Positions 1 to 55,712 of a stretch of DNA of 55,712 bases are shown one piece after another. Origin of the DNA: an uncultured Candidatus Saccharibacteria bacterium. GTDB lineage: Bacteria; Patescibacteriota; Minisyncoccia; Phycocordibacterales; UBA5272. Where the stretch lies: NCBI GenBank assembly GCA_964420875.1, contig CAYQUK010000002.1, positions 1 through 55,712 on the forward strand, in the 5' to 3' direction. The notes beneath the pieces were generated by a model that worked only from the letters and a program-made list of their open reading frames with translations, searched no databases and was not told where the DNA came from. The position numbers and the translations under genes are program-made. Each line of letters starts with the position of its first letter. Within the stretch, counting starts at the first letter, position 1.

Positions 1-77
1 TATGCATGTATCTCTATGGGCAGATTTAAGTTATTATAAAAATTGCTTGTCTTATAAGTGTTTTGTAGTATGTGCTC

Positions 78-782
78 ATGAGGTTGCAAAGATTTTACTC
101 CTCAATACCCCTTGGTGAAGAGGTTGCTATATTAAACAAAGGTGAAACAAGTGAACTGTTTAATCAAATATCCCATGTATTCCGAGCAAAAGTAGGCTAT
201 ACATGTGTATTCTTTGACGGCAAAAATAATATCGATCATGTGTATGGATTACAAAGCATAGACAAAAAGTCTTTGTCTTTTATACACAAAGATAAAATAT
301 CAAAAAGTGTTGAGGTGCCAGAAAAAGAAAAAGCGTTATGTTTGGCACTGATTAAAAAGGATAGTTTTGAGGAGGTGGTACAAAAAGCTGTTGAAATAGG
401 GGTGAATAAAATAATACCGATACTTTCCGACAGGTCTGAGAAAAAGCTTTTGAACAAGGAGAGGCTTGAGAAAATAGTGATAGAGGCTGTGGAGCAGAGT
501 GGAAGAAATGACATACCGGAAATATTAGACATACAAAAAGTAGAGGACGTGGTTAAGATGCCCGCGAAACACATAGTTTTTGATACGAAACAAGCTGGGA
601 AAAATGAAAACAAATTAGAAAAAAGTCCTGTGTTTGCATGGGTAGGACCAGAAGGTGGGTGGACTGACGAGGAGAAAGAAGTATTTAAAAGCAACAATGC
701 GGAATTTGTACACCTTGATACTTATACACTGCGAGCCACAACTGCGGGTGTACTGGCTAGCTATTACATAGTAAACTTGTAA
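78..782 (+). CDS. rsmE: 16S rRNA (uracil1498-N3)-methyltransferase RsmE
   Basis: Track ORF 72..782 starts at GTG. The ATG at 78 gives an MRLQRFY N-terminus typical of RsmE. C-terminal AWVGPEGGWTDEE and TLRATTA motifs fit the RsmE/SPOUT family. Confidence 0.85.
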   Translation: MRLQRFYSSIPLGEEVAILNKGETSELFNQISHVFRAKVGYTCVFFDGKNNIDHVYGLQSIDKKSLSFIHKDKISKSVEVPEKEKALCLALIKKDSFEEVVQKAVEIGVNKIIPILSDRSEKKLLNKERLEKIVIEAVEQSGRNDIPEILDIQKVEDVVKMPAKHIVFDTKQAGKNENKLEKSPVFAWVGPEGGWTDEEKEVFKSNNAEFVHLDTYTLRATTAGVLASYYIVNL

Positions 783-786
783 TTGT

Positions 787-1176
787 ATGAATACAACAAC
801 ATTTAGAATTAACTGGGACACTGTCTCAAGACTTTTTATTGGCGCACTGTTTATTTTTGCAGGTGTAGACAAATTAAGAACATTTGAAGCAACCTCAGGA
901 TATATCGACAGTGTTTTGGGTACCGGCTCTGCTACACCAGTTGTAACAGGACTAGTTATCTTTGTAGAGATAGTCGTCGCGGCTGTTTACATTTGGGGTA
1001 AATACAAACGCGATACTTGTGCTTATATTTTAATCGCCTTCACAGCTCTCGCAACTGTGATCTTCCACAACAACTTCCAGATCCCACTTAATGTGATCAT
1101 GAGTTTGAAGAATCTAGCAATCATCGGTGGACTGATAGCAACTCTTGGAGCTGTACACGCAAAAAGAAGTAACTAG
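787..1176 (+). CDS. DoxX-family small membrane protein
   Basis: 129 aa with about four hydrophobic helices and an N-terminal LFIGALFIFAGVDKL motif like DoxX proteins. It starts 5 nt after the rsmE stop. Confidence 0.6.
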   Translation: MNTTTFRINWDTVSRLFIGALFIFAGVDKLRTFEATSGYIDSVLGTGSATPVVTGLVIFVEIVVAAVYIWGKYKRDTCAYILIAFTALATVIFHNNFQIPLNVIMSLKNLAIIGGLIATLGAVHAKRSN

Positions 1177-1195
1177 TTTTTAAAACAATATAAAA

Positions 1196-1220
1196 GCACC
1201 GCCCTTCGGGCGGTGCTTTT
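1196..1220. terminator. Bidirectional intrinsic terminator
   Basis: GCACCGCCC-TTC-GGGCGGTGC 9-bp GC stem with an A-run before and a T-run after, between convergent genes. Confidence 0.7.
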
Positions 1221-1240
1221 ATATTTTTACCTGATTTATA

Positions 1241-2755
1241 TTATCTGACCACTGTACCGTCTTCAGATATCTCAGCGACTACATCTGTGTCAGTTAGTCC
1301 GTCTGTGATTTCTAATTTACCGTCTTGTCCTCTAATTCCAATCTTTACTATTCTGTCCTCAGTGCTTGTACTGTTAACAAGTTTAACTATACCTCCTCCA
1401 CTTTTTATTTGAACAAATGAAGCGGGCAGAGTGAGTGCGTTTTCTTTTGTCATTGTTACTATGTCAGCATTTGCTGTCATACCAGCTTTTACTCTTTCGT
1501 CTTTTGTAACAAATGTTAATGTGATGCCATATCTAGGTGAACCAGACTCAATAGTTGCAGCTGGATCAATACTACTGATAACTGCATCAAATTTTGTATC
1601 TGATCCATATGCGTCGAGTGTGACTACGGCTTTTGCTCCGAGAGTGACACTAGATATATCTACCTCTGATATTTTTGCTTTGATTTGAAAAGCTGAATCA
1701 GAGATCATAGATATACTAGCTTTTGCAGATGATGATATTTCACCTTTTTCTATATTGATAGCAGTTATAACCCCATCAAATGGTGCAGACAATACATTTT
1801 TACCAGCTACAGCTCTTGCTGAAGACAATCTAGCTTCGGCCTGACTGACTGCTGCACGCTGTGCTGCTATGCGGTTAAGATCTGTGCCAGAGTTTGTAAG
1901 ATCTAGATCACGCTGTGCACGAGATACTGCGTTTTTTGCGGTCTGTACCAAGTTCTTTTTACCGGCTATATCAGAAAATGTTGCAGATATAGTTGTCTTT
2001 ATAGCTGACACTGTTGCACGCTCGTCAGCTAACGATGGGTCATTAGCAGCACAAGTTTTTGAAACAAAGTCATTAAGCTTTGTTATAAATGAGTTCACAG
2101 AGACAGTAGATGTGTAGGCGTCGTCCAGATTTGTTACAACAATATTCTCAAAACTTGGGCGCAAGTTTTCGATTTCAAACTGTGCAGACTGATCACATGT
2201 TGTGAATGTTAATCTGTATGTGTTGTTGCTCTTTATAAAGAAATTACCCAGTCTGTAATCAAAAATATCACGAAAGGTGTTTGATGTTGTACGGAGAGTG
2301 TCTGCTATCTGATCTTCAGCATTTTTGAGATCTGCATTTGCGTTGTCTAATGCTTGTTGCTTGAGACTACGCTCTGCATCAGTTGCGCCAGACTCTAGTT
2401 GTGCCAATGTGGCGCGTTGTGCTGCCAATGCCCCCTCTGCCTCTTGTACAGCAGCATAGGCTTCACCGCCAGACAGATAAGCAAGAGATTGCCCTGCACG
2501 CACACGCTGACCAACAACAACATTTATCCCAGAGACTATACCAGCCTTTTCAAAACTTAGATCTGAAGTCTTTGACGCCTCTACGGTTCCTGTTACCTCT
2601 ATCTCTTGTTGTATCGTCTCTCTTTTAGGAGAGGTTGTGTTTAGATTTTTGTTACCATCTTGACCAGCAAACCAAAAGCCTAGGCTAGAAACCAAAACCA
2701 AACCTAATAAAAACTTCCACCAATGCACCTTTAAAGTGTTAAATATTGTTGACAT
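1241..2755 (-). CDS. HlyD-family / efflux periplasmic adaptor protein
   Basis: Track ORF 1241..2776 (GTG); the ATG at 2755 gives MSTIFNTLKVHWWKF followed by a TM helix. It has a lipoyl-like motif (GQRVRAGQSLAYL), a long Ala/Gln-rich coiled coil, and APFDGVITAINIEKGE typical of membrane-fusion proteins. No cognate ABC or RND pump lies in the window. Confidence 0.7.
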   Translation of the reverse strand: MSTIFNTLKVHWWKFLLGLVLVSSLGFWFAGQDGNKNLNTTSPKRETIQQEIEVTGTVEASKTSDLSFEKAGIVSGINVVVGQRVRAGQSLAYLSGGEAYAAVQEAEGALAAQRATLAQLESGATDAERSLKQQALDNANADLKNAEDQIADTLRTTSNTFRDIFDYRLGNFFIKSNNTYRLTFTTCDQSAQFEIENLRPSFENIVVTNLDDAYTSTVSVNSFITKLNDFVSKTCAANDPSLADERATVSAIKTTISATFSDIAGKKNLVQTAKNAVSRAQRDLDLTNSGTDLNRIAAQRAAVSQAEARLSSARAVAGKNVLSAPFDGVITAINIEKGEISSSAKASISMISDSAFQIKAKISEVDISSVTLGAKAVVTLDAYGSDTKFDAVISSIDPAATIESGSPRYGITLTFVTKDERVKAGMTANADIVTMTKENALTLPASFVQIKSGGGIVKLVNSTSTEDRIVKIGIRGQDGKLEITDGLTDTDVVAEISEDGTVVR

Positions 2756-2784
2756 ATGGCCCTTATTATAGCACACTCATATTT

Positions 2785-3534
2785 ATGACTGCACCTCTAG
2801 TGATTGGAAACACAAAAGCCTATATCAACAGCAAACGAGAGATGTTTGCACTCCAGGAGTCGATCTGGCAAAATCTCGAAAGTGAAAAGTATCAATATCA
2901 TCTCGCAATACCTGCGAGTCTAATAGACTCTCTGGTTGCAGAGAAATACAAAGCCGCTATTTTTGGTGCGCAAAGTTTTGATATAGAAGGGGATGGGGCA
3001 CATACTGGATCAACAACATTAAAACAACTTCGTGATGCTGGTGCAAAGTTCACAATACTAGGGCATAGCGAGAGGAGAGCGATGGGGGAGAGTGACGACT
3101 ATATATCAGACCGCGCACGTGAGGCGATCAATAACAACTTCACAACTATTGTCTGTGTAGGTGAGGGAGACAGAAAAAATGGGGACGAGTATTTAGACTT
3201 TATCAAACATCAACTCGAAGACAGTCTCCTCGGAGTAGATAGGAGAGGGGCTGACAATTTAATAATCGCATACGAGCCATTGTGGGCGATAGGGGCAGTG
3301 CGTCCAGCAACAGCAGAACAGACTCTCGAGGTGGTGATACATATCAGACGCTCACTAGTAGAGCTGTTCGGACTAGAGAATGCGAAAAAAATAAAAGTCA
3401 TATACGGTGGGGCAGTGACTAGTGATGGTGTCGCCGAGTTCGTACGTGAAGCGGGGGTAGACGGCGTACTCGTAGGCCGCGCATCGACAAGAGGCAAGGA
3501 CTTCGCCGCGATAGTGAACGAGCTAAATAAATAA
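2785..3534 (+). CDS. tpiA: Triosephosphate isomerase
   Basis: The ATG at 2785 gives MTAPLVIGNTKAY. Conserved ILGHSERR, AYEPLWAIG and IYGGAV motifs are present. Confidence 0.9.
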   Translation: MTAPLVIGNTKAYINSKREMFALQESIWQNLESEKYQYHLAIPASLIDSLVAEKYKAAIFGAQSFDIEGDGAHTGSTTLKQLRDAGAKFTILGHSERRAMGESDDYISDRAREAINNNFTTIVCVGEGDRKNGDEYLDFIKHQLEDSLLGVDRRGADNLIIAYEPLWAIGAVRPATAEQTLEVVIHIRRSLVELFGLENAKKIKVIYGGAVTSDGVAEFVREAGVDGVLVGRASTRGKDFAAIVNELNK

Positions 3535-3552
3535 ATATAGAAATAAAAAAAA

Positions 3553-3575
3553 AGGAACCCGAGAGTTCCTTTTTT
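3553..3575. terminator. Bidirectional intrinsic terminator
   Basis: AGGAAC-ccgaga-GTTCCT stem with an A8 run upstream and a T5 run downstream, between tpiA and the convergent GC-rich gene. Confidence 0.65.
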
Positions 3576-3606
3576 GCTACAACATTTCCATGTGCAGCAC
3601 TCGCCG

Positions 3607-3978
3607 TTAGGCGCGACGTTTTTGCTTCTTGGCTTTCTTTGCCGGCGCCGCAGACTTCATCACCGCGAGGCGATAATTAGCCGCGTTCGCCGCGCGTTGC
3701 GCACGTGTTGCTTTTGCTTCAGCGTAAACAGCGCGGTTGATTGCTGCTTTTTCTGCCGCCTTAGCCTTGTCAGCTTTTGCCGCTGCCGCTTCTTCCGTTT
3801 TGGCGATCAACTGATCCTTGACCTCTGATGCGCCTTCGAGACGTGCCGCCTTGAGTTCAGCAGCGCGTGCCGCCTTCACTTCGTCATCCGAGAGGAGTGA
3901 CCACGCGTTGGCCGACGGTGCAGCAAGCGATACGAAAACTGAAACAAACAGAGCAAAGATAACTTTCTTGAGCTTCAT
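3607..3978 (-). CDS. GC-rich secreted Ala/Lys-rich coiled-coil protein (hypothetical)
   Basis: ATG at 3978 preceded by GGAGG. Signal peptide MKLKKVIFALFVSVFVSLAAPSANA followed by an Ala/Lys/Glu-rich sequence with a basic tail (KKAKKQKRRA). Local GC was 37/60 in line 3661, far above the flanks. Confidence 0.65.
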   Translation of the reverse strand: MKLKKVIFALFVSVFVSLAAPSANAWSLLSDDEVKAARAAELKAARLEGASEVKDQLIAKTEEAAAAKADKAKAAEKAAINRAVYAEAKATRAQRAANAANYRLAVMKSAAPAKKAKKQKRRA

Positions 3979-4043
3979 ACAGAACCTCCAGCAGAATGCA
4001 AAGTGACGATAATCACCTTTAACACCCACTTGTTCTGTCCAAC

Positions 4044-4072
4044 ACTCTACACCTTATTAACAATATTGTCAA
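4044..4072 (-). promoter_or_regulatory. Sigma70-type promoter for the 3607..3978 cassette
   Basis: Minus strand reads TTGACA (4072..4067), a 17-nt spacer, then TAGAGT (4049..4044) in the context aGGTGTAGAGT. It is embedded in the last codons and stop of the upstream ORF 4047..4394. Confidence 0.45.
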
Positions 4073-4394
4073 TAGATGTCATTTTCACCTTATCCCTATA
4101 CGCCAGCAGTACGAAAATGGTGGAAATGGGCAAGATGTTTACTATTGGTATGTATTCGAGGACGATTCTAAATATCAATGAGTTTTTAATTTTGTTTCTC
4201 ATTTCTAACTTTTTACCATGCAAGTCTTTTGCACTTTCTGGCGCATCACTGATCAGATATTTACTAGCCCAGCGATACAAATATATGTCGAGCGGAATAG
4301 CGAGAAAGTATCCGATGAAAGGTGTAGCCAGCACCTCGATAAGATCTGCTGCGACACCAACCAAAAATGGCACTGTCGGAAATTTTGTTTTCAT
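4047..4394 (-). CDS. Hypothetical small membrane protein
   Basis: 115 aa with two to three hydrophobic segments separated by a charged loop (SDAPESAKDLHGKKLEMRNK). It looks more protein-like than the overlapping plus-strand ORF 4003..4401. Confidence 0.5.
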   Translation of the reverse strand: MKTKFPTVPFLVGVAADLIEVLATPFIGYFLAIPLDIYLYRWASKYLISDAPESAKDLHGKKLEMRNKIKNSLIFRIVLEYIPIVNILPISTIFVLLAYRDKVKMTSIDNIVNKV

Positions 4395-4460
4395 TTTTTA
4401 ATTATAGCAAACTTTGAGAGTGTGAATTATTTTTATGAATGTTGATGCTACAATATACTG

Positions 4461-5531
4461 ATGAATATTTCTTTTGAACAGATACATGACTCGCATGTGT
4501 TGCTGCGTGCTGATCTCAATGAGCCAGTGTGGGATGGTGGTGGACTGCGATCAACAAAAAGAATAGACGCAAGCATAGCAACGATACACGAGTTGCTATC
4601 TAGGAAAAACAAGGTGATAGTCATGAGCCATCACAGCGCGGACAATCAAAGTCTGTCACCAGTAGCCACATATTTAAAAAAGACTTTTGCAAACCTCGAG
4701 TTCATACAGTCTGTCGACATGGGCACCGTCACAGAGTTTGTAAAAGGTAACAGTGAGGTAGAGCTAATAATGCTAGAAAACACCAGACTGTTCGAAAATG
4801 GTGCTGATGAGAAGAACGACGACACATTTGCAAAAGAGTTATCCTCACTCGCTGACTATTTTATTTTCGACGCATTCTCAGTAGCACATCGCGAACATGC
4901 ATCAGTAGTAGGAGTGTCAAAATATTTACCACATTGCCTGGGACCGGTGGCCAGCAAAGAGTTAGAGATGCTGTCAAAAGTCTTGGACAAAAACAATCCT
5001 CCTTTTGTAATACTCGGTGGAGCAAAGCTCTCGAGCAAGTTGCCACTACTCGAAACATTTATTAAAAATGGTAGCAGGGTATTCCTCGGTGGTGCCATGG
5101 CTCACCCCATAATGGCAAGCAGAGGTATAGATATCAAAAATTCAAAAACAGAAAATATAGATGTTTTAGCTTTTGCAGAGAATAAAAACATACTTGTACC
5201 TACTGATTATTTTTGGAATGACAAGGATATGATAGTAGATGCGGGAGAAAAGACCCTCTCAACATTAGAATCCGAGATAAAAAATGCTCAAAATATACTT
5301 TGGAATGGGCCACTAGGACTGTATGAGGATGGATTCACCTCCGGAACATATGGACTAATACATATTTTGGACGGGAAAACTGACAAAAATATAGTATTGG
5401 GAGGAGGTGACACATTGACTGTTCTCGAGCATTTCCCTTATTTTTCTTGTGCTTATATATCGCTCTCGGGTGGGGCAATGTTGGAATTCTTGGCAAAGGG
5501 GTCACTGCCGGGTATTTTGGCTAATAAATAA
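4461..5531 (+). CDS. pgk: Phosphoglycerate kinase (short form)
   Basis: N-terminal LLRADLNEPV, a Rossmann GGAKLSSK motif and C-terminal GGGDT..SGGAMLEFL, characteristic of Pgk. At 356 aa it is shorter than typical enzymes. Confidence 0.9.
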   Translation: MNISFEQIHDSHVLLRADLNEPVWDGGGLRSTKRIDASIATIHELLSRKNKVIVMSHHSADNQSLSPVATYLKKTFANLEFIQSVDMGTVTEFVKGNSEVELIMLENTRLFENGADEKNDDTFAKELSSLADYFIFDAFSVAHREHASVVGVSKYLPHCLGPVASKELEMLSKVLDKNNPPFVILGGAKLSSKLPLLETFIKNGSRVFLGGAMAHPIMASRGIDIKNSKTENIDVLAFAENKNILVPTDYFWNDKDMIVDAGEKTLSTLESEIKNAQNILWNGPLGLYEDGFTSGTYGLIHILDGKTDKNIVLGGGDTLTVLEHFPYFSCAYISLSGGAMLEFLAKGSLPGILANK

Positions 5532-5582
5532 GGGGAATATAACTGTCACAAAAAATCTAGACTTTTGTTATATACTACAGGG

Positions 5583-6125
5583 ATGGATACATATGACCTT
5601 ATAGAAAAGGCTAAAAACGGTGACAAGGACGCCTTTGGCCAATTGTATTCCGAATTATACACCCCACTTTTTAGATTTGTGCTCTCTAGATCTAGGGATA
5701 GAGAAAAAACCCTAGATATATGCCAAGAAGTTTTTATACGTTGGTATAGCTCTATGGATACATACGAAGCAAAAATACATCCGAAAAGCTATCTAATGAT
5801 GATAGCCACTCGCCTCATGATCAATGACACCAAGAAAAAATCTAGTGTCCAAATGCCAGAGGATGCTGATGAGTATATTGCTGATGACGTGGAATCAATA
5901 GAAACATTGCTCGATTTCGAGGCTGAAGTTGATGAGGTAAAAGAATTGTTCCAATATCTAAACCAAGATCAACAAGATGTACTGACTCTACGATACGTGT
6001 CAGATCTGGATACCGAGTCCATAGCCGAAGCATTAGAGAAAAGTGTAGACAATGTGAGACAAATAGAATCGAGGGGGCTGAAAAAACTTCGTGAACTATA
6101 CAAAGAAAAATATGCAAAAAATTAA
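5583..6125 (+). CDS. ECF-type RNA polymerase sigma factor (sigma-70 family)
   Basis: Region 2 (DAFGQLYSELYTPLFRFVLSR, FIRWY) and region 4 HTH (LTLRYVSDLDTESIAEALEKSVDNVRQIESRGLKKLR). ATG at 5583; the track ORF begins at 5565 with an alternative start. Confidence 0.8.
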   Translation: MDTYDLIEKAKNGDKDAFGQLYSELYTPLFRFVLSRSRDREKTLDICQEVFIRWYSSMDTYEAKIHPKSYLMMIATRLMINDTKKKSSVQMPEDADEYIADDVESIETLLDFEAEVDEVKELFQYLNQDQQDVLTLRYVSDLDTESIAEALEKSVDNVRQIESRGLKKLRELYKEKYAKN

Positions 6126-6417
6126 AAACTATTTCGAAAATCAAAAACAAGAATTCACACCAAATGAGAAGGATTTTGCTTTTGTGTTATCAAAAATAGA
6201 AACCCGATCAAAATCTGTACAAGTTACAAAAAGATCGCCATTTATGTTTTGGAGTTTTGCTTCTGTTTCTTTTGCGGCGATGATACTGGTTGTTGTGAGT
6301 GTCGTCTCTCCAACATCAAAACAAAATAGCACCCTCGCTATCAACGACAGCAGGGAGGCCCTCAGCACTATAGACTCGGTAAAGAGTTTTGACATACAAA
6401 ACGATAATGACTTTTAA
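6112..6417 (+). CDS. Putative anti-sigma factor-like single-pass membrane protein
   Basis: Overlaps the sigma gene stop by 14 nt. It has a small cytoplasmic N-terminus, one TM helix (FMFWSFASVSFAAMILVVVSVV) and a short exterior tail. The assignment rests on position and topology only. Confidence 0.4.
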   Translation: MQKIKNYFENQKQEFTPNEKDFAFVLSKIETRSKSVQVTKRSPFMFWSFASVSFAAMILVVVSVVSPTSKQNSTLAINDSREALSTIDSVKSFDIQNDNDF

Positions 6418-6420
6418 TAT

Positions 6421-7044
6421 ATGAAAAAATTAATTTTAAATCTAGCAATAATAGGTATGATGACAGGAGTTAGTATGGCCGCTGAAGACAAATCTTTTTT
6501 TGGACAAATCAAAAGTTTGTTTGTAAAAGACATTACCCCACAAGTCCAAGTACAAATAGCTGCACCACAAAGCTCAATGAAAGCCTCATTGATGATCTCA
6601 GCTACAGTGACTGCCAGCACAACAGCAGAAACAGAGGACGTATCTACTAGTACTGAAACATACATATGTTCAGATCAGAAAAAATTTGTAAACAAAAAAA
6701 TCAAAACTGAAAAAGCTATAAAAGATCAGACTGAGGATAAAAACAAAATCACAAAATCTCTAATCAAACTTGAGGCAAGTCTAGATACAAAATCAGCTGC
6801 AAAAATAAAAGAGAAGAGACTACAACTAGATGCTGAGGTAAAAGATGTTACCGATTTAGAAATAGACATAATAGACATAGCCTCTAGCACTGTAGAGATG
6901 GCTTGTGACGCCGATGAGAAAAAGGCTGTATCTGAGAATATAATAAAGATTAAAAAGCTTGACGCTGAGGTGGTAATAGAAGCAGAAGATGTTACAAACT
7001 TGATACAAAAAGACATCAAAATTTTGATAAAAAATATCAAATAA
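6421..7044 (+). CDS. Secreted coiled-coil protein (hypothetical)
   Basis: Signal peptide MKKLILNLAIIGMMTGVSMA followed by a Lys/Glu/Asp-rich, helical-looking sequence. Confidence 0.55.
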   Translation: MKKLILNLAIIGMMTGVSMAAEDKSFFGQIKSLFVKDITPQVQVQIAAPQSSMKASLMISATVTASTTAETEDVSTSTETYICSDQKKFVNKKIKTEKAIKDQTEDKNKITKSLIKLEASLDTKSAAKIKEKRLQLDAEVKDVTDLEIDIIDIASSTVEMACDADEKKAVSENIIKIKKLDAEVVIEAEDVTNLIQKDIKILIKNIK

Positions 7045-7113
7045 TTGTCACTGCTTCAAAGTCTAAACTGTTATATATAGCATGAGGGCAACCTCTTTAT
7101 AACACAACAACAT

Positions 7114-7596
7114 ATGCAAAAAACGATAACAACTATGTTGTTAGCAGCTATGCTAACAACAGGTATAGCTAGTGCGACCAGCACATCAACAGCGACGACT
7201 ACAGCAACCAGCACACCAAATACAAAGGGTATATGTGTGGCAGCAGCGGTCAACAAACGTGACAGCGCGATGATAGTGGCTCATGATGCATTCTCTGCAT
7301 CAATAAGAGCAGCCTTAACATCTCGCAAGGACTCACTCGTAACAGCTTGGACAAGTGGAACAAAAGAGACTCGCAAGGCTGCTTGGACAAAATTCAAAAC
7401 AGATATGAAATCTGCTCATGAGAAAATGAGAACAGACCGCAAGAACTCTTGGAATACATTTAATACAGAGGCGAAAGCTTGTGGAGCAAATGAAAAAAAT
7501 AACGGGTGGTTCAACAGAAACAAACACAATAAAAAAGATGATGACATGGAAATCGAGCATGAGTATAAGGTAGAAAACGCTACATACACATACTAG
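7114..7596 (+). CDS. Secreted protein (hypothetical)
   Basis: Signal peptide MQKTITTMLLAAMLTTGIASA, a Thr/Ser-rich linker, then a basic helical domain. Confidence 0.55.
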   Translation: MQKTITTMLLAAMLTTGIASATSTSTATTTATSTPNTKGICVAAAVNKRDSAMIVAHDAFSASIRAALTSRKDSLVTAWTSGTKETRKAAWTKFKTDMKSAHEKMRTDRKNSWNTFNTEAKACGANEKNNGWFNRNKHNKKDDDMEIEHEYKVENATYTY

Positions 7597-7638
7597 TTTT
7601 AAAATATAATCAGCCAAGAAAATAAAAGAAATATAAAA

Positions 7639-7659
7639 GGCGCCCGCTTCGCGGGCGCC
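7639..7659. terminator. Bidirectional intrinsic terminator
   Basis: GGCGCCCGC-TTC-GCGGGCGCC stem flanked by A- and T-runs, between convergent genes. The core GCGCCCGCTTCGCGGGCGC recurs at 15356. Confidence 0.7.
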
Positions 7660-7661
7660 TT

Positions 7662-8432
7662 TTATATTTTCACATCTAACGAAATAGGGCAATGGTCGCT
7701 ACCGAGTATATCGTCATGTATTTGCGCATTCACGATTTTCTTTTCGAGTGACTTTGAAGTATAAAAATAATCAATTCTCCAACCGACATTTTTCTCGCGA
7801 CTGCGAGTCTTCATATCCCACCATGTGTACTGCACCTTGTCACCATTTATGTGTCTATATGTATCTACAAAATTCTCTACGAATTTTGCTAATGCCTTGC
7901 GCTCTGCATCTGTACACCCGAGCTTGCCAGCATTTTCTTTTGGACGAGCGAGATCTAGGTCGGTGTTGGTCGCATTGATGTCACCACAGAATATCACAGG
8001 CTTTTTCTTTTCAAGCTTTTTAGCGAGGTCAAGAAAATGTTTGTAATACTCCAACTTGTAAAGATAATGCTCATCACTCTTGCCACCATTTGGCCAATAA
8101 CAATTGATGAAATAAAAATTATCAAACTCCAAAACAATTGTGCGCCCCTCTTCATCGTAGAAATCTTTTTTATTTAATGTCGCATGCAGAACATTGTATT
8201 TGATTCCTGGTTTCACATATACAGCCACTCCACTGTAGCCCTTGCGACTCCTCGCACTTTCAAATGCACTGCTGTATCCATAATAACTCAGCTGCTCAGG
8301 TTTTAATTGTGACACCTCACATTTTGTTTCCTGCACAGCGATAACATCGGCCCCCATTTCAAAAACTTGTTTAAATGTGTCCTTGTTAAATCCCGCTCTG
8401 ATGCCATTCACATTCCAGCTTATGAGTTTCAT
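7662..8432 (-). CDS. xthA: Exodeoxyribonuclease III
   Basis: MKLISWNVNGIRA N-terminus, QETK, and a C-terminal SDHCPISLDV motif of the ExoIII/APE1 family. Confidence 0.9.
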   Translation of the reverse strand: MKLISWNVNGIRAGFNKDTFKQVFEMGADVIAVQETKCEVSQLKPEQLSYYGYSSAFESARSRKGYSGVAVYVKPGIKYNVLHATLNKKDFYDEEGRTIVLEFDNFYFINCYWPNGGKSDEHYLYKLEYYKHFLDLAKKLEKKKPVIFCGDINATNTDLDLARPKENAGKLGCTDAERKALAKFVENFVDTYRHINGDKVQYTWWDMKTRSREKNVGWRIDYFYTSKSLEKKIVNAQIHDDILGSDHCPISLDVKI

Positions 8433-8475
8433 ATTGTTTTTAATTTTAACATAAATTTTGAGGCAAAAAGAAAAA

Positions 8476-8495
8476 GCGGCTTACGCCGCTTTTTT
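8476..8495. terminator. Intrinsic terminator overlapping the stop codon of 8481..8834
   Basis: GCGGC-TTAC-GCCGC stem. The stop codon sits in the loop, with A-run and T-run flanks. Confidence 0.55.
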
Positions 8496-8834
8496 AGAAA
8501 GTCCAACAGCTTTCTTCAAAGCAACAAGGTCATCATAAAACTCAATGCCAAGCTGCTCGATAAGTTCCGGAGGAACAAGGTCTTTTCGTTTTACATCCCA
8601 TGCGCCAAACTGAACTCTAACAGACCCCTCAGGAAGAGAAAGTCCCTCCGTTGAAAAGTGAAAGTCCAGACAGCCATCTTCATGAGCAACAACCGAGACA
8701 TACAAATCTGGCCTTACTCCAGGGTTTATTTTTCTTGCGTTCGCCAGGACCGCCTGACATGTTTCATTCATGCGATTCATCATTTCTATTGTCGCAAATG
8801 TGAACATGCTTACAACCGTAATAAAGCCACCCAT
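8481..8834 (-). CDS. Hypothetical protein (moderately GC-enriched)
   Basis: 117 aa. ATG at 8834 preceded by GGAGGG. The upstream minus strand reads TTGATT, 17 nt, TAGGAT. No recognisable motif. Confidence 0.5.
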   Translation of the reverse strand: MGGFITVVSMFTFATIEMMNRMNETCQAVLANARKINPGVRPDLYVSVVAHEDGCLDFHFSTEGLSLPEGSVRVQFGAWDVKRKDLVPPELIEQLGIEFYDDLVALKKAVGLSKKAA

Positions 8835-8923
8835 GATCCCTCCAAAAAGAACCGAACAATTTAACTCATCCTACTCCCATTTCACAATAAAATCAAAGTT
8901 TGTTTTTGTGTTAAAATTATCAA

Positions 8924-9520
8924 ATGAATATCGAAATGTTTATATACATCGGGATCGTTATATACTCCATCATTCTCCACGAGTTGGCTCACGGATATAC
9001 GGCGTTACTCTGTGGCGATACTACTGCAAAGCGGGCAGGGAGACTATCGCTTAACCCTGTGCCACACTTGGACCCGATAGGGTCAGTGGCGCTACCAATC
9101 ATGGCTGTTATATCAGGGTTCGGAGTTTTCGGCTGGGCAAAGCCTGTGCCTATTGACCCATCATACCTAACAACCAAATTAAAAGAGATATTCGTTTCTG
9201 GTGCCGGCATCGCCACCAACTTTGCACTCTGTCTCATATTTTTATTTTTAATAAAATTTAATATTGGTGTCGTGTATCATGATCTGTTTATAAAAGTAGC
9301 GGTTGTAAATCTTGGCCTAGGACTTTTTAACCTATTGCCATTCCCACCTTTTGACGGGCTGCAAATCTTGCGTGCAATATTCCCAAAGTTAAAACATTTT
9401 GCACATGATCTCGAGTACAACCCAGCATCAATGATAGTATCCATCCTCATCGCTGGATATGTGTTCAGTCTTTTCTTTTCTGATGTTGTGAACTTTGTGT
9501 TTGGACTAGTACTTGGTTAA
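8924..9520 (+). CDS. Site-2 protease family (M50) zinc metalloprotease
   Basis: HELAHG zinc motif in the first TM helix and the LFNLLPFPPFDG (NxxPxxxxDG) motif, in a polytopic membrane protein. Confidence 0.8.
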   Translation: MNIEMFIYIGIVIYSIILHELAHGYTALLCGDTTAKRAGRLSLNPVPHLDPIGSVALPIMAVISGFGVFGWAKPVPIDPSYLTTKLKEIFVSGAGIATNFALCLIFLFLIKFNIGVVYHDLFIKVAVVNLGLGLFNLLPFPPFDGLQILRAIFPKLKHFAHDLEYNPASMIVSILIAGYVFSLFFSDVVNFVFGLVLG

Positions 9521-9521
9521 C

Positions 9522-10445
9522 TTACTTCTTCTTATCGTGGAACTTTTCAAACTGGTCGCGGAGGAACTTGTTGGTGACGTTTGTATACACCTGAGTAGTG
9601 GCGATGGAGGCGTGGCCGAGCATCATCTGCACAGTACGTAGGTCAGCGCCGTTGTAGAGTAGATCAGTTGCGAATGAGTGACGCAGCACATGTGGTGTAC
9701 ACTTTTTAGATATGCCTGCGAGGGTCGCGTACTTCTCGATGACCCTCTCGATACTGCGTGTAGTCAGTCTGGTCGACTGTCCCTTTGCGATGCGACTGTG
9801 CGAGCGGGGAGAGTGATCGACGAACAGCGCCTCATCAATATCAACACGTTTGTCTATGTACTTGTTAACTGCATCCACTGCACGATCAGAGAGGAACACT
9901 ACGCGCACCTTGCCACCTTTACCACGCACTGACAGTTCACGACTAGTCATGTCCATATATCTGTCCAGCGCTGCCAACTCACTGACACGCAACCCCGTAG
10001 AAAAAAGCATCTCAAGCATCGCCATATCACGCAGTCCCGCAATGGTCGTCTGATCAGGCGCCGCCATCAATCTACCCAGCTCCTTGTCAGTGATGAGGTC
10101 TAGCTCACGACCAGGAGTCTTTGCGAGTTCTATTTTCTCTGGGTCATAGATATCTACACTACGCTTTCTCAAGTATTTAAAAAATGCACGCAGGGCAATC
10201 ATGTGATAATTCTGTGTCTTCTTGTCCAGAGTCGGACTATTCTTTCTATCGTTTGAGGGGAGGCGGTTGAGATACAGTCTGTACTCGCGCATATTACGCT
10301 CATTAATATCTGCAAAGTTTTCACTTTTTAAAAATGTTATAAATCTAGATATATAGTGATCATAGTTACGAACAGTCAAATGCGAGCGACCCTTTTCGAT
10401 CTCAATGTATTCTAAATATTCTAACTTGTACTCACTCAGTGTCAT
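9522..10445 (-). CDS. Tyrosine recombinase, XerC/XerD-like
   Basis: The ATG at 10445 gives MTLSEYKLEYLEY. It has an N-terminal SAM-like core-binding domain and catalytic-domain motifs: GLRVSELAAL, HVLRHSFAT, LGHASIATTQVYT. Confidence 0.85.
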   Translation of the reverse strand: MTLSEYKLEYLEYIEIEKGRSHLTVRNYDHYISRFITFLKSENFADINERNMREYRLYLNRLPSNDRKNSPTLDKKTQNYHMIALRAFFKYLRKRSVDIYDPEKIELAKTPGRELDLITDKELGRLMAAPDQTTIAGLRDMAMLEMLFSTGLRVSELAALDRYMDMTSRELSVRGKGGKVRVVFLSDRAVDAVNKYIDKRVDIDEALFVDHSPRSHSRIAKGQSTRLTTRSIERVIEKYATLAGISKKCTPHVLRHSFATDLLYNGADLRTVQMMLGHASIATTQVYTNVTNKFLRDQFEKFHDKKK

Positions 10446-10504
10446 GTGTATATTGTACGACATTAAAAAATAAATCCCTAGTTGAAAATAGGACAAGAAA
10501 AAAA

Positions 10505-10527
10505 GCGCCGACTTGTCGGCGCTTTTT
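10505..10527. terminator. Intrinsic terminator (bidirectional shape)
   Basis: GCGCCGA-CTTG-TCGGCGC stem with an A-run before and a T-run after, between the GC-rich gene and the recombinase gene. Confidence 0.65.
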
Positions 10528-10544
10528 GAAGTACCCAGAAACCT

Positions 10545-11408
10545 TCAGCTCACCGCATCAATTTCTGCTGACGTCATCGCGCGAATACCAGGACGAGACT
10601 CTTCCCACATGCCGACGTCGATCTCCACTGTTATCGGATCCGGTTTGGGGGACCCGTTATTGTTGAAGAAGTTTCTGGCTTGTCTGACCAGCTCCGCATA
10701 TCTCACAATACGCGCGCGCCAGTCTTCGCTAGGTAATTGATGTCGAGTAAGCATGATGAACGCCGTGTCGTCGAAATCTTGACGACTCTTGAGTAACGAT
10801 ATCGCCTCAACCAAGACCTCAGGCCGCTTTGATACGACTGAGTGGTACCATGCCGGAAGATCAAGCATTATGGCAAGCTGCTTCAGTTTTTGTAATGTAA
10901 CCTTTGGACGCACGTATACAAATCGCAATTTGCGACCAAGTGTCAGCGCCCAAATAATGCCGCGCGAGCCCCCGCGATTAAACGCTCTGTGATGACTAAT
11001 GTCAATCACAACGTGGTAATCACGCCGGAGTAGTTCTGCCGCAAGCACTGGTACTGCATAGTTAACCAGAGATTGCTTTTTCCTTTCTTGTTCAAAGTAA
11101 TTGCGCAAACGGTTGCCATCCAGCCAGACTGCGCGGTTTTTAATCGCAAGCTCCTGAGCGGCGGCACTCTTGAGCCCACATGGCGGACCCCAAAGACAGA
11201 AAACTTTCTGCTCTTCTCCCGCCTGGGTAAGGCACTCGAGAGCATCTATGTTGCGAGTATCGCGAAGCGCTGCTTGAACCCAGGCCTCGACCAAAAGGCC
11301 CCACTTCCATTTGAAGTACGGAGCCAGCACAACACCAGCCACAAATGCAATGATGTATGCCAGCCGAGTATCGGACAGCCACTTTATCAAGGAGCGAAAC
11401 TTATTCAT
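10545..11408 (-). CDS. Membrane-anchored P-loop kinase-like protein with deviant Walker A (hypothetical)
   Basis: ATG at 11408 preceded by GGAGGG. N-terminal TM (LAYIIAFVAGVVLAPYF). GPPCGLKS sits where a Walker A GxxGxGKS would be, followed by a VWLDGNRLR / HVVIDISH layout reminiscent of zeta-toxin/AAA_33-type kinases. GC was 34/60 in line 11161. Confidence 0.6.
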   Translation of the reverse strand: MNKFRSLIKWLSDTRLAYIIAFVAGVVLAPYFKWKWGLLVEAWVQAALRDTRNIDALECLTQAGEEQKVFCLWGPPCGLKSAAAQELAIKNRAVWLDGNRLRNYFEQERKKQSLVNYAVPVLAAELLRRDYHVVIDISHHRAFNRGGSRGIIWALTLGRKLRFVYVRPKVTLQKLKQLAIMLDLPAWYHSVVSKRPEVLVEAISLLKSRQDFDDTAFIMLTRHQLPSEDWRARIVRYAELVRQARNFFNNNGSPKPDPITVEIDVGMWEESRPGIRAMTSAEIDAVS

Positions 11409-11523
11409 ACGCCCTCCTAGAGCAAATAATCCAGCCTTCACACTACATCATATATATAGTTTTGTAAAGTAACAGATAAAGTGGTAGGATTAATACTGGA
11501 ACAACAACTTTTGAGAGGTTAAA

Positions 11524-12210
11524 ATGTCAAACAGAAGACCACCACTAGACCCGGGACTAGAAAGACTCCTTGACGTAAGTATTGTTGCACTGAGAAACTT
11601 TAAACACGAGGATGACGTATTCTCTGAGAAACCAGATCTGACTGAAACACTTCTAGCGAAAGGCGAAATACTTGGCGCTGCATATGCTGAACAGTTGAAG
11701 GGAGGAAGTTTGACCTGGACACAAATAGGGGAAGGGTTAAGGGTGGCTTGCACAAAAGGAAAAACCCGACAAATACTAATCGGACATCTGAAGGCCTTCT
11801 CTAAGGCCCCAAAGCAATTCTTGGTTGCCTGTCTGGGTGAAGCGATACTTCACGGCAGACTCATGGATGTACACGCAACTGAGAACCTTGAAATCCAGGT
11901 GACTCTCGGGCAAAAACATCTGTGCTTAATCTGTAAGGCGGCTATATCTAAAAATGGCCACTCATTCACCGACGATGTACGAGTGGTGAAAAATGGTGGT
12001 GAACTGGGCCCAAAGAGTTTTATCGACGGGTTGGAAATTTTTCAGAGGGAGGAGATCGGTGGACCAAAAATCCCCGGAATTGAACTGACTTACACAAGTA
12101 TTGGCAACTTAATCAAAGGCATCGATAAAAAAATGTGGGAAAGTCAGGCGGAGAGGCTTCAGGCAAGTAGAATCCTTGCTGAAACAGGACAAAGACAAAG
12201 CTCTTACTAA
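11524..12210 (+). CDS. Hypothetical protein, divergent partner of 10545..11408
   Basis: 228 aa. SD GAGAGG upstream. Promoter-like TTGTAA (11462-67), 17 nt, TAGGAT (11485-90). No recognisable motif. Confidence 0.55.
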   Translation: MSNRRPPLDPGLERLLDVSIVALRNFKHEDDVFSEKPDLTETLLAKGEILGAAYAEQLKGGSLTWTQIGEGLRVACTKGKTRQILIGHLKAFSKAPKQFLVACLGEAILHGRLMDVHATENLEIQVTLGQKHLCLICKAAISKNGHSFTDDVRVVKNGGELGPKSFIDGLEIFQREEIGGPKIPGIELTYTSIGNLIKGIDKKMWESQAERLQASRILAETGQRQSSY

Positions 12211-12228
12211 AGAGTGTGTAAAGAAAAA

Positions 12229-12257
12229 AGCCCGAGAGATCGGGCTTGCTTTTTTTA
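12229..12257 (+). terminator. Intrinsic terminator
   Basis: AGCCCG-agagat-CGGGCT stem followed by a T7 run. Confidence 0.65.
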
Positions 12258-12281
12258 TTAAGGCATGTTAATATGTACGTC

Positions 12282-12545
12282 ATGCTAACAACTCGTAAAA
12301 AAGCTAACGCTATCAAGGCAGCTCAAATACATGACACCGATACAGGTAGTCCAGAGGTGCAAATTTCAATACTTTCTCGCAGAATCGAGGAACTTACAGG
12401 TCATTTAAAGACACACAAGAAAGACAATCACTCTCGCCGTGGGTTGATACAGATGGTTGCTGATCGCCGTAAACACCTAGGGTATCTCCGTGAGAATTTT
12501 CAAAAGAGATACAAAGAGGTAGCAAAAAAGTTTGATCTCAAGTAA
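12282..12545 (+). CDS. rpsO: 30S ribosomal protein S15
   Basis: 88 aa from the ATG at 12282. GSPEVQISILSRRIEELTGHLKTHKKDNHSRRGLIQMVADRRKHLGYL is the canonical S15 pattern. Confidence 0.92.
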   Translation: MLTTRKKANAIKAAQIHDTDTGSPEVQISILSRRIEELTGHLKTHKKDNHSRRGLIQMVADRRKHLGYLRENFQKRYKEVAKKFDLK

Positions 12546-12561
12546 TACAAAATAACAACTT

Positions 12562-12586
12562 GCCCACAAACATTGTGGGCTTTGTT
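12562..12586 (+). terminator. Intrinsic terminator after rpsO
   Basis: GCCCACAA-aca-TTGTGGGC 8-bp stem followed by TTTGTT. Confidence 0.6.
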
Positions 12587-12643
12587 ATAATAAGAGTAGT
12601 TAGCAGTTAACATTTTAATATTTAAAAACAAAAACATTTTTAT

Positions 12644-13192
12644 ATGTCAGTAATACAACATACATCGCAACGCGTTGCGGTGCTAATCGATACACAAAAT
12701 CTTTATCACAGTGCCCGCAATCTTTATAACTCAAGAGTTAACTTTGGTAAAGTCCTCGAGGCCAGTGTAGGGGGTCGCAACTTAGTACGCGCCATAGCAT
12801 ACCTAATAACAACAGAGTCTCAAGACGAGGCGCAGTTTTTTGACGCCTTGCTCAAAATGGGAATAGAGACCAAATCAAAAGATTTACAAATCTTTTTTGG
12901 TGGAAATAAAAAAGCAGACTGGGATGTGGGTATAGCGGTGGACGCAATCAGACTCGCAAAAAAAGTGGACTCAATAGTTCTGGTTACTGGTGACGGGGAC
13001 TTTGTTCCACTGGTTGAACATCTAAAACAAGACGGCGTGCAAGTAGAGGTGGTGTCATTTGGAAAATCAACATCAGCAAAATTAAAAGAGGCAGCTGAGG
13101 CATTCCTCGACCTGGATGTTGATCCGGACAACTATCTATTGCGTCCAGGGAGTAGAAAAAGAATTGTCCACAGAAAAACTAAGCCTGAGTAG
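12644..13192 (+). CDS. NYN-domain (LabA/DUF88-like) protein
   Basis: VAVLIDTQNLYHSAR at the N-terminus and the LVTGDGDFVPLVEHL motif, characteristic of NYN/LabA RNase-like domains. Confidence 0.8.
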   Translation: MSVIQHTSQRVAVLIDTQNLYHSARNLYNSRVNFGKVLEASVGGRNLVRAIAYLITTESQDEAQFFDALLKMGIETKSKDLQIFFGGNKKADWDVGIAVDAIRLAKKVDSIVLVTGDGDFVPLVEHLKQDGVQVEVVSFGKSTSAKLKEAAEAFLDLDVDPDNYLLRPGSRKRIVHRKTKPE

Positions 13193-13209
13193 TATACACT
13201 GTATACATT

Positions 13210-13845
13210 GTGGACAATAAAATACCTGTAATACACACACTGGAGTCTGATATGAATGAGTTCTCAAAAAATGAGGACAGCCCAGTACTCGCAGCACAAC
13301 AACAATTAGAAAACAGAATAATCCCTGACATGTCAGATAATTCTGGTTCGAAGTGGAAACTATTGATAAGAGTTGTTTTGATTGTCTTGGTGTTAGTTGT
13401 TGTTGGATTTGTTGCTTATACATTAATAAGAAAGAAAACTGCTGCGCCTGTAGCAAATAAACCAGTAGCAGCAAAAGTTAAAACATATACTGTCGCAGAT
13501 GTCTGGCCAAGTATGGCAACGACATTGGCAAGCTCGACAGGTGAGGCCACCAGCACAAATGCATTTGTTATTATAACGGTGAATGACTTTAAAAAAACAT
13601 ACTCGGCAGTCACACAAAATGAGGATAAGATAAATGAATTGGCCAGTAGGTATTTTAACATCAGCGAGTTGTCAACATTCACAACATCTGAGCTAAACAA
13701 TGTAACACTACGCATATCTGATGGGGGTGATAGACCTATGGTTTATGGGTACGCAGGACAAAAGTACTTAATATTCACAACATCAATAGAGGACTTTTTT
13801 AAGATATACGAAAAGCTTGGTGGTAATGCAAGCAAAAGTAGCTAA
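13210..13845 (+). CDS. Membrane-anchored hypothetical protein
   Basis: One TM helix (LLIRVVLIVLVLVVVGFVAYTLI) and a roughly 130-aa exterior domain. GTG start at 13210; alternative ATG at 13252. Confidence 0.5.
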   Translation: MDNKIPVIHTLESDMNEFSKNEDSPVLAAQQQLENRIIPDMSDNSGSKWKLLIRVVLIVLVLVVVGFVAYTLIRKKTAAPVANKPVAAKVKTYTVADVWPSMATTLASSTGEATSTNAFVIITVNDFKKTYSAVTQNEDKINELASRYFNISELSTFTTSELNNVTLRISDGGDRPMVYGYAGQKYLIFTTSIEDFFKIYEKLGGNASKSS

Positions 13846-15352
13846 GGTATACAGTGCCCAAGTTGTCGGACTCTCGGGTGCTCCGATAAGCGTGGAGACA
13901 GATGTGTCTACTGGACTGTACTCATTTACAATAGTGGGGCTGCCAGACAAGAGTGTGGACGAGTCCCGTGAGCGTGTACATGCGGCACTCAAAAACTCTG
14001 GACTGAACTCTCCAAAATCCCGCAATCACAAACTGACTGTTTCGCTCGCCCCAGCAGAAATAAAAAAAGAGGGGCCAATTTTTGATGTACCGATAGCTGT
14101 ATCATATTTGTTGTCAGTGGGGGACATCGACGGAGATTATTCAGATACTGTGTTTGTGGGTGAACTGTCCCTGTCTGGAGGACTTCAACCGCTACGTGGA
14201 GCATTAGCAATAGCCTCAACAGCAAAACAAAATGGTTTTAAAAAGGTTGTATTGCCATATCAAAACAGAGAGGAGGCCAGTATAGTAGAAGACATAGAAA
14301 TATACGGAGCCAGAAATATAAGCGAAATAGTTGAACATCTTTCAGAGAAAAATAAAATCGTTAGACATAGAAAAGAAAACAAAAACCAAAACAAAATATC
14401 ATATCCAGACATAGGGGAAATAAGGGGGCAGCTGACAGCAAAGAGGGCTCTTGAAATAGCTGCTGCCGGTGGACACAATATATGTCTGTACGGGCCACCA
14501 GGAACAGGTAAAACAATGTTGGCAAAGGCCTTCACCGGGATATTGCCAGACCTCAACTCTGATCATGCATTTGAGGTAACAACGATACACTCAATAGCAG
14601 GACAAACAGATACACTAATAACACAGCCACCTCTGCGCGCGCCACATCACACCAGCAGCTATGTATCTATTATTGGTGGAGGAAGTGTGCCAAAACCTGG
14701 CGAAATAACTCTCGCACATCGAGGGGTGTTATTCATGGATGAATTACCAGAGTTTGAATCAAAGGCATTGGAAAGTTTGCGTGAGCCTCTCGAGGAGGGT
14801 ATGGTTCGCATATCGCGAGCCCGTGGCTCAGAAGTATTCCCAGCAGAGTTCATATTGGTAGCAGCGATGAATCCGTGTCCGTGTGGATATTATGGCAGCA
14901 AAATAAAAGCTTGTGTATGCAAACAGTCAGAAATAGAGAGATATCAAAAGAGAATATCTGGACCAATCATTGACCGCATTGATATGTGGACATTTGTACA
15001 ACATCTTCCGTATGAGGAATTAGCAAAAGAAGGTGTGATGGGTGAGTCAGAAAAAATACGAGAGAGAATTTTAAACGCAAGAAAAATTGGTAGCGAGAGA
15101 CTGAGTAAAAATAATATTAAAAACAAACTCAACAAGTCATTATCGACAAAAGATTTGAGTGCAGTAGCGAAGCTTGGACAAAAAGAAACAGAAACGCTGA
15201 ACACTTTTGCAAAACAGTTTTCAATCAGCCCGAGATCATATCATCGCATCATACGCCTAGCACGAACCATTGCTGATTTAGAAGGTGTAGAAAATATTGG
15301 AGACAAGCATATTATCGAAGCATTTCAATACAGACCAAAACTGAGTATTTAA
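13826..15352 (+). CDS. comM: Mg-chelatase-like AAA+ ATPase ComM/YifB
   Basis: N-terminal Lon-protease-like domain (GLPDKSVDESRERV), Walker A GPPGTGKTM, Walker B LFMDELPEF, and a C-terminal Mg_chelatase_C-like helix. ATG at 13826; the track ORF begins at TTG 13817. Confidence 0.9.
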   Translation: MQAKVAKVYSAQVVGLSGAPISVETDVSTGLYSFTIVGLPDKSVDESRERVHAALKNSGLNSPKSRNHKLTVSLAPAEIKKEGPIFDVPIAVSYLLSVGDIDGDYSDTVFVGELSLSGGLQPLRGALAIASTAKQNGFKKVVLPYQNREEASIVEDIEIYGARNISEIVEHLSEKNKIVRHRKENKNQNKISYPDIGEIRGQLTAKRALEIAAAGGHNICLYGPPGTGKTMLAKAFTGILPDLNSDHAFEVTTIHSIAGQTDTLITQPPLRAPHHTSSYVSIIGGGSVPKPGEITLAHRGVLFMDELPEFESKALESLREPLEEGMVRISRARGSEVFPAEFILVAAMNPCPCGYYGSKIKACVCKQSEIERYQKRISGPIIDRIDMWTFVQHLPYEELAKEGVMGESEKIRERILNARKIGSERLSKNNIKNKLNKSLSTKDLSAVAKLGQKETETLNTFAKQFSISPRSYHRIIRLARTIADLEGVENIGDKHIIEAFQYRPKLSI

Positions 15353-15355
15353 AAA

Positions 15356-15374
15356 GCGCCCGCTTCGCGGGCGC
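15356..15374. terminator. Bidirectional intrinsic terminator
   Basis: GCGCCCGC-TTC-GCGGGCGC stem with A5 and T5 flanks, between convergent comM and the peptidase gene. Confidence 0.7.
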
Positions 15375-15380
15375 TTTTTA

Positions 15381-16394
15381 TTAGAATGGATTCTCAGCGC
15401 CACGTATTTCAAAGTGTAAGTGTGGACCAGTAGATCTACCACTGTTACCAGATTCTCCAATCTGCTCTCCTTTTTGTACTGACTGACCAGTCACAACATA
15501 CACACTAGACATGTGCCCGTACACAGTCTGCGTACCATTGCTATGTGAGATGATAACCATGCGACCATATCCACCGTTATACCCAGAGTTCTTTGCGGCA
15601 AGCACTGTACCATCTGCTGCAGCCAGTAGTGGTGTGCCTACTGGGGTACCGATATCTACAGAATTAGATCCGTGTATGCCCTGAGTCTTAATGCCGCCAA
15701 TGAGAGGGCGTGTATAATATCCCGCACCAGCAGACGCGTATATCTTTTTCTTTTTTGCAGCAACCTTAACAACAGGCGCGTCTACGACCAATTCTCCATC
15801 TGGGACTATTAACACATCTCCAATAGCTAGAGCACTGTCTGTGCTTAGATCATTAAAAGACAATATGTCTCCTTGGTCTGCTTTATATTTTTTAGCAATA
15901 GTTTTTATCGTATCTCCTTTTTTAACAGTATGCTTTACACCAGAGACAGGGAGTATAACCAAAATATCTCCAGGTACCAATTTGCCATTCTTTATATCAT
16001 TGGCCCAAGCTACAGTGTTTTTAGAAACATTGTATATTTTTGCTACATCAGACAAAGTATCCCCAACCCTTACCTCATAAACCTGTATTTGATCATTTTC
16101 AAACACTTCGTTTTCAGTTGCCAATCTAGCAGGACCCACAACACCCCTTATAACCCCCTCAGCATCAGAAGAAAGACCTGATGAATCTGTAGCAGATACT
16201 TGATTCGACACACGCAAAACCCCAACGTCTTCGTAATAGTTCTTTACAATTTCGTCTGTTTTATCCTTATTTATAAGGCTTTTTATACCATCCATCGCCA
16301 TATCAAAAAAACCAGCATGTGCGGACGGAGCCCAAACAATCAAAGCAAGAAGTAATAGGGAAGCTATTTTAGGTTGACAAAAGTATTTTATCAT
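15381..16394 (-). CDS. LysM-domain M23 family peptidoglycan endopeptidase
   Basis: Signal peptide from the ATG at 16394 (MIKYFCQPKIASLLLLALIVWAPSAHA). Two LysM repeats (YEVRVGDTLSDVAKIYNV.., HTVKKGDTIKTIAKKYK..). M23 motifs HSNGTQTVYGHM and GPHLHFEIR. Confidence 0.85.
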   Translation of the reverse strand: MIKYFCQPKIASLLLLALIVWAPSAHAGFFDMAMDGIKSLINKDKTDEIVKNYYEDVGVLRVSNQVSATDSSGLSSDAEGVIRGVVGPARLATENEVFENDQIQVYEVRVGDTLSDVAKIYNVSKNTVAWANDIKNGKLVPGDILVILPVSGVKHTVKKGDTIKTIAKKYKADQGDILSFNDLSTDSALAIGDVLIVPDGELVVDAPVVKVAAKKKKIYASAGAGYYTRPLIGGIKTQGIHGSNSVDIGTPVGTPLLAAADGTVLAAKNSGYNGGYGRMVIISHSNGTQTVYGHMSSVYVVTGQSVQKGEQIGESGNSGRSTGPHLHFEIRGAENPF

Positions 16395-16488
16395 CGTAGT
16401 CCGTAAAACGGACGGGTAGACATTCATATTAACAGGGTATTGTTTATAGCGCAAGGCCCAATTTCTGCTTGGGTGATATACTGTTTTT

Positions 16489-18588
16489 ATGAATCCTAGC
16501 GCTGAAAAAAGCTACTTTGTACGAGACCCGAAAGATTACGCAAAGATACACGATCGCCTAAAAATTCCTGGCGAAAGAAAGGTTATACAAGATGCTGACC
16601 ATCTGTCTAACAAGGTTGCCTTGGCTACTTTTGCAACGATGAATATGGAGAAGGGCACAGAGACAGTCGAAGAAAGACATGAAATACTTGACGCTGAGGA
16701 AGCTTTGGAAAATAGGTACAAAATACGAGGCGATATAAGATCTTCGATGAGACCAACATTTCACAGTATTAGAAGTGTAGGGAAAGAGGTTAATCAAAAA
16801 CTTTCTGAGGTTGTTGATTTGAGAAAAAGAATAATGGAGGAAGCGGCTCAACATGCTTTGACCACTGATAAGAAGCGAGATCTACACAAACAACTCTTAG
16901 ACGCCGAGACATTTATAACACAAAAGAATGCTCAGATATTAATGTTACAGGAACAAATCAGAAACACAACAACATCAAACATCGAGGCGTCTCCTATGCT
17001 TGAGCAGGGTAGAGCAAACATGTCCGAGGATTTAGATAAAACAACAAAACAAATAGAAACACTTTCTACTGCAGTAAAAGATGCGGAGCAAAAAATAAAA
17101 GACGACATAGCGAGTATAAAAAATGATTTTGCGACACAAACAACAACCCCAAACACAAGTATATCTGTGACTTCTCCGATGCCGGCACCAACAAAAAAAA
17201 TAGATAGTTTCGTTAAGAAATACAAATCTGGCATAAAGGGTGTCTGGCATGGAGACAGTGGGACCGACCTACCCGTAACATTGAGTGGGTACGAAGAGGT
17301 AACTGAGGGCGGGGAGATAATGCTTGGCACTCTGAAAGAAGATGGGACACTGGGTGCTTTTATTAATCAAAAGAACTTTACATCAACTGAAAAAATAGCA
17401 TCTTACACGACGGAGGTCACGTCAGACCAAAACCCAATCACAACAAACACTGCAGCGCCGGCTCAACCAACAACACAAACAAAAACAACACCTGAGAAAA
17501 AGGAGGGGTTGGTAATGCCTTCAGATTTTGCTGTGAAGGCGGTGGACCATCATCTGTTAACAATAAACAAATACATGAGCTCGGGCAATAAGGTGTATGA
17601 GCAGGCCGCAATAGATTTTGTTGATAAGATCAAGAAACAACTAGACAGGTGTGATGACAAGAATGTTAGAGAGGCGCAAAAAGCGAGACTAGATAAAGCG
17701 TTGAAAAAGCCAGCTATCGCTGCACCAGCAGCTGCACCATCAGTACCACCACAAACAGTAACACCGACACCAGAAAAAGAAGTAACGGGGCCAAGTACAA
17801 CAGAAACAAAAACTTCTCCGGCTGCAAAAAAGATTAGCCTGGGCGCGGCCGCAATAGCAGCAGGGACTCTTGCACTCGGAGCTGTCGGACCAGATCAGAA
17901 ACAAGATCAAGACTTTACATACAAAGTTGCTTCACTTCAAAACCAAACATCAACCTCATTTTCACCAGAACAAAAAGTGAAGAAAATAGGAAATGTAACA
18001 GTAGACACAAAACTCAAAACCGTATCAATAACAGGCGTCACATCGCCGCTACTTTTAAAAACTCTTGAGAAAAAAGGTGATTACTATATTGGATCATACA
18101 ATTATGGCGAAATAACAAAATACATTGCCGTACCAGACTTAAATACATTAAAATCTCTGTCTGCCGCTAAAAACGACGAAGAGATAAAGGTATTGCTGTC
18201 TCCATTTGCAAACAAAGTGCTAGATGAAAACCTAGAGATGAAGGGCGTGAGTGTTATTTGTGGACAAAGCAGAACAGAAGATGGCATTAAAAGAATCGTA
18301 TCTTTTAATTTTAAGAGGCAAGGCAGAGAAATAAAAGAAGCGAAGGATGGGCACATAACTCTAGAAGAAACCCCTCTTGCAAAAAAAATATTTGGTAAAA
18401 AGTATAATGAGTATGTTAGAAGTTTTAAAAACTTAACATTAGACCAATTTAGATCTCTCGGTTCTGACGAAATAGAAGATGTAGAAAATGAGGTCATAAA
18501 ACTTGGCGAGAAACTTCTTTTCTATAAATACAATGACTCTGCGAGAAACAGAAAAATTGACGATCTTCTGCGTGAGATGCCTCAATAA
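16489..18588 (+). CDS. Large hypothetical protein (coiled-coil, Thr/Pro-rich linkers, one hydrophobic segment)
   Basis: Uninterrupted 699-aa ORF. Extended -10-like tgaTATACT at 16464-72. Low-complexity PT/A-rich linkers, one hydrophobic segment ISLGAAAIAAGTLALGAVG, and no catalytic motif recognised. Confidence 0.6.
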   Translation: MNPSAEKSYFVRDPKDYAKIHDRLKIPGERKVIQDADHLSNKVALATFATMNMEKGTETVEERHEILDAEEALENRYKIRGDIRSSMRPTFHSIRSVGKEVNQKLSEVVDLRKRIMEEAAQHALTTDKKRDLHKQLLDAETFITQKNAQILMLQEQIRNTTTSNIEASPMLEQGRANMSEDLDKTTKQIETLSTAVKDAEQKIKDDIASIKNDFATQTTTPNTSISVTSPMPAPTKKIDSFVKKYKSGIKGVWHGDSGTDLPVTLSGYEEVTEGGEIMLGTLKEDGTLGAFINQKNFTSTEKIASYTTEVTSDQNPITTNTAAPAQPTTQTKTTPEKKEGLVMPSDFAVKAVDHHLLTINKYMSSGNKVYEQAAIDFVDKIKKQLDRCDDKNVREAQKARLDKALKKPAIAAPAAAPSVPPQTVTPTPEKEVTGPSTTETKTSPAAKKISLGAAAIAAGTLALGAVGPDQKQDQDFTYKVASLQNQTSTSFSPEQKVKKIGNVTVDTKLKTVSITGVTSPLLLKTLEKKGDYYIGSYNYGEITKYIAVPDLNTLKSLSAAKNDEEIKVLLSPFANKVLDENLEMKGVSVICGQSRTEDGIKRIVSFNFKRQGREIKEAKDGHITLEETPLAKKIFGKKYNEYVRSFKNLTLDQFRSLGSDEIEDVENEVIKLGEKLLFYKYNDSARNRKIDDLLREMPQ

Positions 18589-18611
18589 TTTTATGTTAAA
18601 CTGACATCTAA

Positions 18612-20528
18612 ATGATGTTAAATGCACAACAACAAGAAGCTGTAGAGTATATAAGCGGGCCGCTATTAATCTTGGCCGGAGCAGGGGCAGGCAAGACAAA
18701 GACAATCACAGAGAGGGTGGTGCAAATAGTAAAAATCGGTAACAGTGTAGAGCGTATACTTTGTGTCACCTTTACCAACAAAGCGGCGGCCGAGATGCGC
18801 GAACGCATTAACAAGAGACTTCATGAAGAGGGACTAGTCGATGGTTGGAATGGGGTGCCGCTAATCAAAACTTTTCACTCGCTAGGGCTGTGGCTGTTGC
18901 GTAGAGAGGGGTCAGCGCTCGGGCTGCTAAAGAACTTTACAATACTGGACAGCGATGACACGAAAAGCATAGTCAAAAAGATATTGGATGACAGGGGATT
19001 TGACACAAAAGTTTACGAGCCTGCAAAAATCAGGAATGCCATATCAAGAGAGAAGGGGGACTTTGTAACAGTCGCAGAATATCAAAACAAAATATCCAGC
19101 TACACCATGGACGTGGTGGCAACCGTGTGGCGGCTGTATGAGGAAGAGCTGCGCAATCAGGGGGCGGTGGATTTTGATGACCTCATTGTCAGATGTGTAG
19201 AGCTGCTCGAGAGTAACGCGGCGGTGCGCGAGAAATATCAAAACTTTTTTACTCATGTACACATAGATGAGTATCAGGATACGAATAACTCGCAATACAA
19301 ACTTTCAAAGCTTTTGGTAAACCCGAAAAACAACAACATATGCGTAGTGGGTGACACAGATCAAAATATATATAGTTGGCGTGGGGCAAATTTGCGTAAC
19401 ATTATGAATTTTGAAAAAGACTTTCCTGGTACAAAAATAGTCTTGCTCGAAGAAAACTACAGATCAACAGGGAACATACTCGCGCTCGCCAACAACGCAA
19501 TAAAGAAAAATACAGTGCGCCAAGAAAAAAATCTTTTTACCAGCAAGGGTGATGGGGCAAATATAGAAGTGTTACCAGCATGGGACGAAGAGAGTGAGGC
19601 AGAGTGGGTAGCAACAAAAGCAAAAGAGTTAATAGCAGGGGGGGTGAGTCCAAATGAAATAGCTGTACTGTATCGTACTAATTTTCAATCACGCATAATG
19701 GAGGAGATGATGCTACGCAATGATGTGCCTTATGCAGTCCTTGGTACAAAATTCTTTGAGCGTAAGGAGGTGCGAGATATGTTGAGTTATATAAAATGCG
19801 CACTCAACCCTAAATCACAACCTGATCTTAAGCGTGTTTTTGATACTCCAAAAAAAGGTATCGGCAAGACAACCATTGCAAAGCTCTTTGCAAATGAAGA
19901 TTTGCCAGCGGCCGCAAAGAAAAAGGTCTCTGATGTGTTTAAATTTTTAGAACAAATAAAAGAAATGTTAGAAAGTGAACCACTGTCTGATGTTATGAAC
20001 TGGGTACTGGTTGAGTCTGGTATTGAGAAGGAGCTTAAGGATGAGGGGGAGGATGGTATGGTTAGATTGGCTAACATATCAGAACTAATAACTCTGGCTC
20101 AAAAATATGATGAGTTAAAATACGACGAAAACATTGAAGCATTTTTTGAATTAGCGTCACTGTCATCAGATCAAGACGAAGACAAGAAAGAGAAAAATGG
20201 TGTGAGGCTGATGACTGTGCACTCATCAAAAGGTTTGGAGTTCGACCATGTATTCATCGTTGGACTGGAGGAGGACCTATTCCCATCTAAAAACTTTTCT
20301 GGCAAAAATAAAACAAAGGAGGAGGGTGAAGAGGAGCGAAGACTGTTTTACGTAGCCGTAACTCGCGCCAGGAAAAACCTATATCTATCATACTCTGAGA
20401 TGCGTACCATTTTCGGACAACGCAATATCGCACCACCGAGCCAATTCCTCTCTGACATCGATCCAAATGTTACCGACTACCACGACGTGTATTACAAACA
20501 AAATAATGGTAAAGTGTTCTATATTTAG
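18612..20528 (+). CDS. pcrA: ATP-dependent DNA helicase, UvrD/PcrA family
   Basis: Motif I AGAGAGKT, motif II HIDEYQDTN, motif V VHSSKGLEFDHVF, motif VI LFYVAVTRAR. Confidence 0.9.
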   Translation: MMLNAQQQEAVEYISGPLLILAGAGAGKTKTITERVVQIVKIGNSVERILCVTFTNKAAAEMRERINKRLHEEGLVDGWNGVPLIKTFHSLGLWLLRREGSALGLLKNFTILDSDDTKSIVKKILDDRGFDTKVYEPAKIRNAISREKGDFVTVAEYQNKISSYTMDVVATVWRLYEEELRNQGAVDFDDLIVRCVELLESNAAVREKYQNFFTHVHIDEYQDTNNSQYKLSKLLVNPKNNNICVVGDTDQNIYSWRGANLRNIMNFEKDFPGTKIVLLEENYRSTGNILALANNAIKKNTVRQEKNLFTSKGDGANIEVLPAWDEESEAEWVATKAKELIAGGVSPNEIAVLYRTNFQSRIMEEMMLRNDVPYAVLGTKFFERKEVRDMLSYIKCALNPKSQPDLKRVFDTPKKGIGKTTIAKLFANEDLPAAAKKKVSDVFKFLEQIKEMLESEPLSDVMNWVLVESGIEKELKDEGEDGMVRLANISELITLAQKYDELKYDENIEAFFELASLSSDQDEDKKEKNGVRLMTVHSSKGLEFDHVFIVGLEEDLFPSKNFSGKNKTKEEGEEERRLFYVAVTRARKNLYLSYSEMRTIFGQRNIAPPSQFLSDIDPNVTDYHDVYYKQNNGKVFYI

Positions 20529-20536
20529 AACATATT

Positions 20537-21322
20537 GTGTTTAAAACAAAGAAATCACTAGGACAAAACTTTCTCCGCTCCAGCGCCGCACTTGAGGCTA
20601 TTGTTAATTGCTCAGAGATAAAAGTCGGGGAGGTGGTGATAGAGATAGGTCCGGGTGAGGGTGTGCTGACTGAGAAAATATTAGCAGCCGGGGCAAAGCT
20701 GACAGCAATAGAAAAGGACGACCGATTGATAGAAATACTTGAGACCAACTTTGCAAAAGAGATAGATGAAAAAAGATTTCAGCTTCTTCATGCCGATGTG
20801 ACAGATGTTGATTTTGAGCAATTCAGAAAGGAGGGGCAGGGCTATAAAGTAATAGCCAATATCCCATACTATATAACAGGCCTCATAATGAGGAAATTAA
20901 TAGATGACAACGTGGCAACATCTCTCACACTACTAGTTCAAAAGGAGGTGGCTGAGAGGGCCTGCGCTCGTGATGGCAAGGAGTCACTGTTGTCACTATC
21001 AATACAGAGCTATGGTGTAGCAAAATACATTAAAACTGTACCTAGGGGATCATTTGCACCTATGCCAAATGTAGACAGCGCAATAATATACATAAAAAAG
21101 TACGAGAACAATGTTTTTAAGAATCAAAAAGAGAGAGATTATTTTTTTGAACTAATTCACGCCGGCTTTGCACATAAAAGAAAGACTTTGATGCATAATT
21201 TGAAAACATTTAATGAGAAAACAAGCAAAAATACTGAGTGGATTAAACATGTAGATGAAAAAGTTAGGGCGGAGGATGTGCATTTTGAGGATTGGGTAAG
21301 GCTGACACGTGATACAATTTAG
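20537..21322 (+). CDS. rsmA: 16S rRNA (adenine1518/1519-N6)-dimethyltransferase RsmA/KsgA
   Basis: LGQNFL, SAM-binding VIEIGPGEGVLT and NIPYYIT motifs. GTG start at 20537. Confidence 0.9.
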   Translation: MFKTKKSLGQNFLRSSAALEAIVNCSEIKVGEVVIEIGPGEGVLTEKILAAGAKLTAIEKDDRLIEILETNFAKEIDEKRFQLLHADVTDVDFEQFRKEGQGYKVIANIPYYITGLIMRKLIDDNVATSLTLLVQKEVAERACARDGKESLLSLSIQSYGVAKYIKTVPRGSFAPMPNVDSAIIYIKKYENNVFKNQKERDYFFELIHAGFAHKRKTLMHNLKTFNEKTSKNTEWIKHVDEKVRAEDVHFEDWVRLTRDTI

Positions 21323-21354
21323 TTGTGATAGACAAAAACACAGAGGAGACAACA

Positions 21355-22200
21355 ATGTCCAGAGAAAAGGCCTTTTTGATACTGGCTATTCTTGTATGTC
21401 TTGTTTCTTTTGCTGTTTATGGCCTATATCCCAACAGAAAAGATATACCAAAAATACCTGGGGGTGACACACAAAATGCTTTTATAGAAAACTATGGGCA
21501 AATATTAGACTTGGACAAAGATATTGATGGTAATGGGCAACCAGCTTGGCGTGAATTAGTATTTGGTGCAAATGCGAGCAGCACAGACAACTCTAGTACA
21601 GACAATCTGACTGTAGGTATGGCTCGTGACATAGTCGTACTGAATGCCTTAGCTAGTCAGAACCCAAATGTTGATCCTGATGTTTATGTTGCAGCCATGA
21701 CAGACGGTGCAGCACAACAAATATCAATAAAAGATGTGGGGCAAATACAAATATCTCCTGATAACTCTAGGGCAAATCTAAAAGAGTACGGCAACAACGC
21801 GGCAGTTATCTTTGGGGCTTTTTTTGGTAACGAACAAAAAGAAATAAAAGATGTTACAAAATATATGAACAGCAACAGTGTTGCAGACCTGAAAGCAATA
21901 AGGAGTTACCAATCTGAGGTAAATCTCGTTTGTGATAACATGAAGACCTATCCAGCGCCAAAATCTATAGCGACACTACATCGCACACTACTAGAGAGAT
22001 GCTATTTTTATAATGACGTGTTGTCAGCAATGTGGAACATAGACACAGATCCTACAAAAGCATTAGTAGCTGTGACTGTTTACAAAGACATGGTTACGGC
22101 TGAGACAGAGCTGTTAACAAGCTTTTCAGATTTCTTTGATAGCAACAATGTGGTATTTGGTGCCAACGATTATGGCAGAATTTTTAATAAAAAAATATGA
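21355..22200 (+). CDS. Membrane-anchored hypothetical protein, first gene of the T4SS-like locus
   Basis: ATG at 21355 preceded by AGAGGAGA. One N-terminal TM (AFLILAILVCLVSFAVYGLY). Its stop overlaps the start of the next gene. Confidence 0.5.
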   Translation: MSREKAFLILAILVCLVSFAVYGLYPNRKDIPKIPGGDTQNAFIENYGQILDLDKDIDGNGQPAWRELVFGANASSTDNSSTDNLTVGMARDIVVLNALASQNPNVDPDVYVAAMTDGAAQQISIKDVGQIQISPDNSRANLKEYGNNAAVIFGAFFGNEQKEIKDVTKYMNSNSVADLKAIRSYQSEVNLVCDNMKTYPAPKSIATLHRTLLERCYFYNDVLSAMWNIDTDPTKALVAVTVYKDMVTAETELLTSFSDFFDSNNVVFGANDYGRIFNKKI

Positions 22201-23876
22201 AAAAAATAATTATAAGTCTCTTTTTAGCTACAACCCTTTCAGTAAATACTTCTTTTGCTGTTTTGCCTGTGATAGATGGGGCAAATCTTGGCATACAAAC
22301 TTTTATGAAGGGATTGGAGATAGCAGCAAACAACCTATTTAGTGCTGCAAATATAAAAGAGTACGCTCTTGACCCACTAGCGTATGCAATAAAAGAGAGA
22401 GTAAAGACGCAACTAAAACAGGAGATAGTCAAATGGGCGACAGATGGTGGAACGGGCAAACCTCAATTCCTCGAGAACCCGGATAGATTCTTTACCAACC
22501 TAGCAACTCAAGAGCTAACAATCATCAAACGTGACATAATAGGCAACATTGTGGGGAATGACGAGGTTTTAAAGGCGTTGGTGAGTGGTAATGCCGAAGG
22601 ATACGCCAAAAAGTCTCTCGCTGAGTTCCTAGTTCCAACAGTAAATGTAAAAATACAAAACAACATTTGTGCTGCAGACAAATTGGCAAAGATGACAGCT
22701 GAGAATCCGACTGGTGCGGCTGAATTTAAAAGGAGATACTGTATAGCCGGCAACAGCACGAGCAGCAAACAGCAACAATATGACGCATTGCAGAACTGCT
22801 TTGCAAAGGACTTTTCTTGTGGTGGCTGGGATGCGTTCCTCTCTATGACACAAAAGCCATATCAAAACACCGAGACAGGACGCCTAACTGTGGCTCAATT
22901 ACAACTACAACAAAACCAGGCTGCCGCAACAACCAAAACAAATAATGAGCTCAATCGTGGGGGAGGATTCTTTAGTCAAAAAGTGTGTAAGAAGGGGGCA
23001 TTAAAAATAACAAACGACGATGAGGGCAATCCACTACCAGAGTCTAGTCAAATATGTACCGAGTATGAGACATTAACACCCGGAGACCAGATTAGGAACT
23101 TAACAAATGAGGTGCTCGGTGACCCGTTAAAACAACTACAACAGTCAGATGAAATCAGTGAGATTATAGTCAGTGCATTATTAACAAAATTACAATCAGT
23201 GGGTCTGCGAAAACTTAATGAGGTGGTGGCGGACGGTATCAACGGATTATCAAATGCTTTACGTGGTGGATCTGATGGGGCTGGGAATCTTCGTGACAGT
23301 GTGGCGGCAACAGGTAAGCCTGGTGACCCTCGTGTAGCTAGTACATCGGTGACAATAACAGATGCAGATCATCGCAACCTGACAGCTACAATGCTTCAAA
23401 TGATGAACAACACTCTAAAAGAGCACAATACAAATATTACTGTTGTTGTAGATGAGCTCAATAGATATCAGGCGCTAGCAGACAAATTGGCACAAATAGA
23501 ATTGTGTTATTCTGGAAAAGCATGGCTAACTATGCCGACCGTTGTACGCGATACAATAGATTCTCAAAAACAAAACATCGCCGCAAAGACTTTATCTCTT
23601 GCAAATGAATTATCTGTCTATAAAGGAAAATCAGATGACTTGGTTGCAGCCATAGAAACAGTAACCAGATCTCGTGATGCTGACGCAATAACCAACATAT
23701 TCAACGCCTATAACGCCGAGCTCTCTAGCAACTCATACCTAACCTCAGCAGTAGCCGACAAGAGAAAGCTAGATAACGAGACGCTTTATGCACAATTGGA
23801 CCAACTCAGCACAACATTTGACTCAATGTTAACCGAGTGTCAGAACGCAACTCAGGAAACAGGTGGTGGTAATTAA
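22197..23876 (+). CDS. Secreted protein with TrbJ/VirB5-like N-terminal motif (tentative)
   Basis: Signal peptide MKKIIISLFLATTLSVNTSFA. The mature end VLPVIDGANLGIQ resembles the PV(I/F)DxxNL motif that opens TrbJ/VirB5-type proteins. The rest is helical and Gln/Asn-rich. Confidence 0.5.
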   Translation: MKKIIISLFLATTLSVNTSFAVLPVIDGANLGIQTFMKGLEIAANNLFSAANIKEYALDPLAYAIKERVKTQLKQEIVKWATDGGTGKPQFLENPDRFFTNLATQELTIIKRDIIGNIVGNDEVLKALVSGNAEGYAKKSLAEFLVPTVNVKIQNNICAADKLAKMTAENPTGAAEFKRRYCIAGNSTSSKQQQYDALQNCFAKDFSCGGWDAFLSMTQKPYQNTETGRLTVAQLQLQQNQAAATTKTNNELNRGGGFFSQKVCKKGALKITNDDEGNPLPESSQICTEYETLTPGDQIRNLTNEVLGDPLKQLQQSDEISEIIVSALLTKLQSVGLRKLNEVVADGINGLSNALRGGSDGAGNLRDSVAATGKPGDPRVASTSVTITDADHRNLTATMLQMMNNTLKEHNTNITVVVDELNRYQALADKLAQIELCYSGKAWLTMPTVVRDTIDSQKQNIAAKTLSLANELSVYKGKSDDLVAAIETVTRSRDADAITNIFNAYNAELSSNSYLTSAVADKRKLDNETLYAQLDQLSTTFDSMLTECQNATQETGGGN

Positions 23877-23941
23877 AATTCTTAGGTTTTATATGTATTA
23901 AACAGTAGAGTAGGGCAACTCTTTGTGTTACACTTTATAAC

Positions 23942-26251
23942 GTGAAATCGCTGCGCTACATACTTGCTATATCGATTGTATTTGTTTCTTTTTCTGCTTT
24001 TATTTTTATAACTAAAGCTGAAAATGACCCTGTGCCTAGCTGTGACTTAGTAAGTGCTGTTATATACCCGTGCGTTGATAACAAGGGCAACCTGTGGAAC
24101 ACAGCAAAAGAAAGACAGGATGCAGCAAACGCAGCAGCTATCGCAGCACAGAAGGCAGCAGAAAATGGAACAATAAAGGTTTGCCCACAAAGTGCATACA
24201 CTTCTGGGGTGTTGGATTTTTTAAGTATAACAAAGGGGGTGTGCGTTTTTGTTGATTTTCTTTTAATTGCCATATCTTCAGTATTTGCCGGACTCATGTA
24301 TGTTTGTGCAGTATTGTTCGACTTTTCAGTTGATAAGTTCATATTAAAAATATCTACATTCTTTTTAGATGCATCAGGGCCCGGAGGTAATCAACAATAC
24401 ATATATAGCGCCTGGTCTGTTGTAAGAGATATGGCAAACATTGCTGCGTTTTTTGGGGCTGTGTACGCTGGATTCCTACGAATAATAGGACAGAATCAGG
24501 AGGATTTTAGAAAAGCCATCGCAAAACTAATACTTTTTGCCCTGCTGACCAACTTCTCATTTGCAATCTCAAAATTTGCAATAGATATGGCGAATGTTGT
24601 GTCTCTACAAATATACGGAGCGGCTGCGAGGTATCAGTTTGCAGGGAACAGCTTAGGCGCAAGTTCAAATGGCACCATAATATCTGACTATGGTATCAGC
24701 TCTGCATATATGCAGAACATGGGTATACAAGGGATGGTAGTAGATACAACAAAAGTTAATCCATCATCAGCGTTTAAAAATATTAACTCACTAACTGTCG
24801 TGATTATATCTATCATATTCTTTATTTTTGCTGGTTGGATGTTTTTAAAGGCTGCCATATTTATAATAGTGAGAACTTTTATATTGATCGGAGCAGTGGT
24901 CTTTTCTCCTCTTATGTTCATAGGTGGTCTGGTTCCTCAACTAACAAAAGTCCATGATAAATGGAGAGAGCTTTTCTTTGGAAATCTAATAGTGGCTCCG
25001 TTGATGATGATATTTATATGGCTCAGCTTACAAATACTTGGAGCATCTTATAAGATGCTAGGATTAGCAAATACCCAAAGTGGAACATGGGCTGAAGTAT
25101 TAGCTCAAACATCTCTTTTGGTTTTTGGTGGTTTATCACTACACCTAATGGCAAAATATGGTGAACAAGCGAGTGGGGCGGTGGGGCAGTTTGCGGTAAA
25201 TGTTTTGGGTGGGGCAGTGGGTGGTCTAGCGACAGCTGCGGCAACAGGAGGTGTTGGATTTGTGGCTCGTGCTGGAGCTGCGCGAGCGGCTGCGGCTGCG
25301 GGTAGTGTTGGTAAAAAATGGGTAGAAAAAGAAGGAGCTGGAAAGATGAGAAAGTTTGCTGGTGGAATGTTGCTAAAAGGTGGGGAGAGGCTGGAGAAAA
25401 CGGAAGTCTTTGGTAAATCTGCGTTTGGTATACGCAAGGCAGCAGAGGAGAAAATAGACGGTAAGCGCGAAACAGTCTTGCGTGAATATGGCCAAGCTTC
25501 ACGTGATCTGGGGTGGAAAGATAAATTGGGTCAAGCAAAATCTGAAAAAGAAATTAACTACATAAAAGACCAGTTGGTGCAGAAAAAAAAGTACGACTCT
25601 GCTGTACATGATGAAGAAATAAAAAATATAAATTCTAAACCGACTGTAAAGACTGACGGGCCTCGCGTCTTGGAAAAAGATAAAACCATCGCCAATAAAT
25701 TACACGAACAGATAGCAGCTCGCGACACAGCAACTGACGCGCAAATAAAATCAGAACAGGACCAAATAAAAACTGAAACTGAAAGTCTTATAAAAACAAG
25801 AGAGATATACAAAGAAAATCAAAAGAGGGGTGGGGCAACGGAGGAGGAGATGAAGAAAACTCAAGTATTTATTGATAATTTAAAAGCTGAGCTACCTAAA
25901 AAGTTAACAGAAGTATCAGAGAAGCTCAATAAACAAAAAGAAGAAATGACAGATTATGTGGGGTGGAAGGCTGAGTTGTCAGGCTTGGAAAATGAGTTTA
26001 CAAAAACAACGCTGGCATACAAAGCAGGAGGACTTGTGAGCGAAATGATAGAGCAGGATAAAAAAGATATAGCAACTGTTAAAAATCTTGTTACAAATAT
26101 AAAACCATTTACAACAGAGTTTGATAAAAACGGAACACAAACATCAGCCGAACAAGCCGCTCCAACACTAAAAGAAACATTAAACACAGAAGATACTAAA
26201 AAAATAACAGCAAACCTTTCTAAGGCTGGATCTCTTAGAAGTAAAAAATAA
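23942..26251 (+). CDS. Polytopic membrane protein, TrbL/VirB6-like
   Basis: 769 aa with an N-terminal signal/TM, at least six hydrophobic helices, a Gly/Ala-rich segment and a Lys/Glu-rich coiled-coil tail. Size, topology and position beside PrgI/VirB4 genes fit a VirB6 analogue. Confidence 0.55.
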   Translation: MKSLRYILAISIVFVSFSAFIFITKAENDPVPSCDLVSAVIYPCVDNKGNLWNTAKERQDAANAAAIAAQKAAENGTIKVCPQSAYTSGVLDFLSITKGVCVFVDFLLIAISSVFAGLMYVCAVLFDFSVDKFILKISTFFLDASGPGGNQQYIYSAWSVVRDMANIAAFFGAVYAGFLRIIGQNQEDFRKAIAKLILFALLTNFSFAISKFAIDMANVVSLQIYGAAARYQFAGNSLGASSNGTIISDYGISSAYMQNMGIQGMVVDTTKVNPSSAFKNINSLTVVIISIIFFIFAGWMFLKAAIFIIVRTFILIGAVVFSPLMFIGGLVPQLTKVHDKWRELFFGNLIVAPLMMIFIWLSLQILGASYKMLGLANTQSGTWAEVLAQTSLLVFGGLSLHLMAKYGEQASGAVGQFAVNVLGGAVGGLATAAATGGVGFVARAGAARAAAAAGSVGKKWVEKEGAGKMRKFAGGMLLKGGERLEKTEVFGKSAFGIRKAAEEKIDGKRETVLREYGQASRDLGWKDKLGQAKSEKEINYIKDQLVQKKKYDSAVHDEEIKNINSKPTVKTDGPRVLEKDKTIANKLHEQIAARDTATDAQIKSEQDQIKTETESLIKTREIYKENQKRGGATEEEMKKTQVFIDNLKAELPKKLTEVSEKLNKQKEEMTDYVGWKAELSGLENEFTKTTLAYKAGGLVSEMIEQDKKDIATVKNLVTNIKPFTTEFDKNGTQTSAEQAAPTLKETLNTEDTKKITANLSKAGSLRSKK

Positions 26252-26252
26252 T

Positions 26253-26846
26253 ATGAAACCAGAACTACGACAAGCATTAGACGAGGAAATATTAAAAGCA
26301 GGACCAGAACTGCAAACATTTTTAAATGATCAATATTTTAAAGACACCTTAAGCCTGATAGAAAGAGTTAATAAGTTAGACGCTGGCCAAGCTGTCTCAC
26401 TAGAGCTAGAGATCACAATGTTCCTGCTCGGCATCAGCGACTATCCATCTATCGAGGAGGCTTTGCGTGGTGAATTGGGTCAAAATGGACAAGTTGCCAA
26501 CGAGGCCACTGTACGTCAGGCTGTAAAAGACGTAGAGGCGTACATATTATCAAAAGTTCCAACAGCAAATGATTCGGTTAAAAAAGTTGAAATAAAAACT
26601 GACACTGAAACAGAAAAATCTGAAGCTGAAATACCTACAGCAGCTGGTAACCTTCATGACATCTTGTACAAAGAGTTGGATGTTAATAAGAAAGCTGAAT
26701 CTGTGGAGACAAAACCAGAACTAGATCCCATTTTAGAGATTAAACCGGAACAAATTACAGCCCCAGAGATAGTAGAACCAACAAAGCCTCTTGATTTTTA
26801 TAGAGAAAAAATAGGTGACGAGGATAAAAAAGTAAAGACTTTATAA
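26253..26846 (+). CDS. Acidic hypothetical protein in the T4SS-like locus
   Basis: 197 aa, starts 2 nt after the previous stop, Glu/Lys/Pro-rich C-terminal half, no recognisable motif. Confidence 0.5.
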   Translation: MKPELRQALDEEILKAGPELQTFLNDQYFKDTLSLIERVNKLDAGQAVSLELEITMFLLGISDYPSIEEALRGELGQNGQVANEATVRQAVKDVEAYILSKVPTANDSVKKVEIKTDTETEKSEAEIPTAAGNLHDILYKELDVNKKAESVETKPELDPILEIKPEQITAPEIVEPTKPLDFYREKIGDEDKKVKTL

Positions 26847-26865
26847 TATTTGGTATACTGTTTAG

Positions 26866-27240
26866 ATGCAATTTCGTGTACCACAATTCATAGATATAGA
26901 AGACAAAATACTTGGACCTCTTACTTGGAGACAATTCGCATATTGTCTGGGTGCGGCCGGTATAGCCTATCTGTCTATGCGTTTTATATCAAACAACATC
27001 TTGGCTCTCATTGTAGCCGCACCATTTTCTGGGCTGTTTTTAGCTTTAGCCTTTGTAAGAATCAATAACCAGCCCTTTGTAGATGTTATGGAGCACGCCA
27101 TCAACTACTTTTCAAAAAGTAACATATATACTTGGCAGAAAAAGGAGGGGTCGATGCAAACCATAACACCAGAAACAAACTCATTAAAAGAAAAATCACT
27201 AAGCCTCGACACTAAAGTCGTGGAAAGGGATGAGGAGTAG
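26866..27240 (+). CDS. PrgI-family (VirB3-like) membrane protein
   Basis: N-terminus MQFRVPQFIDIEDKILGPLTWRQF followed by two TM helices. This is the hallmark of the PrgI family found next to VirB4 in monoderm T4SS loci. Confidence 0.65.
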   Translation: MQFRVPQFIDIEDKILGPLTWRQFAYCLGAAGIAYLSMRFISNNILALIVAAPFSGLFLALAFVRINNQPFVDVMEHAINYFSKSNIYTWQKKEGSMQTITPETNSLKEKSLSLDTKVVERDEE

Positions 27241-27269
27241 CCGTTGATATCATGTATACTGTCTAGTAT

Positions 27270-27893
27270 ATGAAGGGGAATGCTTCACAATCTTTTGTAC
27301 CAATCAAAAATGTACGCGATGGACTAATCGAGCTGCAAAGTGGCGAGTATAGGGCGGTACTTATGACCAACTCACTCAATCTGTCTCTAAAGGGTGAAGA
27401 TGAACAGACTGCCATATTGTCACAATTCCAAAACTTTCTTAACTCTTTGGAATTTTCAGTGCAAATATTTGTAAAGAGTCGCCGTATGGACATAGCTCCA
27501 TATATAAAACTACTAGAGGAGAGGCTCGCCGTCGCAGAAGGCGAGCTGATCAAACTACAAATAGCAGAATACATCAACTATATAAAGACTTTTTCTGAGG
27601 AGACCAACATAATGTCAAAACAATTTTTTGTAGTTATACCATATTCTCCTGCCGTTCTCGGTGGTAACAGCAACATACCAACATTGTCATTTGGTGGAGA
27701 CAAAAACACAGAAGCAAAAACCGAGGTGGCTTTTCAAGAAATAGCCAGACAAATGGAACAGCGCATTTTGGTTGTGTCATCTGGGCTCACACGTTGTGGA
27801 CTGCGTGTAGAGAGACTCCAGAGCGAAGAGGTGGTCGAGTTATTTTATAATATATTCAACCCTAACGCTGAATATAAGGCCGTAATTAATTAA
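27270..27893 (+). CDS. Hypothetical protein resembling a VirB4/TraC N-terminal domain
   Basis: 207 aa immediately upstream of virB4. The pattern VPIKNVRDGLIELQSGEYRAVLMTNSLNLSLKGEDEQTAILSQFQNFLNSL parallels the N-terminal region of the following ATPase and of monoderm VirB4 proteins. Confidence 0.5.
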   Translation: MKGNASQSFVPIKNVRDGLIELQSGEYRAVLMTNSLNLSLKGEDEQTAILSQFQNFLNSLEFSVQIFVKSRRMDIAPYIKLLEERLAVAEGELIKLQIAEYINYIKTFSEETNIMSKQFFVVIPYSPAVLGGNSNIPTLSFGGDKNTEAKTEVAFQEIARQMEQRILVVSSGLTRCGLRVERLQSEEVVELFYNIFNPNAEYKAVIN

Positions 27894-27897
27894 AAAT

Positions 27898-29694
27898 ATG
27901 GGAATATTAGATTTTATACTAGGTAAAAAAGAGGAGGCTGTGGCAACGACTACAGCAGCAATACCCACAGGACCAAGCCTCCAAGACATCATTGCACCGT
28001 CTGCTTTAAGGGTGGAGTCAAAGGAGTTCCTCCTTGGTGATGTGCATGGGCGTGTGTATTTTGTAATGTCTTACCCCAGATATCTGAACGATAACTGGTT
28101 GTCTCCATTAATCAATCTAGATAAAGTGTTTGACGTTGGTATACACATCAGCCCTGTTGATACGGCTGATGTGATGAAAAAGTTCCAACGCAAAGTAGCC
28201 GAAGTACAAAGCCAAATAATGATAAAGGAGGAGAAGGGTATGGTGCGCGACCCGATGCTAGAGACAGCATATGAGGACCTCGAGAGTCTTCGTGATGACC
28301 TGATGCAGGCCCAGGAAAAGATGTTTGAGGTTGGGGTATATATCACAGTCTATGCCAGAGATGACAAGGATCTCGATCGTGTAGAAAAGGAGATCAAGGG
28401 TATACTGGAGAGCAAATTAATCAATATTCGTCCGGCGTATTTCCAACAAGATCAAGGAATAGTCACAACTATACCGTTAGGAAAGGATGAGTTAAAACAA
28501 CTAACAAAACTCAACACTTCACCGTTATCATCAATATTCCCATTTGTGTCTTTTGATTTGACTAGCGATAGGGGGATATTGTATGGAATAAACAGACACA
28601 ATGGGTCGTTGTTGCTGTTTGATAGGTTCTCAATGGAAAACTATAACTCCATAATCTTTGCAAAGTCTGGTGCCGGCAAATCCTTTACAACAAAATTGGA
28701 AATTCTCCGCACTCTCATGTTTGACACCCAGGTCATTATTATTGACCCTGAGCGCGAATATGAGACATTGACTGACGCAGTAGGTGGTAGATATTTTAAT
28801 ATATCACTCAGTAGTGATAACCACATCAATCCATTTGATCTATCTGCTCCGAGTGAGGACGAGAGTATGAGTGAGGTGCTACGCAGCAACATAGTGACTC
28901 TGGTTGGATTGTTTCGTGTAATGTTAGGAGGTCTCACGCCAGAGGAGGACGCCATCATTGACAGGGCCATCACTGAGACATACGCATTAAAAGACATTAC
29001 GCCAGATAGTGATTTTACAAAAATAGACCCACCTCTATTGTCTGATTTTGAAATGGTGTTGGGTGGTCTAGAGGGTAGCGAGAGTTTACAAGAGAGACTA
29101 CAAAAATATACAAAGGGGTCTTGGGCTGGGTTCCTCAATAACCCAACAAATGTAAACATAGATCAAAAATGTGTTTCGTTTTCAATACGAGATATGGAGG
29201 ACGAGCTCAAACCTGTGGCCATGTTCCTTATTACTCACTATATATGGAATAGTGTCAGAAAAGAATTGCGCAAGAGGTTGTTAGTTGTGGACGAGGCGTG
29301 GATCATGATGAAAACAGAGGACACCGCCAGCTTCCTATATGGCCTCGCAAAACGTGGTCGTAAATACTATTTAGGTCTCGCAACCATAACCCAGGATGTT
29401 AATGACTTTTTGAAAAGTGAATATGGTATTCCAATTATCACCAACTCTTCACTTCAGCTGCTATTGAAACAGTCTCCAACGTCTATAGATCTGGTGCAGA
29501 AAACTTTTAATCTGACAGATGAAGAGAAATTCCTCTTGCTTGAAAGTAATGTAGGTGAGGGCATATTCTTTGCAGGCCTGAAACATGTTGCTGTAAAGAT
29601 AATTGCCAGCCATACCGAGGAGCAGATAGTAACCAGTGACCCTTCAGAGATACTCCGTGTGCGAGAATTAAAACAAGGTATTAATAATTTATAG
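27898..29694 (+). CDS. VirB4/TraC-family type IV secretion ATPase
   Basis: Walker A AKSGAGKSFTTK, Walker B LLVVDEAW, and ATITQD (sensor-like), with a VirB4-type N-terminal domain. Confidence 0.85.
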   Translation: MGILDFILGKKEEAVATTTAAIPTGPSLQDIIAPSALRVESKEFLLGDVHGRVYFVMSYPRYLNDNWLSPLINLDKVFDVGIHISPVDTADVMKKFQRKVAEVQSQIMIKEEKGMVRDPMLETAYEDLESLRDDLMQAQEKMFEVGVYITVYARDDKDLDRVEKEIKGILESKLINIRPAYFQQDQGIVTTIPLGKDELKQLTKLNTSPLSSIFPFVSFDLTSDRGILYGINRHNGSLLLFDRFSMENYNSIIFAKSGAGKSFTTKLEILRTLMFDTQVIIIDPEREYETLTDAVGGRYFNISLSSDNHINPFDLSAPSEDESMSEVLRSNIVTLVGLFRVMLGGLTPEEDAIIDRAITETYALKDITPDSDFTKIDPPLLSDFEMVLGGLEGSESLQERLQKYTKGSWAGFLNNPTNVNIDQKCVSFSIRDMEDELKPVAMFLITHYIWNSVRKELRKRLLVVDEAWIMMKTEDTASFLYGLAKRGRKYYLGLATITQDVNDFLKSEYGIPIITNSSLQLLLKQSPTSIDLVQKTFNLTDEEKFLLLESNVGEGIFFAGLKHVAVKIIASHTEEQIVTSDPSEILRVRELKQGINNL

Positions 29695-29695
29695 T

Positions 29696-30667
29696 ATGAG
29701 ATATTTTATATTTATAATTTCACTCACTTTCGGCATGCAGATATCGTTAGCCCAAAACTTGCTACCGACACCGATAACAATAAGCACTATACCAGACACA
29801 CCAAAACCGGGTGAAGTCTTTATAATAAAAGCCAATAGCTTGTCAGTAGATCTTGGAAAATCAGACATATCTTGGAGTATAAATGGTAACGGTGTCGGTA
29901 GAGCTTTTGGCCAAAAAGAAATCAAAACAAGTATGCCATATGGCAACCAAGTTATATTAATAGAAGTAAATATAAAGTCCGTTAGCGGCGAAACTTTTTA
30001 CGCAAAAAAAACCATTAGTCCGAAAAGATTGATACTTATAACTGAGGCGGCTGACAGCTATGTTCCTTATTGGTATGCCGGTAAGGCGGAGGTGGCAAGG
30101 GGTGGTTACGCCAAGATATACGCCTACACGGAGATATACTCTGGCAACAAAAGACTGAAGCCGTCAGAAATGGTGTACAGCTGGTCTGTGCGTGATGAGC
30201 CGATCTTAGAGCAATCTGGTGTTGGTAGGGACACATTAACATATCGCATGCTGGACGAATATGGTGACAATGTCCCTGTGTCTGTATCTGTATCTCCCAT
30301 TGAAAACAGTGAAGAGGTAATAGAAAATACAACAATAAGGACTTTTAATCCAGAGATAATCATGTTTCTCGGTGATGAGTCTGGTGAGGCAGTGTCACGC
30401 GCAGCAATAGTAGGACAAAAAAACATATCCTCAAAAGCTTTTTCTATAATATCCGAGCCTTTTTTCTTTTCTACAGACTACACCAAAAACAAAAACCTAG
30501 TATATATATGGGAAGTAAATGACCTAGCCCAAACAGATAACTCAAATAGTGTTAGGTTTTTCAAATTACCCGAGGGCACCTCTGGCAACGTTACAATAAC
30601 CTCAAAAATAGAGCATGTGAATAGAATATTCCAAACAGCGAGCAGTAGAATACGTCTCAGTTTCTAA
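29696..30667 (+). CDS. Secreted hypothetical protein in the T4SS-like locus
   Basis: Signal peptide MRYFIFIISLTFGMQISLAQ. Beta-rich sequence. Starts 2 nt after the virB4 stop. Confidence 0.55.
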   Translation: MRYFIFIISLTFGMQISLAQNLLPTPITISTIPDTPKPGEVFIIKANSLSVDLGKSDISWSINGNGVGRAFGQKEIKTSMPYGNQVILIEVNIKSVSGETFYAKKTISPKRLILITEAADSYVPYWYAGKAEVARGGYAKIYAYTEIYSGNKRLKPSEMVYSWSVRDEPILEQSGVGRDTLTYRMLDEYGDNVPVSVSVSPIENSEEVIENTTIRTFNPEIIMFLGDESGEAVSRAAIVGQKNISSKAFSIISEPFFFSTDYTKNKNLVYIWEVNDLAQTDNSNSVRFFKLPEGTSGNVTITSKIEHVNRIFQTASSRIRLSF

Positions 30668-30691
30668 AATTTTTCATGATACACTGTTTTT

Positions 30692-31534
30692 ATGCAAGGT
30701 GAGCCAGTAAAATACATACTATTAGAACCCATAACAGGGAAAGCTGGTACACAGTCTGTAATTATTGGCCCTGATGGGCTGTCTAACTATCTAAATAGTA
30801 CTTACAGCTTTGTGTTGATTTTAATAGCTATCACAGCGGTTTTTTACCTCATATACGGTGGTATGGTGTATCTCACCACAGACATAGCCAACAAACAAAA
30901 ACAAGGTAAAGAGATAATTGTCCGCGTGATCACCGGGTTAGTGTTTGTTTTTAGTGTGTGGGTAATACTAAACTCAATCAATCCAAATATATTAAAAAAT
31001 AACCTAACTCTAGGTGTGGTAAATGTGGTTACAGGCACACCCTCTGACACGGGGGACGATGAGTCTCCTACTGATCCCACAACACCACCAAACACCGCCG
31101 GGGAACAATGTAATGAAATACCTTCTTCTGAGCTGGCTTCTGTTCAGGGCAGACAACTTAAAAAAGATGCTGCTGCAAACTTTAATCTTATGTATGCTGA
31201 GGCACAGAAGGCCGGCATAACATTAACCCTAACTTCTGCATATCGCAGCCCGTCTGCCCAGACAGCACTATGGAATCAATATGGATGTAAACTCGTAAAC
31301 GGCAAAGCTAGCTGCCCTAATAACAAAAGTGTTGCAGTGCCGTGCTCTCTTGGTGGTAGTGGGTCGAATCACTCTACTGGTTATGCTATAGACATAGCAA
31401 TACCTGGGTGTTCAAACGGTAACAGTGTTTGCAACCACCCAATAAGAACTTGGATGCTTAACAATGGTGGTAAATATGGTTTTAACAGCGCACTGCCAAA
31501 AGATCCCATACATTGGTCACCGAGTGGAAGATAA
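30692..31534 (+). CDS. Fusion of CPR-type T4SS pilin-like domain and VanY/M15B D-Ala-D-Ala carboxypeptidase domain
   Basis: N-terminal LLEPITG.., two TM helices, and SVWVILNSINPNIL typical of the T4SS pilin family of Patescibacteria. A Pro/Thr linker follows. C-terminal LTSAYRSPSAQ and HSTGYAIDI motifs are of the VanY/peptidase M15 type. Confidence 0.7.
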   Translation: MQGEPVKYILLEPITGKAGTQSVIIGPDGLSNYLNSTYSFVLILIAITAVFYLIYGGMVYLTTDIANKQKQGKEIIVRVITGLVFVFSVWVILNSINPNILKNNLTLGVVNVVTGTPSDTGDDESPTDPTTPPNTAGEQCNEIPSSELASVQGRQLKKDAAANFNLMYAEAQKAGITLTLTSAYRSPSAQTALWNQYGCKLVNGKASCPNNKSVAVPCSLGGSGSNHSTGYAIDIAIPGCSNGNSVCNHPIRTWMLNNGGKYGFNSALPKDPIHWSPSGR

Positions 31535-31538
31535 ATAT

Positions 31539-32624
31539 ATGCAAGAAAATAATAATAATACAAAGAAAATAATTATAATAAGTGTGGTGGCGGTGATTCT
31601 GCTGTCTGTTTTTGCTTATGTACTGCTTTCAAAAGGCTCCGCTCCGGCAACAAATAACACAAACAACACAACGCAAAACAATCCAGTTTTCCCAGATTTT
31701 AGCTTTGCAAATATTTTCGGTGGGGTGGGGGAAGAAACATCCAACAACACAGAAATAAACACTACCAACCTTACCGCTAGCAACGTTTTTAAGGTCTGGG
31801 AGGGTGAGACACTAGGCGCCTCAACACTTGATGATGCCAGTGTTATATTTATAGACAAAAAAACGGGGGAGATTAGGGTGTCGGCTTATCCATACACATC
31901 ATCATCTGTGGTGGACACTATTTCAGGTGGATGTTTTGACGCAAAAATATCATCTACTGGTAAAAAGGCTTTGATATCATGCCCAGATGGTTTGTATATT
32001 TGGGGTGACTCTAGATTTACATTCATAGATCAGACAGCTTTTGATTTTGATTTTATTGGTGGGGGGAATGATTATGTTTACTTGTCTGCCAACACCAACG
32101 GTTTTGTTCTTGTACAAAACAAGGCTGGCAAAACATCAATACTCGGAGGTCTCTCTTTGCGCGATGTGACAATATTAAAATCAGACGAAGGGTATGTTTA
32201 TATAACAGAGAAACCAAACGGCAGATCAGAAAAATTGTTTGTTTATTCTTTTAAAAATAAAGATTTTTATTTTGTTGGCGACTTGGCAACACAAAACATA
32301 TCTCCGTTTCAGAGGAATTATTCAAAGGAAAAATGTTTCACCTATGACACAGATTTTAATTTTTGTTTTGGTATAGATTTAGAAAATTTTAATTTTACAA
32401 ACTGGAGAAAGGGGTTAATCTCTTCTGTTGATCAGGCTTTTGCTTACTCGTTCACAGATGCAGAGTATGTTGGTGTGGGTCTGTTGTCGCAAAACATAGA
32501 CACATTAAAGACTGGGTACAATGCAACCAGTGGTGATGCATACTTGATAGACAAAAATACTTCTGATTTGTTTGTTGTAAACATGGCTCAGTTTGTAGAA
32601 GCAACAGGGGATCACGACCACTAG
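31539..32624 (+). CDS. Membrane-anchored hypothetical protein, last gene of the T4SS-like locus
   Basis: ATG at 31539. N-terminal TM (IIIISVVAVILLSVFAYVLL), an Asn/Thr-rich linker, then a beta-rich exterior domain. Confidence 0.55.
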   Translation: MQENNNNTKKIIIISVVAVILLSVFAYVLLSKGSAPATNNTNNTTQNNPVFPDFSFANIFGGVGEETSNNTEINTTNLTASNVFKVWEGETLGASTLDDASVIFIDKKTGEIRVSAYPYTSSSVVDTISGGCFDAKISSTGKKALISCPDGLYIWGDSRFTFIDQTAFDFDFIGGGNDYVYLSANTNGFVLVQNKAGKTSILGGLSLRDVTILKSDEGYVYITEKPNGRSEKLFVYSFKNKDFYFVGDLATQNISPFQRNYSKEKCFTYDTDFNFCFGIDLENFNFTNWRKGLISSVDQAFAYSFTDAEYVGVGLLSQNIDTLKTGYNATSGDAYLIDKNTSDLFVVNMAQFVEATGDHDH

Positions 32625-32627
32625 GAA

Positions 32628-33299
32628 TTACTTTGCAAAGTGTTTATCTATTATCTTTTTTATAGCCAAGGTTTGGAATATACCAAAAACATTTGAAGTT
32701 ATAATATATAGGACGAGTCCAGCGGGTAGGAAAATAGATGTCATAAGTATCAAAACCGGCATAAAATACTTCATTTGTATTGACATCATTTTTGCAAAGT
32801 CTTTTTGGAATCCATCTTTTGCATCCTGGGCAGGGGCCATGTCTTTTGTGCTGAAATGCATCAGAACATACATGCTCGCAAAGGCTAATAACGCTAGAAA
32901 AACGCTTGGTTTTGCTATCTCTAAACCAAACATTGTTACTGTGTCTGTTATTATTTTTAATTCTTTTACAAGTATCTGGTATAGACCGATAAATATAGGG
33001 AGTTGTATGAAAAGCCCCAACACTCCAGCAAAAGGCTTAATATTGTTCTCTTTGTACAGTTTTGATAACTCTGCCCCTAGGATTTGTGGCGCCCCTTTAT
33101 GTTTTTCTCTTAATTTATCCACCTGTCCTTGTACCAACTTCATTCCTTTTGAGGTCTTTGCAGCTGAGATGTTTAGGGGAAATAGTAAAACCTTAACAAA
33201 AACAGTAAAGGCAACAATAGCTAAACCAATATCCCCTGTGCTAATAAAGAAAAAATGTAGCAGGGTAGATAAGGGAGTTATGATTATAGTATTCCACAT
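32628..33299 (-). CDS. yidC: Membrane protein insertase YidC (short, monoderm type)
   Basis: 223-aa polytopic protein in the conserved rpmH-rnpA-yidC order. It has the amphipathic KLREKHKG..LSKLYKENNIKPF loop typical of YidC/Oxa1. Confidence 0.85.
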   Translation of the reverse strand: MWNTIIITPLSTLLHFFFISTGDIGLAIVAFTVFVKVLLFPLNISAAKTSKGMKLVQGQVDKLREKHKGAPQILGAELSKLYKENNIKPFAGVLGLFIQLPIFIGLYQILVKELKIITDTVTMFGLEIAKPSVFLALLAFASMYVLMHFSTKDMAPAQDAKDGFQKDFAKMMSIQMKYFMPVLILMTSIFLPAGLVLYIITSNVFGIFQTLAIKKIIDKHFAK

Positions 33300-33535
33300 A
33301 GGTTTTCTTTGATTGTTTTATAGCTTGGTATTGTTTCCAGGGGTTTTTTTATATATAGGGTTGTGTTTTTGCTTGTTTTGTTTGTGTTTTCTTTTACCAA
33401 CTCAGAATAAGCATAACACGCTCTACGTTTTAAAAGGTTGCGTTTTGTGGCTTTTTTAATATATTTCTTTGAAATAACTACAGTTAAGGGCTTTTTTGCC
33501 TCTTTTGTGTTTTTTATATTAAAAATATCAAGCAT
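33284..33535 (-). CDS. rnpA: Ribonuclease P protein component (short)
   Basis: Basic 83-aa ORF directly downstream of rpmH and overlapping the yidC start. Contains an RNLLKRR-type motif. The call rests mainly on synteny. Confidence 0.6.
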   Translation of the reverse strand: MLDIFNIKNTKEAKKPLTVVISKKYIKKATKRNLLKRRACYAYSELVKENTNKTSKNTTLYIKKPLETIPSYKTIKENLCGIL

Positions 33536-33540
33536 GAATA

Positions 33541-33678
33541 TTAATCAGCAGATAGTTTCTTGCGTCCTTTTTGTCTTCTTGCTGCAACCACCTTTTTACC
33601 TGTTGCTGAGGCCATTCTAACCAGGAATCCGTGTGTTGTGTATCTCTTTTTGTTTTTTGGTTGATATGTAACTGACAT
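33541..33678 (-). CDS. rpmH: 50S ribosomal protein L34
   Basis: Not in the ORF track (45 aa). My translation of the minus strand is [45 protein letters not shown], the canonical L34 pattern. Confidence 0.9.
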
Positions 33679-33756
33679 GAGGCTATTCTATAATAATTTT
33701 AAGCCTTTGACAAGGTACACATATTTCTAAATAAAGCGTATACTCTATTTCAACAT

Positions 33757-35094
33757 ATGGACTACGAACAGCTTTGGAATACCGTTTTGTCTCAAATAGG
33801 GTTAGAAGTCTCTAGGGTTAATTTTAATACTTGGTTTAAAAACTCCAGAATGGTTGATTATAAAGATGGGGATGTGACTGTGGGGGTGCCAAATCAGTTT
33901 ATAAAAGACTGGTTGGAGCAGAAATATCAAAAAGATTTACTAAGAATACTCCGTTCTGTTCATGAAGGAGTAAGATCACTATCTTTTTCTGTTGTTAGAT
34001 TTGATACACCACCAAAAAAGACACAATTAATACAAACAAGTAACGGAGCTCTACCTCTAGACAACCTATACATCAACAGAGAGGATGGTTTAAATCCAAA
34101 ATACACATTTGATAGTTATATTGTCGGACCATTTAACGAAGTTGCTCATGTTTCTGCTCAAGCGATAATACAAAACCCAGGGCTTTCTTATAACCCTTTC
34201 TTTGTTTATGGGAATACAGGCCTCGGAAAGACTCATTTGTTGCAAGCTGTTGGAAACGCGATAAAAAAGAAATACCCTGAGAAAAAAGTTTTTTATATAT
34301 CTCTTGAAAGATTTTATATGGAAATGGTAAATGCAATACAACAAAGCCGCGTCCCTCATTTTAAAGAAAAATATAGGAAATTTGATGTTTTTATAATGGA
34401 TGATATACAATTCATAACAGGTAAAGACAAGACTCAAGATGAGTTGTTCCATCTTTTTAATATAATGTATGAAACAAATAGACAAATTATCTTTTCTTCT
34501 GATGTTCACCCGAATTTTATAATAGGGTTAGAGGAGAGGCTTCAATCTAGGTTCAATCAGGGTATGGTGGTTGATGTTGAATCTCCAACTTTTGAGTCTC
34601 GTCTTGCGATACTGCGCAAAAAAACAAAAGATCACGGAGATAAGTTGTCCGATGAGGTTCTGGAGTATATAGCTGAGACGGTGCATGGTAATATACGAGA
34701 ACTTGAGGGTATTTTAACCAACTTAATAACTCAATCTGAGATTAAAAAGATAGTGTTATCTCTTTCTGATGTTAAAAGTTATCTTAAAAACAACATAAAA
34801 GCAAAGAAATCAGTATCTATTCCTGAGATAGTTAAAACTGTTGCTGATTATTATCATGTTAACGATGCTTTGATTTATAACAAAACTAGAAGAAAAGATA
34901 TTATCAAACCGAGACAGATAATAATGTATATCCTCCGTGAGGAGTATGATATATCTTATCCTGTTATTGGGGATAAGCTTGGGGGTAGAGATCACACTAC
35001 AGTTATTCATTCTTATGAGAAGATAAAAAAAGAGCTTGCAAAAGACCCTCATTTGGTAAAAGAGATTGACGATATACGTTCTATTATTGTTTAA
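33757..35094 (+). CDS. dnaA: Chromosomal replication initiator DnaA
   Basis: Walker A GNTGLGKTHL, Walker B FIMDDIQF, sensor and box VII motifs, and the C-terminal DNA-binding signature GGRDHTTVIHSYEKI. Confidence 0.95.
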   Translation: MDYEQLWNTVLSQIGLEVSRVNFNTWFKNSRMVDYKDGDVTVGVPNQFIKDWLEQKYQKDLLRILRSVHEGVRSLSFSVVRFDTPPKKTQLIQTSNGALPLDNLYINREDGLNPKYTFDSYIVGPFNEVAHVSAQAIIQNPGLSYNPFFVYGNTGLGKTHLLQAVGNAIKKKYPEKKVFYISLERFYMEMVNAIQQSRVPHFKEKYRKFDVFIMDDIQFITGKDKTQDELFHLFNIMYETNRQIIFSSDVHPNFIIGLEERLQSRFNQGMVVDVESPTFESRLAILRKKTKDHGDKLSDEVLEYIAETVHGNIRELEGILTNLITQSEIKKIVLSLSDVKSYLKNNIKAKKSVSIPEIVKTVADYYHVNDALIYNKTRRKDIIKPRQIIMYILREEYDISYPVIGDKLGGRDHTTVIHSYEKIKKELAKDPHLVKEIDDIRSIIV

Positions 35095-35312
35095 TAAAAT
35101 CTGTGTATAAACTGTTTATAAAAAGTTAAAACTTTACAAGTTTATATTTTGTGTTTTTATTAACTTTTGTTTTACTTGTTTTTTAATGTTTTAGTTTTAC
35201 TGATAATTTAAAAAAGTCTTTTGTTGTTAGGTTTTTTAGTTATACACCTAAAACACAGATATATATTTAGATAGGGTTTTCTTTTTTAATAATAAACATC
35301 TATAATATAGAT
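35095..35312. other. Probable oriC (dnaA-dnaN intergenic region)
   Basis: 218-bp very AT-rich gap. DnaA-box matches: TGTGTATAA (35102-35110, fits TGTGNATAA), TGTTTATAA (35113-35121, one mismatch) and TTATACACC (35240-35248, one mismatch). AT-only tracts could serve as a DUE. Confidence 0.55.
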
Positions 35313-36416
35313 ATGAAATTCACATGTCAGGCATCAGAAATAAAAGAAAAGATACAAACATTAGCTAGGGTGTCACAAAAGACAGGACTAGACCCTATAT
35401 TTGAATGTGTTTATATAGAGAACGAAGACCACAACTTAACCTTACGCTCAGCTAATACAGAAATAGTAGCAGAACAAAACATACCAATAAAAGGAGAAAT
35501 AAACGGTTCATGTCTTGTAAATGCTTCATTATTATCAAAAGTGTTATCAAATATAGCAAAAAGTTCTGATGTTATAACTTTTGAAAAAGTAGAAAATGTT
35601 CTACGTATACAAAATAATAAAAATCACACAGATATAGATCTTTATAATGAGTCTATGTTTCCAAAGATTCAAAATGGCGGAGAAAAAATATTATCTATTC
35701 AAAAAGAAGTTTTTGTTGAGGTTGTTAGAAGTGTCGCTTTTTGTGCGGCAACAACAGAAATAAAACCAGAAATAGCTAGTGTTTATATTTATATAAAAGA
35801 CGGACAACTATACAGCGCCGCAACAGACTCATACAGACTAGCAGAAAAGCATATATTTTTTGAAGGAGACAATCAACTAAATATATTAATACCCCAGAAA
35901 AACATAGGACAAATACTTTCCATTTTAGATCAAGAGAAAGAGAGTAATTTGGATATAATTAAAAATGCAGATCAGATAATATTTGAAACAAAAAATAGTT
36001 TTATATCTACCAGGCTAACAGACGGGTCGTTCCCAGACTACAAACAACTTTTTCCAAAAGAGTTTTTATTTTCTTTCTCTGTCAGAAAGGAGGTGTTACA
36101 AAATGCTTTAGAATTGTCTTCTATTATCAACAACCAAACTCCAATATGTTCTATGGAATATAACCCAGAAAACCAAACCATATCTATATCTTCCGAAGAA
36201 AAAGGTGTAGGTCAGATGACAAAAGAAATACCTGTAAAATCAGAATATAATGAAGGTGTGAAGGTTTTTTATAACAGTAATTATTTCCTAGAAGGTCTTT
36301 CAAAAATAAATTCAGAAAACATACTATTAAAATACACAACAATTAACAGGCCTTTGTTTATTCAAAATGAAGAAGACAACACTTTTATATATCTTTTAAT
36401 GCCTATAAATAGATAA
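35313..36416 (+). CDS. dnaN: DNA polymerase III beta sliding clamp
   Basis: 367 aa immediately after dnaA and the oriC gap. Three-domain-length protein with a C-terminal YLLMPI(N)R motif typical of DnaN. Confidence 0.9.
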   Translation: MKFTCQASEIKEKIQTLARVSQKTGLDPIFECVYIENEDHNLTLRSANTEIVAEQNIPIKGEINGSCLVNASLLSKVLSNIAKSSDVITFEKVENVLRIQNNKNHTDIDLYNESMFPKIQNGGEKILSIQKEVFVEVVRSVAFCAATTEIKPEIASVYIYIKDGQLYSAATDSYRLAEKHIFFEGDNQLNILIPQKNIGQILSILDQEKESNLDIIKNADQIIFETKNSFISTRLTDGSFPDYKQLFPKEFLFSFSVRKEVLQNALELSSIINNQTPICSMEYNPENQTISISSEEKGVGQMTKEIPVKSEYNEGVKVFYNSNYFLEGLSKINSENILLKYTTINRPLFIQNEEDNTFIYLLMPINR

Positions 36417-36637
36417 TGTTTGAAAAGTATTTAAATTTAATAAAGACGCACAAGGATAATAAAAAAGAAATAAAAGATTTTTTAGAAAGTTTAGGTCTCA
36501 ATGTTGTTGGTTTTAATATAAACGGAGACACTGTTGATTTTATTATTCCTTCTTCTTTTAAACTAAGAATACACAACAAAAAACAAGACATTTTAAACTT
36601 TTTAAAATCTAAAAACCTAAAATCTAAAAACCTATAA
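36416..36637 (+). CDS. Small basic hypothetical protein after dnaN
   Basis: 73 aa. Its start overlaps the dnaN stop. The C-terminus KSKNLKSKNL is encoded by a perfect 15-bp tandem duplication. Function unknown. Confidence 0.35.
   Translation: MFEKYLNLIKTHKDNKKEIKDFLESLGLNVVGFNINGDTVDFIIPSSFKLRIHNKKQDILNFLKSKNLKSKNL
36604..36633. repeat. Perfect 15-bp tandem duplication (AAAATCTAAAAACCT x2)
   Basis: Read directly at 36604-36618 and 36619-36633. It lies in the 14-nt overlap zone of two convergent ORF ends. Confidence 0.85.
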
Positions 36638-38789
36638 CAGGTTCAGTTGTTGTCGGTGTATCTACAACAGGAACAAGATCTCCCCCAAAAGGACAGGATT
36701 TGTTCTGAGCCCAAACCTGTATAGGGGTATTCCAGAGATTGTACTGTGAGTCGTTATAGCTCTGCACCCCACCATTTGAACCGATGTCTCCAAGTATTGT
36801 GTGTACCGGTTGTCCAGCACCACACCATACACCCCTAATAATAGGCAAAGCGTCAGAGGGTGTTGGTGTTGGTTTATCAAAATAAGAAACAGGAGTGTTA
36901 TTAAGGGCTACGCTCATAAATTTTTTCCAAATAGGGGCCACAACCATACCAGCAACTTTTTTGTCTATAGGTGTGTTGTCATTATTACCAGCCCACATGC
37001 CCACAGCCAGGTCAGGGGTGTACCCTACAACCCAAACGTCTTTATAGTCGTTTGTGGTACCTGTTTTAGCCGCCACAGGCCTATCCGAGAAGTACAACGC
37101 GCTATTCGCCCCAAAAGAAGGGATACGAGCGTTATTGTCGGTCAAAACATCACTCAAAATATCTGTGTATTCTTTCGGCACCACATCTTTTTCTTGAGGT
37201 GTATATTTTTCTAAAACATTACCACCCAAGTCTTTCACCTCCAATATCATTGCTGGAGGGTTATAAACACCATTATTTGCAAACACAGCATATGTATTTG
37301 TTAATTCGAGTAGCGTCACCTCACCACCACCCAAAACTAAAGACAAACCAAAACGAGAACTGTCACCCAGAGTTGTTATGCCCAAACTTTTTGCAAAGTT
37401 AATAGCATTCTGCACACCAACTATATACAGAGTTTTAACTGCAGGAATGTTGAGGGATTGTTGTAGGGCTGAACGTAGAGATATTGGGCCACGGTACTCC
37501 CCGTCATAGTTGACAGGCATATAACATTTCTTTTTATCTCCCCCAGACAGCGGGTTGCCGTATGCGTCACAATAAGTGCTGAATTGTGTTGGCAGGTCGA
37601 ACAATACAGTGTCAGGTGTGAGCCCTTTCATAAATGCGAGCAGGTAAACAATTGGTTTAAATGCTGACCCTGGCTGACGAAGCGCTGTCGCAATATTGTA
37701 CTGACCATCTATGTCTTTGTCGAAATAGTCACGAGAACCTACAAGACTCAGTATTTGACCTGTTTTTACATCTATCGCTACCAACGCAGCATTTTCCGCC
37801 TTATATTTTTTTTCATTATCTAACGCCCCCTGCTTTACTATTTCCTCTGCATTTTTTTGTAAATTCCAATCGAGAGTGCTAATTATTTTTAACCCCCCAT
37901 TCTCAACAACGTCTTCACCGTATTTGTTTTCCAAGTACTCACGCACCATAAATACAAAATGAAAAGCCTTACCATTGCTGTTTTCTTGAGGCTGGAATGT
38001 TATTCTTGTGTTTTTTGCTTCGGCGTACTGTGTGTCGTCTATCATGTTTAATTCAAACATACGAGAAAGCACTAAGTTTTTTCTTTTCTCCAGCTCATCC
38101 AAATGTTTACCATAAGGTGAGTAGTATGATGGTGCCTGAGGCATTGCAGCGAGATATGCCGCCTCTACCAAACTCACATCTTTTGCTGATTTACCAAAAT
38201 AAGACTGAGAAGCCTCTTCAACCCCATAAATAGAACCACCATACGGCGACTCATTCAAATACATTGTTAATATTGTGTCTTTGTCCAACTGGGCATCCAG
38301 TTTTATTGCCAAAACCCACTCTTTTATTTTTCTAGGTATACTCTTCTCTCTTGTTAATAAAGCGTTTTTTACAACCTGCTGGGTTATTGTTGATCCTCCT
38401 TGAGATTTTTCACCGCTGGCTATGTTGGCTAACACTGCGCGTATTATGGATTGGAGTCTAATGCCGTAATGTTCATAAAAATGTGAATCCTCTATTGCTA
38501 CGGCAGCCCTTTTTATATTGTCGCTGATCTGTTCGGAAGGAACAACACTACGTTTTATGTTCTCGTGTATATTATACAAAACAATCTTTCCTGTACGGTC
38601 ATATATTTTTGTGCTGTTTGCTATTTTTCTATTTTCAAAATCACTAAAGTCTGGCAGTTTTATGGTGGCAATCCAGACCACAAAAAATGCCGAAGCGATA
38701 AGAGCTAACCCAAAAAGAGCGTAAACAGACTCTTTTACTAGGTGTGAGACAAATCTGTTTCTCTTTGTGTGGTGTTTATGGGTGTTCAT
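36624..38789 (-). CDS. Class A penicillin-binding protein (transglycosylase/transpeptidase)
   Basis: N-terminal TM. GT51 motifs EDSHFYEHYG, GGSTITQQ and RKIKE. Transpeptidase motifs SAFKP (SxxK), SLN and KTGT. Confidence 0.9.
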   Translation of the reverse strand: MNTHKHHTKRNRFVSHLVKESVYALFGLALIASAFFVVWIATIKLPDFSDFENRKIANSTKIYDRTGKIVLYNIHENIKRSVVPSEQISDNIKRAAVAIEDSHFYEHYGIRLQSIIRAVLANIASGEKSQGGSTITQQVVKNALLTREKSIPRKIKEWVLAIKLDAQLDKDTILTMYLNESPYGGSIYGVEEASQSYFGKSAKDVSLVEAAYLAAMPQAPSYYSPYGKHLDELEKRKNLVLSRMFELNMIDDTQYAEAKNTRITFQPQENSNGKAFHFVFMVREYLENKYGEDVVENGGLKIISTLDWNLQKNAEEIVKQGALDNEKKYKAENAALVAIDVKTGQILSLVGSRDYFDKDIDGQYNIATALRQPGSAFKPIVYLLAFMKGLTPDTVLFDLPTQFSTYCDAYGNPLSGGDKKKCYMPVNYDGEYRGPISLRSALQQSLNIPAVKTLYIVGVQNAINFAKSLGITTLGDSSRFGLSLVLGGGEVTLLELTNTYAVFANNGVYNPPAMILEVKDLGGNVLEKYTPQEKDVVPKEYTDILSDVLTDNNARIPSFGANSALYFSDRPVAAKTGTTNDYKDVWVVGYTPDLAVGMWAGNNDNTPIDKKVAGMVVAPIWKKFMSVALNNTPVSYFDKPTPTPSDALPIIRGVWCGAGQPVHTILGDIGSNGGVQSYNDSQYNLWNTPIQVWAQNKSCPFGGDLVPVVDTPTTTEPVIGF

Positions 38790-38809
38790 AGATATGATAT
38801 AGTGTTGTT

Positions 38810-40003
38810 ATGCCTAATACTATCACAGATGAAGCCAAGATTAAACAACTCTTGTCAAGAGGTGTGGAAGAGATATTTGTAAAAGAAGATTTTGAAAAAG
38901 ATTTACAAAGCGGTCGTGAGTTGCGTATAAAGTTTGGAATAGACCCAACAGGGCCAAAGATACATTTGGGCCGCGCGATACCAATACGAAAACTTCGTGA
39001 GTTTCAAAAATTAGGACACAAAATAGTTTTAATTATTGGGGATTTTACAGCTCAAATAGGTGACGCTAGCGACAAGACAGAGAAACGTCCAATGCTAACT
39101 CGTGCCGCAATAGACGAAAACCTCAAGGACTACAAGAGTCAAATAGGAAAAATATTGGATCTGGATAAGGTGGAATTTGTTTATAATAATGATTGGCTTT
39201 CAAAATTAACATTTCAAGATGTCACACAGCTGGCAGAGTGTTTTACTGTTCAACAGATGTTAGCAAGACGCAATTTTAAAGACAGATATGACGCAAACGT
39301 TGAGATATCACTTCGCGAGTTCCTGTACCCACTTATGCAAGGTTATGACAGTTATGCTGTGAGGGCTGATGTGGAGATTGGTGGCTTTGATCAGCTTTTT
39401 AATCTAAAGGCCGGCAGGGTAATACAAGATTTCTTTGGAATGCCAAAACAAAACATAATGAATTTACAAATGCTCGAGGGCATAGACGGACGAAAGATGT
39501 CTACTAGTTGGGGTAATATCATAACCGTTGTGGATGAGCCGAACGATATGTTTGGGAAAATCATGTCTCTTCGTGACGAGTTGATTATCAAATATTTTAG
39601 ACTTTGTACTGACATAGATGACGAGATTGTTTCTAAATACGAGGACGAGTTAAAAGATAGCGACAACAATCCGAGAGACATCAAATTCATCTTGGCCGAA
39701 GAGATAGTAAAAATGTATCATAATGAAAAGCTGGCATCTCAAGCCAAACAGAATTTTATAGAAGTGTTCCAAAACAAAGGAATACCCGATAACATACCAG
39801 AAATAGATGGGGAAGAGGGAGACACTTTTGCGGATCTGGCCATGAAGGCAAAACAAATTGAAAGCAAGGCAGAGTGGAAGAGATTGGTCGAAGACGGGGC
39901 TGTGTCTTTTGAAGACGAAACAAAAATAACCAACTATAAAGAGTTGGCAAAATCTAGTGTTATAAAAATTGGCAAGAAAAGATTCTTAAAAATTAAAATC
40001 TAG
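38810..40003 (+). CDS. tyrS: Tyrosine--tRNA ligase
   Basis: Class I signature region PTGPKIHLGR (HIGH-like), KMSTS (KMSKS), and a C-terminal S4-like segment (WKRLVEDGAVSFEDE). Confidence 0.88.
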   Translation: MPNTITDEAKIKQLLSRGVEEIFVKEDFEKDLQSGRELRIKFGIDPTGPKIHLGRAIPIRKLREFQKLGHKIVLIIGDFTAQIGDASDKTEKRPMLTRAAIDENLKDYKSQIGKILDLDKVEFVYNNDWLSKLTFQDVTQLAECFTVQQMLARRNFKDRYDANVEISLREFLYPLMQGYDSYAVRADVEIGGFDQLFNLKAGRVIQDFFGMPKQNIMNLQMLEGIDGRKMSTSWGNIITVVDEPNDMFGKIMSLRDELIIKYFRLCTDIDDEIVSKYEDELKDSDNNPRDIKFILAEEIVKMYHNEKLASQAKQNFIEVFQNKGIPDNIPEIDGEEGDTFADLAMKAKQIESKAEWKRLVEDGAVSFEDETKITNYKELAKSSVIKIGKKRFLKIKI

Positions 40004-40170
40004 TACCAGTCTCGCGGGTCATCATGAGGAAAGGCAATATCTAGGTCGTCATCGTCATCGCTAACTACCAATATTTCAACTTCTTCCACCTCTACAAACT
40101 CATCCCCGAGGGCCGCCTCTAATGCGTCAGGGTTCATTGATTCTTCATTTGGTTCTTTTTCTTCCTCCAT
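40000..40170 (-). CDS. Possible small acidic protein (56 aa) downstream of ruvC
   Basis: Below the ORF-track cutoff. My translation is MEEEKEPNEESMNPDALEAALGDEFVEVEEVEILVVSDDDDDLDIAFPHDDPRDWY. No clear SD. Its stop overlaps the tyrS stop on the other strand. Confidence 0.25.
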   Translation of the reverse strand: MEEEKEPNEESMNPDALEAALGDEFVEVEEVEILVVSDDDDDLDIAFPHDDPRDWY

Positions 40171-40195
40171 ATTGCTTTTGATTCTTGATAAGATA

Positions 40196-40687
40196 TCAAA
40201 TTGTCTTCAAATATGCAAGTGCCGCTATGCCGCAAGCTATGGCGTCATACTCATCGTCCAGCCCTGTTTTGGTTTTGTGTTTGGTTAGCATTTTTACCAT
40301 TTTTATAACCTCATCCTTTTTAGCAGCGCCAGAGCCAGCCACAGCAAGTTTTATTTTTTGTGGAGTCATCTCTACTATTTTTATATTTTTCCTAACAGCT
40401 ATCAACTTTACAGCCCCTTTTATTTCAGCGACATTTATAACACTCTTTGCGTTTTTGTGCATAAAGACAGCCTCCATACACAACAAGGTTGGGCTGTACT
40501 CGGCGACAACTTTTTCAAATTCACCAATGACATACATTAGTCGTCCTTCAAATGTCATTTTCTTATCGCTACAAATACAATCAGAATATAGGACCTCTTC
40601 TTTACCTTTGTTTTTTCTGACAACAGAAACACCAAATCTATCAAAACCAGGGTCAACAGCAATCACTATACTATTTTCCAGTAACAT
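40196..40687 (-). CDS. ruvC: Crossover junction endodeoxyribonuclease RuvC
   Basis: IAVDPGFDRFGVSVV N-terminal catalytic Asp motif and a C-terminal DEYDAIACGIAA motif of RuvC. Confidence 0.85.
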   Translation of the reverse strand: MLLENSIVIAVDPGFDRFGVSVVRKNKGKEEVLYSDCICSDKKMTFEGRLMYVIGEFEKVVAEYSPTLLCMEAVFMHKNAKSVINVAEIKGAVKLIAVRKNIKIVEMTPQKIKLAVAGSGAAKKDEVIKMVKMLTKHKTKTGLDDEYDAIACGIAALAYLKTI

Positions 40688-41678
40688 GTTTTTTGCCTTG
40701 CTCGGTTAACATCCTACCTCTCGTAGTTTTTTCAATCAGTCCCATTTGCAACAGATATGGCTCGATAACGTCCTCCAATGTGTTGTCTTCTTCTGATAAC
40801 GTTGCAGCTAATGTCGATAGTCCAACCGGACCACCATCAAACTTGTCCATCAGTGCTGACAAGTATTCGCGCTCACTGTGCCCCAGTCCGTGCTCGTCTA
40901 TTTCCAACATCTCGAGTGCGGTTCGTACGGTGTCCAGGTTTAGTGGCACACCACTAACCTCCGCATAGTCACGAGCGCGTTTTAAATAGAAGTTTGCAAT
41001 GCGTGGTGTGTATCTACTACGTTTTGCTATTTCTAATGCGGCTTCCATGTTTATATTTGCCCCCAATGTCTCACTGCTACGCATTACTATTTTTGCGAGC
41101 TCTTCTAATGTGTAAAATTGTAATCTGTATGTACCACCTGAAAATCTAGATCGCAGCGGTGAAGAGAGTAGTGACACACGAGTCGTCGCTCCAACGAGAG
41201 TGAATGGGGGAATGTCTAACTGTATACTGCGTGCCGCAGGGCCCTTGCCAATTATTATGTCGAGCACACCAGACTCCATAGCAGGGTATAGCACCTCTTC
41301 TATTAATTTGTTCAGTCTGTGTATCTCATCTATAAACAACACGTCATGCGGTTGTAAGTTGGTTAATATCGCAGCCAGGTCGCCCACTTTTGTGAGAGTT
41401 GGACCAGATGTGATTTTAATATTTGTGTTCAATGTTCTCGCTATGATGTGTGCGAGTGTTGTTTTGCCGAGTCCTGGTGGACCATATAACAATATATGTT
41501 CTGGTGGTGACCCACGAGCTAGAGCCGCCTCGAGCAACACCCCAACATTTTTCTTTATGACCTCTTGCCCAATATAATATTCAAATGAAGTAGGGCGTAA
41601 GGTTGCATCTAGATGTTTTGCATCAGGGGAAGCAGATACGCCGTCTATATTTTCGTCTTCTTTTTGGGTACTTGACAT
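40671..41678 (-). CDS. ruvB: Holliday junction branch migration ATPase RuvB
   Basis: Walker A GPPGLGKTT, Walker B LFIDEIHRL, sensor GATTR, and a winged-helix C-terminus. Confidence 0.95.
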   Translation of the reverse strand: MSSTQKEDENIDGVSASPDAKHLDATLRPTSFEYYIGQEVIKKNVGVLLEAALARGSPPEHILLYGPPGLGKTTLAHIIARTLNTNIKITSGPTLTKVGDLAAILTNLQPHDVLFIDEIHRLNKLIEEVLYPAMESGVLDIIIGKGPAARSIQLDIPPFTLVGATTRVSLLSSPLRSRFSGGTYRLQFYTLEELAKIVMRSSETLGANINMEAALEIAKRSRYTPRIANFYLKRARDYAEVSGVPLNLDTVRTALEMLEIDEHGLGHSEREYLSALMDKFDGGPVGLSTLAATLSEEDNTLEDVIEPYLLQMGLIEKTTRGRMLTEQGKKHVTGK

Positions 41679-41699
41679 GAAGTTTAAATGTGTTATAAT
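41672..41699 (+). promoter_or_regulatory. Consensus sigma70-type promoter driving the candidate sRNA
   Basis: TTGACA (41672-77), 16-nt spacer, TATAAT (41694-99) with TGt just upstream. It overlaps the ruvB start codon on the opposite strand. Confidence 0.5.
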
Positions 41700-41705
41700 G
41701 GCTGG

Positions 41706-41878
41706 CAGTTAAGTTTCTAAATAGCTCACTAATCTTTAAGCAATCGGGTTTACCCATAGTTCTAATACGGAGGACGTTTTGGTTCGGATAGCATTTGTTA
41801 TCCTACTGCGGCTATCCTCATGTAGGAAATATTCTTCACCAAGGGGTTGTTTAAAGATTAATGAGCTTTTTATTTTTC
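41706..41878 (+). ncRNA. Candidate structured sRNA (rod-like, 6S-like shape; identity unknown)
   Basis: No ORF. A 23-bp closing helix pairs 41723-41745 with 41845-41867 (one C.A mismatch, two G.U). An apical hairpin GGATAGC-ATTT-GTTATCC sits at 41786-41803. The 3' arm is followed by TTTTTATTTTT. A consensus promoter lies upstream. Confidence 0.45.
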
Positions 41879-43570
41879 GTATATATCCACAACTGTTTCC
41901 AGCTCTTCTAGTGAGGTGACCCCCTCTAGCATTTTTATTATACCATCTTCGCGCATAGTGGGTATGAGTTGAGGTATTGCCACCTCGCGCAGCTCGCGCT
42001 CACCTTTTCCAGCTACCGCCGCTTCCTCTATCTCTCTTGTCATTTGTATGGCCTCAAATATTCCAATACGTCCTTTGTAGCCGTTGTGACACGCTTCACA
42101 TCCATCAGGATTTGCTGCTCCAACTTTATATATTTTTTGTGGCTGCACAGAGACCTCTTTGCCATCTGCCACCATATTGCCGAGTATGTCAGTGATAAGT
42201 TTTGATTCCTCTGTTGTTGTCTCTCTGTCTACTTTACAATGCGGGCAAAGTTTACGGCATAGGCGCTGAGCCATTACGAGGCCTATTGACGAGCCCAATG
42301 TTTTTGCATCAACTCCAAGGTCTATCATGCGAGGTATCGCTCCTGCGGCCGAGTTGGTGTGTAGGGTAGAGAGGACAATGTGACCGGTGAGCGCTGCGCT
42401 GGCTGCGACTTTTGCTGTATCTTCGTCACGTATCTCTCCCACCATTATAATGTCTGGGTCTTGGCGCAAGGCCGCGCGCAAACCGAGGAGAAATGTGTAG
42501 TCTTTTTTTGTGTCGACTTGCGTCTGTGTGATGCCGTTCATGTGATACTCTATTGGGTCCTCGATAGTGATAATTTTTTTCTCAGGTGTATAGGTTTTCT
42601 TTAGACACGCATACAAGGTTGTAGATTTACCTGATCCTGTTGGCCCAGTATTTAGTATCATGCCATATGGTTTTTTTAGGGATCTCTCAAGAAGTGAGAA
42701 AACTTTTGCATTCATACCAAGAGAGTCAAAACTAACATTCGCTGCTTTTGGATCCAATATTCTCATCACATAGTTCTCACCATAATTTCCAGGCACCAGT
42801 GATACACGCACTTCTATTTTTGCACCCTCAAACTCTATTTCAAATCTTCCATCTTGTGCTACTTTTTGAGTTGATAGTTTTAAACCAGAGAGCAGCTTGA
42901 GGCGACTATTTACCAGATTAAAAGTTTTTATATCTGTAAAGAAAACATCTTGCAACATACCGTCTATGCGATATCTGACTTTTACAGCATCATCCTCTGG
43001 CTCTATGTGTATGTCACTCACTCCAAAATGTATAGCCCCCACCAATGTCATCTCGATTATTTTTGAGACCCTCTCTCTGTTTTCATTCATCACAACCTTT
43101 TCTAGTCTAGTTCTGAACTCCGGCAGGGTGGTGATGTCTTGTAATAACTCCTTTAAATGTGACTCGTTGAGATCCACCAGACCACGCTCTGTTGTTGTCT
43201 CCGAGTCGAGGTCTTTATATCTCTGCTGCACTCTTTTGATAGAAGTTTTCGAAGCGACATATATTATTGGTTTCTCATCTCTCGTTGACACACTCGCCAA
43301 GTATTGCACCACATCATCACGAGTGGGGTCCTTTATCGCCACATGCATTTGTCTGCCAACTAGGCGGAACGGCACCAAGTCATATTTTTCAGATTCAGCC
43401 ACCGGGATTTTTGCTAACGCGTCCAACTCAGGACTTTTGATACGCAGGTCCACATAGGGGAGTCCAGATTGTTGAGCCAGGTACTCAGCCTCACGCTCCT
43501 CGTCATCACTAGCCAGTTTATCTAGACTAGTTTTGATTTTTAATTCCGCGACATCGTTTAACATAATCAA
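41870..43570 (-). CDS. PilB/GspE-family type II/IV secretion ATPase
   Basis: Walker A GPTGSGKST, Asp box, Walker B IMVGEIRD, His box LSTLHTN, and a tetracysteine motif CPHC..CEAC. Confidence 0.9.
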   Translation of the reverse strand: MIMLNDVAELKIKTSLDKLASDDEEREAEYLAQQSGLPYVDLRIKSPELDALAKIPVAESEKYDLVPFRLVGRQMHVAIKDPTRDDVVQYLASVSTRDEKPIIYVASKTSIKRVQQRYKDLDSETTTERGLVDLNESHLKELLQDITTLPEFRTRLEKVVMNENRERVSKIIEMTLVGAIHFGVSDIHIEPEDDAVKVRYRIDGMLQDVFFTDIKTFNLVNSRLKLLSGLKLSTQKVAQDGRFEIEFEGAKIEVRVSLVPGNYGENYVMRILDPKAANVSFDSLGMNAKVFSLLERSLKKPYGMILNTGPTGSGKSTTLYACLKKTYTPEKKIITIEDPIEYHMNGITQTQVDTKKDYTFLLGLRAALRQDPDIIMVGEIRDEDTAKVAASAALTGHIVLSTLHTNSAAGAIPRMIDLGVDAKTLGSSIGLVMAQRLCRKLCPHCKVDRETTTEESKLITDILGNMVADGKEVSVQPQKIYKVGAANPDGCEACHNGYKGRIGIFEAIQMTREIEEAAVAGKGERELREVAIPQLIPTMREDGIIKMLEGVTSLEELETVVDIYEK

Positions 43571-43615
43571 ATTATATACTATTTAAAACTATAGAGGCGT
43601 CAGCTCTCTACACCC

Positions 43616-43643
43616 TTGACAATATTTTATTTTCATTTAGAAT
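43616..43643 (+). promoter_or_regulatory. Promoter P1 of GC-rich cassette 1
   Basis: TTGACA (43616-21), 16 nt, TAGAAT (43638-43). Confidence 0.55.
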
Positions 43644-43693
43644 GCGTTTGGGAATATCGCGGCACCCAGCCGCATAACTATCGTGAGGTTTCT

Positions 43694-44011
43694 ATGAAAA
43701 AGCTCCTTCTTGCTGCCGTTTTGGCGGCCATCTCTTGTACGGCCTCGGCCGACTTTGTGCAGGATAAAAAGATGTCCGCACCGGTCGGCTTCGCGGTACC
43801 ATTCGAACACAAAGAGAGCGTGGTTCTCGGTCTGCTTACTGCCGAGCTCCAGTTTCCTTACGGCGATGAGCCGGTTCAAATCATCAACGGCCCCAATGGG
43901 CCTGAGTGTGAGAAGGGGCAATTGATGATTGCCCCAGACCGCCGGCTTAGCTGTAGCCAAGGCAACATCTTCGTGCTGGGTTTGAAAAAACTCCTTCCGG
44001 AACCAAAATAG
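43694..44011 (+). CDS. Small secreted protein (GC-rich cassette 1, hypothetical)
   Basis: ATG at 43694 preceded by GAGG. Signal peptide MKKLLLAAVLAAISCTASA. 105 aa with two further Cys. GC was 37/60 in line 43741. Confidence 0.65.
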   Translation: MKKLLLAAVLAAISCTASADFVQDKKMSAPVGFAVPFEHKESVVLGLLTAELQFPYGDEPVQIINGPNGPECEKGQLMIAPDRRLSCSQGNIFVLGLKKLLPEPK

Positions 44012-44033
44012 AAGCAGGGTTGTCCGGAAAAAA

Positions 44034-44056
44034 GGCTTGCCGTTGCAAGCCTTTTT
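44034..44056 (+). terminator. Intrinsic terminator of cassette 1
   Basis: GGCTTGC-cgtt-GCAAGCC stem followed by T5. Confidence 0.7.
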
Positions 44057-44081
44057 CTTATCGAGGGTTAATTTGCTGTAC

Positions 44082-44109
44082 TTGACAAACGCAGCAAATG
44101 GTGTATACT
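44082..44109 (+). promoter_or_regulatory. Promoter P2 of GC-rich cassette 2
   Basis: TTGACA (44082-87), 16 nt, TATACT (44104-09) in the context GGTGTATACT. Confidence 0.55.
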
Positions 44110-44153
44110 GTGTCTAGTATAGAAACCCGCTCAATTCTATAGGAGAAAGAGCA

Positions 44154-44552
44154 ATGTACACTAAAATTCTCGTCGCCGTTCTCGTGATTACCACACTGAT
44201 TCTGCATGGTTGTGTTGTTGTTCCGGCAAATGGGTATGGCCAAGCCGCACCACACATAACAAGCTCCAACTACGGGCGAGTCCAACCTTGTGCTCCAGGA
44301 TCCGTTGCTGTTGGACGCAACCCGAACGGGAGTCTTGTCTGTCAGTGGCAAAATCACAATGGACAACAGGGTTCTGGTCTTCCAAATGGGTGCGTGCGTA
44401 CCGTTTACGGCATGCACTGCAGCCAAGCTGACGGATACACGTTGCAGCAACCGCAAATTCCACCACGGACAAACCAACAACAAGTCCAACCAACATGTCC
44501 TAATGGTTACCGCTTGCAAAGCGTAAACGGACAACTCAGGTGTGTTCCTTAG
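44154..44552 (+). CDS. Probable lipoprotein with three Cys pairs (GC-rich cassette 2, hypothetical)
   Basis: SD AGGAG. N-terminus MYTKILVAVLVITTLILHGC is lipobox-like (LHGC). Gln/Pro/Asn/Gly-rich mature part with the paired cysteines PCAPG..LVC, NGC..MHC and TCPNG..LRC. Confidence 0.65.
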   Translation: MYTKILVAVLVITTLILHGCVVVPANGYGQAAPHITSSNYGRVQPCAPGSVAVGRNPNGSLVCQWQNHNGQQGSGLPNGCVRTVYGMHCSQADGYTLQQPQIPPRTNQQQVQPTCPNGYRLQSVNGQLRCVP

Positions 44553-44638
44553 TTTCTTGAGTGGGGTTACGGGGGAGTGATACTCCCGACAACAGCAATA
44601 TCGGCACACCTTCCCCAACGTGCCGCATTATCCCCACA

Positions 44639-44665
44639 CCGACCCCTCAAAAGGTCGGTTTTTTC
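44639..44665 (+). terminator. Intrinsic terminator of cassette 2
   Basis: CCGACC-cctcaaaa-GGTCGG stem followed by T6. Two smaller hairpins precede it in the 86-nt 3' UTR. Confidence 0.7.
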
Positions 44666-44714
44666 TTGTCTATTTTCATATTAAAAAGTAACACTTACAC
44701 CTTTTGGTCTAGTC

Positions 44715-44742
44715 TTGACAAGTTGATAAAAAGGTGTATACT
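44715..44742 (+). promoter_or_regulatory. Promoter P3 of GC-rich cassette 3
   Basis: TTGACA (44715-20), 16 nt, TATACT (44737-42) in the context GGTGTATACT. A roughly 100-nt AT-rich leader follows. Confidence 0.55.
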
Positions 44743-44853
44743 ATACAACAGAGGTTTTGAGAAATAATCTTTATTCATAAGGGTAATTTACAAAACTTTC
44801 TTTTTTAATTTTTTTTACGGTGAGATAATATCAAAAATCTGTACGGAGAAAAT

Positions 44854-45237
44854 ATGTCCACGAAAGTAGATCCTGTAGCAAAAGCTTTGTCTGCAAAGAC
44901 AGTTGCGACGGCGACTAAGGCGGTGGAGGATCTCAAATTCTCCTACTACATGCCGAAACATTTTTGGCCACTTGTGGCTCTCGGAGCCGTGGTGGTCCTT
45001 ATCATTGCTATAAATGTTTGGCAGTGGTCAACGTCCTCGGCAATCGATGACGCCCGTAAGAGCGGCATCAAAACTGGAATTGAACAGCAGGAAAAAGATG
45101 AGAAAGCAAGGGCGGTCGATGCGCAGCACAAAGCCACCCGGGAGGAGCTGTATGAGGCTCTTAAACGGCTGAGTGCTGCCGGGGGTGGTCGCCAGTCTGT
45201 TCTCAAGGACGTCGAGGTGACAGCAAAAAAGCCGTAG
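44854..45237 (+). CDS. Single-pass membrane protein (GC-rich cassette 3), zero-frame product
   Basis: SD GGAG at 44845-48. One TM (HFWPLVALGAVVVLIIAINVW), then a charged helical region. It ends at TAG 45235-37, only 4 nt after an A_AAA_AAG heptamer. Confidence 0.6.
   Translation: MSTKVDPVAKALSAKTVATATKAVEDLKFSYYMPKHFWPLVALGAVVVLIIAINVWQWSTSSAIDDARKSGIKTGIEQQEKDEKARAVDAQHKATREELYEALKRLSAAGGGRQSVLKDVEVTAKKP
45225..45231 (+). promoter_or_regulatory. A_AAA_AAG slippery heptamer (possible -1 frameshift site or homopolymer indel)
   Basis: Zero-frame codons are GCA AAA AAG, so the heptamer is in the X_XXY_YYZ register. GAGGTG lies 5 nt upstream. A CGCCT-gaggctg-AGGCG hairpin begins 6 nt downstream. 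Confidence 0.35.
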
Positions 45238-45422
45238 CGCCTGAGGCTGAGGCGGGGGAGAAAAAGTCTCCGCCACCAAAAGACTCAGGCGCATCGCCGA
45301 AAGATGCCGTAAAGGCATCTACGACAACTCCGACGCAATCAACAGCAGAAGGCGCTAAAAAGGCTGACTGCTTCAAGGTTCCGGGCTCCAAAGGTACATT
45401 CACTGGTCTTGGTGAATGTTGA
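45231..45422 (+). CDS. -1 frame continuation of cassette 3 ORF (no own start codon)
   Basis: The -1 frame is open from 45165 to TGA 45420-22 with no ATG/GTG/TTG start. It reads AVAPEAEAGEKKSPPPKDSGASPKDAVKASTTTPTQSTAEGAKKADCFKVPGSKGTFTGLGEC. The cassette terminator comes only after this segment. Confidence 0.4.
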   Translation, partial: AVAPEAEAGEKKSPPPKDSGASPKDAVKASTTTPTQSTAEGAKKADCFKVPGSKGTFTGLGEC

Positions 45423-45438
45423 ACTAAGGGTCACAAAA

Positions 45439-45470
45439 GGGTCTCGCAAAACATCGCGAGACCCTTTTTT
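45439..45470 (+). terminator. Intrinsic terminator of cassette 3
   Basis: GGGTCTCGC-aaaacatc-GCGAGACCC 9-bp stem followed by T6. Confidence 0.7.
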
Positions 45471-45495
45471 CTATATAAAATAAAGGTTAAACACC

Positions 45496-45523
45496 TTGAC
45501 AAATACTGTAAATAGTGTATACT
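45496..45523 (+). promoter_or_regulatory. Promoter P4 of GC-rich cassette 4
   Basis: TTGACA (45496-501), 16 nt, TATACT (45518-23) in the context AGTGTATACT. Confidence 0.55.
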
Positions 45524-45592
45524 GTTTACAGGCGTTCAGGAGTTAAAAACCTGAACAAAATCAGTTCACAGTACAATCACATTGGAGTTCAC

Positions 45593-46600
45593 ATGAAGAA
45601 GTTCATCGCTATGATCGCAGGCGTAATCACGCTGTTCTCTGCAGCTGCACACGCAGCCGCAGTTCAAGACTGCCGTCACGATGTGGCGCCGGTAGAAATC
45701 GGCCGCTACGCAGCCGATCAAAAGAACAACGTAATAGTGTCGGAGGAAGTGATTCCTGTCGGCTCTACCGTTACCATGTCCTATCGTGTCGGTGACGACA
45801 TGATAGGTTGGGTAACTTGCCGTACGACGAAGGTTCGTAAACATGCCACTGTCAAAGGTGGAGAGGTTTACGACATCGGTTGCGGTAATGTTGTCCGCAA
45901 GGCTGAAAAAGCTGGCGTCGTTCGTAAAGAAGAACCGGCGACCAATCTCGACATTCAACGTCCTGTTTGCGACGGAAAGTGCCAACTTGAAAAAGTTTGC
46001 GCCACTGACAACGGGGCATTGGTTGCCACCGAAGTTGGTCTGGTCTGTAAGCTGCCAAAACTCTCTATGACCTTTGAACAAGAGGTCGAGACTAACGGCA
46101 AAGTTACATGGACAGATAAGGGTTGGGTTGGCGAAAAGCATACAGTCCTAGGACCAAAGCTCGACGTCGCCATCGGCAAAACCGAAGTAAACATTTCGAA
46201 AGAGGTGTGCTACACACAAGGGTGTTCGCGCCCAGCGGCAAAGTTTGTTGCCGAAGTGAAGGCGGGATTCTGTGGCATCGTCGTCCTGAATGTTGGTCCA
46301 AAAGACAGACTGTTCGCATTCGGCAAAGCGGATCACAACGGAAAGATGGTCATGCAGATGGTCGAGCTTCAAAACTCCGACATCAAAGCAGACAAAAACA
46401 TCAATCTTGCGGGGCTGAAAGCTCGCGGGGCGACATACAAAAACGTTTCCAAGGTCGAGATTTCTCGCTTCGGAAATGATTGCGATAAGTTGCAGGAGTT
46501 CGTGGAGGGGCCATTTTGGCCAGCTTTCGCAAAAGCCTACAACTTGCCGGACGTCTGCGACAAGAAACGTATCGCCGGACCAATCGGTAAGCTCGAATAA
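45593..46600 (+). CDS. Secreted Cys-rich protein (GC-rich cassette 4, hypothetical)
   Basis: ATG at 45593 preceded by GGAG. Signal peptide MKKFIAMIAGVITLFSAAAHA. A 335-aa precursor with many cysteines and no recognisable domain. Confidence 0.7.
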   Translation: MKKFIAMIAGVITLFSAAAHAAAVQDCRHDVAPVEIGRYAADQKNNVIVSEEVIPVGSTVTMSYRVGDDMIGWVTCRTTKVRKHATVKGGEVYDIGCGNVVRKAEKAGVVRKEEPATNLDIQRPVCDGKCQLEKVCATDNGALVATEVGLVCKLPKLSMTFEQEVETNGKVTWTDKGWVGEKHTVLGPKLDVAIGKTEVNISKEVCYTQGCSRPAAKFVAEVKAGFCGIVVLNVGPKDRLFAFGKADHNGKMVMQMVELQNSDIKADKNINLAGLKARGATYKNVSKVEISRFGNDCDKLQEFVEGPFWPAFAKAYNLPDVCDKKRIAGPIGKLE

Positions 46601-46626
46601 GGAAGAGCTAATAAATTCCTAAAACC

Positions 46627-46658
46627 GACCCGGAGCGCGCAAGTGCCCCGGGTCTTTT
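46627..46658 (+). terminator. Intrinsic terminator of cassette 4
   Basis: GACCCGG..CCGGGTC outer stem with an inner GCGC/GTGC extension, followed by TTTTCT. Confidence 0.7.
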
Positions 46659-46672
46659 CTATTGTGGATAAC

Positions 46673-46702
46673 TTGACAAAAGCCTACTTAGTGTGATATA
46701 AT
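46673..46702 (+). promoter_or_regulatory. Promoter of the 817-aa surface protein gene
   Basis: TTGACA (46673-78), 18 nt, TATAAT (46697-702). A second GGTGTATAAT element sits at 46718-27. A perfect DnaA-box 9-mer TGTGGATAA (46663-71) lies 1 nt upstream of the -35. Confidence 0.5.
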
Positions 46703-46753
46703 GTTTATCAATTAATAGGTGTATAATCTTATTATTAAAAAATACTTTATATT

Positions 46754-49207
46754 ATGATAAAAAATTTACTAACAAAAAGTCGCAAAATTATTTCAATTGG
46801 AATTTTTGTGCTCACTGTTTTTGTTTCAGCTTCTAATATAACATCAGCTCAATGGAATGATGATTGGGGTATATACGACACGACAAATCAAGGTAATTAT
46901 GGAAACTGGGATAATATCAATGTTGATTTTGTTGACAATGTTTGTGGTTGGTCTACACAGTGCCCAACAAACACATCTTGGGACACAACCAATAATTGGG
47001 GTATATACGACACGACAAATCAAGGCGATTACAATACTTGGTCAAATCCTAATGTTGATTTTGTAAACCCTTATTGTAATACATATGATTGTTCTGGTAC
47101 TGTAAATCCAACATGGGTTCCACCACAAACCAATGACTATTGGAGCAATCCAGAGCCGACATTTACTGCGACCCCAAACACTTGGAATACACAGACTATA
47201 CCTAACACATACATACCAGCAAATACATACACTGGGTATACAGGATATACAACACCGAATACATACTATATAGCACCAACGAGCTATCCTACATATCGTG
47301 CACCAACATACACTACACCTACATATACCGCACCAGCGAATAACACCAACACAAACTGGTCTAACTATAACTACAACAATACAGTCAGCACCTATAATCC
47401 TGTATACAACACAAACACAACAGTAAATACAAATAACACTTGTGCTGGTCAAAACAACTGTAACAACACTTCTAATTACACATATAACAACGTTATAAAC
47501 AACAACACTACAGGTAGCTATAACAACACTACATATGTTCAGCCAACATACACACAGCCAACACCGGTGTGTACAAACGGAGCAACAAATTATCCTGGAT
47601 GTAATATCTGTCCAACTGGTCTCGTGTATACAAACGGTCACTGTGTTACAAATGTAGTAACAAACAACTGTCCTACAAACTACTACTGGAATGGTACAAG
47701 TTGTGTACCTCAAACAAAGACTTGTCCAAATGGTCAGACTGTTAGTATTTGGGATGTGTGTCCAAATCAAACACAAACATGTTGGAACGGTACAGTTATA
47801 CCAGTAACATCAGTTTGTCCAAGCCAATACAAAATCTGTCCAAATGGAACAACAGTATTGATATCACAACAGTGTTACAAGACTTGTCCAAACGGAACAA
47901 CAGTCCCAGATACACAAGTTTGTTACAGAGTGTGTCCAAACGGAACAACAGTCCCAGATACACAAATCTGTCCAACGTATAACAACTACCCGACAGTTGA
48001 TATCAACATCAACCCAAGTATAGTAAATCGTGGAGAGGGTGCCGTCCTAACATGGACAAGCCAAAACGCGACATATTGTACAGCTTCAAACGGATGGAGT
48101 GGTAATGTAAATTTACAAGGGTCAATGAACAGATCAAATCTGCTCGACACAACCGTATACACTATCACTTGTTATAATGCCCAAGGTCAATCAGCAACAG
48201 ACAGCACAACAGTAACAGTGCGTCAGAACTTGCCATCTAGTCACAGAGTTGTAACGACAGCAGTAACACAGATAACAAAGACAAGCGCTAGATGTAATGG
48301 TGTGGGGATCATATCAAATGGAGTATATTCAAATGGTTGGTTCGAATACGGCGAGACTCGTGATCTGGGTCGTGTTACAAACAGTGCCTCAATCGGTAAC
48401 TTGCCATCTTCACCATTTGGTAATCAGATAACAGGCCTCAAGGCTAATACTACATATTACTGTAGAGCGGTGATGAGTAATGCTAATGGTACATACAGAG
48501 GTGAAATAATATCATTCCGCACTACTAGCGACTCGATAACATATATACCAGTAACACCGAGCAATCCAAAGACCCCAACAAAACCTATTATATGTACAGA
48601 TGACACAGGAGCAAAAGAGTCTCTGTCTGAAGGAGAGAAATTGATGTCTATCACTCTAGAGAAAAAGTCTGGTCTGGTAGCATTAGGAGAGGTGGTAGAG
48701 TATCGTGCTCATTATCTAAATACAAGTAAGATCAAATTAACAAACGTAACCATCAAGATGGTACTGCCTAGTGAGATGACATATATCAGCAGTAACAGAG
48801 GTGTATACGATGAGAGCAACAACACAGTGGTTGCAAATCTAGACACAGTAGGGGCTGGTATGTCAGATGATCTGATTGTAAAGGTAAAAGTAAAAGACAG
48901 CGCATCTGTAAACAAATCAGCTGTAGTCAGTACATATATATCTTATGATGCACTAGACAGCAAGGGTTCATCTATTAGAGACGAGAACACTGCATATATA
49001 GTTAGCACTATAGCAGCAGCTCAAGATGAGGCTAAAAATAATACAGAAGTAACAAAGACTGACACAAAGACTAGCAATGACAGATCTTTCTTGCCTAATA
49101 CTGTATTAGAGTGGCTAGCAATCATAGCCTTGATACTGGTTCTCATTGTTCTCGGTAGATCTATATATACTGGGATAAAAGGCGAGGCGCATAAGGGTCA
49201 TCACTAA
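46754..49207 (+). CDS. Large cell-surface protein: Asn/Thr/Tyr-rich region, CPNG Cys repeats, Ig-like and DUF11-like domains, LPxTG-like C-terminal anchor
   Basis: N-terminal signal/TM. Duplicated WGIYDTTNQG units. Four CPNG(Q/T)TV repeats within a longer Cys-rich repeat series. DUF11-like segment (VVEYRAHYLNTSKIKLTNVTIKMVLPSEMTYISS). The C-terminus is LPNTV, then a hydrophobic helix, then a basic tail. Confidence 0.75.
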   Translation: MIKNLLTKSRKIISIGIFVLTVFVSASNITSAQWNDDWGIYDTTNQGNYGNWDNINVDFVDNVCGWSTQCPTNTSWDTTNNWGIYDTTNQGDYNTWSNPNVDFVNPYCNTYDCSGTVNPTWVPPQTNDYWSNPEPTFTATPNTWNTQTIPNTYIPANTYTGYTGYTTPNTYYIAPTSYPTYRAPTYTTPTYTAPANNTNTNWSNYNYNNTVSTYNPVYNTNTTVNTNNTCAGQNNCNNTSNYTYNNVINNNTTGSYNNTTYVQPTYTQPTPVCTNGATNYPGCNICPTGLVYTNGHCVTNVVTNNCPTNYYWNGTSCVPQTKTCPNGQTVSIWDVCPNQTQTCWNGTVIPVTSVCPSQYKICPNGTTVLISQQCYKTCPNGTTVPDTQVCYRVCPNGTTVPDTQICPTYNNYPTVDININPSIVNRGEGAVLTWTSQNATYCTASNGWSGNVNLQGSMNRSNLLDTTVYTITCYNAQGQSATDSTTVTVRQNLPSSHRVVTTAVTQITKTSARCNGVGIISNGVYSNGWFEYGETRDLGRVTNSASIGNLPSSPFGNQITGLKANTTYYCRAVMSNANGTYRGEIISFRTTSDSITYIPVTPSNPKTPTKPIICTDDTGAKESLSEGEKLMSITLEKKSGLVALGEVVEYRAHYLNTSKIKLTNVTIKMVLPSEMTYISSNRGVYDESNNTVVANLDTVGAGMSDDLIVKVKVKDSASVNKSAVVSTYISYDALDSKGSSIRDENTAYIVSTIAAAQDEAKNNTEVTKTDTKTSNDRSFLPNTVLEWLAIIALILVLIVLGRSIYTGIKGEAHKGHH
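46863..47025. repeat. Intragenic duplication with perfect 31-nt cores
   Basis: ATTGGGGTATATACGACACGACAAATCAAGG occurs at 46863-46893 and 46995-47025, 132 nt apart. The flanking sequence is diverged. Confidence 0.85.
47885..47965. repeat. Intragenic tandem repeat (48-nt period) with perfect 33-nt cores
   Basis: TGTCCAAACGGAACAACAGTCCCAGATACACAA occurs at 47885-47917 and 47933-47965. It encodes CPNGTTVPDTQ twice. Confidence 0.85.
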
Positions 49208-49255
49208 GATAATCTAAAACTCCAACAACAAAAAGCCTTTAATAGTAAATAAAAA

Positions 49256-49280
49256 CAGCCGCCCGAAGGGCGGCTGTTTT
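49256..49280 (+). terminator. Intrinsic terminator
   Basis: CAGCCGCCC-GAA-GGGCGGCTG 9-bp stem followed by TTTTGTG. Confidence 0.7.
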
Positions 49281-49296
49281 GTGTTAAAATATAGAG

Positions 49297-49752
49297 ATGA
49301 AGTTAAAAGGTGTAAAGTTGGAACATTTAGACCAAGTCGCAACAGCGATAGTGGATAGTTTAAATGAAACAAAGACCTCAAAAATAATACATTTGGTGGG
49401 GGATCTGGGGGCTGGCAAGACAACCTTGGTTAAAAGTATAGCAAAGGTGCTCGGCATCACGGCGTCTGTTCAGAGTCCGACTTTTGTTTTTATGCGCGAG
49501 TATGAAACCAAACACAAAACAATAAAAAAACTTTATCACATAGATGCTTACAGATTTGAAAACAAAGACGAAGGCAAGGTTCTCGAGTTGGACAAAATAC
49601 AAAATAAAAATACTCTTACAATAATCGAGTGGCCAGAGAAAATGCATGCAGGAGATCCAGATATTATCCTCACTTTGAAACATAAAAACGAAAACGAGAG
49701 AGATATAGACGTCAAACACATAGTAAAGAAACCAGATGTTAAGCAAAAATAA
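49297..49752 (+). CDS. tsaE: tRNA threonylcarbamoyladenosine biosynthesis ATPase TsaE
   Basis: P-loop LVGDLGAGKTTLVK, SPTFVF and HIDAYR motifs characteristic of TsaE/YjeE. Confidence 0.85.
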   Translation: MKLKGVKLEHLDQVATAIVDSLNETKTSKIIHLVGDLGAGKTTLVKSIAKVLGITASVQSPTFVFMREYETKHKTIKKLYHIDAYRFENKDEGKVLELDKIQNKNTLTIIEWPEKMHAGDPDIILTLKHKNENERDIDVKHIVKKPDVKQK

Positions 49753-52093
49753 AAAGAGAATAATACTGATAGATAGTCACGCACTACTTCATCGTGCGTA
49801 TCATGCAATGAGCGGATTCTCGACCAGAGACGGTAGGCCTACAGGGGCGCTGTTTGGATTTGTTCGTATGATATTCAACGGTGTAAAAGACGTAGACCCA
49901 GAGTATGTGGTGGCATGTTATGATTTACCAAAACCAACATTTCGCCACATAGCCTATGAGAATTATAAAGGTACGCGTAAAAGTACTGACGATGATTTGA
50001 AAAGTCAGATAGTTGAAAGTAAAAGATTCTGCCAAGCCCTAGGTATACCGATAATAGAGCTTGAGGGGTTCGAAGCTGATGATTTATTGGGTACCCTTTC
50101 GAGGCAGTTTGATCCAAAGGAATATGATGTGGTAATAGTGAGTGGTGACATGGATGTGATGCAGCTCGTGAATAAAAACGTCTTTGTATACACTATGAAA
50201 AAAGGCATTGAGACGGCGTTTTTTGATGAGGCTGCGGTGCTGGCTAGATACGGCATCACACCAGCCCAGATACCGGACTACAAAGGGCTAGCCGGAGATG
50301 CAGGTGATAACATTATGGGAGTAGATGGCATAGGGGAAAAGACAGCCATCAAGCTAGTTAATGCTTTTGATAGTATTGAAAATTTATATAAACAAATTGA
50401 AAAAGACGAGAAAAAAGTACTGGAATACATTTCTCCCAGAATACTCGAGAAATTAAAAACAAATCAAGATGAGGCTATCTTTTCAAAGACATTAGCAACT
50501 ATAAGATTGGACGCAGAAGTTAAACCAGATCTAAATCATCATTGGCCAGAATGTGTTGATATTAAAAAGTATCAGTCTCTCTGTGATGAGTATGAGCTCC
50601 GTAGTCTTCGTAATTATTTTGACTATTTTGAAATGGAAAAAGAGGGGAAAAGTTTGGATGACATAGAGCAAGAAAAAGAGAGCAACAAAGTGGTGATAGC
50701 AGATGAGCAATTGGAGGAGTTGCAAAGTATGGCGATACTGCTCAACTCAGAACAAATAAAACCAACGTTTGAAGAGATACAAACTACACATCAAATAGTT
50801 GGTGGATATGATGAGACCAAAAAAGTTTTATTAGAAAAAATAAATGAGTCTGGATTGACTGACTATTATAACAACACAGAGTTACCGATACTGGAGATCA
50901 TTCGCCATATGGGGCGGTCAGGTATGTGTGTAGACATGAAGGCGTTGGATGAGCAGCTTAAAAATTTTGAAAAAAGAATAAAAGAGTTTGAACAAAAGAT
51001 ATACAAATTGGCAGGTAGAGAGTTTTTGATCTCGAGCCCAAAACAACTGGGTGAAGTACTTTATGATGAGATGGGTCTCGGGCAGAAAATTAAAAAGACA
51101 GCCACAGGTAAACGCAGTACAAATGTAGAGATGCTAAACAGTATGCGTGAGGAACATGAGATAATAGATCTGATACTCAGCTGGCGTGAAGTGAGCAAGC
51201 TATACAGCACATATTTACACCCACTAGCTGGATTTGTTGGGGACGATGGACGTATACATCCGCATTTTTTGCAGACAGGCGCGTCCACGGGCAGGTTTAG
51301 TTGTGAGAATCCAAACATGCAGAATTTGCCAGTAAAGAGCGAGTATTCTGAGGCTATTAGAAATATATTTGTGGCAGACAAAGGTTGCAAGTTGATATCT
51401 CTAGACTATTCACAGATAGATCTGCGCGCTGCGGCCATACTTTCCCATGATGAGAACCTAATAGATATATTTAAAAGAAATCAAGATGTACATCTTGGTG
51501 TGGCCGCGAGAACTCTTCACAAAAAAGAAGAAGACGTAACAAAAGAAGAGAGAAGAAAGGCAAAAGCTATAAATTTTGGGATACTTTACGGTATGGGTGT
51601 GAATGCTTTAAAAGAGTCCATGGGGGTAGATAGGGCAGAGGCGCAAGAGTTCTATGATACTTACAAGTCTACATTCACAACATTGATGAGTTATTTAGAA
51701 AAAGTTAAGGCTGAAGCTACAAAAACTGGATACACTGTTACACTTTTTGGTCGTCCGCGCCACATTCCACTGTTGCGATCAAAGATCCCTTTTATGAGGT
51801 CTCAAGGTGAACGAATAGCTATCAACGCCCCAATACAAGGGACTAGCGCCGATATTATCAAGCTAGGCATGATAGATGTTTACAAGGATTTGGAAAAGTA
51901 TTTTAAAAACGGAGATCTCAAAATGCAGCTGCAAATACACGATGAGTTAGTGTTTGAGGCAAAAGAGGCGCTGGCTGTGGAGTTGTCAGAGAAAATAAAA
52001 ACAATAATGCAAAATGTTTTAGAAAAAAGAGGTATCAATATAATACCTCTCAAGGTTAGTTGTGATATAGGGGATAAGCTTGGAAAACTATGA
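49736..52093 (+). CDS. polA: DNA polymerase I (5' nuclease plus polymerase domains)
   Basis: 5' nuclease LIDSHALLHRAYHA. Pol motif A LISLDYSQIDLR, motif B RRKAKAINFGILYG, motif C QIHDELVFE. At 785 aa the central region is shorter than in E. coli Pol I. Confidence 0.92.
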   Translation: MLSKNKKRIILIDSHALLHRAYHAMSGFSTRDGRPTGALFGFVRMIFNGVKDVDPEYVVACYDLPKPTFRHIAYENYKGTRKSTDDDLKSQIVESKRFCQALGIPIIELEGFEADDLLGTLSRQFDPKEYDVVIVSGDMDVMQLVNKNVFVYTMKKGIETAFFDEAAVLARYGITPAQIPDYKGLAGDAGDNIMGVDGIGEKTAIKLVNAFDSIENLYKQIEKDEKKVLEYISPRILEKLKTNQDEAIFSKTLATIRLDAEVKPDLNHHWPECVDIKKYQSLCDEYELRSLRNYFDYFEMEKEGKSLDDIEQEKESNKVVIADEQLEELQSMAILLNSEQIKPTFEEIQTTHQIVGGYDETKKVLLEKINESGLTDYYNNTELPILEIIRHMGRSGMCVDMKALDEQLKNFEKRIKEFEQKIYKLAGREFLISSPKQLGEVLYDEMGLGQKIKKTATGKRSTNVEMLNSMREEHEIIDLILSWREVSKLYSTYLHPLAGFVGDDGRIHPHFLQTGASTGRFSCENPNMQNLPVKSEYSEAIRNIFVADKGCKLISLDYSQIDLRAAAILSHDENLIDIFKRNQDVHLGVAARTLHKKEEDVTKEERRKAKAINFGILYGMGVNALKESMGVDRAEAQEFYDTYKSTFTTLMSYLEKVKAEATKTGYTVTLFGRPRHIPLLRSKIPFMRSQGERIAINAPIQGTSADIIKLGMIDVYKDLEKYFKNGDLKMQLQIHDELVFEAKEALAVELSEKIKTIMQNVLEKRGINIIPLKVSCDIGDKLGKL

Positions 52094-52656
52094 TCTATGT
52101 AAGAGTTGGAACAAATTTAAAAGAGAGAATGAAGGGGGACAAGATATTCTCTGGCACAACTCGTGTTCTGAGAGCTGGAGAAATAGAAAGCCTAAAACAA
52201 TATTTACAAGCAGATATGTTTGGGAATAGAGAGGTGATACGCATCGAAGAGTGGCAAGGTGAGAAAGAAAGAGAGGTTTTGTATGGGTATTTGAAAGAAA
52301 TGCAAAAGTCAGAAAATGTGTTTTTGATAGACGAGACACAGATATTGCCAGCAACACTGAAAAAGCTTTCAACTTTTGCTGAAAAAGTCTTTGACTGTCA
52401 GGAGGAAAAGGAAAAAGTAGATCCTTTTGTATTAGCAACATTGATACAAAACAAAAACAAGCGTGGAGCCTGGATAGAGCTACAGAGAATAAAGGGTCTG
52501 ATGCCAGCTGAGGAGTTGCAGGGGGTATTGTTTTGGAAAATGAAAACAATGAGAAACAAAGAGGGTATGTTTGATCTTATTAATATGCGCCACGAGGCAC
52601 ATGAGGGGAAAGGTGATTTGTATGATGACCTAGAGAAGCTTATACTAAAAATATGA
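52090..52656 (+). CDS. Hypothetical protein, possibly DNA polymerase III delta (HolA)-like
   Basis: 188 aa, start overlaps the polA stop. The pattern ADMFGNREVIRI.., LKEMQKSENVFLIDE.., DPFVLATLIQNKNKRGAWIELQRI loosely follows the HolA layout. The product call is tentative. Confidence 0.4.
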   Translation: MIYVRVGTNLKERMKGDKIFSGTTRVLRAGEIESLKQYLQADMFGNREVIRIEEWQGEKEREVLYGYLKEMQKSENVFLIDETQILPATLKKLSTFAEKVFDCQEEKEKVDPFVLATLIQNKNKRGAWIELQRIKGLMPAEELQGVLFWKMKTMRNKEGMFDLINMRHEAHEGKGDLYDDLEKLILKI

Positions 52657-52811
52657 GATATCTCTTTTATTTTTTTGTAGGATTTTGGGTGCTGTGGATA
52701 ATTTGGTATTTGGGTGGTGGGCCATTAAGAGACGACAAATCAAAGGCTTTTATAACTCCAAGTGAGTATGGTTTCGAGTATGCTACGACTATCCCCAGTA
52801 TTAGCCTCTAG
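52653..52811 (+). pseudogene. Possible 52-codon remnant ORF (TM helix plus ITPSEYGFEY segment)
   Basis: ATGA overlap with the previous stop. My translation is MRYLFYFFVGFWVLWIIWYLGGGPLRDDKSKAFITPSEYGFEYATTIPSISL. It resembles the N-terminus of membrane-anchored alpha/beta hydrolases but stops before any catalytic domain. Confidence 0.25.
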
Positions 52812-52898
52812 TATATTTTAAACATAGGTGCTACACTTTTTGTAAAGGTGCTTTGAATTCCGTATTTTCTTATCAAAGCAAAATCTAATCTAAAAATA

Positions 52899-54065
52899 AT
52901 GTCTTTAAAATCTTTGAAGAGAACCAGTGTTTTTGCTGGTCTCTCTCTCGCACTGTTTTCACAATTTGCAATGGCGGTGTCTATCACTCCAACATTAGCA
53001 AACGGTATGGTTAATAGGGCATATCCTATAACCAACATGGTTGGTGGGGGTGTAGCTCCCTATTCTGTAAGTGTTAGCGGAGCGCCTGATGGTATGACTG
53101 TGTCACCTGACGGTTTTATATCAGGAACACCAACAACAGCTGGAACATATATTTTAAATGTTTCTGCTACTGACTCTGCAAATATCTCTACAACAGGATC
53201 TGTATCTATATCAATAGATTTAGAGCCAGTTGTTTCTGGTGCTGGTATCATAACATCTCTCGGAGCTAGCTATATGGTTGTTAATGGTGGGTTAATATCT
53301 ACTGATACAAATGTATACTATCCAACAACAACGGATGCGTTTACATTTTTAAATGGCGCAACTCTTTCTGTGGGTAGATTTATAACATATACAGGATCTG
53401 TAGATGCTCTTGGTGGTGTGCGTGCATCAAATGTTGTTGTTGACATTGCTCCTCCAGCTCTGACGTTTATATCATCTCTTTCAAATGGAAAAGTCGGTAC
53501 AGCCTATGCATCTGTTAGTCTAATGGCAACAGGTATAGCTCCATACGCGGTCACAGCCACAGGTGTACCTGCTGGTATGTCCGTATCATCTGCTGGTGTT
53601 CTCTCGGGGACTCCTGCTGCCACTGGTACATATATCATTGCTTTGTCAGCCAGAGATTCAGCTGGCACAACTGGTACTGGTAGTGTGTCTATTACTGTAG
53701 ACTCTACTGTTGTGGTACCCCCAACAAATGTTTGTGGTGACGATGATGATTATCATAGTGGTCATGGCAATAATGGTAATCATTATGGTTGGTGGAATGG
53801 TTATGGTCACAGAGATAATGATGATAAACATGGTGGACGTCATCGTGACCGAGATGACAGGCAGGTGTTTGAAGGTGAGGGTAAAATAACTGCCGTCACA
53901 TCAAATGCTATTACTGTTAAAAATGTTCTGGTTCGTATAATAGACGAAACTAAAATAGATCTTAAAAAGAAAAGTGACGTTTTGAGAGTTGGTATGAAGG
54001 TTGAGTATGAGGGTGTTAAAAACGCTGACGGATCAATCACCGCTTGCGAAATAGAGCAAGACTAA
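52899..54065 (+). CDS. Secreted protein with two putative-Ig (He_PIG-like) repeats, a His/Asp/Gly/Asn-rich linker and a DUF5666-like C-terminal domain
   Basis: Signal peptide MSLKSLKRTSVFAGLSLALFSQFAMA. Repeated G(F/V)(I/L)SGTP(T/A)(T/A)(A/T)GTYI..(V/L)SA(T/R)DSA motif. Linker HSGHGNNGNHYGWWNGYGHRDNDDKHGGRHRDRDDR. C-terminus GEGKITAV..VEYEG..DGSITACEIE. Confidence 0.65.
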   Translation: MSLKSLKRTSVFAGLSLALFSQFAMAVSITPTLANGMVNRAYPITNMVGGGVAPYSVSVSGAPDGMTVSPDGFISGTPTTAGTYILNVSATDSANISTTGSVSISIDLEPVVSGAGIITSLGASYMVVNGGLISTDTNVYYPTTTDAFTFLNGATLSVGRFITYTGSVDALGGVRASNVVVDIAPPALTFISSLSNGKVGTAYASVSLMATGIAPYAVTATGVPAGMSVSSAGVLSGTPAATGTYIIALSARDSAGTTGTGSVSITVDSTVVVPPTNVCGDDDDYHSGHGNNGNHYGWWNGYGHRDNDDKHGGRHRDRDDRQVFEGEGKITAVTSNAITVKNVLVRIIDETKIDLKKKSDVLRVGMKVEYEGVKNADGSITACEIEQD

Positions 54066-54103
54066 ATATAAGTTTCTAAAAATTAAATAGTTCAAAGTAC
54101 AAA

Positions 54104-54129
54104 CCAAAAGCCCCTCACGGGGCTTTTGG
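54104..54129. terminator. Intrinsic terminator (bidirectional shape)
   Basis: CCAAAAGCCCC-tcac-GGGGCTTTTGG hairpin between the surface-protein gene and the 3' end of the tRNA gene. Confidence 0.7.
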
Positions 54130-54144
54130 TTTTCTTTACGTTTG

Positions 54145-54217
54145 TGTCCCCAGCTGGATTCGAACCAGCGACCATCAGCTTAAAAGGCTGTTGCTCTACC
54201 GACTGAGCTATAGGGAC
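54145..54217 (-). tRNA. tRNA-Lys (anticodon UUU)
   Basis: Folded by hand from the minus strand. Acceptor GTCCCTA/TGGGGAC, D-arm GCTC-AGTCGGTA-GAGC, anticodon loop CTTTTAA, T-arm GCTGG-TTCGAAT-CCAGC, discriminator A. 73 nt. CCA is not encoded. Confidence 0.93.
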
Positions 54218-54264
54218 GTTGAACAGAATATTAACATATTTCTTTATTATTGTCATTTACCAGT

Positions 54265-54292
54265 TTGACAAATGTCATATAAAGAGTAGAAT
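54265..54292 (+). promoter_or_regulatory. Promoter P6 of the tRNA-adjacent GC-rich cassette
   Basis: TTGACA (54265-70), 16 nt, TAGAAT (54287-92). A leader of roughly 125 nt precedes the ATG. Confidence 0.5.
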
Positions 54293-54423
54293 TTTAATTG
54301 GAAGATGTGGTTTTAACATGTGAGACCCATAGACCTAAACCATATCCGCACAAAGGCCTCAAAGGGCCGTTGATTCTAAAGTGATCACTCAACAATCTCC
54401 ATGCAGAGGAGTCAAATCTAACT

Positions 54424-54906
54424 ATGAATACGTTCAAGCAAAAGGCGCTGCTCTCCGCTCTGGCGGGTGCCGCCAATGCCGTTTACATCAACGGTGACGG
54501 CCCGGGCCAAGCTCAGATCTATCCGTACTACACCGTTCGCAACGGCAATCTGACGCTGCTGTCGGTCGTTAACACGACCGCAGACGCGAAGGCACTCAAA
54601 GTGCGATTCATTGAAGGCAAGAACTCGCAAGAGGTTCTCGACTTCAACTTGTTCCTCTCGTCGAAAGACGTGTGGACCGCTGCTGTGGTCGGTGACGACT
54701 ATGTGGTTATGCCTGTTGTCACCTTGGTGACGACTGACCCCGACTGCAGCAATGCAAATGTCTTGGCTACCGCAGTTGCGCCAACGACTAAACTGGATCG
54801 TATCCGTGAAGGATACGTCGAGCTGATCGAAATGGCGCAAAACAAGGCCACACAAGCAACCCGCACGCTCGCCCATCATGAGCGACCTATGATCCGGCTG
54901 GCCTGA
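54424..54906 (+). CDS. Secreted protein (GC-rich, hypothetical)
   Basis: SD GAGGAG. Signal peptide MNTFKQKALLSALAGAANA. The mature part begins VYINGDGPGQAQIYPYYTVRNGNLTLLSVVNTT. GC was 34/60 in line 54481. Confidence 0.65.
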   Translation: MNTFKQKALLSALAGAANAVYINGDGPGQAQIYPYYTVRNGNLTLLSVVNTTADAKALKVRFIEGKNSQEVLDFNLFLSSKDVWTAAVVGDDYVVMPVVTLVTTDPDCSNANVLATAVAPTTKLDRIREGYVELIEMAQNKATQATRTLAHHERPMIRLA

Positions 54907-54927
54907 TTCAGGTCAGTCGGCGAAAAG

Positions 54928-54951
54928 CCCCGACTTGTTCGGGGTTATTTT
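54928..54951 (+). terminator. Intrinsic terminator
   Basis: CCCCGA-cttgt-TCGGGG stem followed by TTATTTT. It shares the 16-nt core CCCCGACTTGTTCGGG with the terminator at 55243. Confidence 0.65.
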
Positions 54952-54975
54952 CATAAGAGACCTTAAGGGAGAGGT

Positions 54976-55227
54976 ATGAGTAACACAATAGATATCACAA
55001 ATGAAATTGCTGCCGCTAGATTAATTCTAGGTGAGCGTCAACCTGGGGCCGACCGAGTTTGGTTAAAGGTTGAGGAGCCCAAGCGAAATCAGAAAACTCC
55101 AACAGAAACTCTCGGTGAAAATGCCCTGCGTGCAAAAGCCTTCAGACAGCAGCCGCATGTTGGCGGAACACTCGGACTATCTGTGGCGATTACCGGAAAG
55201 TGTTGCACACATGCTCAAGCTAAATAG
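54976..55227 (+). CDS. Small hypothetical protein (GC-enriched)
   Basis: 83 aa. SD GGGAGAGG 5 nt upstream. No signal peptide, no recognisable motif, and no promoter of its own detected. Confidence 0.45.
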   Translation: MSNTIDITNEIAAARLILGERQPGADRVWLKVEEPKRNQKTPTETLGENALRAKAFRQQPHVGGTLGLSVAITGKCCTHAQAK

Positions 55228-55242
55228 CGCCACTCACACAAA

Positions 55243-55269
55243 CGACCCCGACTTGTTCGGGTCGTTTTT
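55243..55269. terminator. Bidirectional intrinsic terminator
   Basis: CGACCCCGA-cttgt-TCGGGTCG stem (one bulged C) followed by T5. It abuts the stop of the convergent fpg-like ORF. Confidence 0.65.
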
Positions 55270-55588
55270 ATTTCTGGCAAATAAGGCAGAAGACTGTGGT
55301 GCGTCCAGCTATGACAGATTTTTCTAAAATATTTTTACAGATCTCACACTTTTCTCCTCCTCTGCCATACACTTTGTGTTCGCGAGCAAAATTTCCACGA
55401 CTGCCGTCAGCGAGCAGATAGTCTGAGATAGATGAGCCTCCTAGATCTATGGCATGCCGCAACATCTTGATGATGTTTTTATGTATCAGTTTTATCTCTG
55501 TGTCCGTTAATGTTTTACAATTCCTACTTGGTAAAACTTTTGATGCAAAACATACTTCATCTGCATATATATTGCCACATCCAACCAC
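55268..55588 (-). CDS. Formamidopyrimidine/endonuclease VIII-family DNA glycosylase, C-terminal H2TH plus zinc-finger part only
   Basis: H2TH motif VGCGNIYADEVCF and zinc finger CEIC..(17 aa)..CLIC. The frame stays open up to 55648 (..IKKKNKALKTVLLEQSVV), but an in-frame TAG at 55649-51 precedes it. The N-terminal catalytic domain is not contiguous. Confidence 0.65.
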   Translation of the reverse strand: MVGCGNIYADEVCFASKVLPSRNCKTLTDTEIKLIHKNIIKMLRHAIDLGGSSISDYLLADGSRGNFAREHKVYGRGGEKCEICKNILEKSVIAGRTTVFCLICQK

Positions 55589-55712
55589 TACAGATTGTTC
55601 TAATAAGACAGTTTTTAATGCTTTATTTTTCTTTTTTATTCCAGAATTCTAAGGGGATTTTTAAGATATCTAAATATTTACCATTACCCGTACCAACATC
55701 CAGAAGTTTTCC

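Follow-up and report, generated by a model that had tools for sequence, protein, structure and literature searches.

A conserved type IV secretion locus beside the replication origin of a Paceibacteria-type member of the Patescibacteria, probably a dedicated cell-surface apparatus

A gene cluster that resembles a type IV secretion system (T4SS) and has no conjugation genes beside it raises the question of whether it is a mobile element, the remnant of one, or an apparatus of the cell itself. Such a locus is found at positions 21325-32624 on the plus strand of the window, the whole 55,712-nt stretch of DNA that was analysed. As the original prediction had described, the open reading frame list and the translations gave ten co-directional, tightly packed genes (g1 to g10), with gaps or overlaps between neighbours of -4 to 65 nt. 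The block lies between uvrD-ksgA and yidC/dnaA/dnaN, the left border being the housekeeping gene ksgA (RrnaAD, 20537..21322, plus strand; PF00398, 1.4e-50) and the right border the origin region with yidC (minus strand), dnaA and dnaN (32628..36416; Pfam 60KD_IMP, Bac_DnaA and DNA_pol3_beta). For g1, a GTG start at 21325 is possible besides the ATG at 21355 chosen originally, and the arrangement TGATACAAT-N6-GTG, with an extended -10-like element 6 nt upstream, stands directly 5' of this GTG. The ATG of g5 is directly preceded by TGGTATACT-N6-ATG, g8 starts 1 nt past the stop codon of g7, and the start of g10 is more plausibly 31539 than 31464. In RNA-labelled runs containing the locus, the contigs were 20 kb long with even depth, probably owing to DNA carry-over.

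The motor and its membrane anchor were the most readily recognized members. In profile searches, g7 (27898..29694) matched NF045971 of the CD1110 family with 380 bits (2.2e-113; cut-off, 325) and PF19044 with 5e-26, AAA_10 being matched as well, and its translation contains the Walker A sequence SGAGKS and the Walker B sequence VVDEAW on which the original prediction of a VirB4 ATPase had been based. This VirB4 of MPF_FATA (CD1110) type would be the motor of the system. The preceding g6 (27270..27893) matched NF045975 (VirB4_plasma; positions 102-233, 4.8e-13) and NF041427 (TrsD; 8e-7), in line with the VirB4-N-domain-like protein proposed earlier, and a separate g6 open reading frame of approximately 210 aa occurs in 78 related loci (dN/dS, 0.014). 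Together, g6 and g7 form a conserved split VirB4, composed of a stand-alone TrsD-like N-terminal domain and a CD1110-type ATPase. The membrane protein encoded by g5 (26866..27240), which is present in approximately 73 related loci (dN/dS, 0.023), matched PF12666 with 43.5 bits (4.7e-11), over the gathering score of 27, and is, as foreseen, a PrgI/VirB3-family protein, which would anchor VirB4 to the membrane. The VirB4 and PrgI assignments both passed their profile cut-offs, whereas that of VirB6, described below, was weak. Among 80 related genomes of the Paceibacteria lineage, compared at the species level, the identity of VirB4 was 65-99%, and it was better conserved than DnaA (median identity, 68.6% versus 52.5%); the constraint on VirB4 (dN/dS, 0.008) equals that on DnaA.

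The two genes at positions 22197..23876 (g2) and 23942..26251 (g3) had been compared with TrbJ/VirB5 and VirB6/TrbL, respectively. The 559-aa secreted helical protein g2 has the mature N-terminus AVLPVIDGANL, a TrbJ/VirB5-type signature, and the consensus VV[IV]DPxNLxQN is common to its orthologues, TrbJ and DUF4141 proteins, as seen in the orthologue of locus L003 (AQWVVIDPTNLIQNT) against TrbJ (AQWVVVDPTNLVQNT). Two of 40 orthologues matched Pfam DUF4141 (1e-7) and two to three of the 40 matched NCBIfam TrbJ models (1e-5 to 3e-5), 12 of 14 weak tblastn matches of a g2 orthologue to plasmids were trbJ or DUF4141 genes, and hhalign aligned g2 with TrbJ over 38 columns at E 2.4e-4 (reversed controls, 0.12-0.71). 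The likeness is limited to the signal peptide and approximately 17 mature residues. The AF2 model (pLDDT 67.5) contains a confident four-helix C-terminal bundle, and a fold search of the PDB gave no specific match. The N-terminal signature and the indirect support thus speak for the TrbJ/VirB5 comparison while the fold does not, and g2, which is under purifying selection (dN/dS, 0.076), can be regarded as a candidate for a VirB5-like subunit of the stalk or tip.

Hydropathy analysis of the 769-aa g3 revealed a signal or anchor segment, about six to eight transmembrane (TM) helices and, at the C-terminus, a long charged tail, in agreement with the polytopic protein described originally; its TM core is shared by a very large family, with 25,223 clusters at 50% identity. 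One of 38 orthologues matched Pfam TrbL (6e-5). In hhalign, g3 aligned with PrgH (E 9e-3) and TraJ_Bf (E 1.3e-3) through the same conserved R..P..P segment, the reversed controls giving 0.02-0.16, and phmmer searches of TrbL/TraJ against 68 orthologues gave a best E of 3.6e-4 and eight matches below 0.02 (reversed control, 0.052). These values are barely above the controls. The position of g3 between the VirB5-like g2 and, past g4, PrgI is comparable to that in trbJ-trbL, DUF4141-traJ and prgH-prgI, and g3 probably represents a VirB6/TrbL-like channel subunit in an extended form, an identity that remains weakly supported. The sequences show a membrane and motor core comprising PrgI/VirB3, the split VirB4 and this probably VirB6-like protein, accompanied by six conserved partners under selection, namely g1, g2, g4, g8, g9 and g10.

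The partner g9 (30692..31534) is a fusion of a T4SS pilin domain (PF18895, 8.4e-10) with a VanY/M15B peptidase (PF02557, 1.2e-15), as had been read from the letters. The VirB2-like pilin domain has two TM helices and is followed by a Pro/Thr linker, and in the alignment the peptidase sequences SAYRS and NHSTGYAID match the LdcB/YodJ motifs, with SxYRS and H..G.A.D conserved. A pilin-domain HMM detected no second such open reading frame in the 55.7 kb. Since the sole pilin domain seen forms part of an enzyme fusion and has no leader peptide, a polymerising pilus is only putative here. Of 67 orthologues, 47 retain the pilin domain, and the C-terminal domain differs, being VanY/M15 (8), SLT (6-8), NlpC/P60 (6), YkuD or DUF2272 among the 67. 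The cell-wall-hydrolase domain has thus been swapped among relatives on a constant pilin module, and g9, whose dN/dS (0.22) is the highest in the locus, may be the functional counterpart of VirB1.

Five proteins (g1, g4, g6, g8 and g10) had been regarded as unassignable. None proved to be an orphan, as all are conserved members of the module. The product of g1 (21325..22200) has one N-terminal TM helix (residues 16-34) in the hydropathy analysis, and iterated HMM searches found orthologues at the same position in approximately 47 related loci (dN/dS, 0.11). The structure prediction that had been recommended gave an AF2 model consisting of helices only (pLDDT 84, pTM 0.72), with no Foldseek match in the PDB at E<0.7. 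An identity as a VirB8/NTF2-like protein was rejected on these grounds, no other such member was found in the locus, and g1 is predicted to be a new anchored protein with an all-helical ectodomain. The acidic g4 (26253..26846; 41 D+E versus 25 K+R), which has no TM segment and is presumably cytoplasmic, possesses a conserved helical domain in its N-terminal part and a DPYRE-like motif near the C-terminus, in which D181, Y183 and E185 are nearly invariant. No relative of g4 was found in Pfam or the PDB, and approximately 69 loci have an orthologue between g3 and PrgI (dN/dS, 0.17). The exported or anchored g8 (29696..30667), directly 3' of VirB4 in approximately 73 loci (dN/dS, 0.069), has three Ig-like/PKD-like beta-sandwich repeats, each with an invariant Trp residue (W60, W163 and W272); its family profile matched the Hoc Ig-like domains (2e-4), and its orthologues matched BiPBP_C (7), Ig_3 (5) and PKD families. 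Finally, g10 (31539..32624), with a single TM segment according to hydropathy, is a membrane-anchored TolB-like beta-propeller protein (family profile versus TolB propellers, 3e-4 to 2e-3) found after g9 in approximately 61 loci (dN/dS, 0.12), and PG_binding_1 and PD40 were matched by 6 and 4 of 48 orthologues, respectively.

The nearest characterized relatives of these proteins are conjugative (the VirB4 of CD1110/pCF10 type and TrsD of pGO1), and neither a coupling protein (T4CP) nor a relaxase is adjacent, so that one might suspect a decaying, non-functional integrative and conjugative element (ICE) that has lost both of these together with its integrase. The conservation survey suggested at the outset nevertheless revealed that most of the 80 genomes carry the ten genes in the same order and at the same position of the chromosome, as far as the contigs reach; ksgA lies 5' of the module, often directly, in approximately 35 related loci, the yidC/dnaA/dnaN order is as here in approximately 50-57, and only a few loci (L049, L054 and L074) have another context. 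Every gene is under purifying selection, with dN/dS ranging from 0.008 for VirB4, constrained like DnaA, to 0.22 for the pilin fusion. Furthermore, the G+C content equals that of the flanks, the genes are packed together with ksgA and uvrD, and no integrase, tRNA, att-like or other flanking repeat occurs at the borders, nor any element boundary in the 55.7-kb window or, in the 80 related genomes, in the 10 kb around virB4. Housekeeping genes stand between the locus and the only recombinase gene of the window, which is of XerC/D type (9522-10496), and the gaps between the genes leave no room for an oriT. Considering also that the homologous cluster of Southlakia epibionticum is essential (PMC10633639), we regard an ICE remnant as hardly credible.

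If the coupling protein and the relaxase of a functional conjugation or DNA-export system lay at another site of the genome, the locus would likewise be without them. T4CP genes are often far from virB4 in other systems, and the 2025 survey of Patescibacteria reported, in 2,918 genomes, 5,713 VirD4 homologues, the majority of them remote from virB4, together with 109 relaxases (PMC12102498). Relaxases are, however, rare in the phylum (103 genomes; PMC12102498), and, according to that survey, which cites Wang et al. (2023), S. epibionticum has a distant T4CP homologue that was not essential, unlike the T4SS genes. Pfam scans of the larger open reading frames of the window, the remainder being too short for either protein, found no VirD4 or relaxase, and the T4CP and relaxase of pCF10, used as tblastn queries, gave no match in the window or, in the 80 related loci, anywhere up to 10 kb from virB4. 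An origin-adjacent, conserved, housekeeping-like site would also be unexpected for a conjugation module. This alternative is thus unlikely, and the original statements that no coupling ATPase, relaxase, oriT or integrase is adjacent and that this does not look like a conjugative element were borne out by the negative scans, the housekeeping flanks, the uniform G+C and the conserved site. The same conclusion on conjugation has been drawn for this kind of locus by others (PMC12102498; PMC10633639). Taken together, the locus, which lies beside the replication origin, very probably represents a resident, vertically inherited T4SS of Paceibacteria-type Patescibacteria (CPR), serving as a host-contact apparatus without DNA conjugation and derived, in a form specific to the lineage, from monoderm (MPF_FATA) conjugation machinery, a linked T4CP and relaxase having been lost or never present.

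This real and well-conserved locus is not new, since it matches the published Patescibacteria T4SS (Wang et al., 2023; Quinonero-Coronel et al., 2025). The 2025 survey (PMC12102498) reported the same architecture in Patescibacteria including Paceibacteria: a VirB4 of MPF_FATA ancestry has PrgI/VirB3 and a homologue of TrsD as immediate neighbours, genes for VirB6-like proteins and VirB2-like pilins lie close by, the virB4 of Paceibacteria is accompanied by a cell-wall hydrolase, the vicinity contains neither a relaxase nor a T4CP, and the site is next to dnaA, dnaN, ksgA, rnpA and rpmH. There is no essential difference; six members left unnamed or partly named there for this lineage (g1, g2, g4, g8, g9 and g10) are resolved here, and the TrbJ/VirB5-type signature of g2, the hydrolase swapping in g9 and the naming of the remaining members are what the present analysis adds. 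The cluster SEML1_0005-0019 of S. epibionticum ML1 (PMC10633639) is also origin-proximal and chromosomal, lacks a recognizable T4CP or relaxase, and shares the core order VirB6-like, PrgI, TrsD-like, VirB4 and then hydrolases including an M15 DD-peptidase domain. It differs in having six free pilins in an array, two large VirB6-like proteins, an NTF2-like (VirB8-like) protein and a separate lysozyme/cysteine-protease protein, whereas the present locus has one peptidase-fused pilin domain, no NTF2-like member, and additional Ig-repeat and TolB-like proteins.

Among the MPF_FATA conjugation systems, enterococcal pCF10 Prg/Pcf shares the VirB6-VirB3-VirB4-hydrolase order (prgH-prgI-prgJ-prgK) and a CD1110-family VirB4, PrgJ matching all 81 VirB4 genes at approximately 26% identity, and staphylococcal pGO1 Trs shares the separate TrsD-type VirB4 N-domain. 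The PcfC-type T4CP, PcfG-type relaxase, adhesins PrgA/B/C and PrgL-type VirB8-like protein of pCF10 are lacking here, and the pCF10 and pGO1 systems are plasmid-borne whereas this one is chromosomal and vertically inherited, with pilin and VirB5-like elements that are absent from the Gram-positive systems. The g2 orthologues share their N-terminal signature with the P-type (Trb) and Bacteroidota (Tra) T4SSs, in which, as here, the VirB5-like gene is immediately 5' of the VirB6-like gene (TrbJ-TrbL and DUF4141(TraI)-TraJ). In contrast, g2 is more than twice as long as TrbJ/DUF4141 (559 aa versus approximately 210-240 aa), with no likeness past the mature N-terminus, the outer-membrane core genes VirB7/9/10 are absent and the VirB4 lineage is different.

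The direction of transport is left open by the reading of the locus as a host-contact T4SS, and an uptake machine importing host DNA, RNA or other macromolecules as food, with no effector export, is therefore a sub-hypothesis of it and not an exclusive rival. DNA-importing T4SSs without a T4CP exist, namely ComB of Helicobacter pylori and the archaeal Ced system, and to our knowledge Patescibacteria lack nucleotide synthesis. The VirB4 gave weak matches to CedB/CedD models, which span the ATPase core only. Such import systems are discussed in the 2025 survey (PMC12102498), which, like a FEMS review (PMC12857230), proposed import. Host RNA is the food of a cultivated relative, and tubular structures that may be T4SS pili were observed where it meets its host (bioRxiv 10.64898/2026.06.21.733656); Paceibacteria in culture express T4SS pilins at high levels (PMC10936435). 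Wang et al. (2023; PMC10633639), on the other hand, preferred protein export or another role, and no cargo, direction or nucleic-acid-binding component was identified in the locus. We thus hold import to be a tentative, though quite conceivable, version of the host-contact function.

For the host-contact apparatus, a mechanism can be envisaged in which the VirB4 hexamer docks on PrgI/VirB6 and drives the building of a short tube or pilus-like conduit across the envelope. The VirB5-like g2 would sit on VirB6 and cap or nucleate the conduit, the pilin-anchored hydrolase g9 would locally open the wall of the cell or of its host, and the Ig-like g8 and the propeller g10 would scaffold the conduit in the wall. 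The earlier suggestion of a dedicated surface, secretion or uptake apparatus is supported in its core by the origin-side housekeeping site, the conserved order and the published work, and the locus is a compact monoderm-type T4SS that probably serves an ultra-small cell as a dedicated surface apparatus. This apparatus may mediate contact-dependent exchange with the host, by macromolecule or nutrient uptake or by protein delivery and without DNA conjugation, a role that fits the essentiality of the homologous cluster for epibiotic growth, shown in S. epibionticum alone, a member of the Saccharimonadia and not of the Paceibacteria (PMC10633639).

The ten co-directional, closely packed ORFs of the original prediction were found between ksgA (20537-21322) on the left and the convergent yidC (32628-33299) on the right, occupying 21325-32624 of the + strand with spacers of -4 to 65 nt; they are referred to here as g1 to g10 in the 5' to 3' direction. 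ORF listing, together with Pfam/NCBIfam searches of the larger ORFs, indicated that the window is an ordinary piece of chromosome from a bacterium with a small genome, carrying housekeeping genes along its whole length, namely tpiA, pgk, an ECF sigma factor, a XerC/D-type recombinase, a ComM-like Mg-chelatase ATPase, uvrD, ksgA, yidC, dnaA, dnaN, a class A PBP, a class I (Trp/Tyr-type) tRNA synthetase, ruvB, a PilB-type ATPase, tsaE, and polA. The dnaA gene follows the last T4SS gene at a distance of 1.1 kb, and the single tRNA gene of the window lies 21 kb from the locus.

The assignments of a PrgI protein, a VirB4-N-like protein and a VirB4 were upheld by the profile searches. The g5 product (26866-27240) matched the PrgI/VirB3 family (PF12666, 4.7e-11) above the gathering score, and the TrsD-like g6 product (27270-27893) matched positions 102-233 of VirB4_plasma (4.8e-13) as well as the TrsD/TraD family NF041427 (8e-7). 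The g7 product (27898-29694), in which both the Walker A and Walker B motifs were found, matched the model of CD1110/MPF_FATA-type VirB4 ATPases (NF045971, 2.2e-113) with 380 bits against a cut-off of 325. Since this match covered model positions 166-732, g6 and g7 together constitute one split VirB4. The three ORFs are contiguous (26866-29694), in line with the adjacency of a TrsD-like ORF and PrgI/VirB3 to virB4 in the Patescibacteria-clade T4SS. Besides these three proteins and g9, the remaining six locus proteins gave no significant Pfam/NCBIfam match of their own.

The absence of conjugation functions next to the locus was likewise confirmed, both within the window and within 10 kb of virB4 in 80 relatives. 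No VirD4/TraG-type or FtsK-type coupling protein and no relaxase was detected among the scanned ORFs of the 55.7-kb window, and the ORFs outside the profile scan were all shorter than 200 aa, too short for either protein. When all of the pCF10 Prg/Pcf proteins were used as tblastn queries against the window and 80 related loci of at most 21.8 kb each, the sole match was that of PrgJ (VirB4); PcfC and PcfG matched neither the window nor any of these loci, and no T4CP or relaxase was found within 10 kb of virB4 in the 80 relatives. Neither an integrase nor a tRNA gene borders the locus, no boundary or att-like repeats were found at it, and its G+C content (0.39-0.41) equals that of the flanks (0.40-0.42 upstream). 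The locus is thus devoid of the relaxase, T4CP, integration functions and boundaries that define a conjugative element, and agrees with the Patescibacteria-clade T4SS in its proximity to dnaA and in having no relaxase or T4CP linked to virB4.

To place the locus among its relatives, a VirB4 search with one genome per species was carried out, in which over 579 relatives were matched. Of these, the 80 best (65-99% identical) were analyzed by calling ORFs and iterating HMMs from each window protein, with many of the loci ending at contig ends. Orthologues of each of the ten genes were present in 47-78 of these 80 loci, and the order ksgA - g1 - g2 - g3 - g4 - PrgI - TrsD - VirB4 - g8 - g9 - g10 - yidC(-) - dnaA - dnaN was near-constant, the ten-gene order being nearly always kept among these best VirB4 relatives. 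The highest conservation in the neighbourhood was that of VirB4 (median identity 68.6%, vs 52.5% for DnaA). Comparison with the sister genome L001, at about 85-88% DNA identity, revealed purifying selection on all ten genes. The dN/dS values were 0.008 for VirB4, 0.014 for TrsD and 0.023 for PrgI, comparable to that of DnaA (0.005), and 0.22 for the pilin fusion g9, 0.18 for g3, 0.17 for g4, 0.12 for g10 and 0.11 for g1, the envelope-exposed members evolving 10-25 times faster than the VirB4/TrsD/PrgI group. Conservation of, and purifying selection on, every gene exclude the alternative that the locus is a decaying mobile element.

Several departures from this pattern were observed. In L001 (11799-12925), g8 is divided into two ORFs (163 and 212 aa) with every neighbour intact, a frameshift, a faulty assembly or recent pseudogenisation being the possible causes. 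One locus (L054) has dnaA-dnaN ahead of the T4SS core, and in two others (L049 and L074) downstream or upstream members of the module are replaced by other genes; such rearrangements are rare, and the site is fixed otherwise. Upstream of uvrD, a 699-aa ORF (16489-18588) matched no Pfam family and showed 69% identity to its counterpart in L001, its neighbours being 92-99% identical; since it was seen in just 2 of the 80 related loci, its product evolves rapidly and is confined to this lineage. In the VirB4 tree, records labelled "uncultured Candidatus Saccharibacteria", which belong to one TPA (TPA_asm) series and comprise L001, L002 and about 30 other loci, were interleaved at short distances with those of Paceibacterota, Nomurabacteria and Yonathbacteria, some being sister to them at distances below 0.1. 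On account of this interleaving, the Saccharibacteria label of the nearest MAGs was rejected as unreliable; it looks generic, and the lineage is Paceibacteria-like rather than Saccharimonadia.

The predicted fusion of a pilin with an M15 peptidase was substantiated in g9 (30692-31534), which matched both the T4SS pilin family (PF18895, 8.4e-10; 39 bits vs a cut-off of 26.6) and VanY (PF02557, 1.2e-15). Alignment with LdcB/YodJ of B. subtilis (4OX3) revealed conserved SAYRS and NHSTGYAID motifs, with DPIHW further along the sequence, so that the C-terminal part carries the Zn-binding H-x6-D, the C-terminal His and the SxxR substrate motif of M15B peptidases. A VirB2-like pilin is therefore encoded solely as a VanY fusion, a pilin-domain HMM having detected no further pilin ORF in the window, and the pilin-domain ORFs of the relatives are likewise mostly fusions of 270-780 aa. 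Among 67 g9 orthologues, PF18895 was kept in 47 and the C-terminal domain was variable (VanY/M15 in 8, SLT in 6-8, NlpC/P60 in 6, YkuD in 1 and DUF2272 in 1). Given this variation, what is encoded in the slot after g8 is a pilin-type membrane module with an exchangeable, predicted cell-wall hydrolase, and this slot is the functional place of VirB1/PrgK. A leader peptide is absent from g9 of the window and of its near relatives, and the fusion may polymerise, cap a filament or merely anchor the enzyme. In eight loci (L006, L010, L012, L013, L015, L016, L018 and L021), two pilin fusions surround the TolB-like gene (g9 - g10 - g9); their N-terminal pilin modules are nearly identical, e.g., in L006, which suggests a recent duplication in which the C-terminal domain was exchanged.

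The TrbJ/VirB5-like mature N-terminus noticed in g2 was borne out by profile and sequence comparisons. The 559-aa protein has a Sec signal, and its mature N-terminus (AVLPVIDGANLGIQ), like those of its orthologues (AQWVVIDPTNLIQNT, AIIVFDPSNF and similar), was compared with the N-termini of TrbJ (AQWVVVDPTNLVQNT) and a Bacteroides DUF4141 protein (AQWVVSDPGNLAQG); g2 carries the VxDxxNLxQN signature of the mature N-terminus in the VirB5/TrbJ family. Among 40 orthologues, 2 matched DUF4141 (1e-7) and 2-3 matched TrbJ models (1e-5 to 3e-5); 12 of the 14 weak tblastn matches of one orthologue in 7.3 Gb of plasmids were trbJ or DUF4141 genes; and hhalign of g2 with TrbJ gave an E value of 2.4e-4, vs 0.12-0.71 for reversed controls. 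The similarity is limited to the signal peptide and about 17 residues, ending after 38 aligned columns, and neither g2 nor its orthologues matched the Pfam VirB5 family (PF07996 body). Folded with AF2 (pLDDT 67.5), g2 came out helical, with its C-terminal four-helix bundle modelled confidently, and Foldseek of this model against the PDB returned generic coiled-coil/helical matches alone (E of at least 0.17); a VirB5 fold was hence left unconfirmed, and no homology to the three-helix bundle of TraC/TrwJ was found. The g2 profile gave nothing specific against the PDB, and a homologue search with the alignment returned close, unannotated relatives alone. As the similarity is confined to the N-terminus and no specific PDB match was obtained, g2 is described here as a predicted protein with a VirB5/TrbJ-type N-terminal signature and is not placed in the family. 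It is located immediately upstream of the polytopic g3, the same arrangement as in trbJ-trbL and DUF4141-traJ. TraI of CTnDOT is presumably a DUF4141 protein, consistent with its position directly before traJ. This TraI is homologous to VirB5 (Guglielmini et al., 2014; PMC4027160). No report of a VirB5/TrbJ-like subunit in a Patescibacteria-clade T4SS was found in the literature searched.

For g3, topology and position agreed with the predicted VirB6/TrbL relationship, and the similarity searches exceeded their reversed controls only modestly. The 769-aa protein has 6-8 TM helices by hydropathy and a charged tail, and it occupies the position expected for a VirB6-like protein near virB4. One of 38 orthologues matched TrbL (6e-5), hhalign gave 9e-3 for PrgH and 1.3e-3 for TraJ over a common conserved R..P..P segment (reversed controls, 0.02-0.16), and phmmer of TrbL/TraJ against the orthologues gave eight collinear matches below 0.02 (best reversed control, 0.052). 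The window protein itself matched nothing in the PDB or Pfam. A full HMM search placed its TM core in a very large family of 25,223 clusters, with near relatives but no link to TrbL among the matches listed, and tblastn of the core against plasmids gave no match; the homologue search with the g3 alignment returned close, unannotated relatives alone. These results are consistent in direction and weakly suggest that g3 is VirB6-like.

The VirB8/NTF2-like fold that had been proposed for a search among the unassigned members was not found in g1, g2, g8 or g10, g1 and g2 being helical, g8 Ig-like and g10 TolB-like, and no bitopic NTF2-like subunit of the VirB8 type (PrgL, TraM, TcpC) was found among these four. 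The anchored g1 protein was rejected as a VirB8/NTF2-like candidate because its AF2 model (pLDDT 84, pTM 0.72) is confidently all-helical and has no PDB match. The g8 product is made up of three Ig/PKD-like repeats, and that of g10 is an anchored TolB-like propeller, some orthologues of which contain PG_binding_1. A relationship of g10 to PrgL was also dismissed, as hhalign of the g10 family with PrgL showed no similarity and the profile matches TolB propellers. The acidic g4 protein lacks a TM segment and bears a DPYRE-like motif conserved at its C-terminus; no functionally characterised relatives were found for it, and searches of the g1 and g4 profiles against the PDB gave nothing specific.

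An extended -10-like element, TGnTAYAnT, located 6-7 nt ahead of the start codon, was observed among the sequences upstream of the genes. Of its 11 matches in the window, 6 fall exactly at called gene starts, namely those of pgk (4446-4463), the 699-aa ORF (16474-16491), g1 (GTG; 21310-21327), g3 (GTG; 23926-23944), PrgI (26851-26868) and g9 (30677-30694), and the strict pattern occurs 3 times vs 0.09 expected. The pattern suggests leaderless or near-leaderless mRNAs and also four transcription units in the locus (g1-g2, g3-g4, PrgI through g8, and g9 with g10). An element placed in this way was likewise seen ahead of PrgI in 14 of 70 related loci and ahead of g3 in 17 of 64. A promoter/terminator consensus scan performed no better than shuffles. 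Three wastewater runs labelled metatranscriptomic RNA-Seq contained 20-kb contigs over 16500-36400 of the window, with flat depth across both strands and intergenic DNA; these libraries probably contain DNA, and the flat depth on both strands makes them unusable as expression evidence. The other runs containing window sequence were river and freshwater metagenomes.

The reading of the locus as a non-conjugative surface or secretion apparatus was supported by these data and by the published Patescibacteria T4SS. In a survey of the latter, VirB4 was sister to MPF_FATA, TrsD, PrgI/VirB3, VirB6 and VirB2-like pilins occurred near virB4, VirB1-type hydrolases went with virB4 in Paceibacteria, relaxases were almost absent with T4CP homologues mostly far from virB4, and the T4SS site lay near dnaA, dnaN, ksgA, rnpA and rpmH (Quinonero-Coronel et al., 2025; PMC12102498). 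The present locus resembles this system in its MPF_FATA-type VirB4, TrsD-like ORF, PrgI, pilin domain, and proximity to dnaA. In Southlakia epibionticum, Tn-seq showed an origin-proximal homologous cluster, SEML1_0006-0019, to be indispensable for epibiotic growth; no coupling protein or relaxase is recognisable in this cluster, which encodes VirB6-like proteins, an NTF2-like protein, PrgI, a TrsD-like protein, VirB4, an M15 domain protein, a lysozyme/protease protein and six pilins (Wang et al., 2023, Table S2; PMC10633639). Such T4SSs may build pili in monoderm bacteria according to a FEMS review (PMC12857230).

Our analysis establishes the parts list of the locus, the conservation of these parts and the selection acting on them. 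In the proposed mechanism, VirB4 and its separate N-domain, held on PrgI/VirB6, would power the assembly of an envelope-spanning conduit, in which the VirB5-like g2 would be seated on the VirB6-like protein, the pilin-anchored hydrolase would open the wall, and the Ig-like and propeller proteins would scaffold the structure. The machine would serve contact-dependent exchange with a host cell, not conjugation. An attractive version of this role would be the import of host nucleic acids, which fits an RNA-feeding relative with tube-like structures at the interface (bioRxiv 10.64898/2026.06.21.733656). A bolder scheme, which we regard as improbable, is a pilus-like tube built in a monoderm envelope from parts hitherto regarded as confined to diderm systems, in which a VirB6-like base would bear a VirB5/TrbJ-like cap and pilin-type subunits with interchangeable, outward-facing C-terminal wall-cutting enzymes would drill the host wall for the import of host macromolecules. 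No description of pilins armed in this way was found in the literature searched.

The system is real, important as a class and already published, and the locus adds no new principle. The T4SS is among the few machines that almost every ultra-small CPR bacterium keeps; the sole species tested requires it for epibiotic growth, and it is the leading candidate for the apparatus by which these bacteria tap their hosts. The locus provides a clean, complete ten-gene reference module for Paceibacteria with selection data for each gene, and its leads, namely the VirB5/TrbJ-like subunit next to a VirB6-like protein, the domain-swapped pilin-anchored hydrolases and the finding of no VirB8-like fold, could steer structural work in cultivable relatives such as Minisyncoccus.

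Follow-up and report, generated by a model that had tools for sequence, protein, structure and literature searches.

A probable resident, hypervariable envelope island with a predicted −1 frameshift gene in a clade of Candidatus Saccharibacteria

Introduction

In the 55,712-nt stretch of DNA analysed here (the window), four consecutive genes for exported products differ sharply in composition from their surroundings, and the question raised by this locus is whether they are foreign genes, as the initial annotation proposed, or long-standing residents of the chromosome. In the reading favoured here, with a probability of about 0.6, they form a resident, hypervariable envelope/secretome island of one Candidatus Saccharibacteria clade, including a gene (gene 3) that is read with a −1 frameshift. 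The source organism is an episymbiont-type Candidatus Saccharibacteria, in agreement with the lifestyle originally guessed from the sequence.

Architecture of the Cassettes

Each of the four single-gene units is predicted to carry a promoter with a 16-nt spacer and a TATACT or TAGAAT −10 element, a Shine-Dalgarno site and an intrinsic terminator (Table 1). The units described earlier are considered real and autonomous, and the export targeting claimed for their products is borne out by predicted signal peptides, a lipobox and a transmembrane segment. Near-consensus promoter sites, with no more than one mismatch in 12 positions, occur nine times in the window versus 2.07 ± 1.43 times in Markov simulations, and six of the nine lie within 41.67-46.70 kb, every one on the + strand. 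The promoter of unit 4 and the beginning of its 5′ untranslated region are kept in relatives. The −10 context of the cassettes (GTGTATACTGT) is also found in the HU gene promoter, and the cassette promoters thus appear to be of the genome's own sigma-70-type style rather than brought in from outside. Further cassettes of the same type were found at 3550-4071 (− strand) and 54265-54945 (+ strand), which indicates a gene class rather than a single block; the latter adjoins a tRNA-Lys gene.

Table 1. Predicted features of the four cassettes (positions in the window)
Feature	Position	Strand	Details
Unit 1 promoter	43616-43643	+	TTGACA-16-TAGAAT
Unit 1 Shine-Dalgarno site	43685-43689	+	GAGGT, read from sequence
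P1, signal-peptide protein	43694-44011	+	105 aa; signal peptide ends ASA|D; C72-C87 pair
Unit 1 terminator	44026-44062	+	stem 44026-44058, then T-run; −17.7 kcal/mol
Unit 2 promoter	44082-44109	+	TTGACA-16-TATACT
Unit 2 Shine-Dalgarno site	44142-44145	+	GGAG, read from sequence
P2, lipoprotein	44154-44552	+	132 aa; lipobox LHGC, then 6 Cys
Unit 2 terminator	44638-44668	+	stem 44638-44659, then T-run; −11.4 kcal/mol
Unit 3 promoter	44715-44742	+	TTGACA-16-TATACT
Unit 3 Shine-Dalgarno site	44845-44849	+	GGAGA, read from sequence
P3 short form, 0 frame	44854-45237	+	127 aa; cytoplasmic N-terminal segment, TM 37-55, helical ectodomain
Slippery heptamer	45225-45231	+	A_AAA_AAG, in phase (gcA AAA AAG)
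P3 −1-frame extension	45231-45422	+	63 codons plus TGA
Stimulatory hairpin	45237-45292	+	56 nt; begins 5 nt past heptamer; −36.1 kcal/mol, z −6.1
Unit 3 terminator	45435-45474	+	13-bp perfect stem 45435-45468, then T-run; −22.4 kcal/mol
Unit 4 promoter	45496-45523	+	TTGACA-16-TATACT
Unit 4 Shine-Dalgarno site	45584-45587	+	GGAG, read from sequence
P4, secreted protein	45593-46600	+	335 aa; signal peptide, 12 Cys
Unit 4 terminator	46627-46662	+	stem 46627-46654, then T-run; −22.0 kcal/mol

Composition and Codon Usage

The coding GC of the four genes is 0.51-0.54 (z 2.9-3.6) versus a background of 0.40, and the GC3 values of P1, P2, P3 and P4 are 0.62, 0.44, 0.55 and 0.55, with a background of 0.366 ± 0.064 over 39 genes; the spacers have a GC of 0.34-0.43. 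The counts given earlier (37/60 versus 19/60) were reproduced exactly, and the deviant GC3 and codon usage were confirmed, with GC and GC3 lying 3-4 standard deviations above background. These genes could be ordinary residents whose GC-rich codons reflect translational selection for very high expression, an explanation that we consider unlikely. It is favoured by the near-consensus promoters, good Shine-Dalgarno sites and strong terminators, by the near absence of ATA, AGA/AGG, TTA and CTA together with a preference for C at the third position of Phe, Tyr, Ile, Asn, His and Asp codons and unaltered Glu and Gln codons, and by the tracking of background GC by the GC excess in other lineages. However, the pattern is not shared by HU (GC3 0.32, with a C-ending fraction of 0.36), TIM (0.43), PGK (0.39) or ClpP (0.45), so high expression does not account for the GC excess; the CLIPPER gene, with an equally strong promoter, has a GC3 of only 0.32, the 2-15 fold rise of NCG and CGG codons is atypical of tRNA adaptation, and dS is not lower than in the flanks. 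Lys, Glu and Gln codons are barely shifted, which fits poorly with plain compositional import and with biased gene conversion. Distant relatives retain the excess, and that in GC3 is seen in L015, L016, L018 and L022 irrespective of background. The GC excess is a long-standing trait of the cassette class, and neither a recent import nor adaptation of codons to expression level accounts for it. Its most likely source would be cassettes repeatedly exchanged within a GC-richer Saccharibacteria pool, or GC enrichment associated with recombination, with partial amelioration afterwards.

Rapid Evolution and Cassette Exchange

The dN/dS of the block genes is 0.23-0.42 versus 0.01-0.06 in the flanks, and identity to relatives is 39-85% for P2-P4 versus 88-99% for the flank proteins; the cassette proteins outpace the housekeeping proteins on either side in their rate of change by a factor of 10-30. 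The order of relatives ranked by P2-P4 identity differs from that ranked by the flanks. Between the window and L011, dS is 0.59 for P4 and 1.5-2.9 for the flanks, which indicates that P4 has been exchanged between lineages. P1 is accessory, being present only in the window strain and L014 and missing from L005, L009 and L011, and the L005 locus holds one extra gene. Single cassettes have been gained, lost, replaced or swapped among lineages. Conserved elements of the highly variable P2 family are its lipobox and a hairpin with the pattern PCAPG..GRNP.G..VC.

In the structural model of P4, an N domain (about residues 25-110) and a C domain (about 213-335), both with pLDDT above 90, are joined by a disordered linker, and a small middle domain is placed at about 128-153. 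The two terminal domains occur in differing combinations among the 32 clusters of the P4 family, whose domains are shuffled. These features recall a polymorphic toxin or bacteriocin module, with P4 as its secreted modular toxin and P2 and P3 as membrane or lipoprotein immunity or release factors; recombination of the P4-family domains with other domains, rapid evolution with cassette exchange, and the small accompanying lipoprotein and membrane protein are in keeping with such a module. Its involvement is nevertheless quite improbable, given that searches of the 35 family members for toxin, immunity or defence domains were negative, that no structural relative of P4 was obtained in the fold search, that both P4 domains are disulfide-rich modules of extracellular type with no obvious catalytic motif, and that each gene has a separate promoter and terminator, unlike a toxin-immunity operon.

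Predicted Frameshift in Gene 3

Unit 3 extends further than the initial annotation supposed: its terminator lies 200 nt beyond the annotated stop because the predicted −1-frame extension is part of the gene. The frameshift signal, a new point absent from that annotation, has the layout gcA_AAA_AAG-ccg-TAG, with the 0-frame stop at 45235-45237, and the extension encodes a Pro/Ala/Lys-rich linker and a terminal loop C-FKVPGSKGTFTGLGE-C, giving a predicted long form of 189 aa. In eight lineages, an in-phase heptamer or A_AAG (variants A_AAA_AAG, A_AAA_AAA, G_GGA_AAG and A_AAG) is followed by a 0-frame stop 0-2 codons on, and the −1 frame is open for 42-92 codons and terminates in C-X14-27-C. Hairpins of variable stem sequence lie 2-5 nt downstream of the slip site (−22 to −67 kcal/mol, z −2.2 to −7.7), that of L018 being weak (z −2.2). 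The slip site of L017 (GTA_AAG) is short of a full heptamer, and in a ninth lineage, L011, the stalk and the C-terminal loop are fused in a single ORF. Substitutions in the extension between the window and L014 number 2, 8 and 6 at codon positions 1, 2 and 3, which gives no clear coding signature in these small numbers from a fast-evolving linker.

Other explanations of the break would be slippage by RNA polymerase, a poly-A tract subject to phase variation, an error in sequencing or a pseudogene; in six of the eight, the junction does fall within a run of A6 or A7. These origins are very unlikely, since the slip site is identical in nine independent assemblies (4, 3 and 2 of three lineages), all eight lineages have the same −1 configuration with the "on" state in none, and the phase, nearby stop and hairpin are retained even where the flanking protein sequence has diverged past recognition, as in L005. 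The L015 (G_GGA_AAG) and L017 (GTA_AAG) sites, with A3 only, exclude an A-run mechanism. Judging from these sequence patterns, gene 3 very probably yields two proteins by −1 ribosomal frameshifting. Most ribosomes would terminate at the TAG to form a 127-aa membrane stalk, and a minority, aided by the hairpin, would slip on A_AAA_AAG and append the 63-residue linker with the disulfide loop at its end. The long form might cross the cell wall and present the loop at the surface.

In IS3-family transposases (e.g., IS911, IS3 and IS150), orfA and orfB are joined by a −1 frameshift, and the marine examples recovered have the same heptamer-NNN-TAG-hairpin layout between them. Gene 3 shares A_AAA_AAG, a 0-frame stop one or two codons on, a GC-rich hairpin a few nt downstream and a longer product with an extra C-terminal part, and even the junctions are similar (IIKKL-stop/KKAIAPV in the IS3 family and TAKKP-stop/KKAVAPE in gene 3). 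In contrast, gene 3 is not a mobile-element gene but encodes a single-pass membrane protein whose addition is a linker plus disulfide loop instead of a catalytic domain, and neither transposase nor inverted repeats were found nearby. In Escherichia coli dnaX (tau/gamma), A_AAA_AAG is followed 5-6 nt downstream by a 3′ stem-loop. Gene 3 resembles dnaX in these signals and in an upstream GAGG-like element (spacing about 7 nt for the putative element of gene 3, roughly 10 nt in dnaX), and it would likewise be a chromosomal, non-mobile gene with two products in a set ratio. The shifted ribosome terminates early in dnaX, so that the shift shortens its product, whereas it lengthens that of gene 3. 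In the phage tail assembly chaperones G/GT, a −1 frameshift probably sets the ratio between two forms of a structural or assembly protein; as predicted for gene 3, the shift is conserved, lies close to the 3′ end of a short gene and leads to an extra C-terminal domain. Gene 3 neither sits in a phage context nor resembles these chaperones in sequence or fold.

Residency of the Locus

It is exceedingly unlikely that the block is a chimera of the assembly or an island recently acquired from a foreign source, brought in together with its own expression signals. The GC, GC3 and codon deviations, the accessory P1, the similar cassette beside tRNA-Lys and a GC-rich XerD-like recombinase gene elsewhere in the window are compatible with such an origin, but the tetranucleotide deviation reaches a z of only 1.9, below that of the oriC region. 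Four samples gave independent assemblies of this strain's locus, all with identical flanks, contrary to the suspected chimeric join, and synteny of P2-P4 holds in all relatives recovered (L005, L009, L011, L014 and L018). In the comparison with the closest relative, L014, dS is 0.33-0.53 for P1, P3 and P4 and 0.38-0.79 for the flanks, so their synonymous divergence equals that of the flanks. On these grounds the block is not regarded as an assembly chimera or a recent insertion. Neither border repeats nor mobility genes were found at the block, and homologs of the cassette proteins were found neither beyond the clade nor in phage or plasmid sequences. Foreign origin is already largely refuted for P2-P4.

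The block lies near oriC and is flanked by ruvB, pilB, tsaE and polA. The order P3-like, P4-like and large surface protein is maintained across the clade, and more distant lineages retain it in the absence of pilB, so the association with PilB emphasized at first is weak. The absence of recognised families was likewise upheld: searches of P1-P4 against Pfam, NCBIfam, PHROG, PADLOC, PDB and viral families gave no family match, and the structure check gave no fold match. The block is retained at the same position throughout the lineage, but its proteins do not belong to well-characterised families.

Phage morons are autonomous prophage-borne units of deviant composition, each made up of a promoter, an ORF and a terminator, and each cassette, with its strong promoter, intrinsic terminator and composition unlike its neighbours, has this textbook architecture. 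Import by a temperate phage, with the block as morons or a prophage remnant, is likewise exceedingly unlikely despite weak matches of P3 to DUF2570 and phrog_22015 (E about 0.002), as no phage genes lie in or beside the block, no matches were obtained in INPHARED, IMG/VR or BFVD, and the cassettes occupy a conserved chromosomal site among housekeeping genes, vertically inherited with occasional exchange.

Implications for Surface Biology

Hypervariability, cassette exchange and the gene 3 frameshift extend the initial annotation of what is here read as a resident island. Hypervariable surface-protein loci are known as a general class in host-associated bacteria with reduced genomes, and the island resembles them in its exported or lipid-anchored products, high dN/dS, allele replacement between lineages and gene turnover within a fixed locus. 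It differs in that its variation is seen between lineages, and no repeat- or invertase-mediated switching machinery was found at the island. Because P4 has no structural relative, a functional assignment has to draw on topology, neighbourhood and evolutionary rate, from which the island products may tentatively be regarded as surface or host-interface proteins. P2, P3 and P4 might work together with the large wall-anchored protein encoded next to them, at the interface with the host bacterium or with phages, and exposure at such an interface would drive their diversification.

Predicted frameshift signal in gene 3

A cellular gene for a membrane protein of Saccharibacteria carries a predicted, conserved -1 frameshift signal of the dnaX/IS3 type, the most concrete of the new results. 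This gene is the third of the four plus-strand genes that encode the proteins P1 to P4 at about 43.6-46.7 kb of the window. The annotated form of its product, P3, has 127 aa and one transmembrane segment, and the gene ends in gcA AAA AAG ccg TAG, with the terminator of the unit 200 nt past this stop. In the -1 frame, 63 codons can be read from the G of AAG onward, giving AVAPEAEAGEKKSPPPKDSGASPKDAVKASTTTPTQSTAEGAKKADCFKVPGSKGTFTGLGEC, and a 56-nt hairpin (-36.1 kcal/mol, z -6.1) begins 5 nt after the heptamer. The initial annotation described this third unit as a single-gene cassette for a membrane protein; the unit is real and its product is of that kind, but the conserved frameshift signal had not been seen.

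Seven other lineages share this layout, giving eight in total. Slippery heptamers were accepted if they had the form X_XXY_YYZ and were phased correctly with the upstream ORF, and these are A_AAA_AAG in the window, its closest relative L014, L009, and L018, A_AAA_AAA in L005 and L022, and G_GGA_AAG in L015, all in phase; L017 carries GTA_AAG, that is, only A_AAG. Past the site, 42-92 codons can be read in the -1 frame in the eight lineages before a stop, versus 0-1 in the 0 frame and 3-38 in the +1 frame. All eight extensions comprise a Pro/Ala-rich linker and a C-X14-27-C element at the C-terminal end, and the L011 homolog is a single 273-aa ORF ending in ...DVCFKIIGSKGTFTGLGEC, the same tip as that of the -1 frame in the window. 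The dN/dS of the extension is 0.42, and the codon-position counts in it are too few to be informative. A stable RNA structure starting about 5-9 nt 3' of the heptamer was sought; a hairpin starts 2-5 nt 3' of the site across the lineages, with stem sequences that vary among them. Its energy is -22 to -36 kcal/mol over about 60 nt, or -67 kcal/mol over 108 nt in L022, and its z value is -4.9 to -7.7 in seven lineages and -2.2 in L018. As a candidate Shine-Dalgarno-like stimulator, GAGG or GGAGG precedes the heptamer by 5-7 nt in the window (GAGG at 7 nt), L014, L009, and L005, with GGAGC in L015; this element also encodes conserved residues, and the spacing of the Shine-Dalgarno-like element in dnaX is longer than at the gene 3 sites.

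Nine independent assemblies, from three lineages, agree exactly on the site, and sequencing error is therefore ruled out. This agreement and the sites of L015 and L017, which have only A3, also speak against phase variation or polymerase slippage. Frameshifting to the -1 frame at the orfA/orfB junction of IS3-family transposases has been established experimentally, and a pattern scan of public metagenomes recovered the arrangement heptamer-NNN-TAG-hairpin at this junction as well; apart from IS3 transposases, the scan gave only chance hits, with no additional relative of P3. The junction of a marine IS3-family element, A_AAA_AAG CTA TAG GCGCCTG...CAGGCGC, is nearly the same frameshift cassette as that of gene 3. 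This element is abundant in marine metagenomes (L024, L026, L038, L050, L072, and about 30 other loci). Judged from these sequence features, gene 3 most probably yields two proteins, a 127-aa membrane stalk and a 189-aa form that adds the linker and a disulfide loop. No report of frameshifting in Saccharibacteria or Patescibacteria was found in the literature searched.

Layout of the units and their products

The block of four genes is flanked by the PilB-like ATPase gene on one side and by the gene for an 817-aa DUF11/CLIPPER surface protein on the other. Every gene has its own promoter (a perfect TTGACA, a 16-nt spacer, and TAGAAT or TATACT) and a Shine-Dalgarno site of the GGAG type, and is followed on the 3' side by a GC-rich hairpin (-11 to -22 kcal/mol) and a T-run. 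Nine near-perfect promoters (at least 11 of 12 positions) are present in the 55.7-kb window versus 2.1 +/- 1.4 in simulated sequence, and six of the nine fall in 41.67-46.70 kb, all on the plus strand. Export features, namely an n-h-c signal peptide with an AxA site, a lipobox L-x-G-C, or a single hydrophobic span of at least 19 residues, were called by inspection and Kyte-Doolittle windows. By these features, the products are predicted to be Sec-exported proteins, lipoproteins, and membrane proteins: P1 (105 aa) has a predicted signal peptide, P2 (132 aa) a lipobox LHGC and six further Cys, P3 its transmembrane segment, and P4 (335 aa) a predicted signal peptide and 12 Cys. The predicted signal peptide, lipobox, and transmembrane segment are kept in orthologs.

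The CLIPPER gene downstream has ordinary AT-rich codon usage despite its 12/12 promoter. Its protein has an N/T/Y-rich repetitive N-terminal half with Cys-containing repeats and a C-terminus (...LPNTV, a hydrophobic span, and a basic tail) that resembles a sortase-type anchor, and its length varies among same-strain assemblies (801 versus 817 aa).

Features of the window and of related loci (window coordinates unless a locus is named)
Feature	Location	Strand	Details
Cassette, 123-aa Ala/Lys-rich signal-peptide protein, GC 0.55	3550-4071	-	gene 3607-3978; TTGACA-17-TAGAGT with GGTGTA context; strong terminator
XerC/XerD-like tyrosine recombinase gene and adjacent 298-aa orphan gene	9522-11441	-	GC3 0.52-0.53
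Promoter and candidate RNA between ruvB and pilB	41672-41878	+	perfect 12/12 promoter TTGACA-16-TATAAT with TG
PilB-like ATPase gene	41870-43570	-	T2SSE, E 3e-118
DUF11/CLIPPER surface-protein gene, 817 aa	46754-49207	+	promoter at 46673-46702
tRNA-Lys(UUU)	54144-54217	-	adjoins the cassette 54265-54945
Cassette, 160-aa protein, signal-like N-terminus	54265-54945	+	gene 54424-54906; TTGACA-16-TAGAAT, 130-nt leader, terminator
HU gene of the same strain	L111 7931-8206	-	about 2 kb to the left of the window; control for codon bias linked to expression
Extra 227-aa gene	L005 11084-11767		also in L006-L008

The promoters, Shine-Dalgarno sites, terminators, and product topology thus bear out the initial annotation of four promoter-gene-terminator units with exported products, and its GC counts of 37/60 inside and 19/60 outside the block were exact on recount. 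Its remark that no family was recognised for any of the four products was also borne out across Pfam, NCBIfam, PHROGs, PADLOC, PDB, and BFVD. P1 to P4 and the fused form of P3 gave nothing above threshold in Pfam, NCBIfam, PHROGs, and PADLOC; weak hits to EGF-like, DUF2570, ATP synthase b', and PD-T4-6 entries were judged to reflect composition or coiled-coil bias. PDB sequence searches returned nothing credible, and no match was found in the phage (INPHARED), plasmid, and IMG/VR collections or, for 41.6-46.8 kb, in Rfam.

Hypervariability of the island and the P4 family

The frameshift signal lies in what sequence comparison identifies as a hypervariable island of orphan, putatively secreted proteins. 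P2, P3, and P4 share 39-85% identity with relatives, versus 88-99% for the flank proteins in general, and the ranking of relatives departs from that of the flanks: the flank proteins of the window are 96-99% identical to those of L014, 82-89% to L011, and 88-95% to L009, and the corresponding values for P4 are 74%, 85%, and 39%. The dN/dS of the cassette genes is 0.23-0.42 versus 0.01-0.06 for the flanks. Against L011, the dS of P4 (0.59) is far below that of the flanks (1.5-2.9), which indicates that the P4 cassette moved between lineages. P1 was found only in this strain and L014, and the protein search returned P1 itself and one ortholog. P3 of the window cannot be aligned with the P3 genes of L011 and L005, and the P2 and P3 family alignments are shallow and very divergent. 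In L005, an extra gene of ordinary AT-rich composition lies between P4 and the surface-protein gene, and the P2-like gene has a different N-terminus, so island gene content varies between lineages.

Relatives of P4 amounted to six clusters among 5.8 billion proteins in a word-index search and to 32 representatives among 1.84 billion proteins in a profile search; protein searches gave two relatives of P3, and the matches to P1, P3, and P4 are all clade-restricted. A scan of metagenomes with the P4 alignment gave no matches. The P4 family is modular, with its N domain (motifs C-x-H-D..P, CRT, and YD..CGN) and C domain (C.TQGC, CGI, DCD..Q..VE..W, and LP..C) joined to other domains in other members, and none of 35 family members contains a Pfam or PADLOC domain. 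In the AlphaFold model of P4, the N and C domains have pLDDT above 90, the small middle domain about 82-87, and the linker is disordered; the best E values of the model against PDB and BFVD were 0.58 and 0.025, and no fold was assigned.

Upstream of the island, about 170 nt following the promoter between ruvB and pilB is almost 100% identical in L014, L009, L011, and L005, with the flanking synonymous sites saturated. This stretch folds into a closing helix of about 25 bp around internal hairpins and ends in a U-run overlapping the pilB stop. Rfam, searched up to E 1, gave no match. The stretch is a candidate for a new structured small RNA of the clade.

Residence of the block

The block is resident and of the same age as its surroundings. 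The gene order common to relatives is dnaN, PBP, tyrS, ruvC, ruvB, pilB, small genes, P4, surface protein, tsaE, and polA, and P2 to P4 are present and syntenic in L005, L009, L011, and L014. In the comparison of the window with L014, P1, P3, and P4 are as diverged at synonymous sites (0.33-0.53) as the flanks are (0.38-0.79), as expected for a block as old as its surroundings. The cassette promoters share the GTGTATACTGT -10 context with the HU gene promoter of the same genome. In the more distant L018 (GC 0.33), the P3-like, P4-like, and surface proteins, tsaE, and polA are kept, and pilB is absent. Of 185,579 species-representative genomes, only one matches, a MAG that bears the label uncultured Candidatus Saccharibacteria, and protein searches gave no homologs outside the clade.

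Recent acquisition as a genomic island is rejected because P2 to P4 occupy the same site in close relatives, P1 alone being patchy, and border signatures are lacking: no integrase, tRNA, or direct repeat marking mobility and no donor was found, and a search for recombination sites and repeats at the cassette borders gave the promoter itself as the only repeat family. The tetranucleotide deviation is modest (z 1.9). A block of undescribed genes of foreign composition had initially been proposed; the genes are deviant, exported, and undescribed, but synteny, dS, and four assemblies show that they are not foreign in any recent sense. A chimeric join is refuted by the same flanks in four independent assemblies (the locus was assembled with identical flanks from three JGI metagenomes and one SRA run), and the suggested tie to PilB was dropped since the pilB adjacency is lost in L015, L018, and L022.

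GC excess and codon usage

The coding GC of the cassette genes is 0.51-0.54 versus 0.403 +/- 0.037 in 39 other genes, their GC3 reaches 0.62 versus 0.366 +/- 0.064, and the spacers between them are AT-rich (GC 0.34-0.43). ATA, AGA/AGG, and TTA/CTA, which elsewhere account for fractions of 0.64, 0.54, and 0.37 of the Ile, Arg, and Leu codons, are almost unused; C-ending Phe, Tyr, and Ile codons are favoured, NCG and CGG are enriched, and Glu and Gln codons are unchanged. Two more genes of the window share the promoter type, terminator, export signal, and codon pattern. One cassette sits between the TIM and PGK genes; the other, with no family found for its product, has the top GC3 of the window (0.66), likewise avoids ATA, AGR, and TTA, and its position beside a tRNA gene suggests insertion there. 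The recombinase gene and its orphan neighbour show intermediate rare-codon avoidance and may be part of a mobile element or related to the cassette class.

Translational selection would explain such codon usage by strong expression, and the cassettes do carry strong promoters. This cause is weakened by the comparison with HU, ClpP, TIM, and PGK, whose GC3 values are 0.32, 0.45, 0.43, and 0.39; the HU promoter (TTGATT-18-TATACT) has the same GAGTATACTGT -10 context as the cassettes, with background codon usage, and the GC3 of the strongly promoted CLIPPER gene is 0.32. High expression alone would thus not suffice. In every other lineage examined, the cassettes are GC-richer than the host by a similar margin (0.33-0.36 versus 0.21-0.27 in L018, 0.38-0.41 versus 0.22-0.26 in L015, 0.61 versus 0.34-0.42 in L016, and 0.54-0.62 versus 0.41-0.44 in L022), which suggests that the cause is a lasting one and goes with the cassette class. 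The excess could stem from cassette exchange in a GC-richer pool of Saccharibacteria with partial amelioration afterwards, or from recombination-associated GC enrichment. The literature searched on GC-rich secreted genes in Saccharibacteria contained nothing relevant.

Possible role of the encoded proteins

The predicted topology and disulfides, the order of P3-like, P4-like, and large surface proteins, the fast protein evolution, and the cassette exchange fit exposure of the P proteins on the cell surface of an episymbiont, where contact with host or phage could select them. A more specific arrangement can be put forward only tentatively, at about one chance in five: P2, P3 as a frameshifted stalk, P4 with its two disulfide domains, and the large wall-anchored protein next to them may form an undescribed host-bacterium contact apparatus of Saccharibacteria, in which frameshifting would set the ratio of tip-bearing to tip-less stalks and whose parts would be members of a distinct, GC-richer cassette pool, self-expressing and traded between lineages, a chromosomal analogue of phage morons.

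Phage morons proper share with the cassettes their own promoter, their own terminator, and a composition unlike that of their neighbours; an origin as such was rejected given the flanks (ruvC-ruvB-pilB and surface protein-tsaE-polA) and the lack of any PHROG, INPHARED, IMG/VR, or BFVD match. Of the traits of a polymorphic toxin system, only domain shuffling was observed; no Pfam or PADLOC domain was found in the 35 family members, and the downstream gene, where an immunity gene would be expected, encodes a large surface protein. Type IV pilins or pseudopilins, which the neighbouring pilB brought into question, are dismissed, as the class III signal peptide sought (a short basic leader, G|F/M-T-L-I-E, and a hydrophobic helix) is absent from the Sec-type P1 and P4, the lipobox protein P2, and P3 with its 36-residue cytoplasmic segment before the transmembrane segment, and a pilus role is unsupported because the pilB neighbourhood is not kept at larger distance.

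Significance

Conserved programmed frameshifts in non-mobile bacterial genes are, to our knowledge, rare, with few examples such as dnaX, copA, and cdd. The gene 3 signal has been kept in at least eight lineages despite changes of heptamer and hairpin, and it adds a predicted surface-type tip to a membrane protein; this persistence and the added tip make it a clean, testable case of recoding in organisms for which molecular genetics hardly exists. As the island shows, genes of outlying composition may be old and resident, which calls for caution in GC-based calls of horizontal transfer in CPR genomes. The island also marks fast-evolving orphan exported proteins beside the main surface protein, including P4 with two high-confidence predicted domains without structural relatives in the PDB and BFVD searches, and such loci are the expected place for host-range or phage-sensitivity determinants of episymbionts.
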